Below are positions 1-64,000 of a DNA stretch of 64,000 nt, piece after piece (within the stretch, counting starts at the first letter, position 1; every line of letters starts with the position of its first letter). The stretch is from Gammaproteobacteria bacterium (lineage in GTDB: Bacteria > Pseudomonadota > Gammaproteobacteria > Pseudomonadales > Pseudohongiellaceae). Location of the stretch: the NCBI GenBank assembly GCA_947457195.1, contig CANGUU010000007.1, positions 2,967 to 66,966 on the forward strand, in the 5' to 3' direction. A model generated the notes under the pieces. It saw nothing but the letters and a program-made list of their open reading frames with translations. It did not search any database and had not been told where the DNA came from. The position numbers and the translations under genes were made by a program.

Positions 1-1
1 G

Positions 2-139
2 CTGAACAAGCTGCGCACGCTGACACTCGGCCCGCAGGTGGAGTGGGCAGAGACCTTCTACCGCTTCAGCGCGGCCGAGCTGCATGAGTCACTGTCGGCG
101 TGGATCCAGCACCGGGTGGCCGGCATGCTGGCGCCGTGA
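2..139 (+). CDS. 3' end of an unidentified gene (C-terminal 45 codons only)
   Basis: An open frame runs from the window edge to TGA at 137-139 with GC-rich third positions (LNKLRTLTLGPQVEWAETFYRFSAAELHESLSAWIQHRVAGMLAP*). The fragment is too short to assign a family. Confidence 0.3.
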   Translation: MNKLRTLTLGPQVEWAETFYRFSAAELHESLSAWIQHRVAGMLAP

Positions 140-229
140 AGGCGGGGGCGCGACGTTGGCGCTCCGGGCGAGACTCCCGCCGTCGAGACGTTGCCGACAG
201 ACGGGCTTGGCGGTGGCGTCAGGTCGCTT

Positions 230-1561
230 TCAGGGCCCCGCTGGCGGGGCGTTGAGCTGCTCGCTCATGCGCTGCATGTCGTCGGCGCTGAGCGTGCCGG
301 CTTCCCGGTACAGCACCAGTGTCCAGCGCATGAGGTCGTAGCGGGCCTTCTGCAGGTCGCGCTGGGCGCCGAACTGGTCGCGCAGGGCATTGAGTACATC
401 CACGCTGGTCACTGTGCCGAGTTCGTAGCCGCGCTGCATGGCGGCGTAGGCGGTGGCGGTGGACTCAGCCAGCAATTGTGCGGCCTGGATGCGCGATTCC
501 CCGGCCTTGATCTGGAAGTACGCAGTCCGGGCGCGATCCTGCACTTCCAGGCTGGTCAGGCGCAGCTCGCTCTCGGCGATGTTGCGCTGGCTTTCGGCGG
601 CACGCACCTGCGCGCGGTTGCTGCCGCCGGCAAAGATCGGCATGGAAACATCCACGCCGATGTAGTTGATGTCGGCGCGGTCGAGCGGAAAGTTGTCGAA
701 GCCGGTGTTGGTGGTGGAGTGCTGTACCACCAGCGAAACGCGCGGCAGGTAGGCGCCGCGCTGCTGCGATATGGCGCGGTCGGCGGCGCGCAGCGCATAG
801 TCCCGGGCCTCGATGCGCTTGTTGTTGTCGCCCGCGCGCGTCAGCCATTCCTCCAGACTGCCCTCGAGCGGGGTAACCGTGACTTCATCGGGCAGGCGGC
901 TGAGCCCGCCCACGGCGATGCCGCTGCTGGCCTGCAGGTTGGCGCGCTCGATGGTCAGCACGCTTTCAGCATCGACGCGCCGGGTTTCCACGGCAGCGGC
1001 GCGCGCCTGGCCGTCGTAGAGGTCGGTGATCCTGGCGAGCTGCAGATTGAAGAGCTGCTGGATCTGGTTGACCTGATTGCGGGTGGCTTCCAGTTCGGAA
1101 TTGATCGAGCGCAGCGCGTCTTCGGCCTGCAGTGCTGTCAGGTAGTCGTCGGCTACGGCCGTGAGCAGTTCGGCCAGCTGGGCGTAGTACTCGGCTTCGT
1201 TTTGGCCTTCCAGCAGCGTAGCCTGCCGGCGCGCTTCGAATGCCTGCCAGCTGAACAACACCTGGCTCAGCTGCACGGCATAGCGTTCACCAGTGAACTC
1301 CTGCCGCCTGGCGTTTGCCGTACGGCTGTTGTCGGAGATGTTGGCCGTGGCGCTCACCTGCGGCAGCAGCTGGCCGGTGGCAGCATCGATGCGCGCCTCG
1401 CCGATCTTCCAGCGCTCCCGCGCTGCTTGCAGCAGCGGGCTGTAGTTGATGGCAGCGGTAAAGAAGTCTTCCAGCGTGGTCCCCGCGGGCTGAGGGTCCT
1501 GCGCGGAGGCAGTCGCACTGGCCACAAGACCAAGCGTCAGCACCAGAGCATGCAGTTTCAT
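230..1561 (-). CDS. TolC-family outer membrane efflux protein, type I secretion OMP component
   Basis: 443 aa with an N-terminal signal peptide (MKLHALVLTLGLVASATASA). The Q/A/L/R-rich two-repeat composition is typical of TolC. The start lies 2 nt after the stop of the upstream HlyD-family gene, making it the last gene of the ABC-MFP-OMP operon. Confidence 0.85.
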   Translation of the reverse strand: MKLHALVLTLGLVASATASAQDPQPAGTTLEDFFTAAINYSPLLQAARERWKIGEARIDAATGQLLPQVSATANISDNSRTANARRQEFTGERYAVQLSQVLFSWQAFEARRQATLLEGQNEAEYYAQLAELLTAVADDYLTALQAEDALRSINSELEATRNQVNQIQQLFNLQLARITDLYDGQARAAAVETRRVDAESVLTIERANLQASSGIAVGGLSRLPDEVTVTPLEGSLEEWLTRAGDNNKRIEARDYALRAADRAISQQRGAYLPRVSLVVQHSTTNTGFDNFPLDRADINYIGVDVSMPIFAGGSNRAQVRAAESQRNIAESELRLTSLEVQDRARTAYFQIKAGESRIQAAQLLAESTATAYAAMQRGYELGTVTSVDVLNALRDQFGAQRDLQKARYDLMRWTLVLYREAGTLSADDMQRMSEQLNAPPAGP

Positions 1562-1563
1562 GG

Positions 1564-2952
1564 TCAGTCTTCCCGGAAGCTGCGGGCAACGGAATCGGAA
1601 AGCGGCTTCAGCAGATACTGGATGAAGGTACGCGCCCCGGTGGTGATGAACACCTCGGCCGGCATGCCGGGCACGAGCTCCTGTCCGTTCAGTTCCGTGA
1701 GGGATTCAGGCTTCAACGCCAGGCGTGCCAGGTAGAACTGGGTACCCTGCGAATCGGTGAGGATATCGGCCGAGACCGTGGTCACCGTACCGTACAGCAC
1801 CGGTACCGTGCGGCTATTCATGGCGGTCATGCGGACGGATGCCTCTTGGCCGACTGCCACGCGGTCGATGTCCATCGGTGAGATCTTCGCTTCAATGATC
1901 AGCTCGTCGCTCTCCGGCACGATCTCGGCAATGATGGTACCGGGTGGCAGCACGCTCCCCGGCGTATGCACCGTGAGGCCATTGACGATGCCGGCCTCCG
2001 GTGTGCGGACTTCCGTGCGGCTCACTACGTCGGACAGCGCAGTGATGCGCTCGCGGTATTCCTGCAGGCGGGACTGGACGTCCGCGAGCTCCTCCACCAC
2101 ATCGGACTGCAGGCGGTTTTTCAATTGCAGGATCTGCAATCGGGTTTCCCCGATCTGGATTTGCGTGGACGCGATGGTAGCGGCCAGATCAGCGGCATCG
2201 CCATTGGTCAGGGTCAGGCTGCGCTCGAGTTCGCGCAGGCGGGATTTTTCCGCGAAGCCCTCGTCGAGCAACTGGCGGAAGTCCTGCACTTCGTCGCTGT
2301 AGGACGCAGCCAGTGCCAGTTTGCTTTCGCGTACGGCCTGCAATCCCTCCACGCGCGATTCGAGCTGACCGATGCGCTGTTCGAGCACGGAGATCTCGCC
2401 CTCGTTGGTGGTTTTGTTGGCCAGGAATATGCGCTGCTGCGCAGCCATTTCGGCGGCAGCTACCGGGTCGGACAGATCGAGGCCCGCAGGTGCTTCCACC
2501 GTGGTCTTGCCATCGCGCGCGGCCAGCAAGCGGGCCTCCAGCGCAAGCTGCGCTTTCAGCATGCCGCGGAGCGTGTCGAGCTGGCTGAGCGACTGCGTAT
2601 TGTCCATTTCCAGCAAGACATCGTTGGGCTGCACCTTGTCGCCATCGCTCACATGCACCACCTTGACGATACCGCCTTCCAGGTGCTGGATGGGCTTCTT
2701 GAACGACTTGACTGTGACCTGGCCCACGGCGTGGGCTGCGCTGTCGATGGGCGCCAGCACGGCCCACAGGCCGAACACGCCGAACACCAGCCCTGCCACG
2801 AGCAAGCCGATACGCTTCGGTGCATCGATATTGCTTTCATCGCTCGATGCGCGTTCGCGTACGACCAGTACGTCTTCCAGGCGCGCCAGTGCGCCCCCTG
2901 CCGTGTTCGGCACCGGCTCCTTGCCGAACACCACGCCTGAATTGTCTGCCAC
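1564..2952 (-). CDS. HlyD-family type I secretion periplasmic adaptor (membrane fusion protein)
   Basis: 462 aa. It has a single N-terminal TM helix (IGLLVAGLVFGVFGLWAVLAPI), a lipoyl-like hairpin (GGIVKVVHVSDGDKVQPNDVLLEMD), a long coiled coil and a C-terminal beta-barrel domain. It lies between the ABC and TolC genes. Confidence 0.9.
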   Translation of the reverse strand: MADNSGVVFGKEPVPNTAGGALARLEDVLVVRERASSDESNIDAPKRIGLLVAGLVFGVFGLWAVLAPIDSAAHAVGQVTVKSFKKPIQHLEGGIVKVVHVSDGDKVQPNDVLLEMDNTQSLSQLDTLRGMLKAQLALEARLLAARDGKTTVEAPAGLDLSDPVAAAEMAAQQRIFLANKTTNEGEISVLEQRIGQLESRVEGLQAVRESKLALAASYSDEVQDFRQLLDEGFAEKSRLRELERSLTLTNGDAADLAATIASTQIQIGETRLQILQLKNRLQSDVVEELADVQSRLQEYRERITALSDVVSRTEVRTPEAGIVNGLTVHTPGSVLPPGTIIAEIVPESDELIIEAKISPMDIDRVAVGQEASVRMTAMNSRTVPVLYGTVTTVSADILTDSQGTQFYLARLALKPESLTELNGQELVPGMPAEVFITTGARTFIQYLLKPLSDSVARSFRED

Positions 2953-2997
2953 GGCCTTATTCCTGATATCCGAGAGGGGAGATGTTTTGATGCCCGT

Positions 2998-4716
2998 TCA
3001 TGCCGCCGACCCGAGTTTGGGGGCAGGTTGGGCCAGCTGGCTCAGTACCTGCTCGCGCGGGCCAAAGCCCAGCATGGCGCCATCTTTAAGCACCAGCACC
3101 TTGTCGACCGTACCGAGAATCATGGTGCGATGGCTCACGATCACCACCGTACAGCCGGCCGCCTTGATGCGCTGAATGGCCAGCACCAGTTCACGTTCGC
3201 CCTGATCGTCGAGGTTCGAGTTCGGCTCGTCCAGCACCAGCAGGCGTGGCTCGCCATAGATCGCTCGCGCCAGCCCGATGCGCTGGCGCTGCCCACCGGA
3301 CAGCACGCCGCCGCTGCCGCCGATCACCGTATCGTAGCCCTCCGGTTGGCGCAGGATCAGGTCATGCACGCCGGACATCTGCGCGGCCGCCACGATTTTT
3401 TCGGCATCGCGCTCGCCGAAGCGGCAGATGTTGTCGGCGATCGTCCCGTCGAAGAGTTCGATGTCCTGCGGCAGGTATCCGATGTAGGGACCCAGGTCCT
3501 GGCGGTTCCAGAGGGTGATGTCGGCGCCGTCCAGCCGCACTTTGCCGCTGGCCGACGGCCATACGCCGAGGATGGCGCGCGCCAGCGTGGATTTGCCGGA
3601 GGCGCTCGGGCCGATCACGCCCAGCACTTCACCGGCGGCGAGCTGGAAGTTGATGCCGCGCAGCACCGGCACTCGCGCACCCGGCGGCGTCACATAGATT
3701 TGCTCTACCGACAGGTGTCCGAGCGGGGCCGGCAGTTGTAGCCGCTCATTGGTGGCTGGTACCTGTTCGAGCAGCGCGCAGAGGCGCTCGTACTGGGCGC
3801 GGGCGACCGAGAATGATTTCCACGTGCCCACCAGCATATCGATCGGGGCCAGCGCACGACCAAGCAGCAAGGAGCCCGCCACCATCGCGCCGCCGGTCAC
3901 CTCCTGGTTGAGCGCCAGCCAGGCGCCCAGTCCCAGGATGAGCGACTGCACCACCTGTCGGAAGGTCTTCGACATCGATGTGAGGAAGCCGGCCATCTTG
4001 CTGGCCTCGGCCTGCTGGCGGAGAACTTCCTCGCTGTACTGCTGTTGGCGGCGGCGAATCGCCGAAGTCATGCCCATCGCCTCGATGACCTCGGCATTGC
4101 GCAGGCTATTGACCAAGTGAGCGTTGGCCTTCGCCATCTCGACGTTGGCATCCTTGAGGCGACCGGTGGTGCTGATGTCGGTTACGTAGGCCAGACCGGC
4201 CATCACGATGGCGGCGAAGATCGTCATCAGCCCGTAGCTGTAATGGAACATGAACATCACTGCCAGGTAGATGGGAAACCACGGCACGTCGAAAAAGGCA
4301 AAAATACCGTTGCCGGTGAGAAACTGCCGGAGACTGGTGAGGTCGTTGATGGCCTGAGCGTTGCCCTTGCCCTGTGTTGACTGCAGCGCCGTCTTGAAGG
4401 TTGCGTTGAACACGCGCTCACGCAGGGAGCGCTCGATCTTGTTGCTGGCGAACACCAGCAGATAGGAGCGCACCCACTCGAATGCACCGGTAGCCACCAG
4501 CAGGAACAGTACCAGCAGCGTGAGATACAGCAGGGTGGAGTAGCTGCCGCTGGCTAATACACGATCGTAGACCTGCATCATGTATAGGATCGGCGCAAGT
4601 TGCAGAATATTGATCGCTGCACTGAAGGCGCCGGCGTAGATGAAGTGCTGCCGGATCGCCTGCAGCGCATCCAGCAGTTCCCTCGGTGGTTTCGGATAAT
4701 TGAAGTTCTTCATCAC
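2998..4716 (-). CDS. Type I secretion system permease/ATPase (PrtD/RsaD type, no C39 peptidase domain)
   Basis: 572 aa with an N-terminal 6-TM domain (LAPILYMMQVYDRVL motif). Walker A is GPSASGKST, the ABC signature is LSGGQRQR and Walker B is LLVLDEP. The size and the lack of an N-terminal peptidase domain fit RTX/S-layer exporters. Confidence 0.9.
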   Translation of the reverse strand: MMKNFNYPKPPRELLDALQAIRQHFIYAGAFSAAINILQLAPILYMMQVYDRVLASGSYSTLLYLTLLVLFLLVATGAFEWVRSYLLVFASNKIERSLRERVFNATFKTALQSTQGKGNAQAINDLTSLRQFLTGNGIFAFFDVPWFPIYLAVMFMFHYSYGLMTIFAAIVMAGLAYVTDISTTGRLKDANVEMAKANAHLVNSLRNAEVIEAMGMTSAIRRRQQQYSEEVLRQQAEASKMAGFLTSMSKTFRQVVQSLILGLGAWLALNQEVTGGAMVAGSLLLGRALAPIDMLVGTWKSFSVARAQYERLCALLEQVPATNERLQLPAPLGHLSVEQIYVTPPGARVPVLRGINFQLAAGEVLGVIGPSASGKSTLARAILGVWPSASGKVRLDGADITLWNRQDLGPYIGYLPQDIELFDGTIADNICRFGERDAEKIVAAAQMSGVHDLILRQPEGYDTVIGGSGGVLSGGQRQRIGLARAIYGEPRLLVLDEPNSNLDDQGERELVLAIQRIKAAGCTVVIVSHRTMILGTVDKVLVLKDGAMLGFGPREQVLSQLAQPAPKLGSAA

Positions 4717-4990
4717 TGGCCTTTGTGTGCGCCGGCTGCATGGGCTGCGAGCGTAGAGCGCGTGGGGAGTGGTGTGACCGCCGATGGAACCCCAGGCGAA
4801 GTTCCCGCGGAGCTCTGTGGCGCAGAGCCCGCCATACCGCGCTCTGTTTTTGCCTTGTGGCGCGCTACCCGTCGTGCCGTGTTTATGGTGGCATTCGGGC
4901 GCCTTTCAATCGGGAGCGGTCAATTCCGGGTGGATTGTAGCCGAAGGCGGTGGTCACACCTACATCCCATTGGTCGGCACCGCGCCACGG

Positions 4991-5692
4991 TCAAAGCTCC
5001 TTGCTGCCCTCCACGTAGCTCTTCAGCAGGGCCAGCGAAGGGATCAGCAGGCGCGCGGCACCGTCGCGCTGTACCACGCCTTCCTGCTGCAAGGTCTGGA
5101 AGACGCGCGTGACCGTTTCTCGGCTGAGATTGAGCATGATGGCGATCTCCATGTGGGTGGGAGGATTGCGGATCTGCCCTTGCTGCAGTGCTGATTTTTC
5201 CTGCTCCTCCACCAGCAGCCACAGCTGCCAGCACACGCGCTGGGCGATGTTGGGCAGGCCGAGCAATGAGCGCTGCAAAGTGAGTTGCCGCACGCGGCGC
5301 GCCAGACGCTCGCCGAGAGAGGTGACCACCGGTGGGCAGGTTTCCATGGCGTCACGCAGCGCTGGCAACGGCACCCAGACCACCATCGCCGGCGCCAGCA
5401 CGATCACGAACTCCGGCTGTGGGCCGCTGTCGAACAGCGCGAGTTCGCCGCAGAAATCCCCGGGCTCTACGAAAAACAGCCCCACTTCGCGGCCGTCGAC
5501 GGTAAAATCCACGCCCTGCAGACGGCCCTCGAACAGAAAGCAGACGCGCTCTCCCCGCTCGCCGGCCTTCAGCACCACGGCGCGGCGCGCAAAACGCTCC
5601 ACGCTGCTTTGCTGGGCAAGCAGCCCCCGGCCGCTTGCAGGCAGCAGGCGGAGCAGGGGAAACGCGCTGAGCAGCTCGGGTGTGACGACCAT
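4991..5692 (-). CDS. Crp/Fnr-family transcriptional regulator (cNMP-binding-like domain plus C-terminal HTH)
   Basis: 233 aa. The beta-roll core is GDFCGELALF. The C-terminal HTH THMEIAIMLNLSRETVTRVFQTLQQEGVV has a recognition helix R-E-T-V-T-R that matches E. coli CRP RETVGR (R180/E181/R185). By manual alignment the phosphate-binding Arg-Ser of CRP appears replaced by Pro-Glu. Confidence 0.85.
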   Translation of the reverse strand: MVVTPELLSAFPLLRLLPASGRGLLAQQSSVERFARRAVVLKAGERGERVCFLFEGRLQGVDFTVDGREVGLFFVEPGDFCGELALFDSGPQPEFVIVLAPAMVVWVPLPALRDAMETCPPVVTSLGERLARRVRQLTLQRSLLGLPNIAQRVCWQLWLLVEEQEKSALQQGQIRNPPTHMEIAIMLNLSRETVTRVFQTLQQEGVVQRDGAARLLIPSLALLKSYVEGSKEL

Positions 5693-5811
5693 CAGCAGTC
5701 CAGGAAAGCCCCGACAGCCTGGTGGCGGAAAACGCCCAGGCCGGGAGCCGGAAAGACGGAGGCGAGTATAAGTGTCTGAGTTGTAACGGCAAACCGCGGA
5801 TGCGGCAGCCG

Positions 5812-5827
5812 TGTGACCTCGGTCACT
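5812..5827. promoter_or_regulatory. CRP-type box TGTGA-CCTCGG-TCACT (9/10 to TGTGA-N6-TCACA) in the divergent promoter between the Crp-family gene and the FecR/CHASE2 operon
   Basis: Read directly from the sequence. The site centre is 5819.5. A TATACT hexamer on the minus strand (5770-5765) would place the centre near -61.5 for the regulator gene. A TAACAT hexamer on the plus strand (5850-5855) would place it near -42.5 for the FecR operon. Both -10 assignments are by eye only. Confidence 0.45.
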
Positions 5828-6014
5828 TCAGCCCGGGCGCCGCCGGCAGTAACATTTGTGTTCACGAAAACCCGCAAGCGCTCGACTGCAGGAGGGCTTG
5901 ATCCGGTGAAGGCCCGACAGAATGTAGAGTAGCTGCCGCTCGGGTGGGTGGCAGACAGCAGCAGCTGCTGGAGCTGCTCAGGTGAACGTCAAACAGACAG
6001 GTGAGGTTGCTGCC

Positions 6015-7439
6015 ATGCAACGCGTGTCACGGACAATTCCCGCTTTTGCGCTCGCCGCCACTACGCTGCTGGCCGCGGCTGTTGCCAGCGCGTCCGGGGT
6101 AGCGCCAGTGCTGGCCATCGGTGAAATCACGCTCGTGCTCGGCAAGGCCGAAGTCAAGCGCGCCGGTGGCGCCGTGGTGCCCGCCACCGTGGGCCTGCCG
6201 GTGCACGTCAACGACCTGATCGAAACCAATGCGCGCGGCCACGTACACGTGCACTTCGTCGACGATGCGCTGGTGAGCGTGCGGCCGCAGAGCCGGCTGG
6301 AGATCCTGCGCTATGACTACGACCCGGCCCGCCCCGCCGAATCCGCAGTCAAGATGAACCTCATCGAAGGCGAAACCCACGCCATTTCCGGCGAGGCCGC
6401 CAAGGCCGCGCGCCAGAATTACCGCATGAACACGCCCATCGCTGCCATCGGCGTGCGCGGCACGGACTACACGGTCACCGCCTCGCGTGAGGCCGTCACC
6501 GCCATCGTCAACGAAGGGGCCATCGTGGTGGCGCCGTTTTCCAGCGGTTGCTCGGCTGACACGCTCGGGCCCTGCAACCAGGGTGCCGTGGAGCTGAACG
6601 GCTATTCGCGTGAGCTGCTGGCACTCAGTGCCGACGCCGCCGGCGTGCGCTCCACGCTGCTGCCGCTCGGGCCGGTGGAAGGCCGCGCCGCCGAATTGCA
6701 GACGGCACCCAGCCCAGAACCGCAGGCCACCGCCAAGCAGGCCGAAGGCCAGCAGCTCTACAACGACACGGTCTCCACCCGTACTGTGAACACCAAGTTG
6801 GCCAGCTCCAGCGAATCCGCCAAGGCGCCAGCCGCTCCCACGCCGCTGGCGCCCACCCCGGTGCCGGTCACGCCCGCCCCTCCGCCCGTGCCTGAATTCA
6901 CGCCGCCCGTAGCCGTGCCTGCCACCACGCTCGCCAGTCAGGGCCAGCTGGTGTGGGGCCGCTGGACCGAAAACAACCTGGCCAACGAGCGCATCTCGGT
7001 TTCGTACGATGTCGCCCGCCAAGATGGCCGCAGCGTGTCGGTGGGCAACACGGTCTACGCGCTGTTCCGCGCCAGCGGCAGCGAGACCGTCTTCAAGCCC
7101 ACGCTCGGCGTGCTGCAGTTCAGCTTGCAGAAAGCGCAGGCCCTCTACAGCACGGCCGGCCGGACCGACCTCATGGGCGTTTCCGGCGGCAAATTGCAGC
7201 TGGACTTCGAACAGGCGCTGTTTTCCACCACGTTGCAGCTCAGCCACGAGGCGCTCGGTAATTACCAGTTCGCCACCAGCGGGCGTATTTATTCCGGCGG
7301 CGTGTTCCACGCCAACAACGAGACGCAGGCCATGGCCGGCGCACTCAGTTACGACAACAAGGAAGCCGGCTACTTCTTCGAGCGCACGCTGCCCGGCGGC
7401 ACCATCTCCGGCATCACCCTGTGGAACCGCGCCCCGTGA
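6015..7439 (+). CDS. Secreted FecR-domain protein with Pro-rich linker and C-terminal beta-rich domain
   Basis: ATG 6015 is preceded by AGGTGAGG (5999-6006). The signal peptide is MQRVSRTIPAFALAATTLLAAAVASA with no lipobox Cys. The FecR-like segment is GEITLVLGKAEVKRAGG...VHVNDLIETNARGHVHVHFVDDALVSVRPQSRLEI. A Pro-rich linker (APAAPTPLAPTPVPVTPAPPPVP) is followed by a roughly 170-aa domain with an alternating-hydrophobic pattern. An alternative GTG start lies at 5982. Confidence 0.75.
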   Translation: MQRVSRTIPAFALAATTLLAAAVASASGVAPVLAIGEITLVLGKAEVKRAGGAVVPATVGLPVHVNDLIETNARGHVHVHFVDDALVSVRPQSRLEILRYDYDPARPAESAVKMNLIEGETHAISGEAAKAARQNYRMNTPIAAIGVRGTDYTVTASREAVTAIVNEGAIVVAPFSSGCSADTLGPCNQGAVELNGYSRELLALSADAAGVRSTLLPLGPVEGRAAELQTAPSPEPQATAKQAEGQQLYNDTVSTRTVNTKLASSSESAKAPAAPTPLAPTPVPVTPAPPPVPEFTPPVAVPATTLASQGQLVWGRWTENNLANERISVSYDVARQDGRSVSVGNTVYALFRASGSETVFKPTLGVLQFSLQKAQALYSTAGRTDLMGVSGGKLQLDFEQALFSTTLQLSHEALGNYQFATSGRIYSGGVFHANNETQAMAGALSYDNKEAGYFFERTLPGGTISGITLWNRAP

Positions 7440-9433
7440 AAAACAGCGCCGCCATGGCCGCCTTGCTCCGGATACCCGGCCGCCTGATCGGCCAGTGGCA
7501 GCCGTGGCAGGCGCGTGCCGGACTGCTGGCCGGTGCCGGCCTGCTCACGCTGTTGCTGCAGGCCCTGCTGCCGTCCCTGGTTTCTGGCGTCGAGGAGCAG
7601 CTCGGCAGTCTCGGATGGCGCCTCGCGCCCGATGCCCGGCAGGAAGAGCGCATCAACATCATTGCGATCGACGAGAAGAGCCTCGCCGAGGTGGGCCCGT
7701 GGCCCTGGTCGCGGCAGACCATGGCGCAGCTTGCCACCGCCCTGCAGCAGGCCGGCGTGCAGCTGCAGGCCTACGACATCGCCTTCCCCGAAGCCCGTGA
7801 GGGCGACGATGCCTTCGCCGCCGCGCTGGCCGGCACCAGCGCCGTGCTGGCGCAGGTGCCCGACCTGCTCAATCCGGGCCAGATCACCACCACCGGCCTG
7901 CTCGGGTCGCCGCTGCTCGGCGTGGCCTGCAGCAACGCCGCCAGCACCGGCAGCTACACCGGCAACACGGCCGCGCTGGCCGGCATCGCCGCCGGCCATG
8001 CCACGCCCATCGTCGACGGTGATGGCGCGGTGCGCCGCGTGCCGGCCTATATCTGTGTGAACGGGCAGCCCTATCCGGCACTGGCGTTGAGTGCCCTGCT
8101 CGCCGCCACCCGCACGGACAGCTGGCAGGCCACGCGCAGCACAGGCGCCGGGCCCTGGCAGGCGGTGCAGCAACTCACCTTCGCGGCCTACCCCGGGCTT
8201 GCCATTCCCCTCGACGCCGACGGCAATTTCCGCGTGTCGTTCCGCCAGTCCCCCGACGCCTACCGCGCAATTTCGGCCGCCGACGTGCTGGCCGGCCGCG
8301 TAGACCCCGGCGTGCTGGCCAACAGCTGGGCGCTGGTCGGCTTCACCGCCTTCGGCATGAACGATGTCGTCCCCACTCCCTTCAACGGCGCCGCCCACGG
8401 CGTGGAACTGCAGGCCCGCATCCTTGCCAGCGTGCTCGACGCCAACGTCCCCTTCACCCCGCGGGCGGCGCCCTGGCTGCTGGCGCTGCTGTGTGCCGGT
8501 TTCGCCGCCCTGCTGTGGGGGCTGGCCGCCGCGCGGGAGCGGCTCGGTAACTATGGGTTGGCGGCCGGTGCTCTGCTGCTGCCGGCGCTGGCGCTCTATG
8601 TCCACATGCAGGTGCTGGCACAGTCCGCCTGGTGGCTGGGCTGGTTTGCGCCGGCCGTGTTCGGGTTCCTGGCGGGCAGCCTGTTGCTGCTGCAGGAATA
8701 TGCCCGAGTGCGTTTCGAGCGGGCGCGGGTGTTTGGCAACCTCAGCAGCTACCTGCCAGCCGAGGTGGCCGAGGCCATTGCCTTCAGCCTTCCCGGTTCG
8801 TCGGTGAATGCCGAGCGCCGCAACGTGACGCTGCTCAGTGCCGATCTGCGCAATTTCTCGGCCTTCGGCGAAGCGCGGCCGCCCGAAGAATCGGCGGCGC
8901 TGCTGCACATGTTCTTCAGCAAAAGCACCGAGATCGTGGAGCGTTGCCACGGCCGCATCCACGAATTCAAGGGCGATTCGCTGCTGGCCGTGTGGGAAGG
9001 CAGCGACGCCAAGGCCGCCAACCACGCGGTGCAGGCCGCCCTGCTCATGCAGAGCGCCATCAGCGAGTTCCTGCCGCAGCACCCCCCTGCAGGGCTTGAG
9101 CCGCTGGCGCTCGGCATCGGCATCGAACAGGGGCCGGTGCTCATCGGCTCGCTGGGTTCGGCCCAGCGCCGCAGCCATACGCTGCTGGGCGAAACGGTCA
9201 CCATCACGCTGCGCATTCAGGAGATGACTGCCGAACTCGCCCATCCCGTGCTGATCGGCGAATGCGCTGCCCGCCAGCTGGCGGATCTGGCGCTGGTGTC
9301 GCAGGGCAGCTACCTGCTGGCCGGCCTGCGCAATCCGCATATACTCTACGCGCTTCCGTTCAGCGCCCTGGCGCAGGCAACTGCCAGGATCGAACAGCCT
9401 CCTCTCAGAGTGGTGCGCGGCGGACGCAGTTGA
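7436..9433 (+). CDS. CHASE2-domain membrane sensor fused to a class III adenylate/guanylate cyclase
   Basis: The GTG start overlaps the FecR stop (GTGA, 7436-7439). The architecture is an N-terminal TM, a roughly 300-aa periplasmic CHASE2-like domain, three TM helices (APWLLALLCAGFAALLWGLAAA...) and a cyclase domain. The cyclase domain has metal Asp motifs (LLSADLRNFS, FKGDSLLAVW) and GETVTITLRIQ. The Lys in FKGD is compatible with ATP specificity but does not prove it. The start could also be 7421 or 7454. Confidence 0.85.
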   Translation: MKNSAAMAALLRIPGRLIGQWQPWQARAGLLAGAGLLTLLLQALLPSLVSGVEEQLGSLGWRLAPDARQEERINIIAIDEKSLAEVGPWPWSRQTMAQLATALQQAGVQLQAYDIAFPEAREGDDAFAAALAGTSAVLAQVPDLLNPGQITTTGLLGSPLLGVACSNAASTGSYTGNTAALAGIAAGHATPIVDGDGAVRRVPAYICVNGQPYPALALSALLAATRTDSWQATRSTGAGPWQAVQQLTFAAYPGLAIPLDADGNFRVSFRQSPDAYRAISAADVLAGRVDPGVLANSWALVGFTAFGMNDVVPTPFNGAAHGVELQARILASVLDANVPFTPRAAPWLLALLCAGFAALLWGLAAARERLGNYGLAAGALLLPALALYVHMQVLAQSAWWLGWFAPAVFGFLAGSLLLLQEYARVRFERARVFGNLSSYLPAEVAEAIAFSLPGSSVNAERRNVTLLSADLRNFSAFGEARPPEESAALLHMFFSKSTEIVERCHGRIHEFKGDSLLAVWEGSDAKAANHAVQAALLMQSAISEFLPQHPPAGLEPLALGIGIEQGPVLIGSLGSAQRRSHTLLGETVTITLRIQEMTAELAHPVLIGECAARQLADLALVSQGSYLLAGLRNPHILYALPFSALAQATARIEQPPLRVVRGGRS

Positions 9434-9468
9434 GTTGCCCGCCACTTTCGGAGTTCCCTGGCGCTGTG

Positions 9469-10929
9469 ATGCTTGCCGCCCCTTCCAACCTGTGGGAGCA
9501 CAGGTCTGCGACGTCCTTGCCGCGCTCGGGTCCGCACGGTCACGCTCAGCCTTCCCGCTGCTCCGCTTCCCGCCCGGTCTCCCGGCCGCCCGTCTTGCTT
9601 CGCCGCTGGCGTGTTGGCGCCTTGCTCGCGCCTTTGCTGCTGGTGCTGGGGTTGCCCGCCGCGCTCGGGCAAACATGCCCGCCGCTGCAACCTTATTACC
9701 CGGCCAGCAACCCCGCCCCACCGGAGGAGTGGCAGGCGCGGCTGCCACAGCTGGAGGCCTTGCTGGAAAACTGCCTGCAAAGCGCCGAGTACTTTGCGCT
9801 GCTGGGCGCCGCCCGGCTCAACAGCGGGCAGGTGCCGGCGGCAGTGGAATCGCTGGAGCGCGCGCTGCTGCTGCAGCCCGGCCACGGTGCCGCCCAGATC
9901 GACTACGCCGAAGCGCTGTACCTCAGCGGCCAGCTGTTCCCGGCGCTGGAACTGAACGAGACAGTGCTCGGCCGCAGTGACCTGCCCCCCGCCCTGCGGC
10001 CGGTGATCGAGGCACGGCAGCAGTTCTGGCGCGGGCAGACCCGGCGCCGCCAGCTTTCGCTGGAAGCCACTGCCGGCTACGACACCAACCTCAACAACGC
10101 CCCCACGCGCGGCGACCTGACGCTTACCTTCGGCGGCACGCCGGTCACGCTCAGCGTGGACCCGCAGTTCCGCCCGGTGGAAGGCCGCTTTGGCAACCTG
10201 CGTGCCGGCGGCGTGTGGCAGTGGCTCACCCCCGACCACCAGCATGACTTTACGGCCAACCTGCGCGGCCGCTTCACCGGCAGCGGCGCCACCGCGCTCA
10301 ACCAGGCCCAGTGGCGCTACGGCTTCAGCCGGCCCGGCCGCCACACGGTGTGGACGGCCAACGTAGGCAGCAGCCACATGAGCTTTGGGGGTAACGCCCT
10401 CTACAGCGTGGGCGAAACCCTCCTTACGCTGGGCTGGAACAGCGCCGGCCGCTGCCAACCCGCCCTGAGCGGTGGCCTGCAGACCCTGCACTACCACGGC
10501 CAGCGGGTGATGGACGGTCTGGAGGCCAGCCTGACCGCCAGCCTCGGCTGCCGGTCGGCCAGCGGCCGCCAGCAGCTACGGGTAGACGCCGGCGGACTGG
10601 ATAACAGCGCCAGCAGCGCCAACCGGCCCGGCGGCGACCGCGCCGGCTGGAACCTGCGGCTGGGCTGGCAGTACCAGTCCGGCCGGCACCTGTGGAGCGC
10701 GCTCTACAGCCACGCCAGCGTAGAAGACCAGCGCGGCTACAGCCCGCTGCTGGCCAATGGAGCCACCCGCCGGTTGGGCAACCGGGTGCTCCTGCTGCGC
10801 TACCAATGGGGCTTTGCGGAGGGCGCCGCCTTGGTGCTGGGGCTGAGCCACCAGGCCCAGTCCAGCAACCTGCAACCGTTCCAGAATCGTGGCACTGCAA
10901 CCGAAGTGGGACTGCTGCTCAACTTCTAG
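9469..10929 (+). CDS. TPR-containing outer-membrane beta-barrel protein (possibly Slam/DUF560-like)
   Basis: The signal-like segment is LLRRWRVGALLAPLLLVLGLPAALG. TPR-like helices follow (SAEYFALLGAARLNSGQVPAAVESLERALLLQPGHGAAQIDYAEALY). About 300 aa of amphipathic beta strands begin at LSLEATAGYDTNLNNAP and end in the aromatic terminus GLLLNF. The start is uncertain: ATG 9469 or TTG 9595. The Slam/DUF560 assignment is my pattern recognition only. Confidence 0.55.
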   Translation: MLAAPSNLWEHRSATSLPRSGPHGHAQPSRCSASRPVSRPPVLLRRWRVGALLAPLLLVLGLPAALGQTCPPLQPYYPASNPAPPEEWQARLPQLEALLENCLQSAEYFALLGAARLNSGQVPAAVESLERALLLQPGHGAAQIDYAEALYLSGQLFPALELNETVLGRSDLPPALRPVIEARQQFWRGQTRRRQLSLEATAGYDTNLNNAPTRGDLTLTFGGTPVTLSVDPQFRPVEGRFGNLRAGGVWQWLTPDHQHDFTANLRGRFTGSGATALNQAQWRYGFSRPGRHTVWTANVGSSHMSFGGNALYSVGETLLTLGWNSAGRCQPALSGGLQTLHYHGQRVMDGLEASLTASLGCRSASGRQQLRVDAGGLDNSASSANRPGGDRAGWNLRLGWQYQSGRHLWSALYSHASVEDQRGYSPLLANGATRRLGNRVLLLRYQWGFAEGAALVLGLSHQAQSSNLQPFQNRGTATEVGLLLNF

Positions 10930-11134
10930 CCTTTTCCAAGTCTTTACAGCTGCTTACAGGCAATTCTTTACACTCGCTGTCAGGTGCTTGCAATGCCCTA
11001 CACGGCACGGTAGTCTTGCCACGCTTGTACTGCCCCTGACCAGCTCTTGCTCGCGCTGGGGCGTGGTCCAGTGCAAGGCAGTACCACGAACAACGTAGCA
11101 GGGCGGTCCGCAGTGGCCGGGAAAATGGCAGGTC

Positions 11135-11150
11135 TGTGACGCGAGTCACA
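11135..11150. promoter_or_regulatory. Perfect CRP consensus box TGTGA-CGCGAG-TCACA upstream of the S-layer-like gene
   Basis: Read directly: tgtga (11135-11139), cgcgag, tcaca (11146-11150). The centre is 11142.5, 117 bp upstream of ATG 11267, in a 337-bp lower-GC intergenic region. Confidence 0.6.
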
Positions 11151-11171
11151 CGCAGTGGCCAAGCCCGCCAG

Positions 11172-11177
11172 TAATAT
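11172..11177 (+). promoter_or_regulatory. Putative -10 hexamer TAATAT for the S-layer-like gene
   Basis: The TAATAT hexamer implies a TSS near 11184. That puts the CRP box centre at -41.5 (class II geometry) and gives a 5' UTR of about 83 nt ending in a strong SD, AAGGAG (11252-11257). This is a by-eye assignment with no TSS data. Confidence 0.3.
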
Positions 11178-11266
11178 CCACCCTGCTACAAGAGGCGAAA
11201 TTCCTCTACAAACCCAGTACCACTTGCCTTACCAACAACACCCTAAACTCCAAGGAGATATACAAG

Positions 11267-14200
11267 ATGGCGTCTATATCCGCTGAAGGCCGCAGTGAAC
11301 TCATTGCCCTTTACGTCACCATGTTCAACGCAGCCCCGAGCGCAGCCAACCTGTCTGCCATCGTGGGCCAGAGAGAAGGTGGCGCCAGCCTCGTGGCCGT
11401 TGCCAATACTCTGGCAGCCAGCCCCGATTTCGCCCGCCAGTATCCGGGCTTCCTGACGGCCGACGAATTTGCCAACCGTCTGGCCACCAACATGCTGGGC
11501 AGTGAGGTTTCCGCTGCCACTCGTGACTGGGCCGTGAACTACGTTCGCAGCCAGCTCACCTCCGGCCGCGCCGCCACTGCTGTGGTCACCGAGGCCGTCC
11601 AGGCCCTGCGCGGCACCACCAACACCGAATTTGCCAATGCCAAAGCACTGCTGGCCAACAAAGTGGAAGTTGCTTCCTACTACGCAATCTCGAAGGAGCA
11701 GCCAGCCGATTCCCAGGTTGTCATGATTGGTGTTACCAGTACTGCCTCGACGGTTGTCAGTGCAAAAACCGCAATCGATAGCATTGCGAGCGTAGTGGCT
11801 GGCCAGACCTTCACGCTCACTACCAGCGCCAACACGGGTGCCCTGTTTACTGGTGGTGCCGGTGACGATTCCTACAACGGCGATTTGAGCGGCGGCAACA
11901 ACACTCTGAATGCGCTGGATCGTCTCGATGGCGGCGCAGGGACGGATACGCTGAACGCTGTATTGGCGTCCGACGTTACGCCCGCCAGCATTGCCAACAT
12001 CGAAAACATCGTGGCTACTGCCTCGGGTGGCGCGCGTGAACTCAACCTGGTCAATGCACCAGGAGTCCGGTCTGTAAGCTCCACGTCCTCCTCTGGCGGC
12101 GTGATGACGGTCAGCGGCATTGCTGCTGGTGCATCGCTTGCCGTCAACTCCCAGTCCGTCGGCGCCACGTTCAACTACGCCGACACCTCGGGTACGCAAT
12201 CAATCGCCCTTGGCGTAGCCGGTGTAACAGGCGCAGCCCCTGTCACGGTAAACGGAGTAGAAACAATTGCCGTAACGGCAACGGGTTCCGCCAGCACCTA
12301 CCAGCTGTCGGCCGATGCACTGACCTCGGTGAGCTTTGCCGGTTCGGCTGCGCAAACCGTCACTCTGGCCGGTATGACCGGCACCTCTAGCTTCAACGCG
12401 GGTGCTGCTACCGGTGCTGTCAACCTGACCCTGATCAACCAGTCTATTCTGGCGTCCACCACGCGCGTGACCGTCACCGGCGGAACTGGTAACGATACGC
12501 TGACTGTCGGCGCCCATACGCAGTCCGACCTCAACGTCTCTGCCGGTGCTGGCAACGACACGGTAAGCCACAGCAGTGTTTCCACCACTGATACCCTCAG
12601 CGGCGGCGATGGAACCGATACGCTGAGCACCACAATGGCTTCCGCCAATGCGATCGATGCATCCGCCCCACTCACACGCATCATTACCGGCTTTGAGCGC
12701 ATTACGATCACTGACGCGTTCGACGGTACCCTTAGCCTATCCAACATCGACACTGGGCTTGTCCAGGTCAATCTGGCAGACGGTGCATCCGGCGCTGGTG
12801 CGTTGATGACTGGCGGTGACGCCATCACCGGCCCTGCGGGCACGCTGACAGTGAACGTTGGTGGCTCCTCTGCAGGTAACGCCACGACCATGGGCGGCGC
12901 ACTTACCGTGACGGACACCGGTACAGCGACGACGGACTCGGTAATCATCAACAATACGGCTGTCAACACCACGACTGCCCTTGGCATCAACGTGTTTAAC
13001 GCCCAAAACATCACGTCCACCGGCTATGAGAATGTCACCATTGGCGTTGGTAGCTCGGGTACGACTGCACCGGCGTCTACGATTGGTACACTCACCATTA
13101 CGCCGGACGATTTGACGGCAGCCATATCGCTCACACTGACCGGTGGAAACGATGTGACCATCTCAAGCGTGACATCGACGGGAACTGGTCGCCTGACCAT
13201 TGACGCCTCTGCCGTCAATGCCGGAACCGACAGCCCATACGTTCAGATCGACGCAGTTACCCTCGGAACAGGTGGCACTGCCAGCATCATTGGTTCTGCT
13301 GGTAACGACAGCATCACCAGCGGAACTGTTGCACAGACGATCTCCGGCGGTGCTGGTAACGATACCATCACCGGTGGCACAGCCGCCGACAACATCAGCG
13401 GCGATGCTGGCAACGACACCATCACTGATGGCGCGGGTGGCAATGACACTATCGCTGGTGGTGATGGTAACGACACGATCACCGTGACGGGTACCTCTAC
13501 CGTAAGCGTAGATGGTGGTGCCGGTAACGACACCATTAACATCGGTAGCGTATTGTCGGCGCTTGACACCGTAAGCGGGGGTGATGGTACCGATACTCTC
13601 CGTTACTCCAGTGCCGTTACCGCAGACGTTGCTGTAGGGGTGGCAGGCTTCGAAACGCTGCGCGCCGACGCTGCGCTAACGCAGGATATGGTGCAGTTCG
13701 TAAATAATGCTGGCTTTACCCGCTTGATCAACCAGGTTGCTGGTGCCGTAACGTTCAACAACGTCGGCAGCGCCGTGACCTCGTTCACCGCGGGCGTTGC
13801 GGGCTCAACGACTACTATTGATCGCCTGCTGGATACGACATCCAACAGCCTCTCGGTATCACTGACCACTGCAACGACGACGACTGCACTCACTGCAAGT
13901 GATGAAGAAACTATCACGGTGAGTTCCAGCTTGACTGGTGCAGTCACCCTGACCACACTGACGGCGGACGACTTGACCACGCTGAATATTGGCGGTCTTG
14001 GCGCCGTTACCATCACCAACATCGCCAATGCAGCCAACTTGGCTGCAATCAATATCACGACCTCGGCGGCGGTATCGGTGAATGGAAACCAGTCCACGGT
14101 TAATATGACGGCGACCGGTACATCAGCATTCGCCAACACCATTACCGGTGGTTCTGGCAATGACGTGATCACGGGTGGTTCTGCAGCAGATAGCCTCACG

Positions 14201-14869
14201 GGCGGCGGCGGCGCCGATACCGTCTCCGGTGGTAACGGCGACGATATCTTGCTGGGTGGCAGCGGTGCCGACAGCATCACGGGCGGTGAAGGCTCCGATA
14301 GCGTTACTGGTGGCACTGGCAACGACACCGTGGTTCTTACCGAGAACTCCGCTGTAGCGGACACGGTGGTTCTGTCCACAGCGGCTACCAATGGTGTTGA
14401 TACCATCGTCGGTTTTGCGGCGGGTGCAGGGGCAGACATCATCCAGTTCGTCAATGCCGACACCACGCAGGCCGATGCTGCAGGCGCAGGCGCATTCCAA
14501 GACATTGCTGCAGTCACCTTGGTGAACGCTGCCGCCTACGATCTGGCCGCAGTCATCAACACTGCTACAATTTCCGTGGTGGAACTGCGAGGCACAACCG
14601 CAGCCAACGGCGATCTGGGTGCGGCGACCGATGGTTCAGAATTGCTGAAGTTACTCGGCACCGCCGACTCGGCAGCGACCGGCATCACCGTTGACAACAA
14701 CGGTGATCAGCTCTTCCTGGTAGCGTACGACAACGGCAATGCCTACCTGTTCCATGCAAACTCCGGTGCTGACACTACCGTCTCAGCCTCTGAGATCCGG
14801 TTGGTGGGTATCCTCACGGGTATCACGGTTGGTGCAATTGCTGACGGCGACATCGTAAGCTTGGCCTAA
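11267..14869 (+). CDS. RTX-repeat, T1SS-secreted S-layer-like surface protein (RsaA-type architecture)
   Basis: 1200 aa, rich in Thr/Ala/Gly/Ser/Val, and I saw no Cys. The N-terminal helical domain of about 150 aa is not repeat-like. Long beta-strand repeats follow. Two blocks of GGxGxD nonapeptides are present (GGAGNDTITGGTAADNISGDAGNDTITDGAGGNDTIAGGDGNDTI and GGSGNDVITGGSAADSLTGGGGADTVSGGNGDDILLGGSGADSITGGEGSDSVTGGTGNDTV). There is no N-terminal signal peptide. The C-terminus ...LFLVAYDNGNAYLFHANSGADTTVSASEIRLVGILTGITVGAIADGDIVSLA has the style of uncleaved T1SS signals. Confidence 0.8.
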   Translation: MASISAEGRSELIALYVTMFNAAPSAANLSAIVGQREGGASLVAVANTLAASPDFARQYPGFLTADEFANRLATNMLGSEVSAATRDWAVNYVRSQLTSGRAATAVVTEAVQALRGTTNTEFANAKALLANKVEVASYYAISKEQPADSQVVMIGVTSTASTVVSAKTAIDSIASVVAGQTFTLTTSANTGALFTGGAGDDSYNGDLSGGNNTLNALDRLDGGAGTDTLNAVLASDVTPASIANIENIVATASGGARELNLVNAPGVRSVSSTSSSGGVMTVSGIAAGASLAVNSQSVGATFNYADTSGTQSIALGVAGVTGAAPVTVNGVETIAVTATGSASTYQLSADALTSVSFAGSAAQTVTLAGMTGTSSFNAGAATGAVNLTLINQSILASTTRVTVTGGTGNDTLTVGAHTQSDLNVSAGAGNDTVSHSSVSTTDTLSGGDGTDTLSTTMASANAIDASAPLTRIITGFERITITDAFDGTLSLSNIDTGLVQVNLADGASGAGALMTGGDAITGPAGTLTVNVGGSSAGNATTMGGALTVTDTGTATTDSVIINNTAVNTTTALGINVFNAQNITSTGYENVTIGVGSSGTTAPASTIGTLTITPDDLTAAISLTLTGGNDVTISSVTSTGTGRLTIDASAVNAGTDSPYVQIDAVTLGTGGTASIIGSAGNDSITSGTVAQTISGGAGNDTITGGTAADNISGDAGNDTITDGAGGNDTIAGGDGNDTITVTGTSTVSVDGGAGNDTINIGSVLSALDTVSGGDGTDTLRYSSAVTADVAVGVAGFETLRADAALTQDMVQFVNNAGFTRLINQVAGAVTFNNVGSAVTSFTAGVAGSTTTIDRLLDTTSNSLSVSLTTATTTTALTASDEETITVSSSLTGAVTLTTLTADDLTTLNIGGLGAVTITNIANAANLAAINITTSAAVSVNGNQSTVNMTATGTSAFANTITGGSGNDVITGGSAADSLTGGGGADTVSGGNGDDILLGGSGADSITGGEGSDSVTGGTGNDTVVLTENSAVADTVVLSTAATNGVDTIVGFAAGAGADIIQFVNADTTQADAAGAGAFQDIAAVTLVNAAAYDLAAVINTATISVVELRGTTAANGDLGAATDGSELLKLLGTADSAATGITVDNNGDQLFLVAYDNGNAYLFHANSGADTTVSASEIRLVGILTGITVGAIADGDIVSLA
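13340..13602 (+). repeat. RTX Ca-binding nonapeptide repeat block 1 (coding repeat)
   Basis: Tandem GGxGNDTI units are read in frame from Ile692 onward, with further GGAGNDTINIG and GGDGTDTL units up to about 13602. Confidence 0.8.
14141..14335 (+). repeat. RTX Ca-binding nonapeptide repeat block 2 (coding repeat)
   Basis: Seven consecutive GGxGxDx(L/I/V)x units are read in frame, from ITGGSGNDV to GGTGNDTVV. Confidence 0.85.
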
Positions 14870-14891
14870 CCCGTAATATCTTGGCGTAATG

Positions 14892-14926
14892 AAAACCCGC
14901 CCCCCAAAAGGGGGCGGGTTTTTTTT
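14892..14926 (+). terminator. Rho-independent terminator after the S-layer-like gene
   Basis: A 9-bp GC stem (cccgccccc at 14896-14904 pairing with gggggcggg at 14910-14918) has a 5-nt loop and is followed by T8 (14919-14926). It is preceded by A4, so it may be bidirectional. Confidence 0.85.
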
Positions 14927-15113
14927 GGCTATTCTTCCGAGACCATGCCTGAGGTAGCGTAAGCCCCTCTCCTATGCGATTCACCCACTAACAACAGGCC
15001 ACACCTGCAGGGAATGTGCGGCGAGGTGACGAAGCCCGACGCCACCAAAGACTTCAACGCCGCAAACTGGGATGCATAACGACGCCCCGACTTGCAGAGG
15101 AACTCTCCCCCTC

Positions 15114-15398
15114 ATGACACTGCATCAGCACACCCGGGAACGACTGCTGGCACATCTCGCTGCTGCGGGAACAAAGGAGCAGCCCGGCGTACTCAACAAC
15201 GCGCTCAGACTCCTCGCCAAGTGGCGAAGTGCATTGATTCAAGACGTGGTACTGAAGCAGCATGGTACGGTGGTACAGCAAGGGCCACTCCAAGGACTAG
15301 AGTTCGTGGAGGCATCAGCAGAGGGTTGCCATATTGCGAAACTGCTTGGAACTTACGAGCAAGCCTTTCAGCCATTCATTGAACAGGCGGTGGGCTGA
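15114..15398 (+). CDS. Hypothetical protein; possibly the detached N-terminal part of the downstream methyltransferase
   Basis: The ORF is in the same frame as 15408-15935, separated by TGA-GGG-TAA-AAA. The upstream boundary is uncertain (ATG 15072 or 15114). No motif was recognised. Confidence 0.35.
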   Translation: MTLHQHTRERLLAHLAAAGTKEQPGVLNNALRLLAKWRSALIQDVVLKQHGTVVQQGPLQGLEFVEASAEGCHIAKLLGTYEQAFQPFIEQAVG

Positions 15399-15407
15399 GG
15401 GTAAAAA

Positions 15408-15935
15408 ATGGTTGTCAACATCGGCTGTGCCGAGGGCTACTATACTGTTGGTATCGCACGACGCTTGCCCAACAGCCGCATTCTGGCATTTGATTCGTAT
15501 GCACTTGCCCGTCAAACCTGCAAGCGTCTCGCGCAAATGAACGGAGTCAGCCAGTCGGTGCATATTGGGCATCAGTTCGAGCCAGGGGACTTTGCTGCCC
15601 TGCCGTCGCAGGACACCCTTGTGCTCTGCGATATTGAAGGTGCTGAAGGGGCGCTGCTTGCACCTACGCAAGCACCTAACCTGGCCAATCTTGACCTGAT
15701 TGTAGAGAGCCATGAATGTCTCGTGCCGGGAATCACCAAAACTTTGATTGAGCGCTTTGCAAGCACCCACGACATCACGCTGGTGCAAGATACCGGGCAG
15801 CGCAATCTCGAATCCCCAGCGCCGTGGTTTCTGGGACTCTCGCACCTCGATCAATTGTTGGCCGTATGGGAGTGGCGCTCTGGTCCAACGCCATGGCTTG
15901 TGATGAGGAGCCGCACTGGCCGCGAAGCAGCATGA
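15408..15935 (+). CDS. Class I SAM-dependent methyltransferase (FkbM-like style)
   Basis: 175 aa. The ATG is preceded by GAGGG. The SAM-binding glycine motif is VVNIGCAEGYYTVGIA, followed by an acidic residue after beta2 (ILAFDS). The stop overlaps the next start (ATGA at 15932-15935). Confidence 0.65.
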   Translation: MVVNIGCAEGYYTVGIARRLPNSRILAFDSYALARQTCKRLAQMNGVSQSVHIGHQFEPGDFAALPSQDTLVLCDIEGAEGALLAPTQAPNLANLDLIVESHECLVPGITKTLIERFASTHDITLVQDTGQRNLESPAPWFLGLSHLDQLLAVWEWRSGPTPWLVMRSRTGREAA

Positions 15936-17596
15936 CGGCCGCTATCTATTTTCATCCGGAAGCCTACTCCACCAGCGGCCCCAAGCTGATGGGGCGCAAC
16001 GCAGCAGGAGAGTCGTTCCTGCGAGGATTCCTGACCCATGCCACTGCAACCCAATGGTGGGCCCAGGTACAACGACCAGAGCATGGCACGGCCTTCGCGC
16101 ACATTGTCCGCCAGCACGGCCGTCATGAGCCGGTGAAGATCATCGACAACCGCGCGCTGCCCTCACTCGCCGATGCAAGCGTCGTCTACTACCCCGGCCC
16201 CGGTATCGGTTCGCATGCACTTGAGCGCGCGGCGTATGGACACGGCGCCTGGAGTCTGTGCGGGATCACCCATACCACCAGCAGCGCCGTGGCTATGGAC
16301 GCTATCACAGCGCTCATCACGCAACCGGTATACCCTTGGGACGCCGTGATATGTACATCCACGGCAGTCAAGGACAATGTCAACCGCCTGCTGCAAGCGC
16401 AGGTCGACTACCTGCAGGACCGACTCGGTATTACCCGCCTGCCCCTGCCACAGTTGCCGGTGATTCCGCTGGGTATCCACACCACTGACTTTGAATTCAG
16501 CCCACAACAGCGGTTCGAAGCTCGTGCGCGGCTTGGCCTTAGCGAGCGCCATGATGCCTTGGTAGTACTTTATGTGGGCAGGTTGTCCTTCCATGCCAAG
16601 GCCCACCCGCTTGCCATGTACCAGGCGCTCGAAGCAGCCGCTCGGCGCAGTGGCAGGGATGTCGTGTTGGTGGAATGTGGCTGGCATGCCAACGAGTCGA
16701 TAAAGCAGGCCTTCGTTGCTGCGCAGCAGTCGGCTTGTCCATCAATCACCTGTCGACTGCTCGACGGTAGGAGCTCGGCGGATCGAGAAACTGCCTGGGC
16801 TGCAGCCGATGTGTTCTGTTCATTATCGGATAACATCCAGGAGACCTTCGGTATTGTCCCCATCGAAGCGATGGCAGCCGGGCTGCCGGTGGTAGTGTCC
16901 GACTGGGACGGCTACAAGGATACGGTGCGCCACGGCATTGACGGGTTCCGCATCCCCACTACCATGCCAGCACCCCGCTTAGGAGGCGATCTTGCAATGC
17001 GCCATGCGCTTGAGATCGATACCTATGACATGTACTGCGGACATACATGTTCGCTGGTGGCGGTCGATGTGCAGGCGGCCGCCGCTGCCTTCACTGCCTT
17101 GTTTGAGTCACCGGAGGCACGACGTCGCTACGGTATGGCTGCCAGGCAGCATGCACGGGAGCATTACGACTGGGGCGTGATTATTCCGCGCTATGAGCAG
17201 CTCTGGCGTGAACTTGGAGAGCGGAGACAGGCGAGCGCAGCAGGACTCAAGACACTGCCTTTTCCGTGGCCTGCACGCATGGATCCATTCCACAGTTTTG
17301 CCAGCTATCCAAGCCAGACCCTTACGGCTGATAGTCTATTGGAAGTGGTGGACTCCGAACCGGCCGTGGCAGCCGCCAGACTGGCGCAGTACCGCGGACT
17401 GGCGATGGTCAGCTTCGCGAAGACCGTCCTCCCCAGCGACGATGAAACCACAGCCATCTTGCAGAACGCTTACCGTTACGGCGGGGCTGCGACGGCTGCA
17501 AACTTACTGACTGGTATCGTGCCTGCCCGGCAGCCGTACGTACTCCGAGCACTCTCCTGGCTACTGAAGTTGGGAATCCTGCGACTGCGAGCATGA
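15932..17596 (+). CDS. Glycosyltransferase family 4 (GT-B fold)
   Basis: The start at ATG 15932 overlaps the upstream stop. The C-terminal GT4 signature region is FCSLSDNIQETFGIVPIEAMAAGLPVVVSDWDGYKDTV (the EX7E region). Confidence 0.8.
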   Translation: MTAAIYFHPEAYSTSGPKLMGRNAAGESFLRGFLTHATATQWWAQVQRPEHGTAFAHIVRQHGRHEPVKIIDNRALPSLADASVVYYPGPGIGSHALERAAYGHGAWSLCGITHTTSSAVAMDAITALITQPVYPWDAVICTSTAVKDNVNRLLQAQVDYLQDRLGITRLPLPQLPVIPLGIHTTDFEFSPQQRFEARARLGLSERHDALVVLYVGRLSFHAKAHPLAMYQALEAAARRSGRDVVLVECGWHANESIKQAFVAAQQSACPSITCRLLDGRSSADRETAWAAADVFCSLSDNIQETFGIVPIEAMAAGLPVVVSDWDGYKDTVRHGIDGFRIPTTMPAPRLGGDLAMRHALEIDTYDMYCGHTCSLVAVDVQAAAAAFTALFESPEARRRYGMAARQHAREHYDWGVIIPRYEQLWRELGERRQASAAGLKTLPFPWPARMDPFHSFASYPSQTLTADSLLEVVDSEPAVAAARLAQYRGLAMVSFAKTVLPSDDETTAILQNAYRYGGAATAANLLTGIVPARQPYVLRALSWLLKLGILRLRA

Positions 17597-18837
17597 AGAT
17601 CCTTTTCATCCACCAGAATTTCCCCGGTCAGTTCAAGCACCTGGCGCCGGCGCTGGTAGCAGGAGGACACGAGGTGTTCGCTACCACCATGCGCGAAAAG
17701 GAGCGCAGGGTGGTGGACGGAGTGACCTTGATCCCCTACACGAACACCCGCGGCTCGACGCCCAACATCCATCCGTGGGCTACCGATTTCGAAACCCAGA
17801 TCATCCGTGCCGAAGCCTGCTTCCATGCGGCGTTGGCGCTGCGCGCCTCCGGCTTTGCCCCCGATCTGATCATTGCCCACCACGGATGGGGCGAAAGCCT
17901 TTTCCTGAAGGAGGTGTGGCCTCAGGCCCGGTTGGCCATCTACTGCGAATTCTTTTACCGGTCGGAGGGGGCAGACACGAACTTCGATCCCGAGTTTCCA
18001 CCCAAGGATGCTGGCGAGGTGTGCCGCCTGCACCTGAAGAACGTCAATAACCTGCTTCACTTTGAAGTGGCTGATGCAGGACTCAGTCCCACGCAGTGGC
18101 AGGCCAGTACTTTTCCGTCGCGCTTTCGCAGCAAGATTACCGTCGTGCACGATGGCATCGATACAGCGCTGCTGACGCCCAATCCGGCGGCCAGAATCAC
18201 GCTCAACGGTACATTACAGCTCACGCGCGAGAACGAAGTGATCACCTTCGTCAACCGCAACCTCGAACCGTATCGCGGGTATCACATCTTCATGCGCGCG
18301 TTGCCGGACATATTGCGGCGGCGCCCCAACGCGCGGGTGCTGTTGGTGGGCGGCGACGACGTGAGCTACGGGGCCCGGCCCGCGGAGGGCAGGAAATGGC
18401 GCGATATTTTTGCTGAAGAGGTGCGTCCCCACATAAGCGCCGCCGATTGGGCGCGGGTGCATTTCCTCGGCCATATTCCCTACCAGCATTTTGTTCCGTT
18501 GCTGCAGCTGTCGACGGTGCATGTGTACCTCACCTACCCCTTCGTGCTGTCGTGGAGCCTGCTGGAGGCCATGAGCGTGGGCTGCGCCATCGTGGCCAGC
18601 AATACCGCGCCGCTGCGCGAGGCAATTGAGCACGACAAGACTGGCCGAATGGTGGATTTTTTCGACGTGGCCGGCCTCGCCGATGAAGTGTGCGCCCTGC
18701 TCGCGGACCCGGCCGCTCGCCTGCGGCTCGGGCAGTCTGCCCGCGCCTTTGCCCGCCTCCACTACGATCTGCGGAGCGTCTGCCTGCCACAGCAACTGGC
18801 CTGGGTTGAGAGTCTGCTGAAACGCCGTAATCCCTGA
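17593..18837 (+). CDS. Glycosyltransferase family 4 (GT-B fold)
   Basis: 414 aa, with an ATGA overlap to the previous gene. The N-terminus is MKILFIHQNFPGQFKHLAPAL. The C-terminal motif is YPFVLSWSLLEAMSVGCAIVASNTAPLREAI. Confidence 0.8.
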   Translation: MKILFIHQNFPGQFKHLAPALVAGGHEVFATTMREKERRVVDGVTLIPYTNTRGSTPNIHPWATDFETQIIRAEACFHAALALRASGFAPDLIIAHHGWGESLFLKEVWPQARLAIYCEFFYRSEGADTNFDPEFPPKDAGEVCRLHLKNVNNLLHFEVADAGLSPTQWQASTFPSRFRSKITVVHDGIDTALLTPNPAARITLNGTLQLTRENEVITFVNRNLEPYRGYHIFMRALPDILRRRPNARVLLVGGDDVSYGARPAEGRKWRDIFAEEVRPHISAADWARVHFLGHIPYQHFVPLLQLSTVHVYLTYPFVLSWSLLEAMSVGCAIVASNTAPLREAIEHDKTGRMVDFFDVAGLADEVCALLADPAARLRLGQSARAFARLHYDLRSVCLPQQLAWVESLLKRRNP

Positions 18838-19011
18838 AATCTGGCGGACCCCGGGTCGGGGCCTGCGACCGACGCCGCAAACGCGAGGGTCTGCTGCGGT
18901 GTGCCATACCGGCCCCACCCGTTGCTGGTGCCTGGGGCAAGTGCTACCGTTCGCCGCCCTTGCACCAGGTACTGCTCCCCGTTGTCCACAGGCCACTCCG
19001 GCACCCTCCCC

Positions 19012-19797
19012 ATGCCCGAACTCCACGTCGTTAGCTGGCAAGACCACGGCGCCAAGCGCTGGCTCAAGCCTTTCTCTTACGCGTTCGCCGCTGGCGATCA
19101 ATTGGTGGCCCTGGGCCTGGCCGAAGTGCCGCGTGCTGCGATGGTGCTGCCGCTGGCCTTTGCCAAGAGCGGGGGCAGTTACCTGCCAGTGGCGGTGCTC
19201 GGCTTCAAGCAGGGCCACAATTTGGTCGTGAGCGCAGACGGTCGCTGGCTGCCTGATTACGTGCCGCTGTTCTTCCGCAGCCACCCGTTCCGGCTGGCCC
19301 GCAATGCCGACGGCAACTTTGTGCTTTGCGTGATCGGCGACAGCGGACTCATCACGGACGGGCCTGCCGGCAACCGGTTCTACGACGATGAACGCAAGCC
19401 TACGCCGGAAACCAGCGCCATCGGCACCGCACTGCTGCAGTTGGAAAACGACAAGGCCTCGATGCTGAAGGCCACCGCCATCCTCGCCGAGCACGACGCC
19501 ATCGAGCCTTGGCCGTTCCGCGTGCAGGAGGCCGAGGGCATCAAGACCTACGAAAACGTCTACCGCGTGAACGAAAGCAAGCTGAACCAGCTCCCCGCCG
19601 ATGCACTGGCGGCCCTTCGCAACAGCGGTGGCCTGGTACTGGCCTATGCGCAGCTGCTTTCCATGCAGCACCTGCCGCAACTGGCGGCCGCGGCGCCGCG
19701 TAGCGCCTGGGGCCAGCAGAACCCCGAGCCTGTGCGCCGGGTTGCCGCCCTCAACATCGTCGATGACAATGGCACGCTGTCGTTTGCCCACTTGTAG
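19012..19797 (+). CDS. SapC-family protein
   Basis: The start is at ATG 19012. Segments typical of SapC are LAEVPRAAMVLPLAF...YVPLFFRSHPFRLARNADGNFVLCV. The family was named from the Campylobacter fetus sapCDEF S-layer secretion locus. Confidence 0.7.
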   Translation: MPELHVVSWQDHGAKRWLKPFSYAFAAGDQLVALGLAEVPRAAMVLPLAFAKSGGSYLPVAVLGFKQGHNLVVSADGRWLPDYVPLFFRSHPFRLARNADGNFVLCVIGDSGLITDGPAGNRFYDDERKPTPETSAIGTALLQLENDKASMLKATAILAEHDAIEPWPFRVQEAEGIKTYENVYRVNESKLNQLPADALAALRNSGGLVLAYAQLLSMQHLPQLAAAAPRSAWGQQNPEPVRRVAALNIVDDNGTLSFAHL

Positions 19798-19818
19798 CCG
19801 TCTCTCGCGGAACCCTGC

Positions 19819-20697
19819 ATGCGCCATGCTGGTTTGACACCGCCTTTGCTCCGCCGCGCCGCAGCGGCCGGCGGCGTACCGTGCGCCGCAGTCCGGCTGA
19901 TCCCCGCCGTGCGGGCTGCATTTCCTGCGGCAGCACGCGCGGCGGTCTGTGCGGTATCGATCCTCGCCACCACGCCCACCCTGCAGGCGCAGGAGCTTAC
20001 CCTGTTCGAACCGGTGGACACCGGCGGCGCTGCCGAGCTGCCGGAGGGCCCGCAGCCGCTGGAGCCGCAGAACGGCCAGCCAGCCTTTACCGTGCGCGGC
20101 ACCCTGCAGGTGGGTGACCAGTACCGCGCCGTGCTGGTGGATCGTGCCGGTCAGAGCCGCACGGTCACCTGGCAGCCCGGCGCGGTGGTGCCGCTGCCCG
20201 GCTACGCGGGCTTTGGCGTGACCCGCATCGATGCGCGCACGGTATCGCTGCAGCACCCGGCGTCCGACCCCTGCGTCGCCGCCGCTGCCCAGGGCGTTAC
20301 CTGCCAGGACGGCAGCACCTCGCTGCTGCGCGTGGCCACCGCCAGCGCGCCGCTGCAGCAGGCCCCGGCCGCCGTGGGCCCCACACCGCCGGCGCAAGAC
20401 CTGCCAGCGGTCGACCTGCCACCCATGAATCCCTTCGAAGCCGCCATCCGCGCCCAGGCCGCGCAGCAGCAGGCCGGTGGCCAGCCCGGCACCTTCGTGA
20501 ATCCTTTCAACGGCGAAACCCAGATCATCGAGCTCGGTTCGCCCGAGGGGCAGCAGCAGCGCGAAGCCCGCCAGCAGGCGCGGCAGGAGCGGCTCAACCG
20601 CCTGCAGCTGCAGCGCATCCCCGCCGACCAGGTGCCGCCCGGCATGCGCGTGGTGACCACGCCCTTTGGCGACCGCCTGGTGCCGGTCGGGCAATGA
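19819..20697 (+). CDS. Hypothetical secreted protein (beta-rich N-terminal domain, Q/P-rich tail)
   Basis: 292 aa with a signal-like segment ending TPTLQAQE. The stop overlaps the GT2 start (ATGA at 20694). I could not assign a family. The core FTVRGTLQVGDQYRAVLVDRAGQSRTVTWQPGAVVP...VTRIDARTVSL is reminiscent of PilP/GspC-HR type beta-sandwiches. Confidence 0.45.
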   Translation: MRHAGLTPPLLRRAAAAGGVPCAAVRLIPAVRAAFPAAARAAVCAVSILATTPTLQAQELTLFEPVDTGGAAELPEGPQPLEPQNGQPAFTVRGTLQVGDQYRAVLVDRAGQSRTVTWQPGAVVPLPGYAGFGVTRIDARTVSLQHPASDPCVAAAAQGVTCQDGSTSLLRVATASAPLQQAPAAVGPTPPAQDLPAVDLPPMNPFEAAIRAQAAQQQAGGQPGTFVNPFNGETQIIELGSPEGQQQREARQQARQERLNRLQLQRIPADQVPPGMRVVTTPFGDRLVPVGQ

Positions 20698-21530
20698 GCC
20701 AGCCGGGCCCGCTTCCCGCGGCCGGCGGCACAGGCTGCCTCAGCACGTCGCTCGTGACCTTCCGCGCCGATCGTGCGCTGCTGCAGCGCACGCTGGCCGC
20801 CTACGCCGCCGCCACCGCGCCGCTGCTGGACTGTGGCTGGCGCTGCCAGCTCACCGTGGTGGACAACGCCAGCAGCCCGGCTGACCGTGCCGCCCTGCAG
20901 GCGCTCTTGCCACCCACCGCCACGCTGCTGGCCAACCAAGGCAACCCGGGCTTCGGCCGCGCCCACAATCAGGTGATCGCCGCTGCCGCGTCGGATTTCC
21001 ACCTCATCCTCAATCCCGACCTCGACATGGCGCCGGACGCGCTGACCGAAGGCCTGCGTTACCTGCAGCAGCACGCCGCGGTGGTGGCGGTGTCGCCAAG
21101 CTGCCGCAATGGCAGCGGCCAGCCGGAATCGCTCTGCAAGCGGCTGCCGAGCGTGCTGGACCTCACGCTGCGCGGCTTTGCGCCGGCCTGGCTGCGGCAG
21201 CGCTGCGCAGCGCGGCTGGCGCACTACGCCTGTGCCGACCTGCTCGCCGCCGCCACCCCCGTGGCCGTGCCGCTGGCCAGTGGCTGCTGGTTGCTCTGCC
21301 GCACCGCGGCACTGCAGGCCGTGGGTGGCTTCGACCCGCGCTACTTCCTCTACTTCGAAGACTTCGCGCTGTCGCTGGCCCTCACCCGCCACGGCGCACT
21401 GCACCACGTGCCGGCCTGCCGCGTGCTGCACCACGGGGGTCAGGCCGCACGCAAAGGCTGGCGCCACCGCTGGCTGTTTGCCCGCTCCGCGGCGCAGTTC
21501 TTCGCCCAGCACGGCTGGCGCTGGGCCTGA
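20694..21530 (+). CDS. Glycosyltransferase family 2
   Basis: 278 aa. The GT-A style motifs are STSLVTFRAD, VVDNASS, NQGNPGFGRAHNQ, ILNPDLDM and FFLYFEDFALS. Confidence 0.75.
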   Translation: MSQPGPLPAAGGTGCLSTSLVTFRADRALLQRTLAAYAAATAPLLDCGWRCQLTVVDNASSPADRAALQALLPPTATLLANQGNPGFGRAHNQVIAAAASDFHLILNPDLDMAPDALTEGLRYLQQHAAVVAVSPSCRNGSGQPESLCKRLPSVLDLTLRGFAPAWLRQRCAARLAHYACADLLAAATPVAVPLASGCWLLCRTAALQAVGGFDPRYFLYFEDFALSLALTRHGALHHVPACRVLHHGGQAARKGWRHRWLFARSAAQFFAQHGWRWA

Positions 21531-21534
21531 GCCC

Positions 21535-22431
21535 ATGGCAACACTGCTCATCACTGGTGCCAGCGGCTACCTCGGCCGCACCCTTGTACCGCTGGCTTTG
21601 GCCGCCGGGGATGCGGTGCGTGTGCTCACGCGGCACGCGGACCGGCTGAACGCGCTGCCCTGGGCCCCTGCGGTGGCAGTGGTGGAGGGAGACCTCGCCG
21701 ACCCCGCCGTCTGCGCCCGTGCCTGCGACGAAGTGGATGTGGTGCTGCACCTCGCCGGGCTGGCGCACGCCCGGGCCAGCGCCGCCGACTACCGCCGCGA
21801 GCTGCTGGACAACAGCCTGCAGCTGGCCGCCGCCGCCAGCGCGGCCGGCGCGCGCCGCTTCGTCTACCTCAGCAGCTGCAAGGCCGCCTACCCCGGCCAC
21901 TCACCTTACGCTCTCTACAAGCAGCGCACCGAGCACGCCCTGCTGGCGCTGGCACCGGCGCTGGACGTGGTCTGCCTGCGCCCGGGCCCGGTCTACGGCC
22001 CCGGTCTGCGCAACAACCTCGCCACCCTGCTGCAACTGGCGCGGCTGCGCTGGTTACCGTTCCTTCCACGAGGCACGGCCGCATTCAGCCTGATCGGTGC
22101 GGAGGACTGCGCGCGCGCCGTCCTGCTGGCCGCTACGCACCCGGCGCTGCCGGGCCGCGTGTGGGCACTCGACGATGGCGTGCAGTACACGCTGCCGGCG
22201 CTGGTAGCCGCCGTTCGCCGCCAGCACGGGCTGCCGGCAGTGCCGGTGCACCTGCCGGCCGGGTGGACGCGCCCGCTGCTCGGGCTGTTGCCGGTGCTGC
22301 GCCGGCGGGGCATCGGTCTGGCCACCGGCCACGTGCTGTTCGACGAGCACTACCCGGTGGACCCGGCTTTTGCGGAAGCCACCGGCTTTGCGGCCAGCAC
22401 CGATTTCTACCGGGAACTCGGCTCACTCTGA
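21535..22431 (+). CDS. NAD-dependent epimerase/dehydratase (extended SDR), possible sugar 4-ketoreductase/epimerase
   Basis: The Rossmann motif is LITGASGYLG and the catalytic YxxxK is SPYALYKQ. It is adjacent to rfbC and rfbB. Confidence 0.75.
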   Translation: MATLLITGASGYLGRTLVPLALAAGDAVRVLTRHADRLNALPWAPAVAVVEGDLADPAVCARACDEVDVVLHLAGLAHARASAADYRRELLDNSLQLAAAASAAGARRFVYLSSCKAAYPGHSPYALYKQRTEHALLALAPALDVVCLRPGPVYGPGLRNNLATLLQLARLRWLPFLPRGTAAFSLIGAEDCARAVLLAATHPALPGRVWALDDGVQYTLPALVAAVRRQHGLPAVPVHLPAGWTRPLLGLLPVLRRRGIGLATGHVLFDEHYPVDPAFAEATGFAASTDFYRELGSL

Positions 22432-22661
22432 GCCCACGGCTGCCCTCAGAAGCTTTCCAGCGTGAGCAGGGCGCTGTAGCCGCTGGCCAACGCGAGCGGT
22501 GCGCGCCATCGCTGCCGAGCTGACTGACCGGGCAGCCCACCTGCGCCGCTTGTGAGAGAATCACGGCGCCGGGCGCCAGCGGCCCGCCGTCGGTGCAGCC
22601 GGCTGCAGGCGCTACTACCTGCCACGCGTGCCCGGCATCTGGCCTGACCAAGGACTACTCG

Positions 22662-23204
22662 ATGCAACTCGTGCCCACCGCCCACCCCGACGTGCTGATC
22701 CTCGAGCCGCAGGTGCACGGCGATCACCGCGGTTTTTTTCTCGAGACCTTTCGCGGCTCGGTGTTTGCCGCGGCCGGACTGCCCGACGTGTTCGTGCAGG
22801 ACAACCACAGCCGGTCGGCGGCGGGCATCCTGCGCGGGCTGCACTACCAGCTTCAGCAGCCGCAGGGCAAGCTGGTGCGCTGCATCGCCGGCCGCGTGTT
22901 CGACGTGGCGGTGGACATCCGCCGGAGTTCCCCGCGCTTCCGCCAGTGGGTGGGCGTGGAGCTCAGCGCCGACAACAAGCGTGCGCTGTGGATACCGCCC
23001 GGCTTCGCTCACGGTTTTCTGGTGCTCGGTGAGTCGGCCGAGATCACTTACAAATGCACGACCTACTACCACCCGGCGTCGGACCGCAGCCTGCGCTGGG
23101 ACGACCCTACGCTGGGCATCGCCTGGCCGCTGGCGTCGGCGCCGGTGCTGTCCGACAAGGACCGGCTGGCACCGCTGCTGACGGCAGCCGAACTGTTCCC
23201 CTGA
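22662..23204 (+). CDS. rfbC: dTDP-4-dehydrorhamnose 3,5-epimerase
   Basis: 180 aa. Motifs are DHRGFFLETF, RGLHYQ and ALWIPPGFAHGF. Confidence 0.9.
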   Translation: MQLVPTAHPDVLILEPQVHGDHRGFFLETFRGSVFAAAGLPDVFVQDNHSRSAAGILRGLHYQLQQPQGKLVRCIAGRVFDVAVDIRRSSPRFRQWVGVELSADNKRALWIPPGFAHGFLVLGESAEITYKCTTYYHPASDRSLRWDDPTLGIAWPLASAPVLSDKDRLAPLLTAAELFP

Positions 23205-23254
23205 GCGCAGACGCCGGCCGGAATCAGGCCCCCCTACAGACAGGACCCTTCTTG

Positions 23255-24331
23255 ATGAAAGCACTCTTGGTCACCGGCGGCGCCGGTTTCATCGGCAGCA
23301 ACTTCGTGCACTTCTGGCAGGCGCGCCACCCCGGGCACACGCTGGTGGTGCTGGACGCGCTCACCTACGCCGGCAACCGTCACAATCTGCAGGCCTGCCA
23401 GGGCAGGGCGGGCTTCCACTTCGTGCACGGCAGCATCAACGACCAGCCGCTGGTGGAGCAGCTTCTCACCCAGTACGGCATCGACACCGTTGTGCACTTT
23501 GCCGCCGAAAGCCACGTGGACCGCTCGATCTACGGCCCCGACGCCTTCATCGAAACCAACGTGCTCGGCACGCACACGCTGCTGAAAGCCGCGCGCAAGG
23601 TGTGGAGCGAGCAGGGCGGCTTCGACGGCAAGCGTTTCCACCACGTGTCCACCGACGAGGTCTACGGCACGCTCGGCCCCGGCGATCCGGCCTTCTGCGA
23701 GACCACGCCTTACGCGCCCAATTCGCCCTACGCCGCCAGCAAGGCCTGCTCCGACCATCTGGTGCGCGCCTACCACCACACCTACGGGCTGCCGGTGACC
23801 ACCAGCAACTGCTCGAACAACTACGGCCCCTACCAGTTCCCCGAAAAACTGCTGCCCCTCTGCCTGCTCAACATCCTGCAGGGCAAGCCGCTGCCGCTGT
23901 ACGGCAATGGCCTGCAGATCCGAGACTGGCTGCATGTGGACGATCATAACCGGGGCATTGCGCTGATCCTCGACCGCGGCGCGCTCGGAGACACCTACAA
24001 CATCGGTGGCAACAACGAGTGGACCAATCTCGACACGGTGAAGCTGCTGTGCCGCACCGCAGACGCCGCGTTTGCGGCGGATCCTTCGCTCGCACGGCGC
24101 TTTCCCGAGAGCCCCTGCAGCCGCGGGCTGGAGGCAGCCAGCCTCATCACCTTCGTGAAGGACCGGCCCGGGCACGACACCCGTTACGCGATCGATGCCG
24201 GCAAGCTCACCCGCGAACTGGGCTACACTCCGGCGCACAGTTTCGCCGAGGGACTCGCGGCCACCGTGGCCTGGTACCTCGCCCACGAACCCTGGTGGCG
24301 CGGCATCCAGGACCAGAGTTACCGGCACTGA
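23255..24331 (+). CDS. rfbB: dTDP-glucose 4,6-dehydratase
   Basis: 358 aa. Motifs are VTGGAGFIGSNF, HFAAESHVDRS, the YxxxK PYAASKACSDHL and RPGHDTRYAID. Confidence 0.92.
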   Translation: MKALLVTGGAGFIGSNFVHFWQARHPGHTLVVLDALTYAGNRHNLQACQGRAGFHFVHGSINDQPLVEQLLTQYGIDTVVHFAAESHVDRSIYGPDAFIETNVLGTHTLLKAARKVWSEQGGFDGKRFHHVSTDEVYGTLGPGDPAFCETTPYAPNSPYAASKACSDHLVRAYHHTYGLPVTTSNCSNNYGPYQFPEKLLPLCLLNILQGKPLPLYGNGLQIRDWLHVDDHNRGIALILDRGALGDTYNIGGNNEWTNLDTVKLLCRTADAAFAADPSLARRFPESPCSRGLEAASLITFVKDRPGHDTRYAIDAGKLTRELGYTPAHSFAEGLAATVAWYLAHEPWWRGIQDQSYRH

Positions 24332-24366
24332 GACAACGCCCCCCGACGGGTGCGCGGAGACGCACG

Positions 24367-24981
24367 ATGCGCTTGACCACGATCGCCCTGCTGCTCATCG
24401 GCCTCTGTGCCTTGCTGGCGGCGCCGCTGCTGCGCGCCACCACCGTGCTGGAGCTCAGCTTCGAGGAACTGGTGGCCGGGTCGGCGGTGATCGTGCGCGG
24501 CAGTGTCGTTGGGCAACGCGCAGTCTTCGACGGTCAGCTGCCGCACACCGAGGTGGACGTGGCCGTGGCGGAAACCCTGAAAGGCCGTGCGCCGGCCCTG
24601 CTGACGCTGAGCTTCGTGGGTGGTGAACACGAGGGCGTGGAGTTGAGCGTGGCCGGCCAGTTCGTGCCACCACCGGGCAGCATCGGCGTGTTCTTCATCG
24701 ACGACCTTGGCACGCCGCTCGTCAATCCGCTCACCGGCTGGCACCAGGGTTTCTTTCCGCTGTTCACCGACCCGTTCGGCGACACCTGGCTCGACCTGCG
24801 GCAGCGACCGGATTTCCGCATTGCCGGGCTGCCCACCGAGCCGCTGGTAGCCAAGATGCAGGACCTCGGCTTCAGCGCCGCCGCCATCGAGCGCAGGGTA
24901 CCCGAGCTTGGTCTGTTCGCCTGGGAGGATTTCCGGGCGGCACTGCGAGCCGAAATCACCCGGCTGGCGGAGGCGCGCTGA
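24367..24981 (+). CDS. Hypothetical secreted protein, translationally coupled to the matrixin gene
   Basis: 204 aa with signal peptide MRLTTIALLLIGLCALLAAPLLRA. The stop/start overlap is TGATG at 24979-24983. No family was recognised. Confidence 0.5.
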   Translation: MRLTTIALLLIGLCALLAAPLLRATTVLELSFEELVAGSAVIVRGSVVGQRAVFDGQLPHTEVDVAVAETLKGRAPALLTLSFVGGEHEGVELSVAGQFVPPPGSIGVFFIDDLGTPLVNPLTGWHQGFFPLFTDPFGDTWLDLRQRPDFRIAGLPTEPLVAKMQDLGFSAAAIERRVPELGLFAWEDFRAALRAEITRLAEAR

Positions 24982-26534
24982 TGCGCGGCTGGCGGCGGCT
25001 TGTCTGCGCCACGGCAGCGCTGCGTTGCGTGCGGCCGGGCTGGCTGCTGCGCGCGGTCCGTGCGCCGAGCGGGCGACCTTCGGCCCGGGTGCTGGCGCTG
25101 ACGGCCTTGCTGTTACTGGCCGGCGGTGGCCTTGCCTTTACCACCGACGGTGATCGCTGGCTCACCGGCTCGACCACGATTTCCATTGGGTTGCCGGGAC
25201 GCTCGGTGGGAGGGGTGTCGTGGGGTGATGTGCTGGAGGAGGTGGCAACCGAGTGGACCAGCAAGACCAGCTTCCGCTTCGTGACCGACCGCAGCTACCG
25301 CAATCCCTGCACCGGCTATACGGCATCGACGTCCGGCACCGGCTTTCCGCGCGGCAACGGCGACGGCAGGAACGGCATAGACTTTCGCCCCAACGTCTGC
25401 GGTAACCGCTTCGGGGACACAACCCTGGCGATCACACTATCGCTGTTCAACAACACCCCGCTCGGGTTCAGTGAAATCATCGAGTCCGACATCGTCTTCA
25501 ACAGCGAGATCAATTGGGATGTGTATGACGGACCACGCCGCAGCAGCGTGGACTTCCGCCGCACGGCCCTGCACGAACTCGGGCACGTGCTCGGCCTGCA
25601 ACACGAGGAACGGGAGCCGGCCATCATGGCGCCGCGCATCAGCAACATCGACCGGCTGCAGGCCGACGACATCAGCGGTGCCAACAAACTGTACGGAGGC
25701 CCGGCCAACTGCGAGATCAGCGACCTCGGTCTCAACCGGCTGGTGCGCAACAGTCTGGGGCCTGGCGATTGCCGCATACTCGATCTGTTCCGCGGCGGTA
25801 ACGACACCAGCTTCGTCGACACCTACCGGCTGCGGCTCAGCCAGACCACACGCCTGCAGCTTTCCATGCGCTCCAGCCAGCTCGACAGCGTGTTGGTGCT
25901 CACCGACAGCAGGCTGCGCAGTCTCGACATCTTCGACGATACGGCAGGCCTCTGCGACGTGGCGGCGCTGGTGACCCTGCCGGCCGGCGAGTACCTGCTG
26001 CTGGCCAACACCTATGTGACTCCTGCCAAGTGTGCCGGCAACGTCGGTCCGTACACGTTGGCCGTCACCGAAACTGCCCAGCCCGTACTCGGCGACGTAC
26101 TGAATCTGGCTGCGGCGGCGCCGGCCGCGACGCTGATCACCGGCGGCGCCTCTGCCGACGGCGGGCTGACCTACCGCCGTTCCTTTGCTGCGACCGAGTC
26201 CTTCGACGTGCTGGCGCGCCTCGGCATCGACCCTGCCCACGTGGGGCAGGAAGGCCATCTGCTGGTGCTGGTCCGCCTGGCCAACGGTAGCCAGTTCGCA
26301 GTGGCCGGCAGCGGGCGCTTCCTGCCCTTCGATGGCAGCGCGTCCCGCCTGCCGCCCTTCCGCAGCGGCCGTTTGCAGGCGCTGGAGATCCTCGACATCG
26401 CCCGCGGCGTACAGGGGCGGGCGGCCGGACTGGCCGGTCAGCAGCTGCAGGTTTACGTGGGCTATGCGCTGGCGAGCCAGCCGGAAGCCGTGCATTTCGG
26501 TGGCCAGCCGATCGCGCTATCGATCGCGCCGTAA
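24981..26534 (+). CDS. Secreted matrixin-family (M10-like) zinc metalloprotease with PPC-like C-terminal domains
   Basis: The zinc motif is HELGHVLGLQHE (HExxHxxGxxH), with a Met-turn candidate at AIMAP. The C-terminal regions resemble pre-peptidase C-terminal beta-sandwich domains (CRILDLFRGG...YRLRLSQTTRLQLSM...AGEYLLLANTY). Confidence 0.8.
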   Translation: MRGWRRLVCATAALRCVRPGWLLRAVRAPSGRPSARVLALTALLLLAGGGLAFTTDGDRWLTGSTTISIGLPGRSVGGVSWGDVLEEVATEWTSKTSFRFVTDRSYRNPCTGYTASTSGTGFPRGNGDGRNGIDFRPNVCGNRFGDTTLAITLSLFNNTPLGFSEIIESDIVFNSEINWDVYDGPRRSSVDFRRTALHELGHVLGLQHEEREPAIMAPRISNIDRLQADDISGANKLYGGPANCEISDLGLNRLVRNSLGPGDCRILDLFRGGNDTSFVDTYRLRLSQTTRLQLSMRSSQLDSVLVLTDSRLRSLDIFDDTAGLCDVAALVTLPAGEYLLLANTYVTPAKCAGNVGPYTLAVTETAQPVLGDVLNLAAAAPAATLITGGASADGGLTYRRSFAATESFDVLARLGIDPAHVGQEGHLLVLVRLANGSQFAVAGSGRFLPFDGSASRLPPFRSGRLQALEILDIARGVQGRAAGLAGQQLQVYVGYALASQPEAVHFGGQPIALSIAP

Positions 26535-26625
26535 GGGCGCCGACCGGTGGTCGTTCGTGTTCCTGCCGGGGGTAATTCCGCCTATAATCCGCGCCGTTTT
26601 TGACTTCAACCCCGAGGTATTTGCC

Positions 26626-27069
26626 GTGTCCGTCACCCTCAAGTCCCTGCTTGCCTTGTCGCTGTCTGCCCTCTGCGTGGCGCTGATCGCCACGCCTGCC
26701 GGCGCCGCCGTGAAGGACGAGATCGCGGCCCGCCTGCAGCCTGCCGGTGTTTCCTGCGTGTTCGGTGAACCCTGCGCCGCCGGCCTGAAGGTGCCAGGCG
26801 CCGAGAATCTGGCACCGCGTTCGGGTGAAGAGGTCTACGGCACGTTCTGTCAGGCCTGCCATGCCAGCGGCGCCAACAACGCACCGCTGTTTGCCAACGT
26901 CGACGCCTGGGCGCCGCGGATTGCCAAGGGCATCGACGCGCTCTACGACAGCGGCATCAACGGCTTCAACAACGGCGCCATGCCGGTGCGCGGCACCTGC
27001 GTGAACTGCAGCGACGACGAAATCAAGGCAGCGGTCGACCACATGGTGGCTGCCGCCGAGCCGAAGTAA
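26626..27069 (+). CDS. Cytochrome c5-family monohaem c-type cytochrome
   Basis: GTG 26626 is preceded by GAGGT. A signal peptide is present. The haem motif is CQACH, and the C-terminus GAMPVRGTCVNCSDDEIKAAVDHM is typical of c5. Confidence 0.8.
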   Translation: MSVTLKSLLALSLSALCVALIATPAGAAVKDEIAARLQPAGVSCVFGEPCAAGLKVPGAENLAPRSGEEVYGTFCQACHASGANNAPLFANVDAWAPRIAKGIDALYDSGINGFNNGAMPVRGTCVNCSDDEIKAAVDHMVAAAEPK

Positions 27070-27143
27070 GCGGGCAGGGCGGCTCGACGCGCCACACAGC
27101 GCCCGGCCCACGCCGGTATCCCGGACCGGGATCCCCAGTGTCC

Positions 27144-29159
27144 TCAGTCAAACAGACTCTTCATGCGCGCCAGCGCCTGCTTGCCGCGCGCTTTCACCTG
27201 CTCGGGGCTGCGGTCGCCACCGCGGCCTTCCCAGGCCAGCAGCTCCTGCGGCAGTTCGTCGAGAAAGCGACTGGCCGTGGTTTCCAGCCACTCGCCGTAC
27301 TGCTTGCGCTGCCGCGCCAGCGTGAACGTCAGTGAGCGCTGCGCGCGCGTGATGCCTACGTAGGCCAGCCGCCGCTCTTCCTCCACGCTGCCGCCGTCCA
27401 TGCTGTTGCGGTGCGGCAGCAGTTCCTCCTCCATGCCCATGATGAATACCACCGGGAATTCCAGGCCCTTGGCGGCGTGCAGCGTCATCAGCTGCACCCG
27501 GTTGGTTTCCTCCTCCTGCTCCTGCTGCTCCAGCAGGTCGCGCAGGATGAGTTTGTTGATGGCCGCTTCGAGGCTGTCGTCTTCGTCGTTGCCGCGCGCT
27601 TTCTCGATGCTGCGTTGCAGAGAGTCGAGCAGGGTCTGTACGTTGCCCTGCGCGCGTTCGGCGGCGGCCGGCGTGCTCGCCTGCTGCCGCAGCCAGTCGT
27701 CGTAGTGGATGTCGTCGAGCAACTCGCGTACCACAGTCAGTCCGTCGCCCCGTTCCATCAGTTCGCGCTTCTGGTTCATCCAGCCACCGAATTCCTGCAG
27801 CTTGTCGCGCTGGTTGTCGGCGAGCTGGCCGGCGAGGCCGAGGTGGGTGCAGGCCGCCAGCAGGCTGACCCCGGCAGTGTTGGCGTAGCGGCCGAGCGCC
27901 TCCAGCAGGCTCGGGCCGATCTTGCGACGCGGGGTGTTCACGCAGCGCAGGAAGGCGTTGTCGTCGTCGGGATTGATGAGCAGCTTCAGGTAGGCCATCA
28001 AGTCCTTGATCTCCACCCGCGAAAAAAACGACGTGCCGCCCGTCAGCACGTAGGGCACCTGGTGCGCCTGCAGCTGGATTTCCAGCAGCCTTGCCTGGTG
28101 GTTGCCGCGGTACAGCACGGCGAAGTCGCGGAAGCGCAGATTGGCGTGCGCCGCCATCAGCAGGATTTCGCTGGCGATGCGTTCTACCTCCGCCTCGTCG
28201 TTGGCGGTCGCCAGCACGCGGATGGGGTCGCCCTGGCCGTATTCGCTCCACAGGCTTTTTTCGAACACGTGCGGATTGTTGGCGATGAGGGCGTTGGCGG
28301 CGGTGAGGATGGTGTTGGTGGAGCGGTAGTTCTGCTCCAGCTTGATCACCTGCAGATTGGGGTAGTCCTGCTGCAGCAGGGCCATGTTTTCCGGCTTGGC
28401 GCCGCGCCAGGAATAGATCGACTGGTCGTCGTCGCCCACCACGGTCAAGCAGCCGCGCCCGCCGATCAGCAGCTTCACGAAGTGGTACTGCATGTTGTTG
28501 GTGTCCTGGTATTCGTCCACCAGCAGGTAGCGGATCTGGCGCCGCCATTTGTCCAGCACCGCCGGGTTCTGCTCGAACAGCTGCGTGGGCAGCATGATGA
28601 GGTCGTCGAAGTCCACGGCATTGAAGGCGCGCAGGCTGCGCTGGTAGTCCTCGTAGACGCGCGCGGCCAGCATTTCGTCGGGCGTGCTGGCGGCGGCCTG
28701 CGCCTGCGCCGGCGTGAGGAACTGGTTCTTGAACGTGGAGATCAGTGCGGCGAGTCGCTGCAGCTGGTCTTCCGCGCTGGCCAGGTCCTTGAGCAGCAGC
28801 TCCTTGAGCAGCGACAGGCAGTCGGTGTCGTCGAAGATGCTGAAGCTGCTCTTCAGCCCGAGGTGGCCGCATTCCCGGCGGATGATCTGCAGGCCGAGGT
28901 GGTGGAACGTGGAGATCACCAGGCCCTTGGCGCTCTGGCCCTGCAGCAGCTGGCTCACGCGCTCGCGCATTTCACGGGCGGCCTTGTTGGTGAAGGTGAG
29001 GGCAGCGATGTGCTGGGGCTGGTAGCCGCACTCGCCGATCAGGTAGGCGATCTTGCGGGTGATGACGCTGGTCTTGCCGGAGCCGGCGCCGGCCAGCACC
29101 AGCAGGGGGCCATCGAGATAGCGGACGGCGCTGAGCTGGCGGGCATTGAGCGGTTTCAT
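27144..29159 (-). CDS. rep: ATP-dependent DNA helicase Rep (UvrD/Rep superfamily 1)
   Basis: The start is at ATG 29159 (MKPLNARQLSAV). Motifs are AGAGSGKTSV, VDEYQDTN and TLHAAKGLEFPVVF. At 671 aa the size fits Rep. Confidence 0.88.
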   Translation of the reverse strand: MKPLNARQLSAVRYLDGPLLVLAGAGSGKTSVITRKIAYLIGECGYQPQHIAALTFTNKAAREMRERVSQLLQGQSAKGLVISTFHHLGLQIIRRECGHLGLKSSFSIFDDTDCLSLLKELLLKDLASAEDQLQRLAALISTFKNQFLTPAQAQAAASTPDEMLAARVYEDYQRSLRAFNAVDFDDLIMLPTQLFEQNPAVLDKWRRQIRYLLVDEYQDTNNMQYHFVKLLIGGRGCLTVVGDDDQSIYSWRGAKPENMALLQQDYPNLQVIKLEQNYRSTNTILTAANALIANNPHVFEKSLWSEYGQGDPIRVLATANDEAEVERIASEILLMAAHANLRFRDFAVLYRGNHQARLLEIQLQAHQVPYVLTGGTSFFSRVEIKDLMAYLKLLINPDDDNAFLRCVNTPRRKIGPSLLEALGRYANTAGVSLLAACTHLGLAGQLADNQRDKLQEFGGWMNQKRELMERGDGLTVVRELLDDIHYDDWLRQQASTPAAAERAQGNVQTLLDSLQRSIEKARGNDEDDSLEAAINKLILRDLLEQQEQEEETNRVQLMTLHAAKGLEFPVVFIMGMEEELLPHRNSMDGGSVEEERRLAYVGITRAQRSLTFTLARQRKQYGEWLETTASRFLDELPQELLAWEGRGGDRSPEQVKARGKQALARMKSLFD

Positions 29160-29350
29160 GCGGAGGGTACGGCGGCGGGCGGTGGGCGCGGGATGATAGC
29201 CGGGTTGCTCGGCTGGTGTCAGGGCTGGTTGGGGCCGGCCGCGCTGGCGGAAGCCGGGTACACGGTGGTCGAGCTGGCATAAAAACAGTGGCAGCCCGGG
29301 TGACGGTGGTCTATTACCAAGGCACGGGGACTTGCTCACAGGGAGGTGGC

Positions 29351-30883
29351 GTGGCTCTCGCTCTGGTCTACTCGCGCGCCACGCTCGGCATCGACGCACC
29401 CTTGGTCACGGTTGAAGTCCATCTCAGCGGCGGCTTGCCGAACTTCACCATCGTGGGGCTGCCCGAGGCCGGCGTGCGGGAAAGCCGCGAGCGGGTCCGC
29501 AGCGCCATCCTCAACGCCCAGCTGGATTTTCCGCAGCAGCGCATCACCATCAACCTGGCGCCGGCCGACCTGCCGAAGACCGGCGGGCGCTTCGACCTCG
29601 CCATTGCCGTGGGCATTCTGGCGGCGTCACGGCAGCTCGGCGGGGAGCGCCTGGCACGACTGGTGTTCGTCGGCGAGCTGGCGCTCGGTGGCGAAGTGCG
29701 CGGCGTGAGCGGACTGCTGCCGGGCCTGCTCGCCAACCGGCGCGAAGGGTTTGCCAGCGTGGTGCCGGCCGACAACGCTGAGGAAGCCGGGTTGCTGGCA
29801 GGCAGCGATGTGCATCTGTGCCGGCACCTGCTGGAGGTGCTGGCTTTTCTGCAGGGCTCGGCGGCGCTGCCGCGGCCGGGGGTGACTGCGCCGCAGCCAG
29901 CCGCTGCCGGGCCCGATCTCGACGACGTGGTGGGGCAGGAGGTGGCCAAGCGGGCGCTGCTGGTGGCGGCGGCAGGCGGCCACAACCTGCTGCTCCGCGG
30001 GCCACCAGGGACCGGCAAGACCATGCTGGCGAGCCGTCTGCCTTCGCTGCTGCCCCCGCTGGCGGCCGAGCAGGCGCTGGAGGTGGCGGCCATCCATTCG
30101 CTGGCGCCACACAAGGGCAGGCGCGAGCAGTGGTGGCAGGCGCCCTTTCGTGCCCCGCACCACACCAGCACGGCCGTGGCCCTAGCCGGTGGCGGCAGCA
30201 CCTTGCAGCCCGGCGAACTCAGTCTGGCGCACCGCGGTGTGCTGTTTCTGGACGAGTTGCCGGAGTTCAGCCCGCGGGCGCTGGAGGTGCTGCGCGAGCC
30301 GCTGGAAACCGGCTGCATCCAGATTGCGCGGGCCCGCTACCAGGTGCGCTTGCCGGCGCGCCTGCTGTTGGTGGCCGCCATGAATCTCTGTCCCTGCGGG
30401 CGGCTTGGCGGTGCCGCCGACAATCGCTGTACCTGTGCACCGGACCGCGTGCGGCAGTATCAGCAGCGGGTATCCGGGCCCTTGCTCGATCGCCTGGATC
30501 TGCATGTGAACGTACCGCCGATGGCCGAGGCCGACCGCCAGCTGCTGCTGCAGTCATCGCGTGGCGGTGGTCCCGGCAGCACCGCGCTGCGGGCGCAGGT
30601 AGTGGCCTGTCGGGCGCGGCAGCTGGCGCGCGCCGGCCGGCTGAATGCGGAGTTGGCGCCGGCCGACCTGCAGGCGCACTGTGAACTGCCGGCCGCCGAG
30701 CAGCGTCTGCTTGCCACCGCGATGCAGCGACTGCAGCTCAGCACCCGCGCCGTGCTGCGGGTGCTGCGCATCGCCCGCACCATCGCCGATCTGGCGCTGG
30801 CCGACGAGATAAGCGCGGGTCATCTGCTGGAAGCGGTCAACTACCGCCGTGGCGACACCGCCGCCGTGGCGCCGCCGGCCTGA
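29351..30883 (+). CDS. comM: YifB/ComM-family Mg-chelatase-like AAA+ ATPase
   Basis: GTG 29351 follows GGGAGG. The N-terminus is ALALVYSRATLGIDAPLVTVEVHLSGGLPNFTIVGLPE. Walker A is GPPGTGKT and Walker B is VLFLDELPEF. Confidence 0.9.
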   Translation: MALALVYSRATLGIDAPLVTVEVHLSGGLPNFTIVGLPEAGVRESRERVRSAILNAQLDFPQQRITINLAPADLPKTGGRFDLAIAVGILAASRQLGGERLARLVFVGELALGGEVRGVSGLLPGLLANRREGFASVVPADNAEEAGLLAGSDVHLCRHLLEVLAFLQGSAALPRPGVTAPQPAAAGPDLDDVVGQEVAKRALLVAAAGGHNLLLRGPPGTGKTMLASRLPSLLPPLAAEQALEVAAIHSLAPHKGRREQWWQAPFRAPHHTSTAVALAGGGSTLQPGELSLAHRGVLFLDELPEFSPRALEVLREPLETGCIQIARARYQVRLPARLLLVAAMNLCPCGRLGGAADNRCTCAPDRVRQYQQRVSGPLLDRLDLHVNVPPMAEADRQLLLQSSRGGGPGSTALRAQVVACRARQLARAGRLNAELAPADLQAHCELPAAEQRLLATAMQRLQLSTRAVLRVLRIARTIADLALADEISAGHLLEAVNYRRGDTAAVAPPA

Positions 30884-31618
<735 letters not shown>

Positions 31619-31625
31619 ACCACAC

Positions 31626-31646
31626 GCGGCGCCGCCAAGGCGCCGC
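31626..31646 (+). terminator. GC hairpin 8 nt after the glnB stop (weak terminator candidate)
   Basis: gcggcgcc-gccaa-ggcgccgc forms a perfect 8-bp stem. No T-tract follows, so confidence is low. Confidence 0.3.
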
Positions 31647-31692
31647 TCTGCACTAGCCGTTGCTGCTTTCAGGGTCCCGCGCGCGATCCTTT

Positions 31693-31756
31693 CCTCTCCG
31701 CCTCTCCGCCTCTCCGCCTCTCCGCCTCTCCGCCTCTCCGCCTCTCCGCCTCTCCG
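31693..31756. repeat. Perfect 8-copy tandem octanucleotide repeat (CCTCTCCG)8
   Basis: Counted directly. It lies in the 195-bp spacer between the convergent 3' ends of glnB and rsmE. Confidence 0.95.
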
Positions 31757-31813
31757 TCCCGTCTCTGCACCACTCGGTCATCGCCCACTTCCGCGTTTTC
31801 CAGGCCGGCAGCG

Positions 31814-32536
31814 TCAGTTTCCCCAGAGATACTGCAGCACCGCCAGTGCAGCGAGTGGTGCGGTCTCCGTGCGCAGCACGCGGGGGCCGAGCGCGAGTCC
31901 GCCGAAGCCGGCCACCTTGGCAGCAGCGATCTCGGCGGGTGCCAGTCCACCCTCCGGGCCGATGAGCAGGCAGACGCCGCCCTCGGGCCGGGTGCCACCC
32001 AGCGTGCCCTGCTCTTCATGGTCGAGCACGAAGCGGCGCGCGCCCGGCGCAGAGCCGAGCCACGCGTCGAGCGCCGTGGGCGGCAGCAGCAGCGGAATGC
32101 GCGCGCGGCCGCACTGTTCGCAGGCGCTGATCGCCACCTGCCGCCAATGCGCGGAGCGCTTGTCGCTGCGCTCACCCTGCAGCTTCACTTCGCAGCGCTC
32201 GGTGAAGAGCGGCGCGATCACGCTTACGCCGAGTTCCGTGCTCTTCTGGATGGCAAAGTCCATGCGCTCCCCGCGCGAAATGCCGAGGCCCAGCACCGTG
32301 TGCAGCGGCGATTCCGTGGCCACCGTGCGACCAGCACCTAGCTGCAGCTGCACGTCGTACTTGCCAACGCGGGTCACCTCCGCGTCGTAGTCGGCCCCGT
32401 CACCGTTGAACAGCCACACGCGGTCGCCGGCTCCAAGCCGCAGCACATGGGCCAGGTAATGGGCGCTCTGGCCCTGCAGTTCGGCCTGCCCGCCGGTCTG
32501 CAGGGGCTGTTCGGTGAAGAGACGGGACTGACGCAT
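31814..32536 (-). CDS. rsmE: 16S rRNA (uracil1498-N3)-methyltransferase
   Basis: 240 aa. Motifs are MRQSRLFTEQPL...AHYLAHVLRLGAGDRVWLFNGDG and the C-terminal LIGPEGGLAPAEI...LGPRVLRTETA. Confidence 0.88.
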   Translation of the reverse strand: MRQSRLFTEQPLQTGGQAELQGQSAHYLAHVLRLGAGDRVWLFNGDGADYDAEVTRVGKYDVQLQLGAGRTVATESPLHTVLGLGISRGERMDFAIQKSTELGVSVIAPLFTERCEVKLQGERSDKRSAHWRQVAISACEQCGRARIPLLLPPTALDAWLGSAPGARRFVLDHEEQGTLGGTRPEGGVCLLIGPEGGLAPAEIAAAKVAGFGGLALGPRVLRTETAPLAALAVLQYLWGN

Positions 32537-32688
32537 GCGGTGGATGCTCGGGTGGCGTTGGCGGCTGGGCGCGGGCGGCGAGGCTCGCGGCAGGGACGGC
32601 GGGCATTATCGCCAAAATGCGCGGCGTTCTTGCAGCTGTCACCGGAGCGCTGTCGTAACATCGTCCAGTGGTCGTGAGGCAGAGAGAG

Positions 32689-33909
32689 ATGACACTTCCG
32701 GTTTTGATCAATGGCGGCGGCATGGTGGGGCTGGCGCTGGCGCTGGCGCTGGCCGAAGCCGGTATCGGCGTGCATTTGCTCGAGGGTCAGGCGGCGCCGC
32801 TACCGCCCGGGCACTGGCAGGCGCTGCGGGCGCAGGCCGACTTCGATACCCGCGTTAGTGCCATCACGCTCGCCACCGAACGCCTGCTGCGCCGGCTCGG
32901 CGTGTGGGAGCCACTGCTGGCGCTGCGCACGAGTCCTTACCGCGACATGCGGGTGTGGGACGCCGACGGTACCGGCCACATTCACTTTGCCGCCGAAGAA
33001 GTGCAGTGCGAGGCGCTCGGCCACATCGTCGAAAATCGCCTGCTGTGCAGCGTGCTGGCCGCCTCGCTCGCCACCCATCCGCTGGCCCGCTGCGACTTTG
33101 GTCGCGGTCTGCACAGCGCCGAGCGCAGCGCCGCAGGAGACTGGAACGTGGTCTGCGACGACGGCACCGTGTTTAAGGCGCGTCTGCTGCTTGGTGCCGA
33201 CGGTGCCAGCTCGGTGGTGCGCGAGCTGGCTGGCGTTCCGACGCGCCGCTGGAGCTACCAGCAGCGGGCGCTGGTGTGCACGCTGCGTTCGACGCGTCCG
33301 CATGCCGGCACAGCCTTCCAGCGCTTCCTGCCGAGCGGGCCGCTGGCCCTGCTGCCGCTCTGCCTGCCAGGGGCCGAGACCCAGTGCTACAGCTCGCTGG
33401 TGTGGAGCTGCGACACGGCGCTCGCCGACGAACTGCTCGGCCTGCCGGAGCCGGCATTCCTGCAGCAGCTCACCCACGCCAGCGAGGGCGTGCTTGGCGA
33501 GATCGAGAGCGCCACCGCACGCAGCGCTCTCACGCTGCAGCAGCAGCACGCCGTGGACTACGTGCAGCCGGGGCTGGCGCTGATAGGCGATGCAGCCCAT
33601 ACCATCCACCCGCTGGCCGGGCAGGGCGTGAACCTCGGCTTCGCCGACGTGGAAAGTCTGGTGGCGGTGCTGGTGGTGGCAGAGCGCCGCGGCGAAGCGC
33701 TCGCCAGCCTGCCGGTGCTCACGCGCTACCAGCGTCAGCGCAAGGGCCCCAATCTCGGCATGATGCTGGCCATGGAAGCTTTCAAGCGCAGCTTCGGCAG
33801 CGACGCGCTGACCGTGCGCTGGCTGCGCAACGCAGGCCTGCGGCTGGCGGCGGGCTCGCTGCCGCTGAAGCGGGCTCTGATCCGCCAAGCCATGGGCTTG
33901 TCGGGCTAA
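32689..33909 (+). CDS. UbiH/UbiF/VisC/COQ6-family FAD-dependent ubiquinone biosynthesis hydroxylase
   Basis: The dinucleotide motif is INGGGMVGLALALALA. Further motifs are LLLGADGASSVVR and GDAAHTIHPLAGQGVNLG. Confidence 0.85.
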   Translation: MTLPVLINGGGMVGLALALALAEAGIGVHLLEGQAAPLPPGHWQALRAQADFDTRVSAITLATERLLRRLGVWEPLLALRTSPYRDMRVWDADGTGHIHFAAEEVQCEALGHIVENRLLCSVLAASLATHPLARCDFGRGLHSAERSAAGDWNVVCDDGTVFKARLLLGADGASSVVRELAGVPTRRWSYQQRALVCTLRSTRPHAGTAFQRFLPSGPLALLPLCLPGAETQCYSSLVWSCDTALADELLGLPEPAFLQQLTHASEGVLGEIESATARSALTLQQQHAVDYVQPGLALIGDAAHTIHPLAGQGVNLGFADVESLVAVLVVAERRGEALASLPVLTRYQRQRKGPNLGMMLAMEAFKRSFGSDALTVRWLRNAGLRLAAGSLPLKRALIRQAMGLSG

Positions 33910-33951
33910 TTGAGAATAATTATCATCCGCACCCCGCTGCGGAGTTTTCCC

Positions 33952-35043
33952 ATGCCCAAGAGTCTGCCCGCCCTGCTGTTGTTGCTGCCCCTGCTGCTGG
34001 TCGCCTGCAGCGCCGAGGAGGGGTCGGCCCCGGCCGCCGCTGCAGACTCGACCGTGGCTGCCCGGGCAGCGCACGAGGCCGCGCCTACCAGCACCGCCGC
34101 CGAGCCGGCTGGCCCGCTGGTGGTCTACTCTTCGCGCCAGGAATATCTGCTGAAGCCGATCTTCGACCGCTTCACCGCCGAGACCGGTATAGAGGTGCAG
34201 CTGCAGACCGGTGAAGAAGGTCCCCTGATCGCCCGTTTGCAGGCCGAAGGCGAGGGGACCTTTGCGGACATCCTGTACACGGTCGATGCCGGCAACCTGT
34301 GGTCGGCGGCCGAAAAAGGCCTGCTGGCGCCCACCGACTCGCCGGTGCTGGAGGAGAAGATCCCTGCGCAGCTGCGCGATCCGCAGAAGCGCTGGTTCGG
34401 GCTATCCGTGCGGGCCCGTACCCTCGTCTACTCCACCGAGCGGGTCAAACCGGAGGAGCTGTCGAGCTACGAGGCGCTCGCCGACCCGCGCTGGCGCGGG
34501 CGGCTCTGCCTGCGCACATCCAAGAAGGTCTACAACATGTCGCTGGTGGCCACGCTCATCGATCGGCTCGGCGAGGCCAGCACCGAGCAGATCGTGCGCG
34601 GCTGGGTGGCCAACCTTGCCACCCGCGTGATGAGCAGCGACAACCTCGTCATCGAGGCCATCGCCGCTGGCCAGTGCGATGTCGGCATAGTCAACACTTA
34701 CTATCTGGGGCAGGAGCAGCAGAAGAACCCGGCGATACCCGTGGCGCTGTTCTGGGCCAACCAGGCCGAAAGCGGGGTGCACGTCAACGTGTCGGGCGCC
34801 GGCATCACCCGCTACGCCAAGCACCCTGCTGCCGCCCAGCGCCTGCTCGAATGGCTAGCGTCCGATGCCCCGCAGCGGCTGTTCTCCGAGCTCAACCTTG
34901 AATACCCGGCCAACCCGGCCGTGGCGCCGGTCGACCTGGTGGCCAGCTGGGGCAGCTTCACGGCGGATCCCATCAACGTCGAGGTGGCGGGCCGCCTGCA
35001 GGCCGCCGCTGTGATGTTGATGGACCGGGCCGACTACCGCTGA
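33952..35043 (+). CDS. Fe(3+)-type ABC transporter periplasmic substrate-binding lipoprotein
   Basis: The lipobox is LLLVAC. The family-1 solute-binding style is LVVYSSRQEYLLKPIFDRFTAETGIEVQ and ...GIVNTYYLG. Iron specificity is inferred from resemblance to the FbpA/AfuA style only. Confidence 0.75.
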   Translation: MPKSLPALLLLLPLLLVACSAEEGSAPAAAADSTVAARAAHEAAPTSTAAEPAGPLVVYSSRQEYLLKPIFDRFTAETGIEVQLQTGEEGPLIARLQAEGEGTFADILYTVDAGNLWSAAEKGLLAPTDSPVLEEKIPAQLRDPQKRWFGLSVRARTLVYSTERVKPEELSSYEALADPRWRGRLCLRTSKKVYNMSLVATLIDRLGEASTEQIVRGWVANLATRVMSSDNLVIEAIAAGQCDVGIVNTYYLGQEQQKNPAIPVALFWANQAESGVHVNVSGAGITRYAKHPAAAQRLLEWLASDAPQRLFSELNLEYPANPAVAPVDLVASWGSFTADPINVEVAGRLQAAAVMLMDRADYR

Positions 35044-36683
35044 TGCGTGCCGGCGCCCTGCTGCGGCCCTGGCTCTGGCGCGCTGCCGGCGTGGCGCTGG
35101 CGCTCCTCGTGGCGCTGCCGCTGGCGGTGCTGTTTGCGGAGTGGGCCCACTTCGGCAGCGGCGAGCAGTTCATCTGGCAGCACCTGCTCGACACCAAGCT
35201 GGACCGGCTGGCGCTCAACACACTGCTGTTGCTGGCGGGCGTGGCGCTGGGAGTCGGGCTGGTCGGGGTGAGTCTGGCGGCGCTGGTCAGCCTCTGCGAG
35301 TTTCCGGGGCGGCGCTGGCTGGAGTGGGCGCTGCTGTTGCCGTTGGCGATCCCGGGCTACGTGATGGCCTTCGTGTTTCTCGGCCTCTTCAACTTTGCCG
35401 GCCCGCTGCAGACGGCGTGGCGGCAGTGGTTCGGTAGCAGCAGCGGCTTTCCCGACGTGCAGAGTCCACCCTTCGTGATCGCCGTGTTCACGCTGGTGCT
35501 ATACCCCTATGTCTACCTTCTGGTGCGCGCTGCGCTGCGGGCGCAGGGGCGGCAGTTGCTCGATGCCGCCCGCAGCCTCGGTTACTCGCCGCGCCGTGCC
35601 TTCCTGCACGTGCTGCTGCCGGTGGCGCGCCCGGCGATTGCCGGCGGCATCGCCCTGGTGCTCATGGAGACGCTGGCCGACTTCGGCGCGGTCAGCGTGT
35701 TCAACTACGACACATTCACCACGGCGATCTACAACGCCTGGTATGGGCTGTTCAATCTGGCGGTGGCCGCGCAGCTGGCGACGCTGCTGCTGGCCTTCGT
35801 GCTGGTGGCGCTGCTGCTCGAGCACTACAGCCGCCAAGGCGCTCGCTACACGCGCGACGAGCGCAGCCGTGACCTGCCGCGTTTTCCCCTGCGCGGATTG
35901 CAGGCGGTTGGCGCCACCCTGTGGTGCCTGCTCGTGCTGCTGGTGGCTTTCGTACTGCCGGTGGGGCAGTTGCTGCTGTGGGTCTTCGAGGCCGGCGTCG
36001 CCGAATACGACGACCGCTATCCCGAGTTCTTCGCCCACACGCTGGCGCTGGCCGCGCTGGCGGCCGTGGCGGCCGTGGCGGCGGCGCTGCTGCTGGCCCT
36101 GCTGCAGCGGCTGCCCGGCGGCCGCATCGCGCGCGGTCTGCAGGCACTCTGTACCCGGCTGGCCACGCTCGGCTACGCCTTGCCGGGTTCGGTACTGGCC
36201 GTGGGCATCCTGCTGGTGTTCGCCGGCGTCGACCGTGCGCTGGCCACGGTCGGCACCGGAACGACCCTCGTCGGCAGCGTGGTCGCCCTGCTGCTGGCCT
36301 ACCTCATGCGCTTCCTCGCCGTGGCCGTGGCGCCGGTGGAAACGGCGTTGGGGTCGGTGCGCCCGGCGCTGGTCGAAGCCGCCCGCAGCCTCGGCGTGGG
36401 CGGCGCACCGCTGCTGCGTCGGCTGGTCGTGCCCCTGCTGTGGCCCGGTCTCATGACGGCCGCGCTGCTGGTGTTCGTGGACGTGATGAAGGAAATGCCG
36501 GCCACGCTGATCCTGCGGCCCTTCGGCTGGGACACACTGGCCGTGCGCGTGTACCAGATGACCGCCGAAGGCCAGTGGCAGCGCGCGGCGCTGCCGGCGC
36601 TGACGCTGCTGCTGGCCGGTCTCGTGCCGGTGGTACTGCTGGTGAAAAACACCTTCGCCGCGCCGAAAAACCCCGGAATTTAA
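35043..36683 (+). CDS. Iron ABC transporter permease (duplicated 2 x 6-TM, FbpB-like)
   Basis: 546 aa, highly hydrophobic, with two internal repeats each carrying an EAA-like loop (LDAARSLGYSPRRAF and VEAARSLGVGGAPLL). The start overlaps the SBP stop. Confidence 0.85.
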   Translation: MRAGALLRPWLWRAAGVALALLVALPLAVLFAEWAHFGSGEQFIWQHLLDTKLDRLALNTLLLLAGVALGVGLVGVSLAALVSLCEFPGRRWLEWALLLPLAIPGYVMAFVFLGLFNFAGPLQTAWRQWFGSSSGFPDVQSPPFVIAVFTLVLYPYVYLLVRAALRAQGRQLLDAARSLGYSPRRAFLHVLLPVARPAIAGGIALVLMETLADFGAVSVFNYDTFTTAIYNAWYGLFNLAVAAQLATLLLAFVLVALLLEHYSRQGARYTRDERSRDLPRFPLRGLQAVGATLWCLLVLLVAFVLPVGQLLLWVFEAGVAEYDDRYPEFFAHTLALAALAAVAAVAAALLLALLQRLPGGRIARGLQALCTRLATLGYALPGSVLAVGILLVFAGVDRALATVGTGTTLVGSVVALLLAYLMRFLAVAVAPVETALGSVRPALVEAARSLGVGGAPLLRRLVVPLLWPGLMTAALLVFVDVMKEMPATLILRPFGWDTLAVRVYQMTAEGQWQRAALPALTLLLAGLVPVVLLVKNTFAAPKNPGI

Positions 36684-36780
36684 GCCTCCTCTGCAGCCGC
36701 GGAAAGCTGCCTTGCACGCCCCGGGGCAGTTGCCTATGATGCGGTGACGTTATTTTGGAAGGTTTTCCTGCTACCCACGC

Positions 36781-37167
36781 ATGAGCAACGCACCTGAGGG
36801 TTTGTACTATTCTGAGGCGCATGCCTGGCTGCAACTCGAGGATGGCAACACGGCCAGAATCGGCATCACCGATTTTGCCCAGCAGGCGCTCGGCGACGTC
36901 ATGCATGTGGAGCTGCCCGATCTCGCGCAGGTGGTCGCTGCCGGTGAGCAGGTGGTGCTGGTCGAGTCGGTCAAGACCGCCTCCGATGTGCCAAGCCCGG
37001 TGTCCGGCATCGTCGTGGCGGTCAATGAGGCGCTGCGCAAAACCCCCGAGCTGCTCAATACCTCTCCCTATGGCAACGGCTGGATTTACAGAATCCGTCT
37101 CAGCAACAAAGGTGATCTGCCGGACCTGCTCGATGCCGGCGCTTACCTCAGTACTTGTGCCGAGTGA
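36781..37167 (+). CDS. gcvH: Glycine cleavage system protein H
   Basis: 128 aa. Motifs are YSEAHAWL, GITDFAQQALGDV and the lipoyl-Lys motif VESVKTASD. Confidence 0.9.
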   Translation: MSNAPEGLYYSEAHAWLQLEDGNTARIGITDFAQQALGDVMHVELPDLAQVVAAGEQVVLVESVKTASDVPSPVSGIVVAVNEALRKTPELLNTSPYGNGWIYRIRLSNKGDLPDLLDAGAYLSTCAE

Positions 37168-37233
37168 ACCCGGCGCCCGGCGGCGGCTGCTCCCGGCGGG
37201 CAGCGCACCGCAGGGCAGGAACGGACTGGAATC

Positions 37234-37743
37234 GTGATAGACAGTGATGGCTACAGGCCCAATGTCGGGCTGATCATCTGCAACCCCGCCGGCAAGCTGC
37301 TGTGGGCCAAACGCGTGGGTCAGGATGCCTGGCAGTTCCCGCAGGGCGGCATCCAGCGCCACGAAAGCCCCGAAGCCGCCATGCTGCGTGAACTCAACGA
37401 AGAAGTCGGCCTCGAGCCGAGCGATGTGAGCGTGCTGGCCCGCACCAGCAGCTGGCTGCGCTACCGGCTGCCGGCCCATCTGGTGCGGCAACGGGCCGCG
37501 CCGGTGTGCATCGGCCAAAAACAGCTTTGGTTCCTGCTGAAGCTGGTGGGCGACAGCGGCCGCATCCGTTTCGACCGCGGCCACAAGGCCGAGTTCGAGG
37601 CCGTGCGCTGGATCGACTACTGGACCGCCGCCGACGAAGTGGTGGCCTTCAAGCAGGAAGTCTACCGGCTCGCCCTCGGTGAGCTGGAGTCGACTTACCG
37701 GCAATTACTGGCGCAGGCCGCAGAAGACAGCGGCGGCGTCTGA
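37234..37743 (+). CDS. rppH: RNA pyrophosphohydrolase (Nudix)
   Basis: The start is GTG. Motifs are [11 protein letters not shown] and the Nudix box [23 protein letters not shown]. It is followed by ptsP, as in many gammaproteobacteria. Confidence 0.92.
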
Positions 37744-37867
37744 TCGCCCGGCCGCAGGCTGCGGTCTGCCGAGCACCGGTGGCGCCTCGGCGTAGCGCTG
37801 CCATCCGCCGTCGGCCCGTTGCGGGCTGGCCTTGTTCCACCACCCACCAGGATGGCCTCGCCGACCC

Positions 37868-40141
37868 ATGCTCGACACCCTGCACAGCATCATGACCGAG
37901 GTGAATGGCGCGCGTGATCTCGACGCCACGCTGGACATCCTCGTCCGCCGCGTGCGCGCGGCGCTGCAGACCCGCGTCTGCTCCGTGTACCTGCTCGACC
38001 GGTCCAGCGGCCGCTACGTGCTGCTGGCGAGCCAGGGTCTGGACCCCGCCGCCGTCGGCAAGGTCAGTCTGGCGCCGCAGGAGGGTCTGGTGGGACTGGT
38101 GGCACAGCGCGCCGAGCCGGTGAATCTCGAAGTCGCCCGCGAGCACCCGCGCTACTACTACTTGCCGGAAACCCGCGAGGAGGAATACGAATCCTTCCTC
38201 GGCGTGCCGGTGATCCAGCACGCGCAGGTGCTGGGCGTGCTGGTGGTGCAGCAGCAGCAGCGCCGCAAATTCAGCCGTGAAGACGAGGCCTTTCTCATCA
38301 CCTTGTCGGCGCAACTGGCCCCGGTGATCGCGCTGGCAGAATCGAAGGTGGCGGCCCAGCGCGGTAACCCGGTCGGCAAGCCGGCCCGCGATCCCGTTTT
38401 TGCGGGCGTGCCGGGTGCGCCCGGCGTGGCCATCGCCCAGGCGATGACGGTGTTCATTCCTGCCGATCTCGGCGCCATTCCTACGCGCCCCTGCGGCGAT
38501 ATTGCCGCCGAGGTGCGCTTCTTCAATGATTGTCTGGAAACCGTGCGGCAGGACATCAGCGAGCTGAAGATCAAGATCAAGGGCCAGCTACGGCCGGAGG
38601 AGCGCGAACTTTTCGATGCCTACCTGCACATGCTGGCCGACAGCGCGCTTGGCGTCGAGGTGGTTGCTCTGATCGAGCAGGGCAACTGGGCACAGGGGGC
38701 ACTCGCCCAAGTGGCGCGCCAGCACATCAACAACTTTGCCAGCATCGACGACGACTACCTGCGCGAACGTGCCACCGATATCAAGGATCTCTGCTCGCGC
38801 GTGCTGTATTACCTGCAGGAGCAGCAGAAGAAGCAGCGCGTCTACCCCGAGCGCTGCATCCTGGTGTGCGAGGCGCTGTCGGCCGCCATGCTGGCGGACG
38901 TGCCGAAGGGTCAGCTGGTCGGGGTGGTCTCTGCCGAAGGCTCGGCCCATTCCCACGTGGCCATCCTCGCCAAGGCCATGGGCATGCCCGCCGTCATGGG
39001 CGTCGCCGACTTCCCCTTTGCCGAGCTCGATGGCCACGAGCTGATCGTGGATGGCCACCATGGCCGGGTCTACAGCGACCCCTCCGAGGCGCTGCGCCAG
39101 CGCTACCAGCAAATCGTGCGCGAAGAGGTGCAGCTCACCGAAGAACTGGAAATGCTTCGCGACCTGCCCTGCGAAACCCGTGACGGGTATCGTGTGGCCT
39201 TGTGGGTCAACACCGGCCTGCTGACCGACGTGCTGCGCTCGCGCGAACGCGGCGCCGAAGGCATTGGCCTGTTCCGCACCGAAGTCCCCTTCATGCTACG
39301 CGAAAGCTTCCCGACCGAAGACGAGCAGACCGAGATCTACCGCGAGCAGCTGCAAGCCTTCCATCCCAAGCAAGTGACCATGCGCACGCTCGACATCGGC
39401 GGTGACAAGCCGCTGCCCTATTTTCCGATCGACGAGGCCAACCCTTACCTCGGCTGGCGCGGGATCCGCGTCAGCATGGACCACCCCGAGCTGTTTCTGG
39501 CGCAGGTGCGCGCCATGCTGCGGGCCAGCGTGGGCCTCGACAACCTGCAGATCCTGCTGCCGATGATCAGCAAGGTCGGTGAGATCGACAGCGCGCTGCT
39601 GCTCATCCGCCGCGCCCAGCGTGAACTGTTCGAGGAAGGCTACGCCGTGCGGACGCCGCCGATCGGCGTGATGATCGAGGTGCCGGCCATGGCCTGGCAG
39701 ATCGATGCGATCGTGCGCCGTGCTGACTTCATTTCCGTGGGCAGCAACGATCTCACGCAGTACATGCTCGCTGTCGATCGCAACAATCCGCGCGTCACCG
39801 GCCTGTTCTCGCACCTGCACCCGGCCGTGCTGCGCGTGCTGCACAAGATCGCCGGTGAGGTGACGGCCGCCGGCAAGCGACTCAGCATCTGTGGCGAAAT
39901 GGCCGGTAGTCCGGCGGCGTCCGTCCTGTTGATGGCGATGGGCTTCGACATCCTGTCGATGAATGCCACCAATCTGCAGCGGGTGAAGGCATTGCTGCGC
40001 GACGTCACGTTGGTGCAGGCCCAGCGCCTGCTCGAGCATGCGTTGCAGCAGGAGGACTCCGAGGCCGTCGAAACGTTGCTGGAGGAAGCACTGCAGGGTC
40101 TGGGCGTGAGCCGGCTCCTGCAGGCAGCGCGCGAGGGCTGA
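37868..40141 (+). CDS. ptsP: Phosphoenolpyruvate-protein phosphotransferase PtsP (EI-Ntr, GAF-containing)
   Basis: 757 aa from ATG 37868. It has an N-terminal GAF domain, the phospho-His region GSAHSHVAILAKAMGMPAV, and the motifs GIGLFRTE and GSNDLTQY. Confidence 0.92.
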   Translation: MLDTLHSIMTEVNGARDLDATLDILVRRVRAALQTRVCSVYLLDRSSGRYVLLASQGLDPAAVGKVSLAPQEGLVGLVAQRAEPVNLEVAREHPRYYYLPETREEEYESFLGVPVIQHAQVLGVLVVQQQQRRKFSREDEAFLITLSAQLAPVIALAESKVAAQRGNPVGKPARDPVFAGVPGAPGVAIAQAMTVFIPADLGAIPTRPCGDIAAEVRFFNDCLETVRQDISELKIKIKGQLRPEERELFDAYLHMLADSALGVEVVALIEQGNWAQGALAQVARQHINNFASIDDDYLRERATDIKDLCSRVLYYLQEQQKKQRVYPERCILVCEALSAAMLADVPKGQLVGVVSAEGSAHSHVAILAKAMGMPAVMGVADFPFAELDGHELIVDGHHGRVYSDPSEALRQRYQQIVREEVQLTEELEMLRDLPCETRDGYRVALWVNTGLLTDVLRSRERGAEGIGLFRTEVPFMLRESFPTEDEQTEIYREQLQAFHPKQVTMRTLDIGGDKPLPYFPIDEANPYLGWRGIRVSMDHPELFLAQVRAMLRASVGLDNLQILLPMISKVGEIDSALLLIRRAQRELFEEGYAVRTPPIGVMIEVPAMAWQIDAIVRRADFISVGSNDLTQYMLAVDRNNPRVTGLFSHLHPAVLRVLHKIAGEVTAAGKRLSICGEMAGSPAASVLLMAMGFDILSMNATNLQRVKALLRDVTLVQAQRLLEHALQQEDSEAVETLLEEALQGLGVSRLLQAAREG

Positions 40142-40205
40142 ACGCGCCCCCCGCGCTTATCCCTGCGTTTGGCGGTACCGAACACCGGCAGCGGAGGAGC
40201 CGCCC

Positions 40206-42425
40206 ATGACGACTGCACGCAAGGTCCCCGAACTGACGCTGGAGGTGCAGGGTATGTCCTGTGCTTCCTGCGTTGCCCATGTCGAAAAAGCCCTGCTCGC
40301 CGTCCCGGGCGTCAGTGACGCCAGTGTGAACCTGGCGCTGCAGACCGCCAGTGTGCGGGGCCCTGCCTTGCAGATCAGGCCGCTGGTGGACGCCGTGGAG
40401 GCCGCCGGCTATCACGCCAGCGTGCGGGATCCGGCAACAACGGCCGGGCACACGGCGGCAACACTGCCCGAGCGGCGGGCATTCTGGATCGCAGCGCTGC
40501 TCAGCGCTCCCCTGCTGCTGCCCATGTTGGCCCAGTGGCTGGGGTGGCACCTGATGCTCGGCGGTACGCTGCAGTGGGTGCTTGCCACACCGGTGCAGTT
40601 CTGGGCGGGCTGGCGCTTCTACCGCGGCGCCTGGGCGGCGCTGCAGCACCACACGGCCACCATGGACACGCTGGTGACACTCGGGACTTCCGCGGCCTAC
40701 GGGCTCTCCCTGGTGCATGTCCTGCGCGGTGGTGGCCCGGATGTCCTGTACTTCGAGGCAGGCTCCACGGTGATCACGCTGATCCTGCTGGGCAAGTGGC
40801 TGGAGGCGCGCGCACGCCACCAGACCATGGCCGCCATCCGCGCGCTGCAGAACCTGCGGCCAGCGCTGGCGTGGGTTCGCGGTGAAGCCGGGGAGCGCGA
40901 AGTACCAGCCGCTGACCTGCGCGTAGGCGACCTGCTGCTCGTGCGGCCCGGCGAGCGTGTCGCCGCTGACGGCGAGATCGTCAGTGGCAGCAGCCATCTC
41001 GACGAAGCACTCCTCACGGGCGAGAGCACGCCACAGCTGCGCGAGGCGGGCGCGCGGGTGCTGGGCGGTGCGATCAATCTCGACGGCCCGCTGGAGGTGC
41101 GCGTCGCTGCCATCGGGGCCGAAACCCTGCTCGCCCGCATCCTCCGGCTGGTCGAACAGGCCCAGACCCGCAAGGCGCCGGTCCAGCAACTGGCCGATCG
41201 CGTCAGCGCGCTGATGGTGCCGGCCGTGCTGTGTGTGGCGGGGCTCACGCTGCTTGGGTGGGGCTGGGGTGCTAGCCACTGGGAACAGGGCATCCTCAAC
41301 GCCGTGTCCGTCCTCATCATCGCCTGCCCCTGCGCACTCGGTCTCGCCACGCCAACGGCCCTGCTGGCCGGCACTGGCATCGCGGCGCAGCATGGCATCC
41401 TGATTCGCGATGCCGCCGCACTCGAACGTGCTCGCGCGCTCGACGTGGTTGCCTTCGACAAGACCGGCACGCTGACGCAGGGGCGGCCGCGCGTGCGCTA
41501 CACACTGGCCGCCGACGGCAGTGAGACGGAAGTGCTGCGTATCGCCGCGGCGCTGCAGCGCGGCAGCGAGCACCCATTGGCGGGCGCGGTGCAGCAGGCT
41601 GCGCAGCGGTCGCGGTTGGTGCTGCCGGCAGTCCAGGGCCTCCAGACCTTGCCCGGGCGTGGCGTGACCGCTGAACTCGAGGGCCGTCGCTGCTGGTTCG
41701 GCAACCGGCGATTGCTGGAAGACGTCGGTGTGCCGCCCGCGGCGATCGCCGCGCTGGGCGCGCGGCTGCCGACTGGCTTGACCAGTTCCTGGCTGGCCCG
41801 ACGTGAGCCGCAGGGGGTGGTGCTGCTGGGAGCCGTGCTGTTCGAGGATACCCTGCGCGAGACCGCCGGCGCGGCTGTCGCCGCCTTGCGCACACTCGGC
41901 ATCCACACGCTCATGCTCAGTGGCGACAACCAGGCGGTAGCCGATGCCATCGCCGTCGCAGTCGGTCTCGACGAGGTGAGGGCCAATGTGCTGCCAGAGC
42001 AGAAGGCGGAGATCTTGGCGGAGCTGCAGCAGCAAGGCAGGGTCGTCGGCATGGTCGGTGATGGCATCAACGATGCGCCGGCCCTGGCGCAGGCCGATGT
42101 CGGGATCGCCATGGGGGCCGGCACCGATGTCGCCATGCAGACCGCAGGCATCACCCTCATGCGCAGCGACCCGCTCTGCGTCGCTGATGCGATCGCCATC
42201 TCCCGGCAGACCTGTCGAAAGATCCGCCAGAATCTTTTCTGGGCCTTCGTCTATAACCTGCTGGGGATACCGTTGGCAGCATTCGGCCTGCTGAGCCCGA
42301 TGCTCGCCGGCGCCCTCATGGCCCTCAGCAGTGTCAGCGTGGTCAGCAACGCCCTGCTGCTGCGCTACTGGCGTCCTTACCGCCGGCCCCGGTCCGCGCC
42401 GGTGACCGGTTCACCCGCACCCTGA
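40206..42425 (+). CDS. copA: Copper-translocating P1B-type ATPase
   Basis: The N-terminal HMA domain carries MSCASCV. Other motifs are the TM CPC motif (IIACPCALGLATP), FDKTGTLT and GDGINDAPAL. Confidence 0.9.
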   Translation: MTTARKVPELTLEVQGMSCASCVAHVEKALLAVPGVSDASVNLALQTASVRGPALQIRPLVDAVEAAGYHASVRDPATTAGHTAATLPERRAFWIAALLSAPLLLPMLAQWLGWHLMLGGTLQWVLATPVQFWAGWRFYRGAWAALQHHTATMDTLVTLGTSAAYGLSLVHVLRGGGPDVLYFEAGSTVITLILLGKWLEARARHQTMAAIRALQNLRPALAWVRGEAGEREVPAADLRVGDLLLVRPGERVAADGEIVSGSSHLDEALLTGESTPQLREAGARVLGGAINLDGPLEVRVAAIGAETLLARILRLVEQAQTRKAPVQQLADRVSALMVPAVLCVAGLTLLGWGWGASHWEQGILNAVSVLIIACPCALGLATPTALLAGTGIAAQHGILIRDAAALERARALDVVAFDKTGTLTQGRPRVRYTLAADGSETEVLRIAAALQRGSEHPLAGAVQQAAQRSRLVLPAVQGLQTLPGRGVTAELEGRRCWFGNRRLLEDVGVPPAAIAALGARLPTGLTSSWLARREPQGVVLLGAVLFEDTLRETAGAAVAALRTLGIHTLMLSGDNQAVADAIAVAVGLDEVRANVLPEQKAEILAELQQQGRVVGMVGDGINDAPALAQADVGIAMGAGTDVAMQTAGITLMRSDPLCVADAIAISRQTCRKIRQNLFWAFVYNLLGIPLAAFGLLSPMLAGALMALSSVSVVSNALLLRYWRPYRRPRSAPVTGSPAP

Positions 42426-42518
42426 ACCACTGCCCCGTGCGCGGGCCGCGCTACGGACCAGGCGCCGCTTGCCGCTATACTCGGCTGCTGTCCCCTTCAC
42501 TGCCTGGGCGCTGTTGAC

Positions 42519-43313
42519 ATGCTCATCCTGCCCGCAATAGACCCGGTGGCGCTGGCCCTCGGTCCGCTGCAGATCCGCTGGTATGCCCTGACCTACCTGT
42601 TTGGCTTTGCCATGGCCTGGTGGCTGGGCACGCGCCGCGCCGCGCGTCCCGACTCCGGGTGGACGCCGCAGCAACTCGGCGACCTCATCACCAATGGCAT
42701 GCTGGGCGTGATCCTCGGCGGCCGCATCGGCTACGTGCTGTTCTATGACCTCGCCGGCGTGCTCGCCGACCCCCTGAAGATCGTGCGGGTGTGGGAGGGC
42801 GGCATGTCCTTCCACGGGGGCTTTCTCGGTGTGCTGGTGGCCGTGGCCTGGTATGCGCGCAGTGTCGGCAAGGATCTGCGTGACGTGCTCGACTTCGTGG
42901 CACCGCTTACCCCGCTCGGTCTCGGGGCGGGCCGCCTGGGCAACTTCATCAACGGCGAGCTGTGGGGCCGCCCCACCGATGTCGCCTGGGCCACGGTGTT
43001 TCCGCAAGACCCCAGTCAGCTACCGCGGCATCCATCGCAGCTCTATCAGTTCTTCCTCGAAGCGGTGGTGCTGTTCGTGGTGCTCTGGTGGTTCTCCAGC
43101 ACCCCGCGGCCACGCTTTGCCGTCGGCGGCCTGTTCTGCCTCGGCTACGGGCTGCAGCGCTTCGCCATCGAGTTCTTCCGTCAGCCCGACGCCCAGCTCA
43201 ATTTCGTGATGTTCGACTGGATGACGCGTGGCCAGCAGCTGTCCATTCCGATGATCGTGGCGGGCGTGGCGATCCTGGTGTGGGCCTATCGCCAGCCGGC
43301 GCGGGGGGTCTGA
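42519..43313 (+). CDS. lgt: Prolipoprotein diacylglyceryl transferase
   Basis: 264 aa. Motifs are [40 protein letters not shown] and HPSQLYQF. Confidence 0.92.
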
Positions 43314-44107
43314 TGCAGCAATACCACGACCTCATGCGCCGCATTCTCGCCGAGGGTGTGCGCAAGCAGGACCGCACCGGCACCGGTACGCTGTCGGTGT
43401 TCGGGCACCAGCTCCGCTTCGACTTGCAGCAGGGCTTTCCGCTCGTCACCACCAAGAAGCTGCACCTGCGCTCGATCATCCACGAGCTGCTGTGGTTCCT
43501 CAGCGGCGACACCAACATCAAATACCTGAAAGAAAACGGCGTCAGCATCTGGGACGAATGGGCCGACGCCAACGGCGACCTCGGTCCGGTCTATGGTCGC
43601 CAGTGGCGCGCCTGGCCCGGCAAGGACGGCGGCACCATCGACCAGATCAGCAAGGTAGTGCATAGCATCAAGCACAACCCCGATTCGCGTCGCCACATGG
43701 TGGTCGCCTACAACCCCACCTTTGTCGACGAGATGGCGCTGCCGCCCTGCCATTCGCTGTTCCAGTTCTACGTGGCCAACGGCAGGCTCTCGTGCCAGCT
43801 CTACCAGCGCTCGGCCGATGTGTTTCTCGGCGTGCCGTTCAACATCGCCTCCTACGCGCTGCTGACGCACCTCATGGCGCAGCAGTGCGATCTGGGGGTG
43901 GGGGACTTCGTGTGGACAGGGGGCGATACCCATCTGTACCTCAACCACCTGGAGCAGGTGCAGACCCAGCTGGCGCGCACGCCCTACCCGCTGCCACAGC
44001 TGCTCATCAAGCACAGACCGCCGAGCGTCTTCGACTACCGCTTCGACGACGTGGAAATCGTGAACTACCAGTGCCACCCGCCGATCAGTGCGCCGGTGGC
44101 GGTATGA
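43313..44107 (+). CDS. thyA: Thymidylate synthase
   Basis: 264 aa. Motifs are [27 protein letters not shown], the catalytic Cys in [12 protein letters not shown], and DTHLYLNH. Confidence 0.95.
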
Positions 44108-44625
44108 ACATCGCCCTCATCGTCGCCGCCGCCCGTAATCGCGCCATCGGTCTCAACAACCGGATGCCGTGGCACCTGCCGGAAGACCTCAAGTATTTCA
44201 AGCGCGTCACGCTCGGCAAGCCCGTCATCATGGGTCGCAACACCTTCGAGTCCATCGGCAGGCCGCTGCCCGGTCGCCCCAACATCGTCATCAGCCGCAA
44301 TGCCGGCTACCAGGCGGCAGGTGTCACGCTGGTCACCTCGCTGGCGGAAGCACTCTCCGCTGCCGAGCGCCTGCTGCCCGCCGGTCAGGACGAAGTCATG
44401 GTGATCGGTGGCGCGCAGATCTACGCGCAGGCGCTCCCGCTGGCCAGCCGGCTCTACCTGACTGAGGTCGACGCCGAGCCCGAGGCGGATGCTTTCTTCC
44501 CGCCGCTCGACCGGCAGGTCTGGCGTGAGACCGCACGCGCGCGACACCCGGCCTGCGACCGCAATCCCCATGCCTACAGTTTCGTGGTGCTGGAGCGACA
44601 TGCCGAGGCGAGTCCCCATGCCTGA
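44104..44625 (+). CDS. folA: Dihydrofolate reductase
   Basis: 173 aa, with an ATGA overlap to thyA. Motifs are [55 protein letters not shown] and VIGGAQIY. Confidence 0.92.
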
Positions 44626-46153
44626 TGTCACGCGTATTCCCGTCCTCATCGTCGGCTCCGGCGCCGCCGGCACGCTGCTCGCGCTGGAACTCGCGCGGCA
44701 TGGCGTGGAGTTCCGTTGCGTGGACCGTCTGCCGCAGCCTTCGCGCTACTCGCGGGCTGTCACGGTGCATGCGCGTTCGCTGGAAATGTTCGCGCGCATC
44801 GACGAGGGCCTGCTGCAGCGCTTTCTGACGCGCGGTATCCACAGCCCTGGCTACGTGATGCATTACGTCGACGCCGCCGGCACGCGCCGCGAGGTGCGGC
44901 CGGGGCTGGACTTCACGGCACTCGACTCGCGCTACCCCTTCCTGCTGCTGCACGGTCAGGATGACACCGAGGCCCATCTGCGCGCGCATTTGCACGAGCG
45001 CTACGGGCGCAGAACCGAGTGGGGCGTGACCTGCACCCACGTCGTGCAGACGGGCGATGTCATCACCGTCACCCTGCAGGACGCCGAGGGCATCGAGGAA
45101 GTCGTGGAGTGCCGGTACCTCGTGGCCTGCGACGGCGCCAACTCGCGCATCCGCCAGCAACTGCAGTGGGAGCAGGATGGCAGCGACTACGCCGGTACCG
45201 TGCTGCAGAACCTCGACATCCACCTGCACGGCTTTCCCGATGACCCCGACTGGGTGCACTACTGCATGGGCCCCGACCATTTCGTGATGGTCGTGAGGCT
45301 GCCCGGCGGTCATTTCCGCCTGCTCATGAGTCAGCCCGCCGACAAGGCCGCGCCCGACGCCGTGCCCGAGCAGGTGTTCGGCAACATCCTCGACCAGCAC
45401 TTCGACGGCATCCACCTCGACGAGGCTGTGTGGCACTCACGTTGGGGCAGCCGTATCCATCTCGCCCGCCATTACCGCAAGGGCAATGTGTTCCTGGCCG
45501 GCGATGCCGCGCACGTGCATTCCACGGCGGGCGGTCAGGGCATGAACTGCTGCCTGCAGGATGCCTATAACCTGGGCTGGAAGCTTGCCTATGTGTTGCA
45601 GGGCAAGGCACCAGCTGCGCTGCTCGACAGCTACGAGCTGGAGCGCAAGCCCATCGGCAGCCAGGTGATCGCGGCTGCCTCGGCGATCCATACCCTGTTC
45701 ATGGCAGGGCGCAATAGCGATCCGGCCGAGCTGCTGACGCTACGCGAGTCCGGCCAGCTGCAGGCGCTTGTTGCGCAGGTCAGCGGTCTCAGCTACCACT
45801 ACCGCAGCGCGCTGGACGCCGGCAAGCCCGGGCTGCAACCCGGAGATCGCGTCCCTGATCTCGCGCTGCCGCAGGGCTCGCTCTATGCGCTCTCGCGCCA
45901 TGCGCGCCATGTGCTGGTATTGGCCAGTGCCGGTCCGCTTTCGGCGGCGCAGCGGGCTCAGCTGACGCAGGCGCTGGCCCCCTACGGTGCCGTGTTACAA
46001 CCGCTCACTGTCGAGCATGCGCCAGCCGCGCTGCTAAAAGCCGGCGCCGACCAACTGCTGTTGATCCGCCCCGACGGCTATCTCGCGCTGCGGGCACCGC
46101 TGTTCGATACCGCTGCGCTGGCGCAGTACGCCGCGCAGCACTGGCTGAGTTAG
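44618..46153 (+). CDS. FAD-dependent aromatic-ring monooxygenase (PheA/TfdB style)
   Basis: ATG 44618 overlaps the folA 3' end by 8 nt. Motifs are VLIVGSGAAGTLLALELARHG, ACDGANSRIR and GDAAHVHSTAGGQGMN. The substrate is unknown. Confidence 0.8.
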   Translation: MPDVTRIPVLIVGSGAAGTLLALELARHGVEFRCVDRLPQPSRYSRAVTVHARSLEMFARIDEGLLQRFLTRGIHSPGYVMHYVDAAGTRREVRPGLDFTALDSRYPFLLLHGQDDTEAHLRAHLHERYGRRTEWGVTCTHVVQTGDVITVTLQDAEGIEEVVECRYLVACDGANSRIRQQLQWEQDGSDYAGTVLQNLDIHLHGFPDDPDWVHYCMGPDHFVMVVRLPGGHFRLLMSQPADKAAPDAVPEQVFGNILDQHFDGIHLDEAVWHSRWGSRIHLARHYRKGNVFLAGDAAHVHSTAGGQGMNCCLQDAYNLGWKLAYVLQGKAPAALLDSYELERKPIGSQVIAAASAIHTLFMAGRNSDPAELLTLRESGQLQALVAQVSGLSYHYRSALDAGKPGLQPGDRVPDLALPQGSLYALSRHARHVLVLASAGPLSAAQRAQLTQALAPYGAVLQPLTVEHAPAALLKAGADQLLLIRPDGYLALRAPLFDTAALAQYAAQHWLS

Positions 46154-46252
46154 CGCCACACACGCAGATGGTCTGGGCAGCAGCGCTCTGGTGTAATGCC
46201 CTGCCAGGCAGGCACGCGTTGCTGCCAGGTTCTTTCGCCGAGGGACCCTGCC

Positions 46253-47209
46253 ATGAACAAGCGCATCCAGGAACTCAACGAGCAGATCAAGCGACTGGAG
46301 GCGGAGCTGCGGCAGGAAATCCAGCGCATACGCCTCCAGACCTATGAGATCCGTGATCGTGCCGTGCACTTCCGCGACGAGATCCGCGCGGAGCATCGCG
46401 CGCAGCTGGTGCGGGTGTATCGGTACCTTCGGCACGCCAAGCTCAAGCATCTGCTCACGGCACCGGTGATCTGGTTATGCCTGTGGCCGGCCTTGCTGCT
46501 CGATCTCATCGTTACGCTCTACCAGGCTGTGTGCTTTCCGGTGTACGGCATTCCCAAGGTGAAGCGCGCCGACCACATCGCCATCGATCGCCACTACCTC
46601 GGCTATCTCAACGTCATTGAAAAGCTCAACTGCCTCTACTGCAGCTACTTCAATGGTGTGCTGGCCTATGTGCGCGAGATCGCCGGACGTACCGAGCAAT
46701 ACTGGTGTCCCATCAAGCACGCTGCCCAACTCAAGAGCCAGCACAGCCGCTACGGGCGCTTTGCCGAATACGGTGATGCGGAGACGTTCCGTCGCGAATT
46801 TCCACGCTTGCGCCAGGATTTCACCGACACGCAACCCTTCATCCTGAACCGGGATCCCGCCGGCAGTTACTTCACCGACGAACTCTGCCACATCAACGAG
46901 CTGTGCAACTCGGCTGACGATCCAGCCGTCTCGGTGGCGGAGGCGCGCGTAGAGCCCGGTGTCACCACGCGCTGGCACCGCTTGCGCGGGACCGTGGAGC
47001 GCTACGTGATCCTGAGTGGCAGCGGCAGTGTCGAGGTGGGGGACTTGCTGCCGACGACGGTGACGGCGGGCAGCGTCGTGGTGATTCCCGCCAGCTGCCG
47101 GCAGCGTATCCGCAACACCGGCAGCAGCGACCTCGTGTTCCTGGCCCTCTGTTCGCCACGCTTCGAGCAGCACAACTACGAAGACGTCGAGCACGCCGCC
47201 ACGCCCTGA
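46253..47209 (+). CDS. Fusion protein: N-terminal coiled-coil/TM/Cys-rich domain plus C-terminal cupin domain
   Basis: 318 aa. It has a coiled coil (NEQIKRLEAELRQEIQRI), a TM segment (LLTAPVIWLCLWPALLLDLIVTLY), a Cys cluster (LNCLYCSY...WCPIKH) and a C-terminal cupin-like beta-barrel (RWHRLRGTVERYVILSGSGSVEVGD...VVVIPASCRQRIRNTG). Confidence 0.5.
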   Translation: MNKRIQELNEQIKRLEAELRQEIQRIRLQTYEIRDRAVHFRDEIRAEHRAQLVRVYRYLRHAKLKHLLTAPVIWLCLWPALLLDLIVTLYQAVCFPVYGIPKVKRADHIAIDRHYLGYLNVIEKLNCLYCSYFNGVLAYVREIAGRTEQYWCPIKHAAQLKSQHSRYGRFAEYGDAETFRREFPRLRQDFTDTQPFILNRDPAGSYFTDELCHINELCNSADDPAVSVAEARVEPGVTTRWHRLRGTVERYVILSGSGSVEVGDLLPTTVTAGSVVVIPASCRQRIRNTGSSDLVFLALCSPRFEQHNYEDVEHAATP

Positions 47210-47276
47210 CCGTCACGTCCGGCGGGCGAGCCTGCTGCAAAGGCCTGGCTGGCCCGCCGGGCGCTGCCTGCGTGCT

Positions 47277-48128
47277 TCATTCGCCAATCAGTTGCCGTAC
47301 CTTCCAGTGACCGTATGCCGGTGCCAGCTGTTCCTGCAGGCGTGGCAGCAGCGACCGCAGCGCGCCCGGCAGCGTGAAGGGCGGGTTCACCACCAGCATG
47401 CCGCTGGCCGTGAGTCCGTGGCCACCGCGGTCCGGCGCCACGCCGAGTTCGAACTGCCAGAGATCCCGCACACCGCTGCGCTGCAGGCCCGTCAGGAGCG
47501 ACTCGACATCCAGGCGCTCCACCACCGGGTACCACAGCAGCAGCTGCGCGGCGCGCATGCGCTGCTGCAGGTCGGCGATCAGTCTCACCACCTTGCGGTA
47601 GTCATCCTTGCGCTCGTAGGAGGGATCGATCAGGACCACGGCCCGCTTCTGTACCGGCGGCAGCAGCGCCAGCGCTCGCTGGTAACCGTCGGCCTGCTCC
47701 ACACTGCAGCGGCGGTCCCCCTGCAGGTGCCCCGCCAGCAGCTCCACGTCGGTCGGGTGCAGCTCGCAGAGATGCAGGTGGTCCTGCCGTCGCAGCAGGC
47801 CCGCCGCCAGGAGCGGCGACCCCGGGTACTGCCGACGCGCCAGCCAGGGCTGTACGGCAGCCGCGTAGCCGGCCAACAGGTCGTGTTCCTCGCCCGTGGT
47901 CGCTGCCAGCAGCCCGGCGAGATCGAGCCGCAGAATGCCGGCACTCGCCTCGCCGGTCTGCAGCGCCTGTTCAGAGCGCAGGCTGTAGCGGCCGGCCCCG
48001 GCGTGGGTATCGAGAAAGAACAGCGCGGCCTCCTTGCGCAGCGCGTACTGCAGCGTGGCGCACAGCACCAGATGCTTGAGGATGTCGGCGTGGTTGCCGG
48101 CGTGGAAGGCGTGGCGGTAGGAAAGCAT
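47277..48128 (-). CDS. rlmJ: 23S rRNA (adenine2030-N6)-methyltransferase
   Basis: 283 aa with N-terminus MLSYRHAFHAGNHADILKH. Other motifs are LDTHAGAG and VLIDPSYE. Confidence 0.9.
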   Translation of the reverse strand: MLSYRHAFHAGNHADILKHLVLCATLQYALRKEAALFFLDTHAGAGRYSLRSEQALQTGEASAGILRLDLAGLLAATTGEEHDLLAGYAAAVQPWLARRQYPGSPLLAAGLLRRQDHLHLCELHPTDVELLAGHLQGDRRCSVEQADGYQRALALLPPVQKRAVVLIDPSYERKDDYRKVVRLIADLQQRMRAAQLLLWYPVVERLDVESLLTGLQRSGVRDLWQFELGVAPDRGGHGLTASGMLVVNPPFTLPGALRSLLPRLQEQLAPAYGHWKVRQLIGE

Positions 48129-48226
48129 GGGCGTAAGACCTCAGCCGGCAGGGGGTGGGCAGTCGCGCGCGCGGCGGCGTGACCGGGGAAGGACGTGCGG
48201 GGTGGCGTGCCTGGGGTCGTTGGCAT

Positions 48227-49474
48227 TCACAGGCCGTACTGCAGGCGCTTGTTCAGGCTGCGCCAGTGGTGGCGCAGCAGCAGCTTGTCGGTCTCGGCCA
48301 TCGGCAGGTCATCGAGTGCGGCCGGCCACAGCGTACGGGCGCGCTCCACGGTCTCCGCCAGCAGCGGTCGGAGCTGCCGCCAGGGCACTCCCACGGCGGC
48401 ACTCCACTGCGCGAAGTGGCGGAACTCCAGCGCCGACCAGTCGACACACTCGCCGATGGCGAGCGGCGGACGCCCGGCGCTGGGTGGGGCGAAGCCGAGA
48501 TCGTAGGCCGGGGCCAGCGTGGCGCGCTGGCCGTCGTCGTAGCGCAGGCTCCAGTTCTTGAGGTGCTGGTCGCCGTTGCCGAGCAGCACGTTGACCAGCA
48601 AGCGCTGGGCGAAGGCGCGCACGTTGCCGAGCCCCTGGGGTGTGTAGCGGTAGAGCAGTCGGCCGATTTGTACCGCATCGCAGGCCCGGTACTTGGCCGA
48701 GGGAGCAACGCCGAGCGCCTGTGCCAGATCCTCGACCTGCACGGCGCTGCCGTCGGGACGGCGATCGAAGCGGCGCACGGCGAGGGCGGGTTCGCTGACC
48801 GCCTCGGCGGGGATCTCTGCATTCCAGTCGGCGGCCGGCACCAGCTGCGCTTCCACACAGGGCACGCCGGCCAACCCGGCAAGCTGGAGGGCGCTGAACT
48901 CGGCGCGGGTCGCCGCAGGCTGTGCGGCGGTGGGCAGCTTGAGCAACCAGTCGGCCGCGGCAGCCGGGCAGGGCCGCAGCGTGCCTCCATCGAGGCGGAC
49001 TGCCAGCTTGGGCTGCTTGCCGCCGAGGGCCGTCAGCCCCGTCAGCGGCAGTGGCGGCACCGCTAGCGGCTGGACGTGGGCCGTGTAGTCGAGCACCCCG
49101 GGGGGGATGCGCTCCGGCGGCAGGGCCTCGATCTGCCAGGCACCGGGCAGCGCCTGCCCCAGGCAGGCCAGCAGATCGAAGGGGGCGGCCACCAATTCTG
49201 CAGACAGCCAACGCCGCCCGCCGGCCTCCGGCAGCAGATTGGCCAACAGCGGTGGCAACTCGTCGCTGCCGCGCCAGGCCGAGGCAAACAGGGCCCGGGC
49301 ACGTGGATGCAGGCCGGTGCCGGCCAGCGTCAGGGCAGGGCGCTGCGGCAGCTCACGCCAGGCCGGGTCGAACAGCAGCAGCAGGGCGCCGGGCTGCCGC
49401 AGCAGATGGCCGACCACGCTGCCGTGAAGCCGCAGTTGCAGCACGTGCAGGCTGTGGCGCCGTTCAGCGGGCAT
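48227..49474 (-). CDS. hipA: HipA-family type II toxin (Ser/Thr kinase fold)
   Basis: 415 aa. The N-terminal HipA coupling domain is LHVLQLRLHGSVVGHL. The catalytic-loop style motif is LLGNGDQHLKNWSL. It overlaps the hipB 3' end by 11 nt. Confidence 0.85.
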   Translation of the reverse strand: MPAERRHSLHVLQLRLHGSVVGHLLRQPGALLLLFDPAWRELPQRPALTLAGTGLHPRARALFASAWRGSDELPPLLANLLPEAGGRRWLSAELVAAPFDLLACLGQALPGAWQIEALPPERIPPGVLDYTAHVQPLAVPPLPLTGLTALGGKQPKLAVRLDGGTLRPCPAAAADWLLKLPTAAQPAATRAEFSALQLAGLAGVPCVEAQLVPAADWNAEIPAEAVSEPALAVRRFDRRPDGSAVQVEDLAQALGVAPSAKYRACDAVQIGRLLYRYTPQGLGNVRAFAQRLLVNVLLGNGDQHLKNWSLRYDDGQRATLAPAYDLGFAPPSAGRPPLAIGECVDWSALEFRHFAQWSAAVGVPWRQLRPLLAETVERARTLWPAALDDLPMAETDKLLLRHHWRSLNKRLQYGL

Positions 49475-49760
49475 GTTGACCGAGCAGACCGGCCCAGGGA
49501 TCTTCCAAGGCCTGCGCGGCCGGGGCCGGGCTGGCGGCGCCCTCGAGCAGGGCCGCCACGGCAGCTACCCGGTCCTGCGGGATGAGCAGCAGCGTGGCGT
49601 CGAGCGCCCCGGCAATACTGAGCAGGGTATCCAGCCGTGGATTGCCGTTGGCCTCGATGCGCTGGTACTGCTGCTGGTCCATGCCGATGCGCGACTTGAG
49701 GTCACCCTGCTGCAGGCCGAGTGCCAGCCGCCGTTGCTTTAATTGCTCGTGCAGATGCAT
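49464..49760 (-). CDS. hipB: HipB-like XRE-family HTH antitoxin
   Basis: 98 aa. The HTH is LKQRRLALGLQQGDLKSRIGMDQQQYQRIEANGNPRLDTLLSIAGAL. It lies immediately upstream of hipA and overlaps it. Confidence 0.75.
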   Translation of the reverse strand: MHLHEQLKQRRLALGLQQGDLKSRIGMDQQQYQRIEANGNPRLDTLLSIAGALDATLLLIPQDRVAAVAALLEGAASPAPAAQALEDPWAGLLGQHAR

Positions 49761-49789
49761 GCCGCTGCTCCTGAGGGAGGGGGCAAGTG

Positions 49790-49915
49790 TAGCCCTGCAG
49801 GACGGGGAGATAAAAGTGCGTAATACAGCTTTTTAATTGTTGAAATCTGAGTGCAATCTGGAGATTTGTTAATAAAATCGATTATAAAAAGATGTAATAC
49901 AACGTTTATGACTAA
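49790..49915 (-). promoter_or_regulatory. AT-rich spacer upstream of hipBA (probable promoter/operator region)
   Basis: About 120 bp are far more AT-rich than anything else in the window. The spacer contains two direct copies of TGTATTAC (on the minus strand) and an AATCGATT palindrome. I could not convincingly place a canonical -35/-10 pair or a TATCC-N8-GGATA HipB operator. Confidence 0.4.
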
Positions 49916-50520
49916 AGTGTCTGCTCGCCCCACCGGTGCGGACCACTGTCCAGCCCGAACAGGTCGAGCGCCCGCCCGACGCTTTGCTCCACCATGTCCT
50001 GCAGGCTGGCCGGCCGCGCATAGAACGCCGGCACCGGTGGCATCACCACCGCCCCCATCTGCGTCACGTTAAGCATGGCCTGCAGGTGGCCGGCGTGCAG
50101 CGGCGTTTCGCGCACCATCAACACCAGGCGCCGCCGTTCCTTGAGCACCACGTCGGCAGCGCGGCTGAGCAGGGAGGCCGTCACCCCGCTGCTGATTTCG
50201 CCGAGGGTGCGGATCGAGCAGGGCGCCACCAGCATACCGAGCGAGCGAAAGCTGCCGCTGGCCAGTGCCGCGCCGATGTCGCTGTTCTGGTAGTGCCGGT
50301 CGGCAAGCGCACAGAGCTCGGCGTACTTGAGGTCGGTCTCGTGGCCGAGCGTGACGATGGCCGACTTGCTTGCTACCAGGTGGCTTTCGATGCCCAGCCG
50401 CCGCAGCAGCTGCAACGCCGTGATGCCATACACGATGCCGCTGGCCCCGCTGATGCCCACGATCAGGCGCGCCGGGACCGGCGCAGGGATCACCGCCGGC
50501 GAATGTGGCGTGGAATTCAT
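49912..50520 (-). CDS. ubiX: UbiX-family flavin prenyltransferase
   Basis: 202 aa from ATG 50520. Motifs are RLIVGISGASGIVYG, VLMVRETPLH and MPPVPAFY. Confidence 0.9.
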   Translation of the reverse strand: MNSTPHSPAVIPAPVPARLIVGISGASGIVYGITALQLLRRLGIESHLVASKSAIVTLGHETDLKYAELCALADRHYQNSDIGAALASGSFRSLGMLVAPCSIRTLGEISSGVTASLLSRAADVVLKERRRLVLMVRETPLHAGHLQAMLNVTQMGAVVMPPVPAFYARPASLQDMVEQSVGRALDLFGLDSGPHRWGEQTL

Positions 50521-50631
50521 ATATGCTTGCCGCTCTTCGAAGAAACCGGTCTCCAAGGCTGCGTGCCGGCAGAATCTGCGCACCAGCCTTGCCCGGTTTG
50601 GCCGCATTGTACTCACTCAGCCGTTCACCCG

Positions 50632-52551
50632 ATGCCTCTGTTCCGCCTCGACGATATCCAGCTCGCCTACGGCACGCATGTGCTGCTCGACCATGTCTCG
50701 TTCACCCTGCAGCCGGGTGAACGCTGGGGCCTGCTCGGGCGCAACGGCGCCGGTAAATCGACCTTCCTCAAGCTGCTGAGTGGCCAGATCAAGGCCGACG
50801 GCGGCGAATTTTGGGTACAGCCGGAAACCCGGGTGGCCTACCTGGATCAGGAGCTGCCAACCGCCAGCGCGCAGACCGTGTTCGACTACGTGGCCGACGG
50901 GCTGGCCGGTCCGGCCGCCCTCATCAAGCAATTCCACCACCTGATCGAGCAGGAGCCGACCCCCGCCGTGCTCCGGCAGCTCGACGAAGTGCAGCGCGAC
51001 ATCGACACCCAGAACGCCTGGAGCGTGCAGCAGCGAGTCGACAGCATCATCTCCACACTGCAGCTGCCCGCCCACAAGCAGATGCAGGAGCTTTCCGGTG
51101 GCTGGGCCCGGCGGGTGGCGCTCGGCCGTGCCCTGGTCAGCGATCCGGACGTGCTGCTCCTGGACGAACCCACCAACCACCTCGACATCCCGGCCATCCA
51201 GTGGCTCGAAAAACAGCTGCAGGACTACCGCGGCGCCGTGGTGGTCATCACCCACGATCGCTCGTTCCTGCAGGCGGTGGCCAACCGTATTCTCGAACTC
51301 GACCGTGGCCTGCTGCGCCTGTGGCAGCACGACTACCGTCGCTTCCTGGTATTTCGTGACCAGCAGCTCGAAGCCGAAGCCAAGGCCAACAGCGAATTCG
51401 ACAAGAAGCTGGCGCAGGAAGAGGTGTGGATACGTCAGGGCATCAAGGCACGTCGTACGCGCAACGAAGGCCGTGTGCGGGCCCTGGAAGCCATGCGCGA
51501 GGAGTTCAGGGCGCGGCGCGTGGTGGAAGGCAAGGCCAGCATGCAGCTCAACAGCGCCGAGCAGAGCGGCAAGGTGGTGATGGAGCTCGAGGATATTTCA
51601 CACGGCTACGGCGACCGCCAGCTGATCCGCCACTTCTCCACCAAGGTGCTGCGCGGTGACAAGATCGGGCTCATTGGCCCCAACGGCGGCGGCAAGACCA
51701 CGCTGCTGAAGATCCTGCTCGGCCAGCTGCAGCCCGAGCGCGGCAAGGTGAAGATCGGCACCAAGCTGGAGCTGGCCTATTTCGACCAGCTCCGCGGTGA
51801 ACTCGCGCCGGAAAAAAGCGTGCGGGACAACCTCGCTGAGGGCAGCGACTACGTCGAGATCAACGGCAAGCCACGCCATGTGATTTCGTATCTGCAGGAA
51901 TTCCTGTTTACACCGGACCGGCTGCGCCAGCCGGTGAAGTCGCTGTCCGGTGGCGAGCAGAACCGGCTCATTCTGGCGCGCCTGTTCAGCAAGCCAGCCA
52001 ACCTGCTGGTGCTCGACGAGCCCACCAATGACCTCGATCTGGAAACCCTCGAGCTGCTGGAAGAGCTGCTGCTGCAGTTCGAAGGCACCCTGCTGCTGGT
52101 GAGTCACGACCGCGCCTTCCTCGACAACGTTGTGCAAAGCTGCATCGTGTTCGAAGGTGGAGGCCGTGTGCAGCGCTACGTGGGTGGCTATGCCGACTGG
52201 GTGCGGCAGGGCGGGGAGTTCAGCGAGCCGGCAGCGCAACCGGCCGCTGCCCCGGCCAACCCGTCGAGCCCGGCCCCTGCTTCCGTGCCGGCTGCTGCAG
52301 CGCCCGCCGCCCAGCCTGCGCCCAGCGCTGCCAAGCCCAAGCTGAGCTACAAGGAGCAGCGCGAACTCGAGCAGCTGCCGCGAGACATCGACGCGACGGA
52401 ACAGGAGATCGCCAGGCTGGAAGCGGCAGTCGCGGCACCGGGCTTTTTCCAGAAGCCCCACGCCGACACCGAGCCGGTGTACCGGCAGCTCGGGCTGGCC
52501 CAGCAGAAGCTTGAGCGTCTCTACCTGCGCTGGCAGCAGCTGGAAGGCTAG
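50632..52551 (+). CDS. uup: ABC-F family ATPase (Uup-like) with C-terminal coiled coil
   Basis: 639 aa with two cassettes and no TM domain. Cassette 1 has GRNGAGKST, LSGGWARRVALGRAL and LLLDEPTNHLD. Cassette 2 has GPNGGGKTT, LSGGEQNRLILARL and LVLDEPTNDLD. An Ala/Pro-rich linker and a terminal coiled coil follow. Confidence 0.85.
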   Translation: MPLFRLDDIQLAYGTHVLLDHVSFTLQPGERWGLLGRNGAGKSTFLKLLSGQIKADGGEFWVQPETRVAYLDQELPTASAQTVFDYVADGLAGPAALIKQFHHLIEQEPTPAVLRQLDEVQRDIDTQNAWSVQQRVDSIISTLQLPAHKQMQELSGGWARRVALGRALVSDPDVLLLDEPTNHLDIPAIQWLEKQLQDYRGAVVVITHDRSFLQAVANRILELDRGLLRLWQHDYRRFLVFRDQQLEAEAKANSEFDKKLAQEEVWIRQGIKARRTRNEGRVRALEAMREEFRARRVVEGKASMQLNSAEQSGKVVMELEDISHGYGDRQLIRHFSTKVLRGDKIGLIGPNGGGKTTLLKILLGQLQPERGKVKIGTKLELAYFDQLRGELAPEKSVRDNLAEGSDYVEINGKPRHVISYLQEFLFTPDRLRQPVKSLSGGEQNRLILARLFSKPANLLVLDEPTNDLDLETLELLEELLLQFEGTLLLVSHDRAFLDNVVQSCIVFEGGGRVQRYVGGYADWVRQGGEFSEPAAQPAAAPANPSSPAPASVPAAAAPAAQPAPSAAKPKLSYKEQRELEQLPRDIDATEQEIARLEAAVAAPGFFQKPHADTEPVYRQLGLAQQKLERLYLRWQQLEG

Positions 52552-52955
52552 GCCTGGCGAACGGCGGTGGCTTCGATCTCCACCAGCAGCGCCGGGTGCG
52601 CCAGACCCGCCACGGCGAGCAAGGTACCGCTGGGTTTGACCGCGCAGGCCTGCAGCTCCCGCGTCACCACGTCATAGGCCGCGTTGAAGGTGGCCATGTC
52701 GGTGGTGTAGTAGTTGAGCCGCACCAGATCGCCGGGGCCGTAACCGGACTGAGCGAGCAGCACACGCAAATTGGCAAAGGCCTGCTCCAGCTGTGCGCGC
52801 ATGTTGCCGGGGTGCAGCGGGAGGCCGTCCGCATCCACCGAGGTCTGGCCGGAGCAGTACAGCACCTGGCCGGACGCCGCCGTCTCCACCGCCTGCGAAA
52901 ACGACAGCGGATCCTGCCACTGCCAGGGATTGATGGCGCGCGGCGCGTGGCTCAT
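52548..52955 (-). CDS. RidA/YjgF-family protein
   Basis: 135 aa. Its start overlaps the stop of the upstream 1260-aa gene by 4 nt. The motifs LYCSGQTSVD...YTTDMATFNAAY...AGLAHPALLVEIEATA fit the RidA style. Confidence 0.8.
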   Translation of the reverse strand: MSHAPRAINPWQWQDPLSFSQAVETAASGQVLYCSGQTSVDADGLPLHPGNMRAQLEQAFANLRVLLAQSGYGPGDLVRLNYYTTDMATFNAAYDVVTRELQACAVKPSGTLLAVAGLAHPALLVEIEATAVRQA

Positions 52956-55900
52956 TGGTCGCGGCTCAGGCGGCGGAAGTACTCGGCTACCGACTCCTGG
53001 TATTCGTCAGGTACGGCATCGCCCTGCGCCGTGCGTACGTTGGCCTTGCCCGGCTTGCCCTGCTGGTCGAGACCCACTTCGAGCTGCTCGATCAAGGCCA
53101 GCATCTCGCCATACTCCTGCGCGAGGATGCCGTCGTTGCGATTGGCCTGCTGGCCTTCCAGGCGCCGCAGCATCTCGTACATCTGGTTGAGTTCCTCGGG
53201 CGTGAGGTCGGCGGCCGACAGCGCCTGCCGTGCCTGCCGGGTGAAATCACCGAGGTTGTCGTAGAAGTTCTCCGGCAGGTTGATCGGCCCGTTGAACAGG
53301 CTGTCGCTGCCGTTCCAGTCGCGCGCACCGCCACGGAAACCTCCGCGGAAGGCGTCACCACCCCCACCCCCGCCGGTATTGGCCTGCTGGTTGCCGCCCT
53401 GCTGTGCGCCACCGGCCTGACCCTGTCCGGGTTGGCCCTGCTGGGCCTGGCCCTGTTGCTGGCCGCTGGGATCGGGCTGACCCTGGCCGGTGCCTTCCTG
53501 CGCGGTGCCGCCCTGCGCAAGTTGCCGCAGTTGCGCCCGCAGATCCTGTACCTGCTGCCGCGCACGGTCGAGATCGGTGGCGGCGCCGCGGCCGGCACTT
53601 TCCGCCAGCTGCTCGGCACGCTGCAGGCGTTCGCTGAGGCTGCGCATGCCGGCCGTCACCGCGCTTTCGTTGCCGGCAATGTAGAGACCGTAGCCCGCGT
53701 CGATATAGAGCGCAGCGTCGCTGATCGCCTGCTGGATTTCGCTTTGCGCCATGTCGTTGTTGGCGCGCTGCAGTTCATCGTTGGCCTGCGGCAGTTCTTT
53801 GCCGTAGTTGGCCATGGTGTTCATCATGTCTTGCTGCAGCTTCTGCAGGTCGGCCGACAAGTCGCGCTTGGCTTCGGCCAGCTGCATTTCTTCGGTGAGG
53901 CTCATGCCGCGGCTGTTGGCGTCGGTACCGGCCTCGCGCTCCTTCACGGCCTTTTCCATGGCCTGTGCCAGCTGCTGCTCCATGCGCTCCTGCTCGCGCA
54001 GCATGTCCTCGGCACGGCTTGCCATGCTCTGGAAGGCCTCCTGCATGCCGGCCACCTGGTCTTCGGCGATCTGGTCGCGGGCCTGCTGCAGTTGGCGGCT
54101 CGCCTCTTCGGCGGCGCGCTGCATCTCTTCCGGGCTGAGGTTGCCCTGCATGCCCTGTTGCGCCTGGTTCATGGCACGCAGTGCACTGTCCATGCGGCGC
54201 TGCAGTTCGCTCTGGGCGATCTGTTCACCGCCCTGCGACTGACCTTCGCCACCCTGTGCGGTCTGGCTGCCCTGCTGCCCGCCCTGGCCCGCCGAGCCTC
54301 CCTGGGCGGACTGGCCCTGCTGACCATCCTGCCCTTGCTGGCCCTGTTGCCCCTGCTGGCCGCCCTGACCTTGCTGACCCTGTTGACCCTGCTGCCCGTT
54401 CTGCGCCTGCTGCTGACGGGTGAGCTGCAGTTGCTGCAGCTGCTCACGCAGCTGCTCGGCTTCGCGGCGCAGCATTTCCTGCTGGTAGCGCTGGGCATCG
54501 GTGAGCTGCTGCTGGTTACGCAGGTTATTGGCCAGCTGCTGCTGACGCTGCGCCAGCTCGTCGAGCTGCTGCATGATGTCTTCGGCCTGCTGCTGTTGCT
54601 GCTGGGGACTGACGTTGTTGCCGGTTTCGTATTGATTGAGCGAGAGGTCCATTTCCAGCTCGAACATTTCCGCCAGATCCTGGCTGGAGCGGCCACCGCC
54701 GCCACCGCCACCGCCCTGCTGCTGCGACACCGTGATGTCGTTGAACACCGACTCGGCCCGCAGCAGCTGCTGCAGCGCCTCCTGCGCCGGCTGGATGGCT
54801 TCGTTGAGCTGTATGCCGGCCAATTGCTCGGACGCCGGGTACATGCTCTGTACGGCCAGATCCATGTGGGTGACGAATTCGCGGATCTGTTCGTCGTTGT
54901 CGAGGCCACGGGCGCGGGTGCGGTCAGCCAGCGTCTTGGCCTGCTCTGCCAGCGTGGTCTGCAGTTCGGAAAGCAGCTTGGAGTTGATCTCCACCTGACC
55001 CTTGGCGTCGCCCTCGCTCTGTTCGCGGATGAGGTTCCACGTGGAAACGATGATCTGGCGCTGGCGCTGGGAAATCTCGTCCTGCTGCTGGCCGCCCCCA
55101 CCGCCGCCTCCACCGCCACCGGACAGCTGCGACTGCGAGTAGCGCCGGTTGTACGGCTGCACCTGGATGAAGAACATGTCGGTGCGCACCACCTGACTGT
55201 GGTCGGTGGCTTCCGCGTAGTAGGAAATCAGGTCGCCCGGCTGCAGGGGCACGAGCTCCTCGGCGGGCTCGGCCGCGGCCACCGCAGCCTCGGCAGACTC
55301 GCCGGCCGCGGGCTCGGCCGCGTCGGCTTCGTCGTCCAGCACGATGTTGAACTGGCCGATCGCCGTACCGCCGCTCAGGCTCGGCGTGGGCTTGCCTCGC
55401 AGGCTTTCCAGCATGAACAGGTGTTCGGTGGTGATCTCGCGCGCGGGCTGCTCCAGCAGATCGACCTTCTGGAACTCTCCGCCGTTGACCGAGTATTGCA
55501 GCGCCAGCGTCTGCAGGCCGTAATCGTCCTTGGCCTCGATGCGCGTCAGCACTTCTTCGATGCTGCTGGCGTTGTAGTCACCGCCGGGCTTGACCACCTT
55601 CAATTCGGGCTTGCCATCTTCGGCGATGCGGATGAAGTAGTCGTCGGACAAGCGTACCTGCTCGCCACCAACGACTGCCGCCAGGTAGTACTCGCCCTCG
55701 GTGGTCACGGTGAAGCCGCTGCTGCCGACTGTGCCGGCCAGCTCCAGGTTCTGGGCACTGCCGTTCAGCACCAGCCGACCTTCGCTGAGCGGCGTGGTGG
55801 TGGTGATCTTGAGGTCGATGCGCGTTTCCGGCAGCGCCTCGATGTCACCGTCGTTGGACACCTCCGGTTCACGCGCCGTCCAGTCCGGGAAGGTGTAGGT

Positions 55901-56734
55901 GAGCTCGAGCGCCTCGATGCCCGGCACCTCCACTACGCTGATGCCGTACTCGGGGCTGCGGATACCGCCGGCGCTCACGTAGTACCGCGTGTCCTGCTGC
56001 AGCGAAAAGAAGGTGAATTCGAAACCCAGCGCACTCTCCACCATGTCGACGTCCTGCCAGTCGCCGCCGCTGTCCTGAATGTGGATCAGCGTCTCGTCGG
56101 GGTCGAAGCCCGCCATGACAGCCAACACTCGCACGTTGGTACCGCGCCGTACGCTCTGGTCGCCGGGCGTCACCGCAATGCTCTGCGGCGGCAGCAGATC
56201 ATCGACGGCCCAACCGGCCAGCAGGTTGCGCAGCGAGTAGTCGAGCAGACCGGGCCCGGCAATCAACAGGTACAGCAGCAGGGCAGCCGCCACACCGAGC
56301 ACACCGCCGGCGGTCTGCAGCTCCCGCGTGGGCACCACGGCGCCGGCCGGCTGGCGGGCGCTGATCTTCAGTGCATCTTCTGCGAGCAGGTCGAGGAAGG
56401 GATTGTTCTCGGCCTTCATCTGCAGGTAGGTCTGCACCCGGCCGTTGAACTCTGGCACCCGCTGCTCGACGAGGCCGCTCAGGCCTTCCTTGAGCTGCTG
56501 CAGCGGATCGGCCAGCGCGCGCACCGCCACACCAGCCACGGCCAGTACCAGCAGGATGCGGAACACGTTGGTGGTGGTGGCAGCGAAGCCGCTCTCGGCG
56601 GAAAACCAGGAGCCCACGCCACCGATCACCAGCACGACCAGTACCAGCGCGGCACTGCCGCGCAGCAGGGTGAGCCGGCGCAGGCGAGCACTGCAGTCGG
56701 CGAGATAGCGATCAAGTCTGTTGGTAGCGTTCAT
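52952..56734 (-). CDS. 1260-aa membrane-anchored Q/G-rich coiled-coil protein (DUF4175/TIGR02302-like)
   Basis: Three N-terminal hydrophobic segments are present (LLRGSAALVLVVLVIGGVGSWF, FRILLVLAVAGVAVRAL and GGVLGVAAALLLYLLIAGPGLL). A beta-rich region of about 350 aa follows, then long Gln/Glu/Ala coiled coils interrupted by poly-Gly (GGGGGGGGGG) and (GQQ)n tracts. The position after MoxR-DUF58-VWA genes matches what I recall for DUF4175-type proteins. Confidence 0.55.
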   Translation of the reverse strand: MNATNRLDRYLADCSARLRRLTLLRGSAALVLVVLVIGGVGSWFSAESGFAATTTNVFRILLVLAVAGVAVRALADPLQQLKEGLSGLVEQRVPEFNGRVQTYLQMKAENNPFLDLLAEDALKISARQPAGAVVPTRELQTAGGVLGVAAALLLYLLIAGPGLLDYSLRNLLAGWAVDDLLPPQSIAVTPGDQSVRRGTNVRVLAVMAGFDPDETLIHIQDSGGDWQDVDMVESALGFEFTFFSLQQDTRYYVSAGGIRSPEYGISVVEVPGIEALELTYTFPDWTAREPEVSNDGDIEALPETRIDLKITTTTPLSEGRLVLNGSAQNLELAGTVGSSGFTVTTEGEYYLAAVVGGEQVRLSDDYFIRIAEDGKPELKVVKPGGDYNASSIEEVLTRIEAKDDYGLQTLALQYSVNGGEFQKVDLLEQPAREITTEHLFMLESLRGKPTPSLSGGTAIGQFNIVLDDEADAAEPAAGESAEAAVAAAEPAEELVPLQPGDLISYYAEATDHSQVVRTDMFFIQVQPYNRRYSQSQLSGGGGGGGGGGQQQDEISQRQRQIIVSTWNLIREQSEGDAKGQVEINSKLLSELQTTLAEQAKTLADRTRARGLDNDEQIREFVTHMDLAVQSMYPASEQLAGIQLNEAIQPAQEALQQLLRAESVFNDITVSQQQGGGGGGGGRSSQDLAEMFELEMDLSLNQYETGNNVSPQQQQQQAEDIMQQLDELAQRQQQLANNLRNQQQLTDAQRYQQEMLRREAEQLREQLQQLQLTRQQQAQNGQQGQQGQQGQGGQQGQQGQQGQDGQQGQSAQGGSAGQGGQQGSQTAQGGEGQSQGGEQIAQSELQRRMDSALRAMNQAQQGMQGNLSPEEMQRAAEEASRQLQQARDQIAEDQVAGMQEAFQSMASRAEDMLREQERMEQQLAQAMEKAVKEREAGTDANSRGMSLTEEMQLAEAKRDLSADLQKLQQDMMNTMANYGKELPQANDELQRANNDMAQSEIQQAISDAALYIDAGYGLYIAGNESAVTAGMRSLSERLQRAEQLAESAGRGAATDLDRARQQVQDLRAQLRQLAQGGTAQEGTGQGQPDPSGQQQGQAQQGQPGQGQAGGAQQGGNQQANTGGGGGGDAFRGGFRGGARDWNGSDSLFNGPINLPENFYDNLGDFTRQARQALSAADLTPEELNQMYEMLRRLEGQQANRNDGILAQEYGEMLALIEQLEVGLDQQGKPGKANVRTAQGDAVPDEYQESVAEYFRRLSRDQ
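54235..54415 (-). repeat. Coding low-complexity tract (GQQ/GGQ)n within the 1260-aa gene
   Basis: It translates to QQAQNGQQGQQGQQGQGGQQGQQGQQGQDGQQGQSAQGGSAGQGGQQGSQTAQGGEGQSQGGEQ. The DNA shows imperfect 9-bp periodic ctg-ccc/ctg-acc units. Confidence 0.75.
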
Positions 56735-56749
56735 GCATACCTCCGGGCA

Positions 56750-58768
56750 TCAGAAGGTGCCTGTCTTGAGATTCAGATAACGGGCGCTGAGCAGTGATTC
56801 GGCGAGCAGGAACAGCGCCATCAGCAGCAGGAAGGCGCGCCACAGTTCGATTTCTTCGGCATCGTCACGGCGCTGCTCGGCCAGCGCCATGTCGGTGGCC
56901 ACCTCTGCAGAGCCGGCCGCGGAGCGAATGCCGCTTTGCCAGTTGGCCAGCGTATCGGCGCTCATCTGGCCAAGGTCGGACTCACGCTGGTCCGGGTTGA
57001 CGGCGACCAGCACTTCGCCTGCGGGCGTGAAGACCTGGTAGTACCCGGTGAGCTGCAGCCTGACTTCCTGCGCCTCGGTGGTGTCCTGCAGCGACAGCAG
57101 GCTCTGGCCATTGGGGTCGATGACCTGGCCGGAGGCCCCGCCGCTCTGGTTGAGTTGCAGGTAACTGTCGGCCGTCTGGGCCCGCACCAGCAGTTTTTCG
57201 TCGGACAGGTACTGGGCGGCCTCGGCCATGAAGCTCACGAATACCGGCTTCACCGGCAGGTCGGCACTGCTGTTGTCGAGCGCCGCCGTGAACAGCAGCA
57301 CGCGGCCCGCGCCGAGGCTGCGCTCGAGCAGCACCGGAATCTGGCCTTCCTGGGTGATCAGCAGTCGATCCTCTGCCGCCGGCGTGACCTTGAGCGGATG
57401 TACGTTGACGTTGGCCCAGCCGCTGCCATCGCGCAGCGCCGGATGGCTGATGTCGATCTGGGCGATCGGGACCGGCGCCGCGTCGTTGCCCGGCCCCGCC
57501 GCGCTGACGCCGAGCCCGAGCAGCGGCAGCGCGGAAAGGCCGGCACTCTGGGGTCCCAGCGCGGCAAATACCGCCCCACCCCCGCGGACGTAGTCGGTGA
57601 GTGCCCCTGCCAGTGCGCCGTCGACGGCACCGAGATCATCGATGATCACCCAGGGGTAACGCGGCAGGATGCGCGCATCGACGTCGTCGATCAGCGTGGG
57701 CTCGGCCGCGTAGCCGCGGGGCGCCGTGGCGAGGGCGGCGCTGAGGTAGGTCACGCCAAGCGATGCGGGATCGGTGGTCAGTAGCAGCACCGGCGCCGGT
57801 GGCGAGTTGTCGAATACCGTGTAGCGCACATCGTCGTCGGGCAGGGTGTCGGTCGGTTGCAGGGCAACATCCACGCGGTTGTCGCCGGCGGCGAACGCCG
57901 CGCCCTCGAAGACCAGTTGGGCGACACCGTTGACGTCGGCCGGCACGGGCTGCGTGAGTTGCGCCACGCCGTTGACGCTGAGGGTGGCTTCGCGCTCGCC
58001 GGCGGCGAGCGCACCGTTGCTCACGCGGACGCTGACCAGCACGCGATCGCGGCTGTCGACCGACACGCTTTCTACGCTGGCATTGCGAACGGCAGTATCG
58101 ACCACCGGCTGCAGATCGAGCGTGACAGGCAGGCCGTTGACGACGTCCGGAATCATGTCGGCGAAGCGTATGGCCTGACCGGTCAGCTGCAGATCGCTGA
58201 CGAGGTGAAGGCTCACCGGCGCCGGGCTCTGTTCGAGCAGTGGATCGAGCGCCGCCACCATGGCACCGAAGTCGAGGCGGCCATTGTCGGCGGCCAGTGT
58301 GCCGAGCAGTTCCCGTACGTCGTCGGCATCGGAGGTGGGCTCCACCAGCGTGGCGACGGTGGTGCTGGCGCTGTAGAGACTCACACTGTCATCGCTGCCC
58401 ATGGCATCGAGCAGGGCGGCAACGCGCTCCCGCGCCGCGGCCATGCGACCGCCTTCCCGCATCGAAAACGAGGTATCCACCACGATGACGTGGTGCAGGC
58501 TGTCACTGCCGGCGGCCAGGGCATCCGGGTCTTGCAGCAGGATGGGCCGGGAAAAGGCGATGGCAAGCAGCGCAAGGAAGGCCATTCGCAGTGCCATCAG
58601 CAGGAGGTAACGCAGTTTGCGCTGCACATGGATGCGCTTCCGCGACGGTTCGAGGAAGCGGGTGGTGGCAAACTTCTCCCGTTCGGTGGTCTGCATCTCC
58701 AGGCGGTGCAGCCACCAGGGCAGGGCGAGACCGAGCAGCCCGAGCAGGAACAGTGGCGCTATCAGCAT
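56750..58768 (-). CDS. BatA-N-terminal-domain / VWA-like membrane protein
   Basis: 672 aa. The N-terminal double-TM motif is MLIAPLFLLGLLGLALPWWLHR...LLLMALRMAFLALLAIAFSRPIL. The MIDAS-like motif is VVDTSFSM (DxSxS). A C-terminal TM is present (WRAFLLLMALFLLAESLL). Confidence 0.65.
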   Translation of the reverse strand: MLIAPLFLLGLLGLALPWWLHRLEMQTTEREKFATTRFLEPSRKRIHVQRKLRYLLLMALRMAFLALLAIAFSRPILLQDPDALAAGSDSLHHVIVVDTSFSMREGGRMAAARERVAALLDAMGSDDSVSLYSASTTVATLVEPTSDADDVRELLGTLAADNGRLDFGAMVAALDPLLEQSPAPVSLHLVSDLQLTGQAIRFADMIPDVVNGLPVTLDLQPVVDTAVRNASVESVSVDSRDRVLVSVRVSNGALAAGEREATLSVNGVAQLTQPVPADVNGVAQLVFEGAAFAAGDNRVDVALQPTDTLPDDDVRYTVFDNSPPAPVLLLTTDPASLGVTYLSAALATAPRGYAAEPTLIDDVDARILPRYPWVIIDDLGAVDGALAGALTDYVRGGGAVFAALGPQSAGLSALPLLGLGVSAAGPGNDAAPVPIAQIDISHPALRDGSGWANVNVHPLKVTPAAEDRLLITQEGQIPVLLERSLGAGRVLLFTAALDNSSADLPVKPVFVSFMAEAAQYLSDEKLLVRAQTADSYLQLNQSGGASGQVIDPNGQSLLSLQDTTEAQEVRLQLTGYYQVFTPAGEVLVAVNPDQRESDLGQMSADTLANWQSGIRSAAGSAEVATDMALAEQRRDDAEEIELWRAFLLLMALFLLAESLLSARYLNLKTGTF

Positions 58769-58787
58769 GCTGGCGTCCTCGACCGGT

Positions 58788-59695
58788 TCATCCGCGCTTC
58801 TCCCGGAAGGTCAGGTAGCTGTGTAGGGCCTTGTCGAGCGGCTCGCTGGTGTTGATCAGCACATGGTCGCAGTTGATGCCGCTGGCCGCGCTCTGGATGG
58901 CGGCAATGTGGGCGGCGATGCGCTCCCGGTACTCGCGCTGCATGAAGGTGGGCGACACTTCGACGGCCTGGCCGGTTTCCATGTCTTCGTACAGTGTGGA
59001 CTGCTTGATGTCGGGGGCGATCTCGCCGGCATCGAGCAAGTGGAACAGGATGACGTCCTGACCCTGCACCGCGAGAGGCCTGACGTTGTCGAGCAGTTCC
59101 TGCGTGTCGCAGTAGAAGTCCGAGATGACTGCCACCAACCCACGGCGCCGGATGTGTTCGTGGAAGCGCGTCATCGGCTTGTGGATGGCCGTGCCTTTCT
59201 GTGCCTCGGCGTGGTCGAGAGTATGGATGACCCCCTGCAGCGACCCGCTGCGCGAGGTTGGCGGTCGGTAGGACAGCACCTCGTCGGCGAACACCATCAC
59301 GCCGACGGCGTCGTGCTGGCGGGAGGCCAGATAGGCCAGCGAGGCGGCCAGGTACTTGCCCACCTGCAGCTTGCTCACACCGCGGCTGCCGTAGCCCATG
59401 GAGGCGGAGCTGTCGAGCATGATGAGCAGATGGCTGTTGGTTTCGCCGAGGAAGCGCTTGATGTAGGTCTTGTCGGTGCGCGCGTAGACGTTCCAGTCGA
59501 TGTAGCGTGGATCGTCCCCTTCGCCATAGGCGCGGTACTCCACGAACTCCTGGCTGAAGCCGAACTTCGGCGAGCGGTGCAGGCCGATCACGAAGCCTTC
59601 GACCACGGCCTTCGCCACCAGTTCGAGATTCGCCAGCGACGCCAGGACCTTGGGGTCCAGCAGCCGCATGGGATTGTTGTGGGCGCTGGCGCTCA

Positions 59696-59699
<4 letters not shown>
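58788..59699 (-). CDS. DUF58-domain protein (VWA-like partner of MoxR)
   Basis: 303 aa. Motifs are GLHRSPKFGFSQEFVEYRAYGEGDDPRYIDWNVYARTDKTYIKRF and LIMLDSSASMGYGS. The start overlaps the MoxR stop by 4 nt. Confidence 0.85.
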
Positions 59700-60727
<1,028 letters not shown>

Positions 60728-60763
60728 GGGCTTTTCCTGTGGGTCGGTGGACTGGTGAGCGGT

Positions 60764-63109
60764 TCATGGGGCACTCGCAGCGGCGTCGGCAGCGGTACTG
60801 CGGCTCAGCTTCAGCAGCAGCGCCTGCGCCTCCCGGTAGGTTGGGGCGATGTCGATTGCCTGCATCAGGTACTGCATGGCGGAGTCGCGATCACTCAGCG
60901 CGTCGAAGGCGGTGGCGATCTTGAGATTGGCTTGCGCCTGATCAGGCGGGTTCAGGGCCAGCAGCACCTGATACTCCCGCAGTGCCAGTGCCGGATCGTC
61001 ATGGGCCAGATACAGGTCGCCGAGCTTGAGGTGCAGTTCCTGCGAGAACGGGTCGGCCCAGACCACATCCTTCAGCACCTCGAAGGCCTGCTCGCTGTTG
61101 CCGCGCGCGGTGTAGCCCTCGGCCAGTGTCAGCAGCGGCCGCGGGGCATAGCCGCCTTTCTGCCAGAAGGTTTCCAGGGTCCTGAATTCGTTGTCGGTGT
61201 CATCGAGGCGGCTGTAGGCCCGCGCGAGCGCGACATAGGGACTGTCGGGCTCGACGTAGTCGGGGAAGGCGACCACGCCACGTTGCCCGGCAGCAACGGC
61301 GCTCTGCCAGTCCTCTGCTTCCAGGGCCTCGAAGGCGGCCTTCTGATCCGCCTGCCAGCCCGGCAGGTTGCGCAGCAGCTTGCCGTACTCGATGTCGATG
61401 AATTCCTTGAACTGCTTGTCGAAGGTGTCCGTGTCGATGCCGAGAACCTCCGGCATGGCCACGTCCAGCGGCTTGCCGTCGCGGAAGTAGTACAGCATGT
61501 CCACGATCTTCTCGACGCCGTACTCGAGGGCGATGAAGTCCATGATCAGGCCGCCCTGCATGTAGGAAACGATCACCTGATCCTCGTAGGAGGGTCGCAT
61601 GAACCCGTCATCCATGCTCGCCACCGGCAGGAACTTGCCCTCGCTCATGGCCTGGTAGACGTTGAGGGGGATCTTGCGGCCCGGCGTCGGTCCGCTGCGC
61701 CATTCCTCGAACACGGCGATGCCTTCGGTATACCAGCGCGGTACCAGATGGTTGCTGGCCTCGACGGTATAGACGTGGGCCATTTCATGCCAGAGCGTGG
61801 TGCCCCAGTGGTAGGCCTCACCACGCGGGTGGGCGGTCGGTGAATCCATGGCCAGCAGGTAACCGAAGGTGACACCAAGCAGGCCGACACCGGGCATACC
61901 GATGGAGCGGACGATGAAGTCCTCGTGGTTGGGATAGACCTCGATCACCACCGGCTCGCGGGCCGTGAAGCGGTAGCGTTCGCCGTAATGGCGCATGCTG
62001 GCTTCGGTGAGTTCCCGCACGTAGTCCTTGAGAACGTCGGATTCCTTCTTGTCGAGGCGCAGGCTGAGCGCGGGGAAAGGTCCCTCGGGCGGGTCGGGAA
62101 AGTTGAACACTTCCATGTCGTTGACGAACACCTGCAGCATGCGCATCAGATTGGTGGCGGTGGGGTTGAAGGCGTCGCCGGCGTAGGACGTCTCGATGTG
62201 ATCCACACCCTTGGTGACCTGATTCAGCCGCAGGTAGTTCTGGCCGAGTTCGAGGTGGGCCTGCCAGTGCTTCGGTTCGAGGGCCACTGCTTTTTCGTAG
62301 AAATCGCCGGACTCCCGGTAGCGGCGCGTGATCATGGCGTAGTAGCCGGGAATGGCCCAGGCATCGCCGTAGGCTGGATTTTCGGCCAGGGCGCGGTCCA
62401 CGAAGCGCTGGTAAGGCTGCAGTTGCATGAAGGCCTTGGCCGCTTCCAGCGCGTGCAGTTCCAGCTGACTGAGGCCACCTTCCTCGGCCACGCGACGCGC
62501 CTCGGGCAGAATCTCGTCGGCCTTGTCGAACTCGTCGTCGCGCAGGGCGTTGTGCAGCAGCATCAAGAGGCCGCGCAGGCGGGCCCCGGCGGGCGCTAGC
62601 CCGTTTTCCACCACGGACGCCAGCAAACCGTTGATTTCTTCGGGGTCGCCATTGCCCTCGGCGGCGGCTTCGGCCGCACCGATCTTCGCCCAGGCGGAGT
62701 CGGCGTCGATGGCGAGCGCTTCGTTGAACAGCTTGTAGGCTTCGTCGTACTGGTAAGTGCGCCTGAACAACTCGCCCCAGCGGATGCGCAGCAGGGCATT
62801 TTGCGGTTCGGCATTGACGGCCTGCTGAAACAGGCCGTTGGCCGCCTGCAGGTCGCCGAGCGCCCAGACGGCCTCGGCGCGAATACCGAGGGAGCCGGCG
62901 CTGCCCGACAGACTGCGGTAGCAGCCTTCGGCCGCCGCCGTCTCGCCCCGCCAGTACTGTTGTTCGCAGGCCAGCAGGCCCGGATCGTCCAGCACCCCGT
63001 AGAGCGGCTCGCGCGCCTGCAGGTCGGCGGCTGCGGGGGCGAGCAGCAGGCCGAGCCGTGCGATCCGCAGCAGGCGCGGCAACTTCCGCCGTCTACTGCC
63101 CAAGGCCAC
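60764..63109 (-). CDS. Secreted TPR-repeat protein with central HEXXH gluzincin (peptidase-MA-like) domain
   Basis: 781 aa with a GTG start at 63109 and signal-like segment LPRLLRIARLGLLLAPAAADLQA. There are N- and C-terminal TPR stretches. The central motif is WHEMAHVYTVEASNHLVPRWYTEGIAVFEEW, that is HEXXH plus a downstream Glu. Confidence 0.6.
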   Translation of the reverse strand: MALGSRRRKLPRLLRIARLGLLLAPAAADLQAREPLYGVLDDPGLLACEQQYWRGETAAAEGCYRSLSGSAGSLGIRAEAVWALGDLQAANGLFQQAVNAEPQNALLRIRWGELFRRTYQYDEAYKLFNEALAIDADSAWAKIGAAEAAAEGNGDPEEINGLLASVVENGLAPAGARLRGLLMLLHNALRDDEFDKADEILPEARRVAEEGGLSQLELHALEAAKAFMQLQPYQRFVDRALAENPAYGDAWAIPGYYAMITRRYRESGDFYEKAVALEPKHWQAHLELGQNYLRLNQVTKGVDHIETSYAGDAFNPTATNLMRMLQVFVNDMEVFNFPDPPEGPFPALSLRLDKKESDVLKDYVRELTEASMRHYGERYRFTAREPVVIEVYPNHEDFIVRSIGMPGVGLLGVTFGYLLAMDSPTAHPRGEAYHWGTTLWHEMAHVYTVEASNHLVPRWYTEGIAVFEEWRSGPTPGRKIPLNVYQAMSEGKFLPVASMDDGFMRPSYEDQVIVSYMQGGLIMDFIALEYGVEKIVDMLYYFRDGKPLDVAMPEVLGIDTDTFDKQFKEFIDIEYGKLLRNLPGWQADQKAAFEALEAEDWQSAVAAGQRGVVAFPDYVEPDSPYVALARAYSRLDDTDNEFRTLETFWQKGGYAPRPLLTLAEGYTARGNSEQAFEVLKDVVWADPFSQELHLKLGDLYLAHDDPALALREYQVLLALNPPDQAQANLKIATAFDALSDRDSAMQYLMQAIDIAPTYREAQALLLKLSRSTAADAAASAP

Positions 63110-64000
63110 CTCCCGCCGGTATCTCGAGGTCGAGCTCGGGCTTGATCACGTCGCGTTCGCCGCGGGCCGCGTCGATCTGCTCACTGACCTCGGCTGCCTG
63201 CAGCACCAGGCTCTGCAGCTGCGCGAGGTAGTCGGCGGAGGAGAGGCTGTTGCGTCGCAGCTGCAGCTCTTCGATCTGTGCATCGAGCTGCTGGCGCCGT
63301 TCGATCAGCCGGGTCATGGCGTCGTCACCGCTGGCTTCGGCGATCTCGGTCTTGAGCTGCAGCGCATTCAGTCGCGACAGGTTGAACTGGGCGGCCCCGT
63401 CGCCGCGCAGCTGGGCATGTTCGGTGGCGAGTTTGCCTTCGTCCTGGAAGTAGGCCGACACCCGGCCATCGGCGTAATCGAAGGCTTCCTGGATGCTTAT
63501 GCTGTTGTTCTTGTTGAGATCGGCTTCGGTCACGGTCAGTGCATCGGCGAAGAAGCGTCCGAACTGGGTGGCATTGCGCTCGTTGCCGTTGCGGGTGCCG
63601 GCGATCAGCAGGTACTTGCTTTCTGCGGCAGCGTCGGCTGCCGGGCGCGCCGCGGGCCGCGCCGGCGCATCGTCGCGTGGTGCCGGTGCACCGGTGATCT
63701 GTTCCACCAGCGCGCCGCTGGCGCTGCCGGTGCTGACGAGGAAGTGCGTGCCGCCGGGCAGTTTTTCCAGCACGTCCTTCAGGTCGCCGTGGGTCAGATC
63801 GGGGCCGGGGATGTTGAACTTGTAGGTTTCCCCGTCGAAGCTGCCGTGACCGAGCAGGTAGATGGCCGCGCGGTCACCGGCCTGCATCTTCTTGCCGAGG
63901 TCGGCGAAATGGCCGAGCACGGCCGTACGGGTGGCAGCCTCTCCGCTGAAAGTGAACAGCTTGTCGGCGTCGGTCATGGACTCCGATGCCGCCACCACTT
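63093..64000 (-). CDS. Caspase/C13-like fold protein with C-terminal coiled coil (5' end outside window)
   Basis: This partial ORF runs off the window. The His-Gly motif is IYLLGHGSFDG, and FLVSTGSASGAL sits where C13/C14 peptidases carry the A-C-x-S-G nucleophile. Later segments typical of caspase-like proteins are FGRFFADALTVTEADLNKNNSISIQEAFDYADGRV and ATEHAQLRG. A coiled coil follows (QLDAQIEELQLRR). Its stop overlaps the next gene by 17 nt. Confidence 0.45.
   Translation of the reverse strand, partial: VVAASESMTDADKLFTFSGEAATRTAVLGHFADLGKKMQAGDRAAIYLLGHGSFDGETYKFNIPGPDLTHGDLKDVLEKLPGGTHFLVSTGSASGALVEQITGAPAPRDDAPARPAARPAADAAAESKYLLIAGTRNGNERNATQFGRFFADALTVTEADLNKNNSISIQEAFDYADGRVSAYFQDEGKLATEHAQLRGDGAAQFNLSRLNALQLKTEIAEASGDDAMTRLIERRQQLDAQIEELQLRRNSLSSADYLAQLQSLVLQAAEVSEQIDAARGERDVIKPELDLEIPAGGGLGQ

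What the first reader, a model, noticed from the sequence alone, without database searches (positions are those of the whole stretch)
11135..11177. Perfect TGTGA-N6-TCACA box at class II distance from a TAATAT hexamer upstream of the S-layer-like gene
The 16-mer tgtgacgcgagtcaca matches the E. coli CRP half-sites exactly on both arms. With equal base frequencies a perfect 10/10 match is expected about 0.06 times in 64 kb (64,000 x 4^-10). Here it falls in the single intergenic region upstream of the most strongly signalled gene in the window, which has an AAGGAG RBS and a perfect terminator. A TAATAT hexamer at 11172-11177 would put the box centre at -41.5, the canonical class II CRP activator position. 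I did not exhaustively scan coding regions for further boxes.
Basis: seen in the sequence. Interest (0 to 1): 0.7.

Follow-up and report, generated by a model that had tools for sequence, protein, structure and literature searches.

The report
Conserved CRP-type switch for S-layer gene
The perfect TGTGA-N6-TCACA box is a real, strongly conserved binding site, most likely for a CRP-family regulator encoded 5.5 kb away beside a sensor cyclase, and it appears to switch on a secreted S-layer-like surface protein in well over a hundred uncultured bacterial species.

Summary
TGTGACGCGAGTCACA (11135-11150) is the only perfect box in 64 kb. It lies 21 nt upstream of TAATAT (class II geometry) and before a 1200-aa RTX/S-layer-like gene.

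The likely regulator is encoded in the same locus, not a global E. coli-type CRP. It is a CRP/FNR-family protein (4991-5692, minus strand) that keeps the R-E..R recognition helix. It sits next to a FecR / CHASE2-cyclase / TPR operon and a type I secretion system.

A second box with one mismatch (5812-5827) lies between the regulator gene and fecR. It is at a class II distance from a fecR -10 element and at about -61.5 from a near-consensus promoter for the regulator gene.

The same gene set recurs in 160 related loci from two lineages with different gene orders, and both kinds of box recur in every locus that holds the relevant region:
- 148 perfect boxes were found in 2.25 Mb against 1.3 expected, all at these promoters.
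- The box-to-(-10) spacing is conserved.
- S-layer homologue loci that lack the regulator also lack the box.

One result was unexpected. In the window's lineage the cyclase has a guanylate-cyclase-like Glu and the regulator lacks the universal cyclic-phosphate Arg. In the sister lineage both are canonical. The effector is therefore probably not ordinary cAMP.

Binding, the transcription start site and the effector are all untested.

The parts
11135..11150 (.). Box 1: perfect inverted repeat TGTGAC-GCGA-GTCACA, the proposed operator of the S-layer-like gene promoter
   Evidence: It is unique in the window. Its position is conserved upstream of the orthologous gene in 45/47 clade-A and 38/40 clade-B sequences.
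11172..11177 (+). -10-like hexamer TAATAT of the proposed S-layer promoter; the predicted TSS near 11184 is inferred
   Evidence: It lies 21 nt after the box. A TAnnnT hexamer sits 21-22 nt after the box in 46/47 related sequences, against a background of 0.0056 per position. The -35 region matches TTGACA at only 0-3 of 6 positions.
11252..11257 (+). Ribosome-binding site AAGGAG
   Evidence: Read directly from the sequence, 9 nt before the ATG at 11267.
11267..14869 (+). Target gene: 1200-aa RTX-repeat, S-layer-like protein, a presumed type I secretion substrate
   Evidence: Pfam HemolysinCabind hit at 2.8e-28. Homologues are named 'S-layer protein' or 'Ca2+-binding RTX' by their sources. Glycosyltransferase and SapC genes lie downstream.
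14901..14925 (+). Intrinsic terminator after the S-layer-like gene
   Evidence: Found by the terminator scan and visible in the sequence.
5812..5827 (.). Box 2: TGTGACCTCGGTCACT (one mismatch) in the divergent region between the regulator gene and fecR
   Evidence: It is the only one-mismatch hit in the window. An equivalent box with exactly one mismatch, always at the same position (the last A replaced by T, C or G), is present in 78/78 clade-A sequences.
5850..5855 (+). -10-like hexamer TAACAT of the proposed fecR-cyclase-TPR operon promoter (class II geometry); the predicted TSS near 5862 is inferred
   Evidence: It lies 22 nt after box 2. A TAnnnT hexamer sits 21 nt (74 sequences) or 22 nt (4 sequences) after the box in all 78.
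5765..5792 (-). Sigma-70-type promoter of the regulator gene: TTGCCG (5792-5787), 16-nt spacer, TATACT (5770-5765). Box 2 is centred near -61.5, the class I position
   Evidence: It is the only promoter-like hit in 4600-6100, against 0.1 expected. A -10 hexamer starts 40-42 nt from the box in 56/78 related sequences, usually as TTGCTA-N17-TATAAT.
4991..5692 (-). CRP/FNR-family transcription factor (233 aa), the proposed box-binding protein
   Evidence: Pfam domains cNMP_binding and HTH_Crp_2. Its best solved relatives are GlxR, M. tuberculosis CRP, CAP and Vfr, at E 1e-17 to 1e-13. Positions R180, E181 and R185 are invariant in 81 orthologues, and Arg82-Ser83 is replaced by Q-P.
6015..7439 (+). 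FecR-domain protein, first gene of the sensor operon
   Evidence: Pfam FecR hit at 2.7e-10. Synteny holds in every related locus long enough to include this region.
7436..9433 (+). CHASE2 class III nucleotidyl cyclase; its start overlaps the fecR stop by 4 nt
   Evidence: Pfam CHASE2 hit at 8e-45 plus Guanylate_cyc. The closest solved domain is the Cya2 guanylyl cyclase, 2w01. The metal-binding Asp pair and the transition-state Arg are conserved, Glu occupies the Lys specificity position in 62/62, and the usual Asn is T/S/G/A.
9469..10929 (+). TPR-containing protein (486 aa) ending in ...LLLNF; a possible outer-membrane component of the sensor (inferred)
   Evidence: Weak TPR hits. It is conserved between the cyclase gene and the S-layer gene in clade A.
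230..4716 (-). Type I secretion system downstream of the regulator gene: ABC PrtD-type (2998-4716), HlyD-type adaptor (1564-2952) and TolC-type channel (230-1561)
   Evidence: NCBIfam hits TIGR01842 (737 bits), TIGR01843 (366 bits) and TIGR01844 (220 bits). No minus-strand terminator is predicted between the regulator gene and the ABC gene. This region has its own perfect box in 9 clade-A loci and in 21/21 clade-B loci that hold the T1SS ABC gene.

Best explanation
Box 1 is the operator of an activator-dependent promoter for the S-layer-like RTX gene. A dimer of the CRP-family regulator encoded at 4991-5692 binds TGTGAY-N4-RTCACA through its RETVTR recognition helix. Bound at about -41.5, it overlaps the missing -35 element and recruits RNA polymerase (class II activation).

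The same protein binds the deliberately imperfect box 2. There it sits at a class II distance from the promoter of the fecR / CHASE2-cyclase / TPR sensor operon, and at about -61.5 (a class I distance) from the near-consensus promoter of its own gene and the type I secretion genes behind it. Together these form a feedback loop.

The envelope-spanning sensor (TPR protein, FecR-domain protein, CHASE2 cyclase) is proposed to set the regulator's activity through a nucleotide made by the cyclase. Production and export of the surface protein would then be switched together by an extracytoplasmic signal.

Shown: the sites, their geometry, their conservation, the gene content and the residue patterns.
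Inferred: binding, the direction of regulation, the start sites, the operon structure, and the identity and role of the ligand.
For: - Uniqueness in the window: one perfect box and one box with one mismatch, both in intergenic regions of one locus.
- Cognate regulator in the locus. R180, E181 and R185 are invariant in 81 orthologues, and RE[TS]V[TS]R is present in all 112 sequences examined from both clades. The review PMC10187061 assigns these residues to G2, G4 and the C opposite G4 of TGTGA.
- Conserved locus. In 80 species-level genomes (Pseudohongiellaceae, OM182 and other Gammaproteobacteria) the order is S-layer <- TPR <- cyclase <- FecR <-|-> TF -> ABC -> HlyD -> OEP. A second lineage (Janthinobacterium sp. 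BJB412 plus 80 metagenome loci) has the same genes in a different order.
- Box conservation:
  - upstream of the S-layer gene: 45/47 and 38/40 perfect;
  - fecR region: 78/78 with one fixed mismatch in clade A, and 27 perfect plus 18 one-mismatch of 45 in clade B;
  - T1SS ABC gene: 21/21 in clade B.
- Enrichment: 148 perfect boxes in 2.25 Mb against 1.3 expected, all at these promoters.
- Geometry: a -10 hexamer 21-22 nt after the box in 46/47 (S-layer) and 78/78 (fecR) sequences; a poor -35 element; and the regulator promoter found independently by the scan tool.
- Controls: S-layer homologue loci without the regulator and cyclase (L167, L168/L169) have no box.
- Precedents: S. meliloti CHASE2 cyclases with Clr, whose targets include FecR-domain and TPR proteins, and the R. 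centenum gcyB-gcyC-cgrA operon with a perfect CAP box.
Against: - There are no experimental data: no mapped TSS, no binding assay and no expression data.
- A site overlapping the -35 region is also where a repressor would sit.
- E. coli CRP's activating-region residues (H19, H21, K101, T158/H159) are not conserved, so contact with RNA polymerase cannot be assumed to follow the E. coli pattern.
- The regulator lacks the cyclic-phosphate Arg, so the link from cyclase to regulator through a cyclic nucleotide is uncertain in this lineage.
- In clade B the best -10 hexamer (TATACT) is 23 nt after the box, not 21-22 nt.
- One Rhodocyclaceae locus (L165) has a regulator, a CHASE2 cyclase and an S-layer homologue, but no box with one mismatch or fewer and no enrichment at two mismatches.
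- Whole genomes could not be scanned, so the size of the regulon and the presence of a second CRP/Vfr protein are unknown.
Confidence: 0.72

Rival explanations
1. The box is a real site for the locus-encoded regulator, but the regulator represses. Sitting over the -35/spacer region, it would occlude RNA polymerase, so the S-layer gene would be switched off when the regulator is active.
For: The box overlaps the position where a -35 element would lie. S-layer proteins are usually made constitutively at high level (general knowledge), which fits a promoter that is only occasionally shut off. The E. coli activating regions are not conserved.
Against: The promoters have a conserved -10 but essentially no -35 (0-3 of 6 matches), which is typical of activator-dependent promoters. 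The box-to-(-10) spacing is fixed at the 22-bp class II value across 78 and 47 sequences, a constraint that simple occlusion does not need. The regulator's own promoter has a good -35/-10 with the box at -61.5, an activating position.
Confidence: 0.12
2. The box is bound mainly by a global cAMP-CRP/Vfr-type regulator encoded elsewhere in the genome, which ties S-layer expression to carbon status. On this reading the neighbouring CRP-family gene is incidental.
For: The box is identical to the CAP/Vfr/GlxR consensus. Many Pseudomonadales carry Vfr (general knowledge). Only 64 kb of this genome could be inspected.
Against: The box co-occurs with the local regulator and cyclase in two lineages with different gene orders. 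It is absent from S-layer loci that lack them. Boxes also sit in the regulator's own divergent promoter in all 78 clade-A sequences. No other perfect box occurs in 2.25 Mb of flanking DNA. Cross-talk with a second CRP cannot be excluded.
Confidence: 0.1
3. The palindrome is a chance match or a structural element (an RNA hairpin, terminator or REP-like repeat), not a protein-binding site.
For: As RNA it could form a 6-bp stem with a GCGA loop, and a 64-kb window offers many positions for a chance match.
Against: Only 0.02 matches are expected per window. The half-site sequence is conserved across about 160 loci while the central 4 bases and the flanks vary. Positions 6 and 11 are complementary in only 69 of 136 distinct sites, so pairing is not under selection. 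No T-run follows the box.
Confidence: 0.01

Closest known systems
E. coli CAP/CRP class II promoters (for example galP1-type), and CRP homologues with the same box (Vfr, GlxR, M. tuberculosis Rv3676, SYCRP1)
   Same: The half-sites TGTGA-N6-TCACA are identical. The RE..R recognition helix is shared. The 22-bp distance from the site to the second base of the -10 and the weak -35 also match.
   Different: The regulator is only 23% identical to CAP and falls far below NCBIfam's CRP cut-off. It is encoded next to its targets, lacks the Arg82-Ser83 cAMP signature and lacks the AR1/AR2/AR3 residues. As far as the 2.25 Mb examined shows, its sites are confined to one locus.
Sinorhizobium meliloti CyaD1/CyaD2/CyaK - Clr cascade
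   Same: CHASE2-domain cyclases feed a CRP-family regulator. That regulator's direct targets include a FecR-domain protein (SMc02177) and a TPR protein (SMb20495), and an extracytoplasmic signal is sensed (PMC5498481; PMC13001267).
   Different: The Clr box is TGTT-N8-AACA / HGTYHC-N4-GRWACA, not TGTGA-N6-TCACA. The Clr targets are scattered and relate to symbiosis. Here the FecR, cyclase and TPR genes form one operon beside an S-layer gene and its secretion system.
Rhodospirillum centenum GcyA/B/C - CgrA (cGMP-CRP) system
   Same: Cyclase genes and a CRP-family regulator share an operon whose promoter carries a perfect CAP box, giving autoregulation. The nucleotide is not cAMP (PMC10187061).
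   Different: CgrA keeps the phosphate-binding Arg (an RT motif), whereas the window's regulator has Gln-Pro-Glu at that place. CgrA controls cyst development through hundreds of sites.
RTX S-layer proteins exported by dedicated type I systems (Caulobacter RsaA/RsaDEF, Campylobacter fetus SapA/SapCDEF)
   Same: An RTX-repeat surface protein is encoded with an adjacent ABC / adaptor / TolC-type exporter, a SapC-family gene and glycosyltransferases.
   Different: As far as I know, no cyclic-nucleotide or CRP-type control has been described for those systems. A full-text search for CHASE2 together with S-layer found no paper. That the window protein forms an S-layer is itself unproven.

Membership tests
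CRP-type operator (TGTGA-N6-TCACA) | A 16-bp inverted repeat with TGTGA half-sites separated by 6 bp | tested here: met
   Exact match at 11135-11150. The consensus across 136 distinct related sites is TGTGAY-N4-RTCACA.
CRP-type operator (TGTGA-N6-TCACA) | A cognate CRP-family protein with Arg-Glu-x3-Arg in the recognition helix | tested here: met
   SRETVTR in the regulator at 4991-5692. Positions R180, E181 and R185 are invariant in 81 orthologues. The residue roles are taken from PMC10187061.
CRP-type operator (TGTGA-N6-TCACA) | Demonstrated protein binding to the site | not testable with these tools
   This needs EMSA, footprinting or ChIP.
Class II CRP-dependent promoter | Site centred near -41.5, that is, 22 bp between the site and the second base of the -10 | tested here: met
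   The interval 11151-11172 is 22 bp. The spacing is conserved in 46/47 sequences. The -10 hexamer and the TSS are predictions.
Class II CRP-dependent promoter | Weak or absent -35 element | tested here: met
   0-3 of 6 matches to TTGACA at a 17-nt spacing in 46 sequences.
Class II CRP-dependent promoter | Activating regions AR2 (H19, H21, K101) and AR3 as in E. coli CAP | tested here: not met
   These positions are S/T/A, R/E/Q and S/A, with K52 replaced by F, in the orthologues. These residues are specific to E. coli and may not define the mechanism elsewhere.
Class II CRP-dependent promoter | Mapped transcription start and activator dependence | not testable with these tools
   This needs 5' RACE or dRNA-seq, and reporter assays.
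cAMP receptor protein (CRP equivalog, NCBIfam NF008732) | Score above the curated family cut-off | tested here: not met
   70.2 bits against a cut-off of 266, and 23% identity to E. coli CRP.
cAMP receptor protein (CRP equivalog, NCBIfam NF008732) | Cyclic-phosphate signature Arg82-Ser83 together with Glu72 | tested here: not met
   Gly71 and Glu72 are kept, but Arg-Ser is replaced by a conserved Gln-Pro(-Glu) in 77/81 orthologues and in the nearest roughly 45 family representatives. The clade-B regulators keep R-S or R-T.
Class III adenylate cyclase | Two metal-binding Asp residues and the transition-state Arg | tested here: met
   Conserved in 62/62, 62/62 and 61/62 sequences respectively.
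Class III adenylate cyclase | Lys at the first substrate-specifying position and Asn in the transition-state pair | tested here: not met
   Glu occupies the Lys position in 62/62 sequences, as it does in the Cya2 guanylyl cyclase in the direct alignment. Asn is replaced by T/S/G/A. The clade-B cyclases have K, T, N and R. An active cyclase without the Asn is known (Ma1120, PMC4215837).
S. meliloti Clr-type CHASE2-cyclase cascade | A CHASE2 cyclase, a CRP-family regulator, and FecR-domain and TPR-domain partner genes | tested here: met
   All four are present and syntenic. For comparison.
S. meliloti Clr-type CHASE2-cyclase cascade | Clr box TGTT-N8-AACA | tested here: not met
   The sites here are TGTGAY-N4-RTCACA. 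The Clr box is as described.

The most novel reading that the evidence does not exclude
In the window's lineage the cyclase and the regulator have changed together. The cyclase carries a guanylate-cyclase-like Glu and has lost the usual Asn. The regulator has lost the otherwise universal cyclic-phosphate Arg and gained a conserved Glu (the x-Q-P-E motif). The sister lineage keeps the canonical adenylate-cyclase and R-S signatures, with the same DNA box.

The most novel reading is that this pair signals through a messenger other than cAMP (cGMP or another nucleotide), recognised by a new type of cyclic-nucleotide-binding pocket. Alternatively, the regulator may have become ligand-independent, with the cyclase signalling in some other way. 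In either case a whole S-layer plus secretion module would be under second-messenger control.
Probability: 0.35. Interest if true: 0.8.

Novelty: new variant of a known kind. Interest (0 to 1): 0.6.

Why it matters
S-layers are usually treated as constitutive, very abundant surface coats. Here the gene for an S-layer-like protein, and in many genomes its exporter too, sits behind an activator-dependent promoter. That promoter is wired to an envelope sensor (TPR protein, FecR-domain protein, CHASE2 cyclase) and a dedicated CRP-family regulator. The wiring is conserved across more than 150 species-level genomes and metagenome contigs from marine, freshwater and soil Gamma- and Betaproteobacteria.

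This gives a concrete, testable regulon for CHASE2, a widespread sensor domain whose signals are unknown.

It also offers a natural pair of lineages in which the cyclase active site and the receptor pocket co-vary. That pair could be used to ask what determines nucleotide specificity in CRP-family receptors.

Cultured carriers exist for experiments: Pseudohongiella nitratireducens SCS-49, strain LSUCC0112 and Janthinobacterium sp. BJB412.

Tried and rejected
- Rfam scan of the whole window: no family reached its gathering threshold, so the box is not part of a known RNA element.
- RNA hairpin reading of the box: rejected. Positions 6 and 11 are complementary in only half of the sites, and the loop and flanks are not conserved.
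- Upstream block 11005-11095, conserved with L005: folds no better than shuffled sequence (z = -0.81). The predicted 5' UTR is also unremarkable (z = +0.22).
- The tool's own promoter scan found no sigma-70 promoter upstream of the S-layer gene. This fits an activator-dependent promoter with no -35.
- An alternative constitutive promoter, TTTACA-N16-TGCAAT (10967-10994), was considered. It is only partly conserved in the closest relative and was not pursued.
- Sigma-54 reading of the TTGGCACA... block that follows the -10 in Pseudohongiella-type loci: rejected, because the GG-to-GC spacing does not fit. This rests on inspecting the output by eye.
- Two-mismatch matches in the window show no enrichment. 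The match at 5681-5696 overlaps the regulator's start codon. A similar weak match recurs at that position in many related loci, where it overlaps the conserved N-terminal codons (MVVT). I read it as a by-product of coding, not a regulatory site.
- No box lies upstream of the T1SS genes in the window (best match has 4 mismatches). They are presumed to be co-transcribed with the regulator gene.
- An exact look-up of the window's translation of the S-layer protein found nothing. The identical database protein P0001 did locate the source contig.
- Literature: no paper combines CHASE2 with S-layer.
- L165 (Rhodocyclaceae) was examined as a possible third arrangement but has no box.
- Structure prediction was not run. 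Sequence matches to solved CRP and cyclase structures were already decisive for fold assignment, and a predicted model cannot identify the ligand.

Full report
**1. The observation**

The 16-mer TGTGACGCGAGTCACA lies at 11135-11150. It is the only exact match to TGTGA-N6-TCACA in the window; shuffles expect 0.02. TAATAT follows at 11172-11177, leaving 21 nt between the box and the hexamer. That is 22 bp from the site to the second base of the -10, the spacing a recent review singles out as exclusive to class II CRP promoters (PMC10187061).

Downstream signals are all present:
- AAGGAG at 11252-11257;
- an ATG at 11267;
- a 1200-aa ORF;
- a hairpin with a T-run at 14901-14925.

Allowing one mismatch adds exactly one more site, TGTGACCTCGGTCACT at 5812-5827. 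At two mismatches there is no enrichment.

**2. What surrounds it**

The downstream protein has RTX calcium-binding repeats. Its homologues are labelled S-layer or RTX proteins by their sources. The window is part of an ENA metagenome scaffold.

On the plus strand, upstream of the box, lie three genes:
- a FecR-domain gene (6015-7439);
- a CHASE2 class III cyclase (7436-9433, overlapping the fecR stop);
- a TPR protein (9469-10929).

Divergent from these is a 233-aa CRP/FNR-family regulator (4991-5692, minus strand). Behind it sits a PrtD/HlyD/TolC-type type I secretion system. Glycosyltransferase and SapC genes follow the S-layer gene.

The second box lies in the 322-bp gap between the regulator gene and fecR.

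**3. The regulator fits the box**

The regulator's closest solved relatives are C. glutamicum GlxR, M. tuberculosis CRP, E. coli CAP and Vfr (E 1e-17 to 1e-13). All of these use TGTGA-N6-TCACA.

Its recognition helix reads SRETVTR. The positions equivalent to R180, E181 and R185 of CAP contact G2, G4 and the C opposite G4 of TGTGA. They are invariant in 81 orthologues and in all 112 sequences examined across both lineages.

It is not a CRP orthologue. It is 23% identical to E. coli CRP and scores 70 bits against NCBIfam's cut-off of 266.

**4. Comparative evidence, window lineage (clade A)**

Searching one genome per species with the regulator returned 80 loci at 59-92% identity. Almost all are gammaproteobacterial MAGs: Pseudohongiella and Pseudohongiellaceae, OM182, and unclassified Pseudomonadales. 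Two are isolates, P. nitratireducens SCS-49 and LSUCC0112.

Wherever the contig is long enough, the gene order is: S-layer <- TPR <- cyclase <- FecR <-|-> regulator -> ABC -> HlyD -> OEP.

S-layer promoter:
- A perfect box lies upstream of the S-layer gene in 45 of 47 sequences (window included). The other two have one mismatch.
- A TAnnnT hexamer follows 21-22 nt later in 46 of 47, against a background of 0.0056 per position.
- The -35 position matches TTGACA at only 0-3 of 6 bases.

Regulator-fecR gap:
- All 78 sequences that include this region (window included) hold a box with exactly one mismatch. It is always the same one: read towards fecR, the last A of TCACA is T, C or G, never A.
- A TAnnnT hexamer follows 21 nt (74 sequences) or 22 nt (4 sequences, including the window's TAACAT at 5850-5855) later.
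- On the other side, a near-consensus promoter (TTGCTA/TTGCCG, 16-17 nt, TATAAT/TATACT) starts its -10 hexamer 40-42 nt from the box in 56 of 78 sequences. This puts the box near -61.5.
- In the window this promoter is TTGCCG (5792-5787), 16 nt, TATACT (5770-5765). It is the only promoter the scan tool reports in that region.

One site therefore sits at a class II distance from one promoter and at a class I distance from the divergent one.

**5. Comparative evidence, second lineage (clade B)**

Janthinobacterium sp. BJB412 carries the same gene set in a different order. It has four perfect boxes in 23.7 kb: one before the S-layer gene, one between the cyclase gene and fecR, and two before the T1SS operon.

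A metagenome scan with its regulator gave 80 further loci. Their layout is: ABC <- ... S-layer <- FecR <-|-> cyclase -> TPR -> (VanZ) -> regulator. Perfect boxes occur as follows:
- before the S-layer gene: 38 of 40;
- before the genuine T1SS ABC gene: 21 of 21;
- in the fecR/cyclase gap: 27 perfect plus 18 with one mismatch, of 45.

**6. Totals and controls**

- 148 perfect boxes occur in 2.25 Mb of fetched loci, against 1.3 expected from base composition. All lie at these promoters.
- The consensus is TGTGAY-N4-RTCACA. The centre and the flanks are essentially unconstrained.
- Positions 6 and 11 are complementary in only 69 of 136 distinct sites. This argues against an RNA hairpin.
- S-layer homologue loci without the regulator and cyclase (L167, L168/L169) have no box.
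- One exception: a Rhodocyclaceae locus (L165) has a regulator, a CHASE2 cyclase and an S-layer homologue, but no box.

**7. Mechanism**

The most economical reading is that the locus-encoded regulator activates two promoters in class II mode: the S-layer promoter, through a perfect and presumably high-affinity site, and the fecR-cyclase-TPR operon, through a site kept imperfect in all 78 clade-A sequences. From the class I position it may also boost its own promoter and the secretion genes behind it. No minus-strand terminator is predicted between the regulator gene and the ABC gene.

This would be a positive feedback circuit driven by an envelope sensor. All steps beyond site, geometry and conservation are inferred. 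A repressor role cannot be excluded from sequence alone.

**8. The effector problem**

In clade A the nucleotide pocket keeps Gly71 and Glu72 but replaces Arg82-Ser83 with a conserved Gln-Pro, followed by Glu. The nearest roughly 45 family representatives in a 1.84-billion-protein library all lack the Arg. More distant relatives have the usual P-R-S-A.

The clade-A cyclase keeps both metal-binding Asp residues and the transition-state Arg. It differs in three ways:
- Glu occupies the position where adenylate cyclases have Lys (62 of 62). The Cya2 guanylyl cyclase, its closest solved relative, has Glu there too.
- Thr, Ala or Val occupies the second specificity position.
- T, S, G or A replaces the usual Asn.

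The literature describes E-C and E-G pairs as guanylate-cyclase signatures and notes that Thr occurs at the second site in some cyclases. It also reports an active cyclase that lacks the Asn (PMC4215837).

In clade B the cyclase is K/T/N/R and the regulator keeps R-S or R-T (49 of 50). The covariation between cyclase and regulator across 62 and 50 loci is essentially perfect. The L165 pair (R/T/N/R with P-R-S-A) fits the same pattern.

The window's system therefore probably does not use cAMP in the canonical way. Three options remain open: cGMP or another nucleotide bound in a new way, an apo-active 'CRP-like' protein, or another coupling.

**9. Comparison with known systems**

The site and its geometry match E. 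coli class II CRP promoters, but the regulator fails the tests for CRP membership.

The closest studied circuit is in S. meliloti. There CHASE2 cyclases (CyaD1, CyaD2, CyaK) act through Clr, whose targets include a FecR-domain protein and a TPR protein (PMC5498481). Its DNA box is different, however.

The R. centenum gcyB-gcyC-cgrA operon also has a perfect CAP box in front of cyclase and regulator genes and uses cGMP, but CgrA keeps the Arg. FecR-domain genes are also paired with CHASE2 histidine kinases in Burkholderia (PMC5192318).

I found no report linking CHASE2 or a CRP-family regulator to an S-layer gene.

**10. Verdict**

- The feature is a new variant of a known kind of system.
- Interest is moderate to high. 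This rests mainly on the conserved S-layer/secretion regulon and on the co-varying non-canonical cyclase-receptor pair.

Noticed in passing
window 5812-5827 and the equivalent site in L005-L084: The promoter-proximal half-site of box 2 is TCAC followed by T, C or G in 78 of 78 sequences, never the consensus A. The S-layer box, by contrast, is perfect. This looks like selection for a weaker site, perhaps to set a threshold in a feedback loop.
   Followed up: partly
window 10937-10984: Two tandem 24-nt direct repeats (CAAGTCTTTACAGCTGCTTACAGG / CAATTCTTTACACTCGCTGTCAGG) lie just after the TPR gene stop, with TTTACA motifs. A possible TTTACA-N16-TGCAAT promoter lies at 10967-10994. The first copy is conserved in L005; the second is less so.
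   Followed up: partly
window 11109-11118 and 11151-11160: An exact 10-nt direct repeat, CGCAGTGGCC, flanks box 1 at a spacing of 42 nt. It is not conserved in the closest relative L005, so it is probably chance.
   Followed up: partly
window 11010-11085: This block is almost identical between the window and L005 and can form a long imperfect hairpin, but it folds no better than shuffled sequence (z = -0.81). It could be a 3' element of the sensor operon.
   Followed up: partly
window 11191-11207: A small hairpin, AGAGG-N7-CCTCT, lies just after the predicted TSS. It is kept in L005 as AAGGG-N7-CCCTT, with two compensatory pair changes. It may be a 5' stabilising stem, but only two sequences were compared.
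   Followed up: no
L018, L038, L047, L067, L070, L077, L081 and others, immediately after the -10 of the S-layer promoter: Pseudohongiella-type loci share a conserved block, TTGGCACAaCCGAnnnGGGGTCATCnGCTG, at the start of the presumed 5' UTR. It is absent from the window and does not fit sigma-54 spacing.
   Followed up: no
window 12000-18000: The S-layer and glycosyltransferase region has lower G+C (0.575-0.606) than its surroundings (0.65-0.69). This is compatible with a different codon regime or horizontal acquisition of that part of the locus.
   Followed up: no
L167 17825-20782: In an S-layer homologue locus that lacks the CRP/cyclase module, the type I ABC exporter (985 aa) itself carries a weak N-terminal cNMP-binding hit and a C39-like domain. 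This may be another way of coupling export to a nucleotide signal.
   Followed up: no
L165 (Rhodocyclaceae MAG JACFMQ010000004.1) 1-13048: A third arrangement: a CRP-family regulator (P-R-S-A pocket, SRETVSR helix) and a CHASE2 cyclase (R/T/N/R) sit among glycosyltransferase genes next to an S-layer homologue. There is no TGTGA-N6-TCACA box with one mismatch or fewer.
   Followed up: partly
window 24981-26534 and 52952-56734: A 517-aa protein with a matrixin (M10) peptidase domain could be another secreted protein. A 1260-aa minus-strand ORF has no Pfam hit and overlaps a 1280-aa plus-strand ORF, so which of the two is real was not resolved.
   Followed up: no

What the first reader, a model, noticed from the sequence alone, without database searches (positions are those of the whole stretch)
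11267..14869. RsaA-style, Cys-free RTX S-layer candidate in a gammaproteobacterial context
The 1200-aa protein has the hallmarks of T1SS-exported S-layer proteins. It lacks a signal peptide and I saw no Cys. It is very rich in Thr/Ala/Gly/Ser/Val. A distinct N-terminal helical domain could act as the anchor. RTX blocks are concentrated in the C-terminal half, and the hydrophobic C-terminal tail ends ...GDIVSLA. Expression signals are the strongest in the window: an AAGGAG RBS, a 9-bp GC stem plus T8 terminator, and a monocistronic layout. In Caulobacter the N-terminal domain of RsaA binds the O-antigen. Here a glycan island follows immediately.
Basis: partly seen in the sequence, partly recalled or inferred. 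Interest (0 to 1): 0.6.

Follow-up and report, generated by a model that had tools for sequence, protein, structure and literature searches.

The report
RsaA-like secreted surface-layer protein candidate
This gene encodes a large calcium-binding protein that is a true, distant relative of the Caulobacter surface-layer protein RsaA; it sits beside its own export pump and sugar-building genes, so it most likely forms a protein coat on an uncultured marine bacterium, although nobody has yet seen that coat.

Summary
ORF 11267-14869 encodes a 1200-aa, 116-kDa, pI 4.05, Cys-free protein (62% T/A/G/S/V) with 15 RTX-like nonapeptides. It has the only AAGGAG ribosome-binding site among 39 ORFs and the strongest terminator in the window.

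A family profile matches RsaA collinearly outside the RTX blocks (E = 3e-43). A confident AlphaFold model (pLDDT 87.7) finds RsaA as its six best PDB matches (E = 4e-16 to 2e-12). The neighbouring PrtD-type type I secretion system (T1SS) is the only one found in the assembly.

Three things differ from RsaA:
- The helical N-terminal domain (NTD) is not RsaA-like. It is a widespread unannotated module, swapped between family members and conserved within the genus while the body diverges.
- The promoter carries a conserved CRP-type box.
- The body travels across phyla with a pair of GT4 glycosyltransferases. One is related to the gene at the ExpC position of the Sinorhizobium EPS II cluster.

Earlier notes of this scan describe RTX/T1SS/glycosyltransferase islands in at least 12 other genomes, but none shares this protein's sequence. 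Verdict: a new variant of a known kind, of moderate interest.

The parts
11267..14869 (+). RsaA-like RTX surface-layer protein candidate: 1200 aa, Cys-free, pI 4.05
   Evidence: ORF and composition; RsaA profile match E = 3e-43; Foldseek top six hits RsaA
11267..11782 (+). N-terminal helical domain (residues 1-172), the proposed cell-surface anchor; an unannotated, widespread module
   Evidence: AF2 helices; conserved 39-71% in the genus while the body diverges; 811 representative clusters at E<=1e-30, nearly always N-terminal; no PDB or Pfam match
11807..14446 (+). Beta-rich body (residues ~181-1060) with RTX blocks at 676-779 and 961-1023; homologous to the RsaA lattice domain
14447..14866 (+). 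C-terminal ~140 residues ending GDIVSLA; presumed uncleaved T1SS secretion signal region
   Evidence: Position and family conservation; relatives end DVLTLA/DVVTLV; no RsaA hit for this part alone, (inferred role)
11135..11150 (+). Perfect CRP-type box TGTGACGCGAGTCACA, unique in the window
   Evidence: an exact box 118-146 nt upstream of the SLP start in L014, L016, L018, L020, L022
11172..11177 (+). TAATAT -10-like hexamer without a -35 (class II-like geometry)
11252..11257 (+). AAGGAG Shine-Dalgarno, 9 nt before the ATG
14896..14926 (+). Intrinsic terminator: CCCGCCCCC/GGGGGCGGG stem plus T8
2998..4716 (-). T1SS ABC permease/ATPase, PrtD subfamily, no C39/CLD domain
   Evidence: TIGR01842 737.5 bits (cut-off 510); only copy in the assembly
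1564..2952 (-). T1SS HlyD-family membrane fusion protein
   Evidence: TIGR01843 366 bits
230..1561 (-). TolC-family outer membrane channel
   Evidence: PF02321; TIGR01844 220 bits (cut-off 225)
4991..5692 (-). Crp-family regulator (cNMP-binding domain plus HTH), the probable reader of the box
   Evidence: syntenic in relatives
5982..10929 (+). FecR-domain protein, CHASE2 nucleotide cyclase and TPR protein: a conserved sensor module upstream
   Evidence: synteny
15072..15935 (+). Methyltransferase-like gene interrupted by two in-frame stops
   Evidence: 54% identical to an intact 269-aa ORF in L025
15824..17596 (+). GT4a glycosyltransferase (~550-590 aa), co-inherited with the protein body
   Evidence: 44-67% identical next to SLP homologues in 5 loci and one plasmid
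17593..18837 (+). GT4b glycosyltransferase (PF12000), related to the ExpC-position GT4 of S. meliloti
   Evidence: 66-72% identical across phyla; 39% to the pSymB exp-cluster GT4
18901..24331 (+). SapC-family gene, unknown gene, GT2, SDR epimerase/reductase, rfbC, rfbB: the rest of the glycan island
   Evidence: the SapC-orfX-GT2 trio recurs in loci with the same NTD type

Best explanation
The gene encodes a type I-secreted, calcium-binding surface-layer protein of the RsaA family.

Shown:
- The beta-rich body (residues ~180-1120) is homologous to the lattice-forming domain of RsaA.
- The protein lacks Cys and a Sec signal.
- It lies beside the only PrtD-type ABC/HlyD/TolC system found in the assembly.
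- It has the strongest RBS and terminator in the window.

Inferred mechanism:
- The unfolded chain is exported C-terminus first through the T1SS.
- It folds on binding Ca2+ at the RTX turns.
- It is held on the outer membrane by its 172-residue helical N-terminal domain, which binds a surface glycan.
- It assembles into a two-dimensional coat.

Transcription is probably switched on by the neighbouring Crp-family regulator and CHASE2 cyclase through a class II-like box, so the coat would be conditional, not constitutive. The body is inherited as a cassette together with a methyltransferase and two GT4 glycosyltransferases. These most likely build the glycan with which the coat cooperates. Less likely, they glycosylate the protein itself.
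For: RsaA homology:
- The family profile A1 matches RsaA at E = 3e-43. Profile positions 161-426 align with RsaA 225-493 and 725-1121 with 631-1012, including non-RTX segments such as TFTLTTGxDxxTG and GFETLR.
- The single sequence already gives a 345-residue stretch at E = 1.5e-6.
- The AF2 model has pLDDT 87.7.
- Foldseek ranks six RsaA chains first, at E = 4e-16 to 1.6e-12 and probability 1.00; the next hit, CyaA, is at 1.6e-3.

Secretion:
- TIGR01842 PrtD-type ABC at 737.5 bits, plus HlyD and TolC.
- Only one such system and one large RTX protein were found in the 2.8-Mb assembly.

Surface-coat signatures:
- Cys-free (P = 4e-7), pI 4.05, 62% T/A/G/S/V.
- The only AAGGAG among 39 ORFs and the strongest terminator in the window.

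Evolution typical of exposed coat proteins:
- 19 of 21 congeneric genomes have a match, mostly to the NTD only.
- In syntenic loci the ABC, CRP and cyclase are 57-76% identical, but the SLP keeps only its first ~170-260 residues (39-45% in syntenic loci; up to 71% in the genus scan).
- The gene lies in a low-GC island, with GC3 in the lowest 2.9%.

Precedent: RsaA homologues at ~20% identity with an upstream T1SS form the S-layer of gammaproteobacterial methanotrophs, shown by deletion (PMC11784148).

Regulation: an exact TGTGA-N6-TCACA box lies 118-146 nt upstream in six loci, including Janthinobacterium.

Glycan link: the GT4a/GT4b pair is present in 5 of 6 loci with an alignable body and in 0 of 5 loci that share only the NTD.
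Against: - There is no direct evidence of a lattice, of surface location or of abundance.
- Global TM-scores to RsaA are low (0.21-0.32, rmsd ~22 A), so the overall shape is not shown to be the same.
- The NTD has no detectable similarity to RsaA's LPS-binding domain.
- The C-terminal 167 residues alone do not match RsaA.
- A CRP-dependent promoter is unlike the constitutive rsaA promoter (my own knowledge) and would also suit a conditional adhesin or matrix protein.
- The same NTD is fused elsewhere to Ig-like and cadherin+RTX bodies, so it marks surface retention, not lattices.
- Codon usage is only partly expression-like.
- The GT4 pair also accompanies a pure-RTX 2166-aa protein on a Desulfolutivibrio plasmid, and its relative sits in an exopolysaccharide cluster.
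Confidence: 0.6

Rival explanations
1. Non-crystalline surface shield, adhesin or biofilm-matrix protein. The protein is secreted by the T1SS and held on the cell by its N-terminal domain, but it forms an amorphous coat or mediates attachment. It is switched on by the cyclase/CRP circuit when needed, much like the Psh phage shield of P. putida or RTX adhesins.
For: The activator-dependent promoter and sensor cyclase are conserved with the gene. The same NTD is fused to Ig-like and cadherin+RTX adhesin-type bodies. Relatives carry two tandem NTD-sharing paralogues of different length. Psh, a T1SS-secreted RTX-DUF4214 protein, binds O-antigen and blocks phages without being described as a lattice (preprint 10.64898/2026.09.02.748959). 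Half of the family carries a DUF4214 NTD.
Against: The body is specifically RsaA-like, not Ig- or cadherin-like. RsaA-like proteins tested so far form S-layers. No adhesin families matched in Pfam or NCBIfam beyond the RTX repeats.
Confidence: 0.2
2. EPS II-like exopolysaccharide system. The RTX protein plays the ExpE1 role: a T1SS-secreted calcium-binding helper needed to make or release a polysaccharide built by GT4a/GT4b/GT2 from dTDP-sugars. The polysaccharide, not the protein, is the functional product.
For: GT4b is 39% identical over its full length to the GT4 that sits at the ExpC position of the S. meliloti pSymB exp/wg cluster. The ABC (41%), MFP (32%), rfbC (47%) and rfbB (49%) also match that cluster. 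In S. meliloti, ExpD1/D2 secrete ExpE1 and are needed for galactoglucan (PMC1403797). The island has no Wzx/Wzy/Wzm/Wzt genes, and none is annotated in the pSymB exp stretch examined. GT4b is better conserved than the protein body.
Against: The ExpE1-like protein is a 219-aa pure RTX roll that matches only the RTX blocks, whereas this cargo is a 1200-aa RsaA homologue with an anchor domain. GT4a, the methyltransferase and SapC have no counterpart in the exp cluster at E<1e-4. No MarR/ExpG regulator or pyruvyl transferases are present. Congeners keep the T1SS, circuit and NTD but lack the GT4 pair, so the secreted protein is the constant element.
Confidence: 0.15
3. Soluble RTX toxin or exoenzyme released into the medium.
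For: The top raw HMM hits are CyaA, hemolysins, serralysins and lipases.
Against: All those matches are confined to the RTX blocks and lie far below family cut-offs (68 against 1000 bits, and so on). No catalytic, pore-forming or acylation domain is present and no acyltransferase gene is nearby. The non-RTX parts match only RsaA.
Confidence: 0.03

Closest known systems
RsaA, the S-layer protein of Caulobacter crescentus (PDB 5N8P, 5N97, 6P5T, 6Z7P), with RsaD/E/F
   Same: Homologous beta-rich Ca2+-binding body (profile E = 3e-43; Foldseek top six hits). Similar size. No Cys. A helical NTD followed by a beta body. A PrtD-class T1SS. Glycan genes alongside.
   Different: The NTD is not homologous to RsaA's LPS-binding domain. 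The body is ~250 residues longer and has more canonical RTX repeats. The T1SS is upstream and divergent, with its own OMP. The promoter is CRP-box dependent, with a sensor cyclase. A co-inherited GT4 pair is present. Global TM-score is only 0.2-0.3.
Methanotroph 'hauberk' S-layer proteins (MEALZ_0971, EQU24_15540; M. album H8GFV3)
   Same: Gammaproteobacterial distant RsaA homologues with a complete T1SS upstream. Deletion abolishes the S-layer (PMC11784148; PMC13274458).
   Different: They are reported with different N-terminal regions (a predicted TM segment) and, for M. album, a 4036-aa size. Their similarity to this protein was not measured here.
Psh of Pseudomonas putida KT2440 (RTX-DUF4214 protein)
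   Same: T1SS-secreted RTX protein with a helical DUF4214-class domain that binds LPS O-antigen. Located near O-antigen and T1SS genes. Acts as a surface shield (preprint 10.64898/2026.09.02.748959).
   Different: The domain order is reversed (RTX N-terminal, DUF4214 C-terminal as described). It is not reported as RsaA-like or lattice-forming. The NTD here is only faintly DUF4214-like (2 of 8 relatives, E = 0.0025; phycobilisome-linker folds at E = 0.12).
Sinorhizobium meliloti EPS II (exp/wg) system: ExpE1, ExpD1/D2, ExpC, ExpA7-10
   Same: A PrtD-type T1SS with an RTX cargo, an ExpC-position GT4 (39% to GT4b) and dTDP-sugar genes in one locus. The T1SS is needed for the surface polymer (PMC1403797).
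   Different: The cargo there is a 219-aa pure RTX roll. The regulator is MarR/ExpG, not CRP. GT4a, SapC and the methyltransferase are not shared. The product there is a secreted galactoglucan.
SwmA of marine Synechococcus, and oscillin
   Same: RTX surface proteins reported as glycosylated. SwmA forms the S-layer (PMC3034196, PMC3342319).
   Different: Cyanobacterial and linked to motility. Homology to this protein was not tested. That glycosyltransferase genes lie next to swmA is my recollection only.
Campylobacter fetus SapA/SapB with sapCDEF
   Same: T1SS-secreted S-layer proteins with a conserved N-terminal LPS-binding part and variable remainder, and multiple homologues per genome (my own knowledge). 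A SapC-family gene is linked to the locus (PMC4943207; PF07277 at 176 bits here).
   Different: Sap proteins are not RTX proteins (my own knowledge). No evidence here of promoter inversion. Only one copy in this genome.

Membership tests
RsaA-type S-layer protein | Sequence homology to the RsaA lattice domain outside the RTX repeats | tested here: met
   Profile A1 against PDB: RsaA E = 3e-43, two collinear stretches of ~270 and ~400 residues; single sequence E = 1.5e-6
RsaA-type S-layer protein | Structural similarity to RsaA | tested here: met
   Foldseek: six RsaA chains rank first, E = 4e-16 to 1.6e-12, probability 1.00. TM is only 0.21-0.32, so the similarity is local, not global
RsaA-type S-layer protein | RsaA-type N-terminal LPS/O-antigen-binding domain | tested here: not met
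   NTD profile A2 finds nothing in the PDB. The NTD-only model (pLDDT 90.6) does not hit 6Z7P or the RsaA NTD; the best hit is a phycobilisome linker at E = 0.12
RsaA-type S-layer protein | Secretion by a dedicated PrtD/AprD-class T1SS through an uncleaved C-terminal signal | tested here: inconclusive
   A PrtD-type ABC, MFP and OMP are adjacent and are the only such genes found in the assembly. Secretion itself and the signal are not testable here, and the C-terminus alone does not match RsaA
RsaA-type S-layer protein | Ca2+-dependent assembly into a 2D lattice covering the cell | not testable with these tools
   Needs EM or in vitro crystallisation
RsaA-type S-layer protein | Very high abundance | not testable with these tools
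Indirect evidence: unique AAGGAG and strongest terminator; codon usage mixed
RTX protein (PF00353) | Tandem GGxGxDxUx nonapeptides | tested here: met
   15 motifs; PF00353 E = 2.8e-28
RTX cytotoxins / serralysins / lipases | Family-specific catalytic or pore-forming domain; score above the NCBIfam cut-off | tested here: not met
   RTX_toxin 68 bits against 1000; serralysin 53 against 500; matches lie only in the RTX blocks
DUF4214 (PF13946) N-terminal domain | Match to the Pfam model | tested here: inconclusive
   No hit for this protein. 2 of 8 same-type NTDs hit weakly (E = 0.0025). 17 of 38 family members carry a true DUF4214 instead. Weak phycobilisome-linker fold hits
S. meliloti EPS II (exp/wg) system | ExpD1/D2-type T1SS and an ExpC-type GT4 in one locus | tested here: met
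   ABC 41%, MFP 32%, GT4b 39% to the pSymB exp cluster
S. meliloti EPS II (exp/wg) system | Small ExpE1-type cargo; ExpG/MarR regulator; ExpE2-E8 and pyruvyl transferases | tested here: not met
   The cargo is a 1200-aa RsaA homologue. ExpE1-like matches only the RTX blocks. GT4a, MT and SapC have no counterpart. The regulator is Crp-type
C. fetus sap locus | SapC-family gene linked to a T1SS-secreted S-layer gene | tested here: met
   PF07277 at 175.6 bits at 18901-19797; recurs in L014, L016, L019, L022. Homology of the SLP to SapA was not tested

The most novel reading that the evidence does not exclude
The surface coat is built from two independently exchangeable modules. One is a lineage-specific N-terminal anchor domain that co-occurs with a SapC/unknown/GT2 gene trio. 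The other is an RsaA-like or RTX body that moves between phyla (Gamma- and Betaproteobacteria, Desulfobacterota, and a Desulfovibrionaceae plasmid) as a cassette with a methyltransferase and a GT4a/GT4b pair. In the boldest version, that pair glycosylates the Thr/Ser-rich body in the cytoplasm before type I export, giving a glycosylated S-layer protein secreted by a T1SS. RsaA-type S-layers and the unexplained ExpE1/EPS II system would then be two faces of one ancestral 'RTX cargo plus GT4 glycan' surface-coat module.
Probability: 0.2. Interest if true: 0.75.

Novelty: new variant of a known kind. Interest (0 to 1): 0.5.

Why it matters
- S-layers of Gram-negative bacteria are understood in atomic detail essentially only for Caulobacter. 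This locus extends the RsaA family, by homology rather than analogy, to an uncultured marine gammaproteobacterial lineage and to hundreds of metagenomic relatives.
- It shows that the family is modular. One RsaA-like body can be carried by at least four different N-terminal anchor domains. One of these is a very large unannotated family (811 representative clusters at E<=1e-30).
- It gives a candidate case of a regulated coat, controlled by an envelope sensor cyclase and a CRP-type activator.
- It links RsaA-like proteins to an ExpC-type glycosyltransferase pair. That link could help explain why the Sinorhizobium EPS II system needs a secreted RTX protein.
- A cultured carrier, Janthinobacterium sp. 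BJB412, makes all of this testable.

Tried and rejected
- **The search for related loci, family alignment:** no stretch was conserved enough to search with.
- **The search for related loci, single protein in genome contigs:** only weak RTX-level hits; the window's own genome is excluded.
- **Taxon from rpoB, EF-Tu, S12, L2:** not findable in the assembly. I used AtpA cluster names instead.
- **Codon-usage test for high expression:** the reference set was small (ATP synthase, DnaK). The result was mixed, so it is not used as support.
- **NTD against RsaA NTD:** negative by profile and by fold. The weak NTD alignment came from DUF4214-type rows and has low posterior values, so I rejected it.
- **C-terminal 167 residues against PDB:** no RsaA hit, so no shared secretion signal is claimed.
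- **M10 protease at 24981-26534 as a Sap-like S-layer-editing protease:** rejected. It has a Sec-type signal peptide and several Cys, and no RTX repeats.
- **GT4a and GT4b against PDB:** only generic MshA/PimA hits, uninformative on the acceptor.
- **Absence of Wzx/Wzy as an argument for protein glycosylation:** dropped, because the pSymB exp stretch examined likewise has none annotated.
- **SwmA-locus genetics:** the paper is not held.

Full report
**1. Observation**

The ORF at 11267-14869 (+) exists and encodes 1200 residues.
- It has no Cys. With a genome-wide Cys frequency of 1.22%, the chance of none in 1200 residues is about 4e-7.
- It is 62% Thr/Ala/Gly/Ser/Val, against a median of 39% for long ORFs.
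- It has 102 acidic against 26 basic residues, a mass of 116 kDa and a pI of 4.05.
- Fifteen RTX-like nonapeptides are present, twelve of them in two blocks at residues 676-779 and 961-1023. PF00353 scores E = 2.8e-28.
- The protein ends GDIVSLA.
- AAGGAG lies 9 nt before the ATG. This is the only one of 39 ORFs in the window with that motif.
- The terminator at 14896-14926 (9-bp G+C stem plus T8) is the strongest hairpin plus T-run in the 64 kb. With its flanks it folds at -32.5 kcal/mol, z = -4.4.
- No sigma-70 -35/-10 pair is found. Instead a perfect TGTGA-N6-TCACA box (11135-11150), unique in the window, lies 20 nt upstream of TAATAT.

**2. Surroundings**

Upstream on the minus strand lie a TolC-family channel, a HlyD-family adaptor (TIGR01843, 366 bits) and a PrtD-subfamily ABC exporter without a C39 domain (TIGR01842, 737.5 bits). 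They are followed by a Crp-family regulator, and on the plus strand by a FecR-domain protein, a CHASE2 nucleotide cyclase and a TPR protein.

Downstream come, in order:
- a methyltransferase-like gene broken by two in-frame stops;
- two GT4 glycosyltransferases;
- a SapC-family gene (PF07277, 176 bits);
- an unknown gene, a GT2, an SDR, rfbC and rfbB.

No flippase, polymerase or ABC glycan exporter is present, and housekeeping genes resume at about 26 kb.

In the whole 2.8-Mb assembly this is the only PrtD/HlyD-type system found and the only large RTX protein. One 366-aa ORF elsewhere has three repeats.

The organism is probably a gammaproteobacterium near Pseudohongiellaceae. This rests on the names in its AtpA 90% cluster. 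The usual marker genes could not be found.

**3. What the protein is**

A database search gave thousands of relatives, many about 1200 aa long. A few are labelled 'S-layer protein' by JGI.

A 38-member alignment (A1) used as a profile against the PDB puts RsaA at E = 3e-43. It matches in two long collinear stretches: profile 161-426 with RsaA 225-493, and 725-1121 with 631-1012. Both include non-RTX segments. The only higher score, CyaA, is a sum of short RTX-block matches.

A confident AlphaFold model (mean pLDDT 87.7; helices at 1-172, then beta) finds six RsaA chains as its best PDB matches (E = 4e-16 to 1.6e-12, probability 1.00). The next hit is 13 orders of magnitude weaker. Global TM-scores are low (0.21-0.32), so the similarity is local and serial, and the overall shape is not shown to be the same.

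Toxin, protease and lipase families match only the RTX blocks and fall far below their cut-offs. The body is therefore a genuine RsaA homologue.

**4. The N-terminal domain is a different module**

- A profile of eight NTDs of this type finds nothing in the PDB, and only a faint DUF4214 signal in Pfam.
- An NTD-only model (pLDDT 90.6, pTM 0.85) has no significant structural match. Its best hits are phycobilisome-linker domains at E = 0.12, and RsaA's NTD does not appear.
- The family shows at least four N-terminal types on the same body: true DUF4214 (17 of 38 members), this type, a YYLxxNPDV-repeat type and Calx-beta.
- Searched against 1.8 billion representatives, this NTD type occurs in 811 clusters at E<=1e-30 and 3712 at E<=1e-3. 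It sits almost always at residues 1-180 of proteins of 500-2600 aa. Their bodies include Ig-like and cadherin+RTX arrays.

It therefore looks like a general surface-retention module. That fits an anchor role but is not specific to S-layers.

A recent preprint reports that a T1SS-secreted RTX-DUF4214 protein of P. putida binds LPS O-antigen. This makes glycan binding by this class of helical domain plausible, but the relation of the present NTD to DUF4214 is only weak.

**5. Evolutionary pattern**

Nineteen of 21 congeneric genomes have a match, mostly to the NTD alone.

In syntenic loci of the same genus and of another genus of the same family, the order OMP-MFP-ABC-CRP | FecR-CHASE2-TPR-SLP is kept. 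ABC, CRP and cyclase are 57-76% identical there. The SLP, however, retains only its first ~170-260 residues (39-45%). The rest is unalignable by BLAST and matches the family HMM only in fragments. Some congeners have two tandem Cys-free paralogues that share the NTD.

Conversely, the body is 54% identical over about 1000 residues to a protein of Janthinobacterium sp. BJB412 that carries a DUF4214 NTD. In that comparison the T1SS and regulators are only 27-50% identical.

The gene and the two GT4 genes lie in a low-GC island (57-61% against 65-70%). The gene's GC3 is in the lowest 2.9% of long ORFs.

A conserved anchor with a fast-changing, laterally exchanged exposed body is what one expects of a coat protein under selection from phages or grazers. 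That last point is an inference.

**6. The glycosyltransferase cassette**

GT4a (about 550-590 aa) and GT4b (PF12000, about 410 aa) follow the SLP gene directly, or after one or two small genes, in most loci where the body is alignable:
- They are present in five of six such loci (G005, Janthinobacterium, two metagenomic contigs and Desulfamplus). GT4b is 67-72% identical in these, which is more than the body itself (37-54%).
- The sixth locus has an IS element just downstream.
- They are absent from all five loci that share only the NTD.
- The pair also sits next to a 2166-aa pure-RTX protein and a T1SS on a Desulfolutivibrio plasmid.
- In congener G003, which has a different body, the downstream genes are instead a methyltransferase and a TPR-sulfotransferase.

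Following a lead from earlier notes of this scan, I found that GT4b has a full-length homologue (39%) inside the S. meliloti pSymB exp/wg cluster. By its position (my recollection of the gene order) it is ExpC. It lies beside homologues of this window's ABC (41%), MFP (32%), rfbC (47%) and rfbB (49%), and beside a 219-aa calcium-binding protein that matches only the RTX blocks.

In that system ExpC is assigned as a galactosyltransferase, and the T1SS and its RTX cargo are needed for galactoglucan production (PMC1403797). This favours glycan synthesis over protein glycosylation for the GT4 pair. Glycosylated RTX surface proteins are nevertheless documented (SwmA, oscillin; PMC3034196), and the acceptor cannot be inferred from sequence.

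The SapC/unknown/GT2 trio recurs in loci with this NTD type and not in the four loci with other NTDs. Those loci are close kin, so this is only suggestive.

**7. Regulation**

An exact TGTGA-N6-TCACA box lies 118-146 nt upstream of the SLP start in the window, in three relatives of the same family, in a metagenomic contig and in Janthinobacterium. The Crp-like gene and the CHASE2 cyclase accompany it each time. Two loci (L024, L025) have the body and the GT4 pair without this circuit. The coat gene thus looks conditionally activated, which differs from Caulobacter rsaA (my own knowledge).

**8. Verdict**

The most likely reading (0.6) is a T1SS-secreted, Ca2+-dependent S-layer protein of the RsaA family. 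It would be anchored by a non-RsaA helical domain, expressed under cyclic-nucleotide/CRP control and coupled to a dedicated glycan.

Rivals:
- a non-crystalline shield, adhesin or matrix protein (0.2);
- an ExpE1-like helper of exopolysaccharide production (0.15);
- a toxin or enzyme (0.03).

There is experimental precedent for RsaA-like S-layers with an upstream T1SS in Gammaproteobacteria (PMC11784148, PMC13274458), so the kind is known. What is new is the anchor module, the regulation and the body-plus-GT4 cassette.

Earlier notes of this scan describe RTX/T1SS/glycosyltransferase islands in at least 12 other genomes. By sequence, this protein was seen only in its own window.

Noticed in passing
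window 15072-15935: The methyltransferase-like gene downstream of the SLP gene is interrupted by two in-frame stops (…VG*G*KMVVNIGCAEGYY…, TGA-GGG-TAA). Its second half is 54% identical to part of an intact 269-aa ORF in Desulfamplus (L025). It is a probable pseudogene or a sequencing error.
   Followed up: partly
window 24981-26534: A 517-aa M10 (matrixin-type) metalloprotease with a Sec-type signal peptide and several Cys lies at the end of the glycan island. It is not RTX- or Sap-like.
   Followed up: partly
G000 contig C43:14303-15404: A second, small (366-aa) Cys-free ORF with three RTX repeats and a C-terminus like a T1SS substrate. It may be a second cargo of the single T1SS.
   Followed up: no
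L016 (G004) 8479-13206 and L019 (G001): Two tandem Cys-free paralogues share the NTD but differ in body length (945+550 aa; 858+>810 aa). Only the first carries the CRP box. This recalls the sapA homologue arrays of C. fetus.
   Followed up: partly
L014 (G003) 16185-19452: Where the congener's SLP has a different body, the GT4 pair is replaced by a MethyTransf_Reg methyltransferase and a TPR-sulfotransferase. This suggests body-specific modifying enzymes.
   Followed up: partly
protein P0139 (1679 aa): One representative protein carries the NTD-type domain in seven matched stretches, the best at residues 1094-1269. So the module can also be internal and repeated.
   Followed up: no
L025 (Desulfamplus magnetovallimortis) 3981-8867: A 1628-aa SWM_repeat/Big_5 protein lies between the T1SS genes and the RsaA-like gene. 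The SWM repeat is named after the Synechococcus motility protein SwmB (my recollection).
   Followed up: no
L027 (Desulfolutivibrio sulfoxidireducens plasmid p1): The GT4a/GT4b pair, a 2166-aa RTX protein and a C39-type T1SS sit on a 58-kb plasmid flanked by transposases. This is direct evidence that the cassette is mobile.
   Followed up: partly
G000 whole assembly: rpoB, EF-Tu, S12 and L2 could not be found in an assembly rated 100% complete, while GroEL, AtpD and DnaK are present.
   Followed up: partly
window 13805-14023 (residues 847-919): A Pfam FlgD_tudor hit (30.1 bits, cut-off 26.9) lies inside the beta body. It was found in only 1 of 38 family members, so it is probably a chance match of a beta-rich segment.
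   Followed up: no
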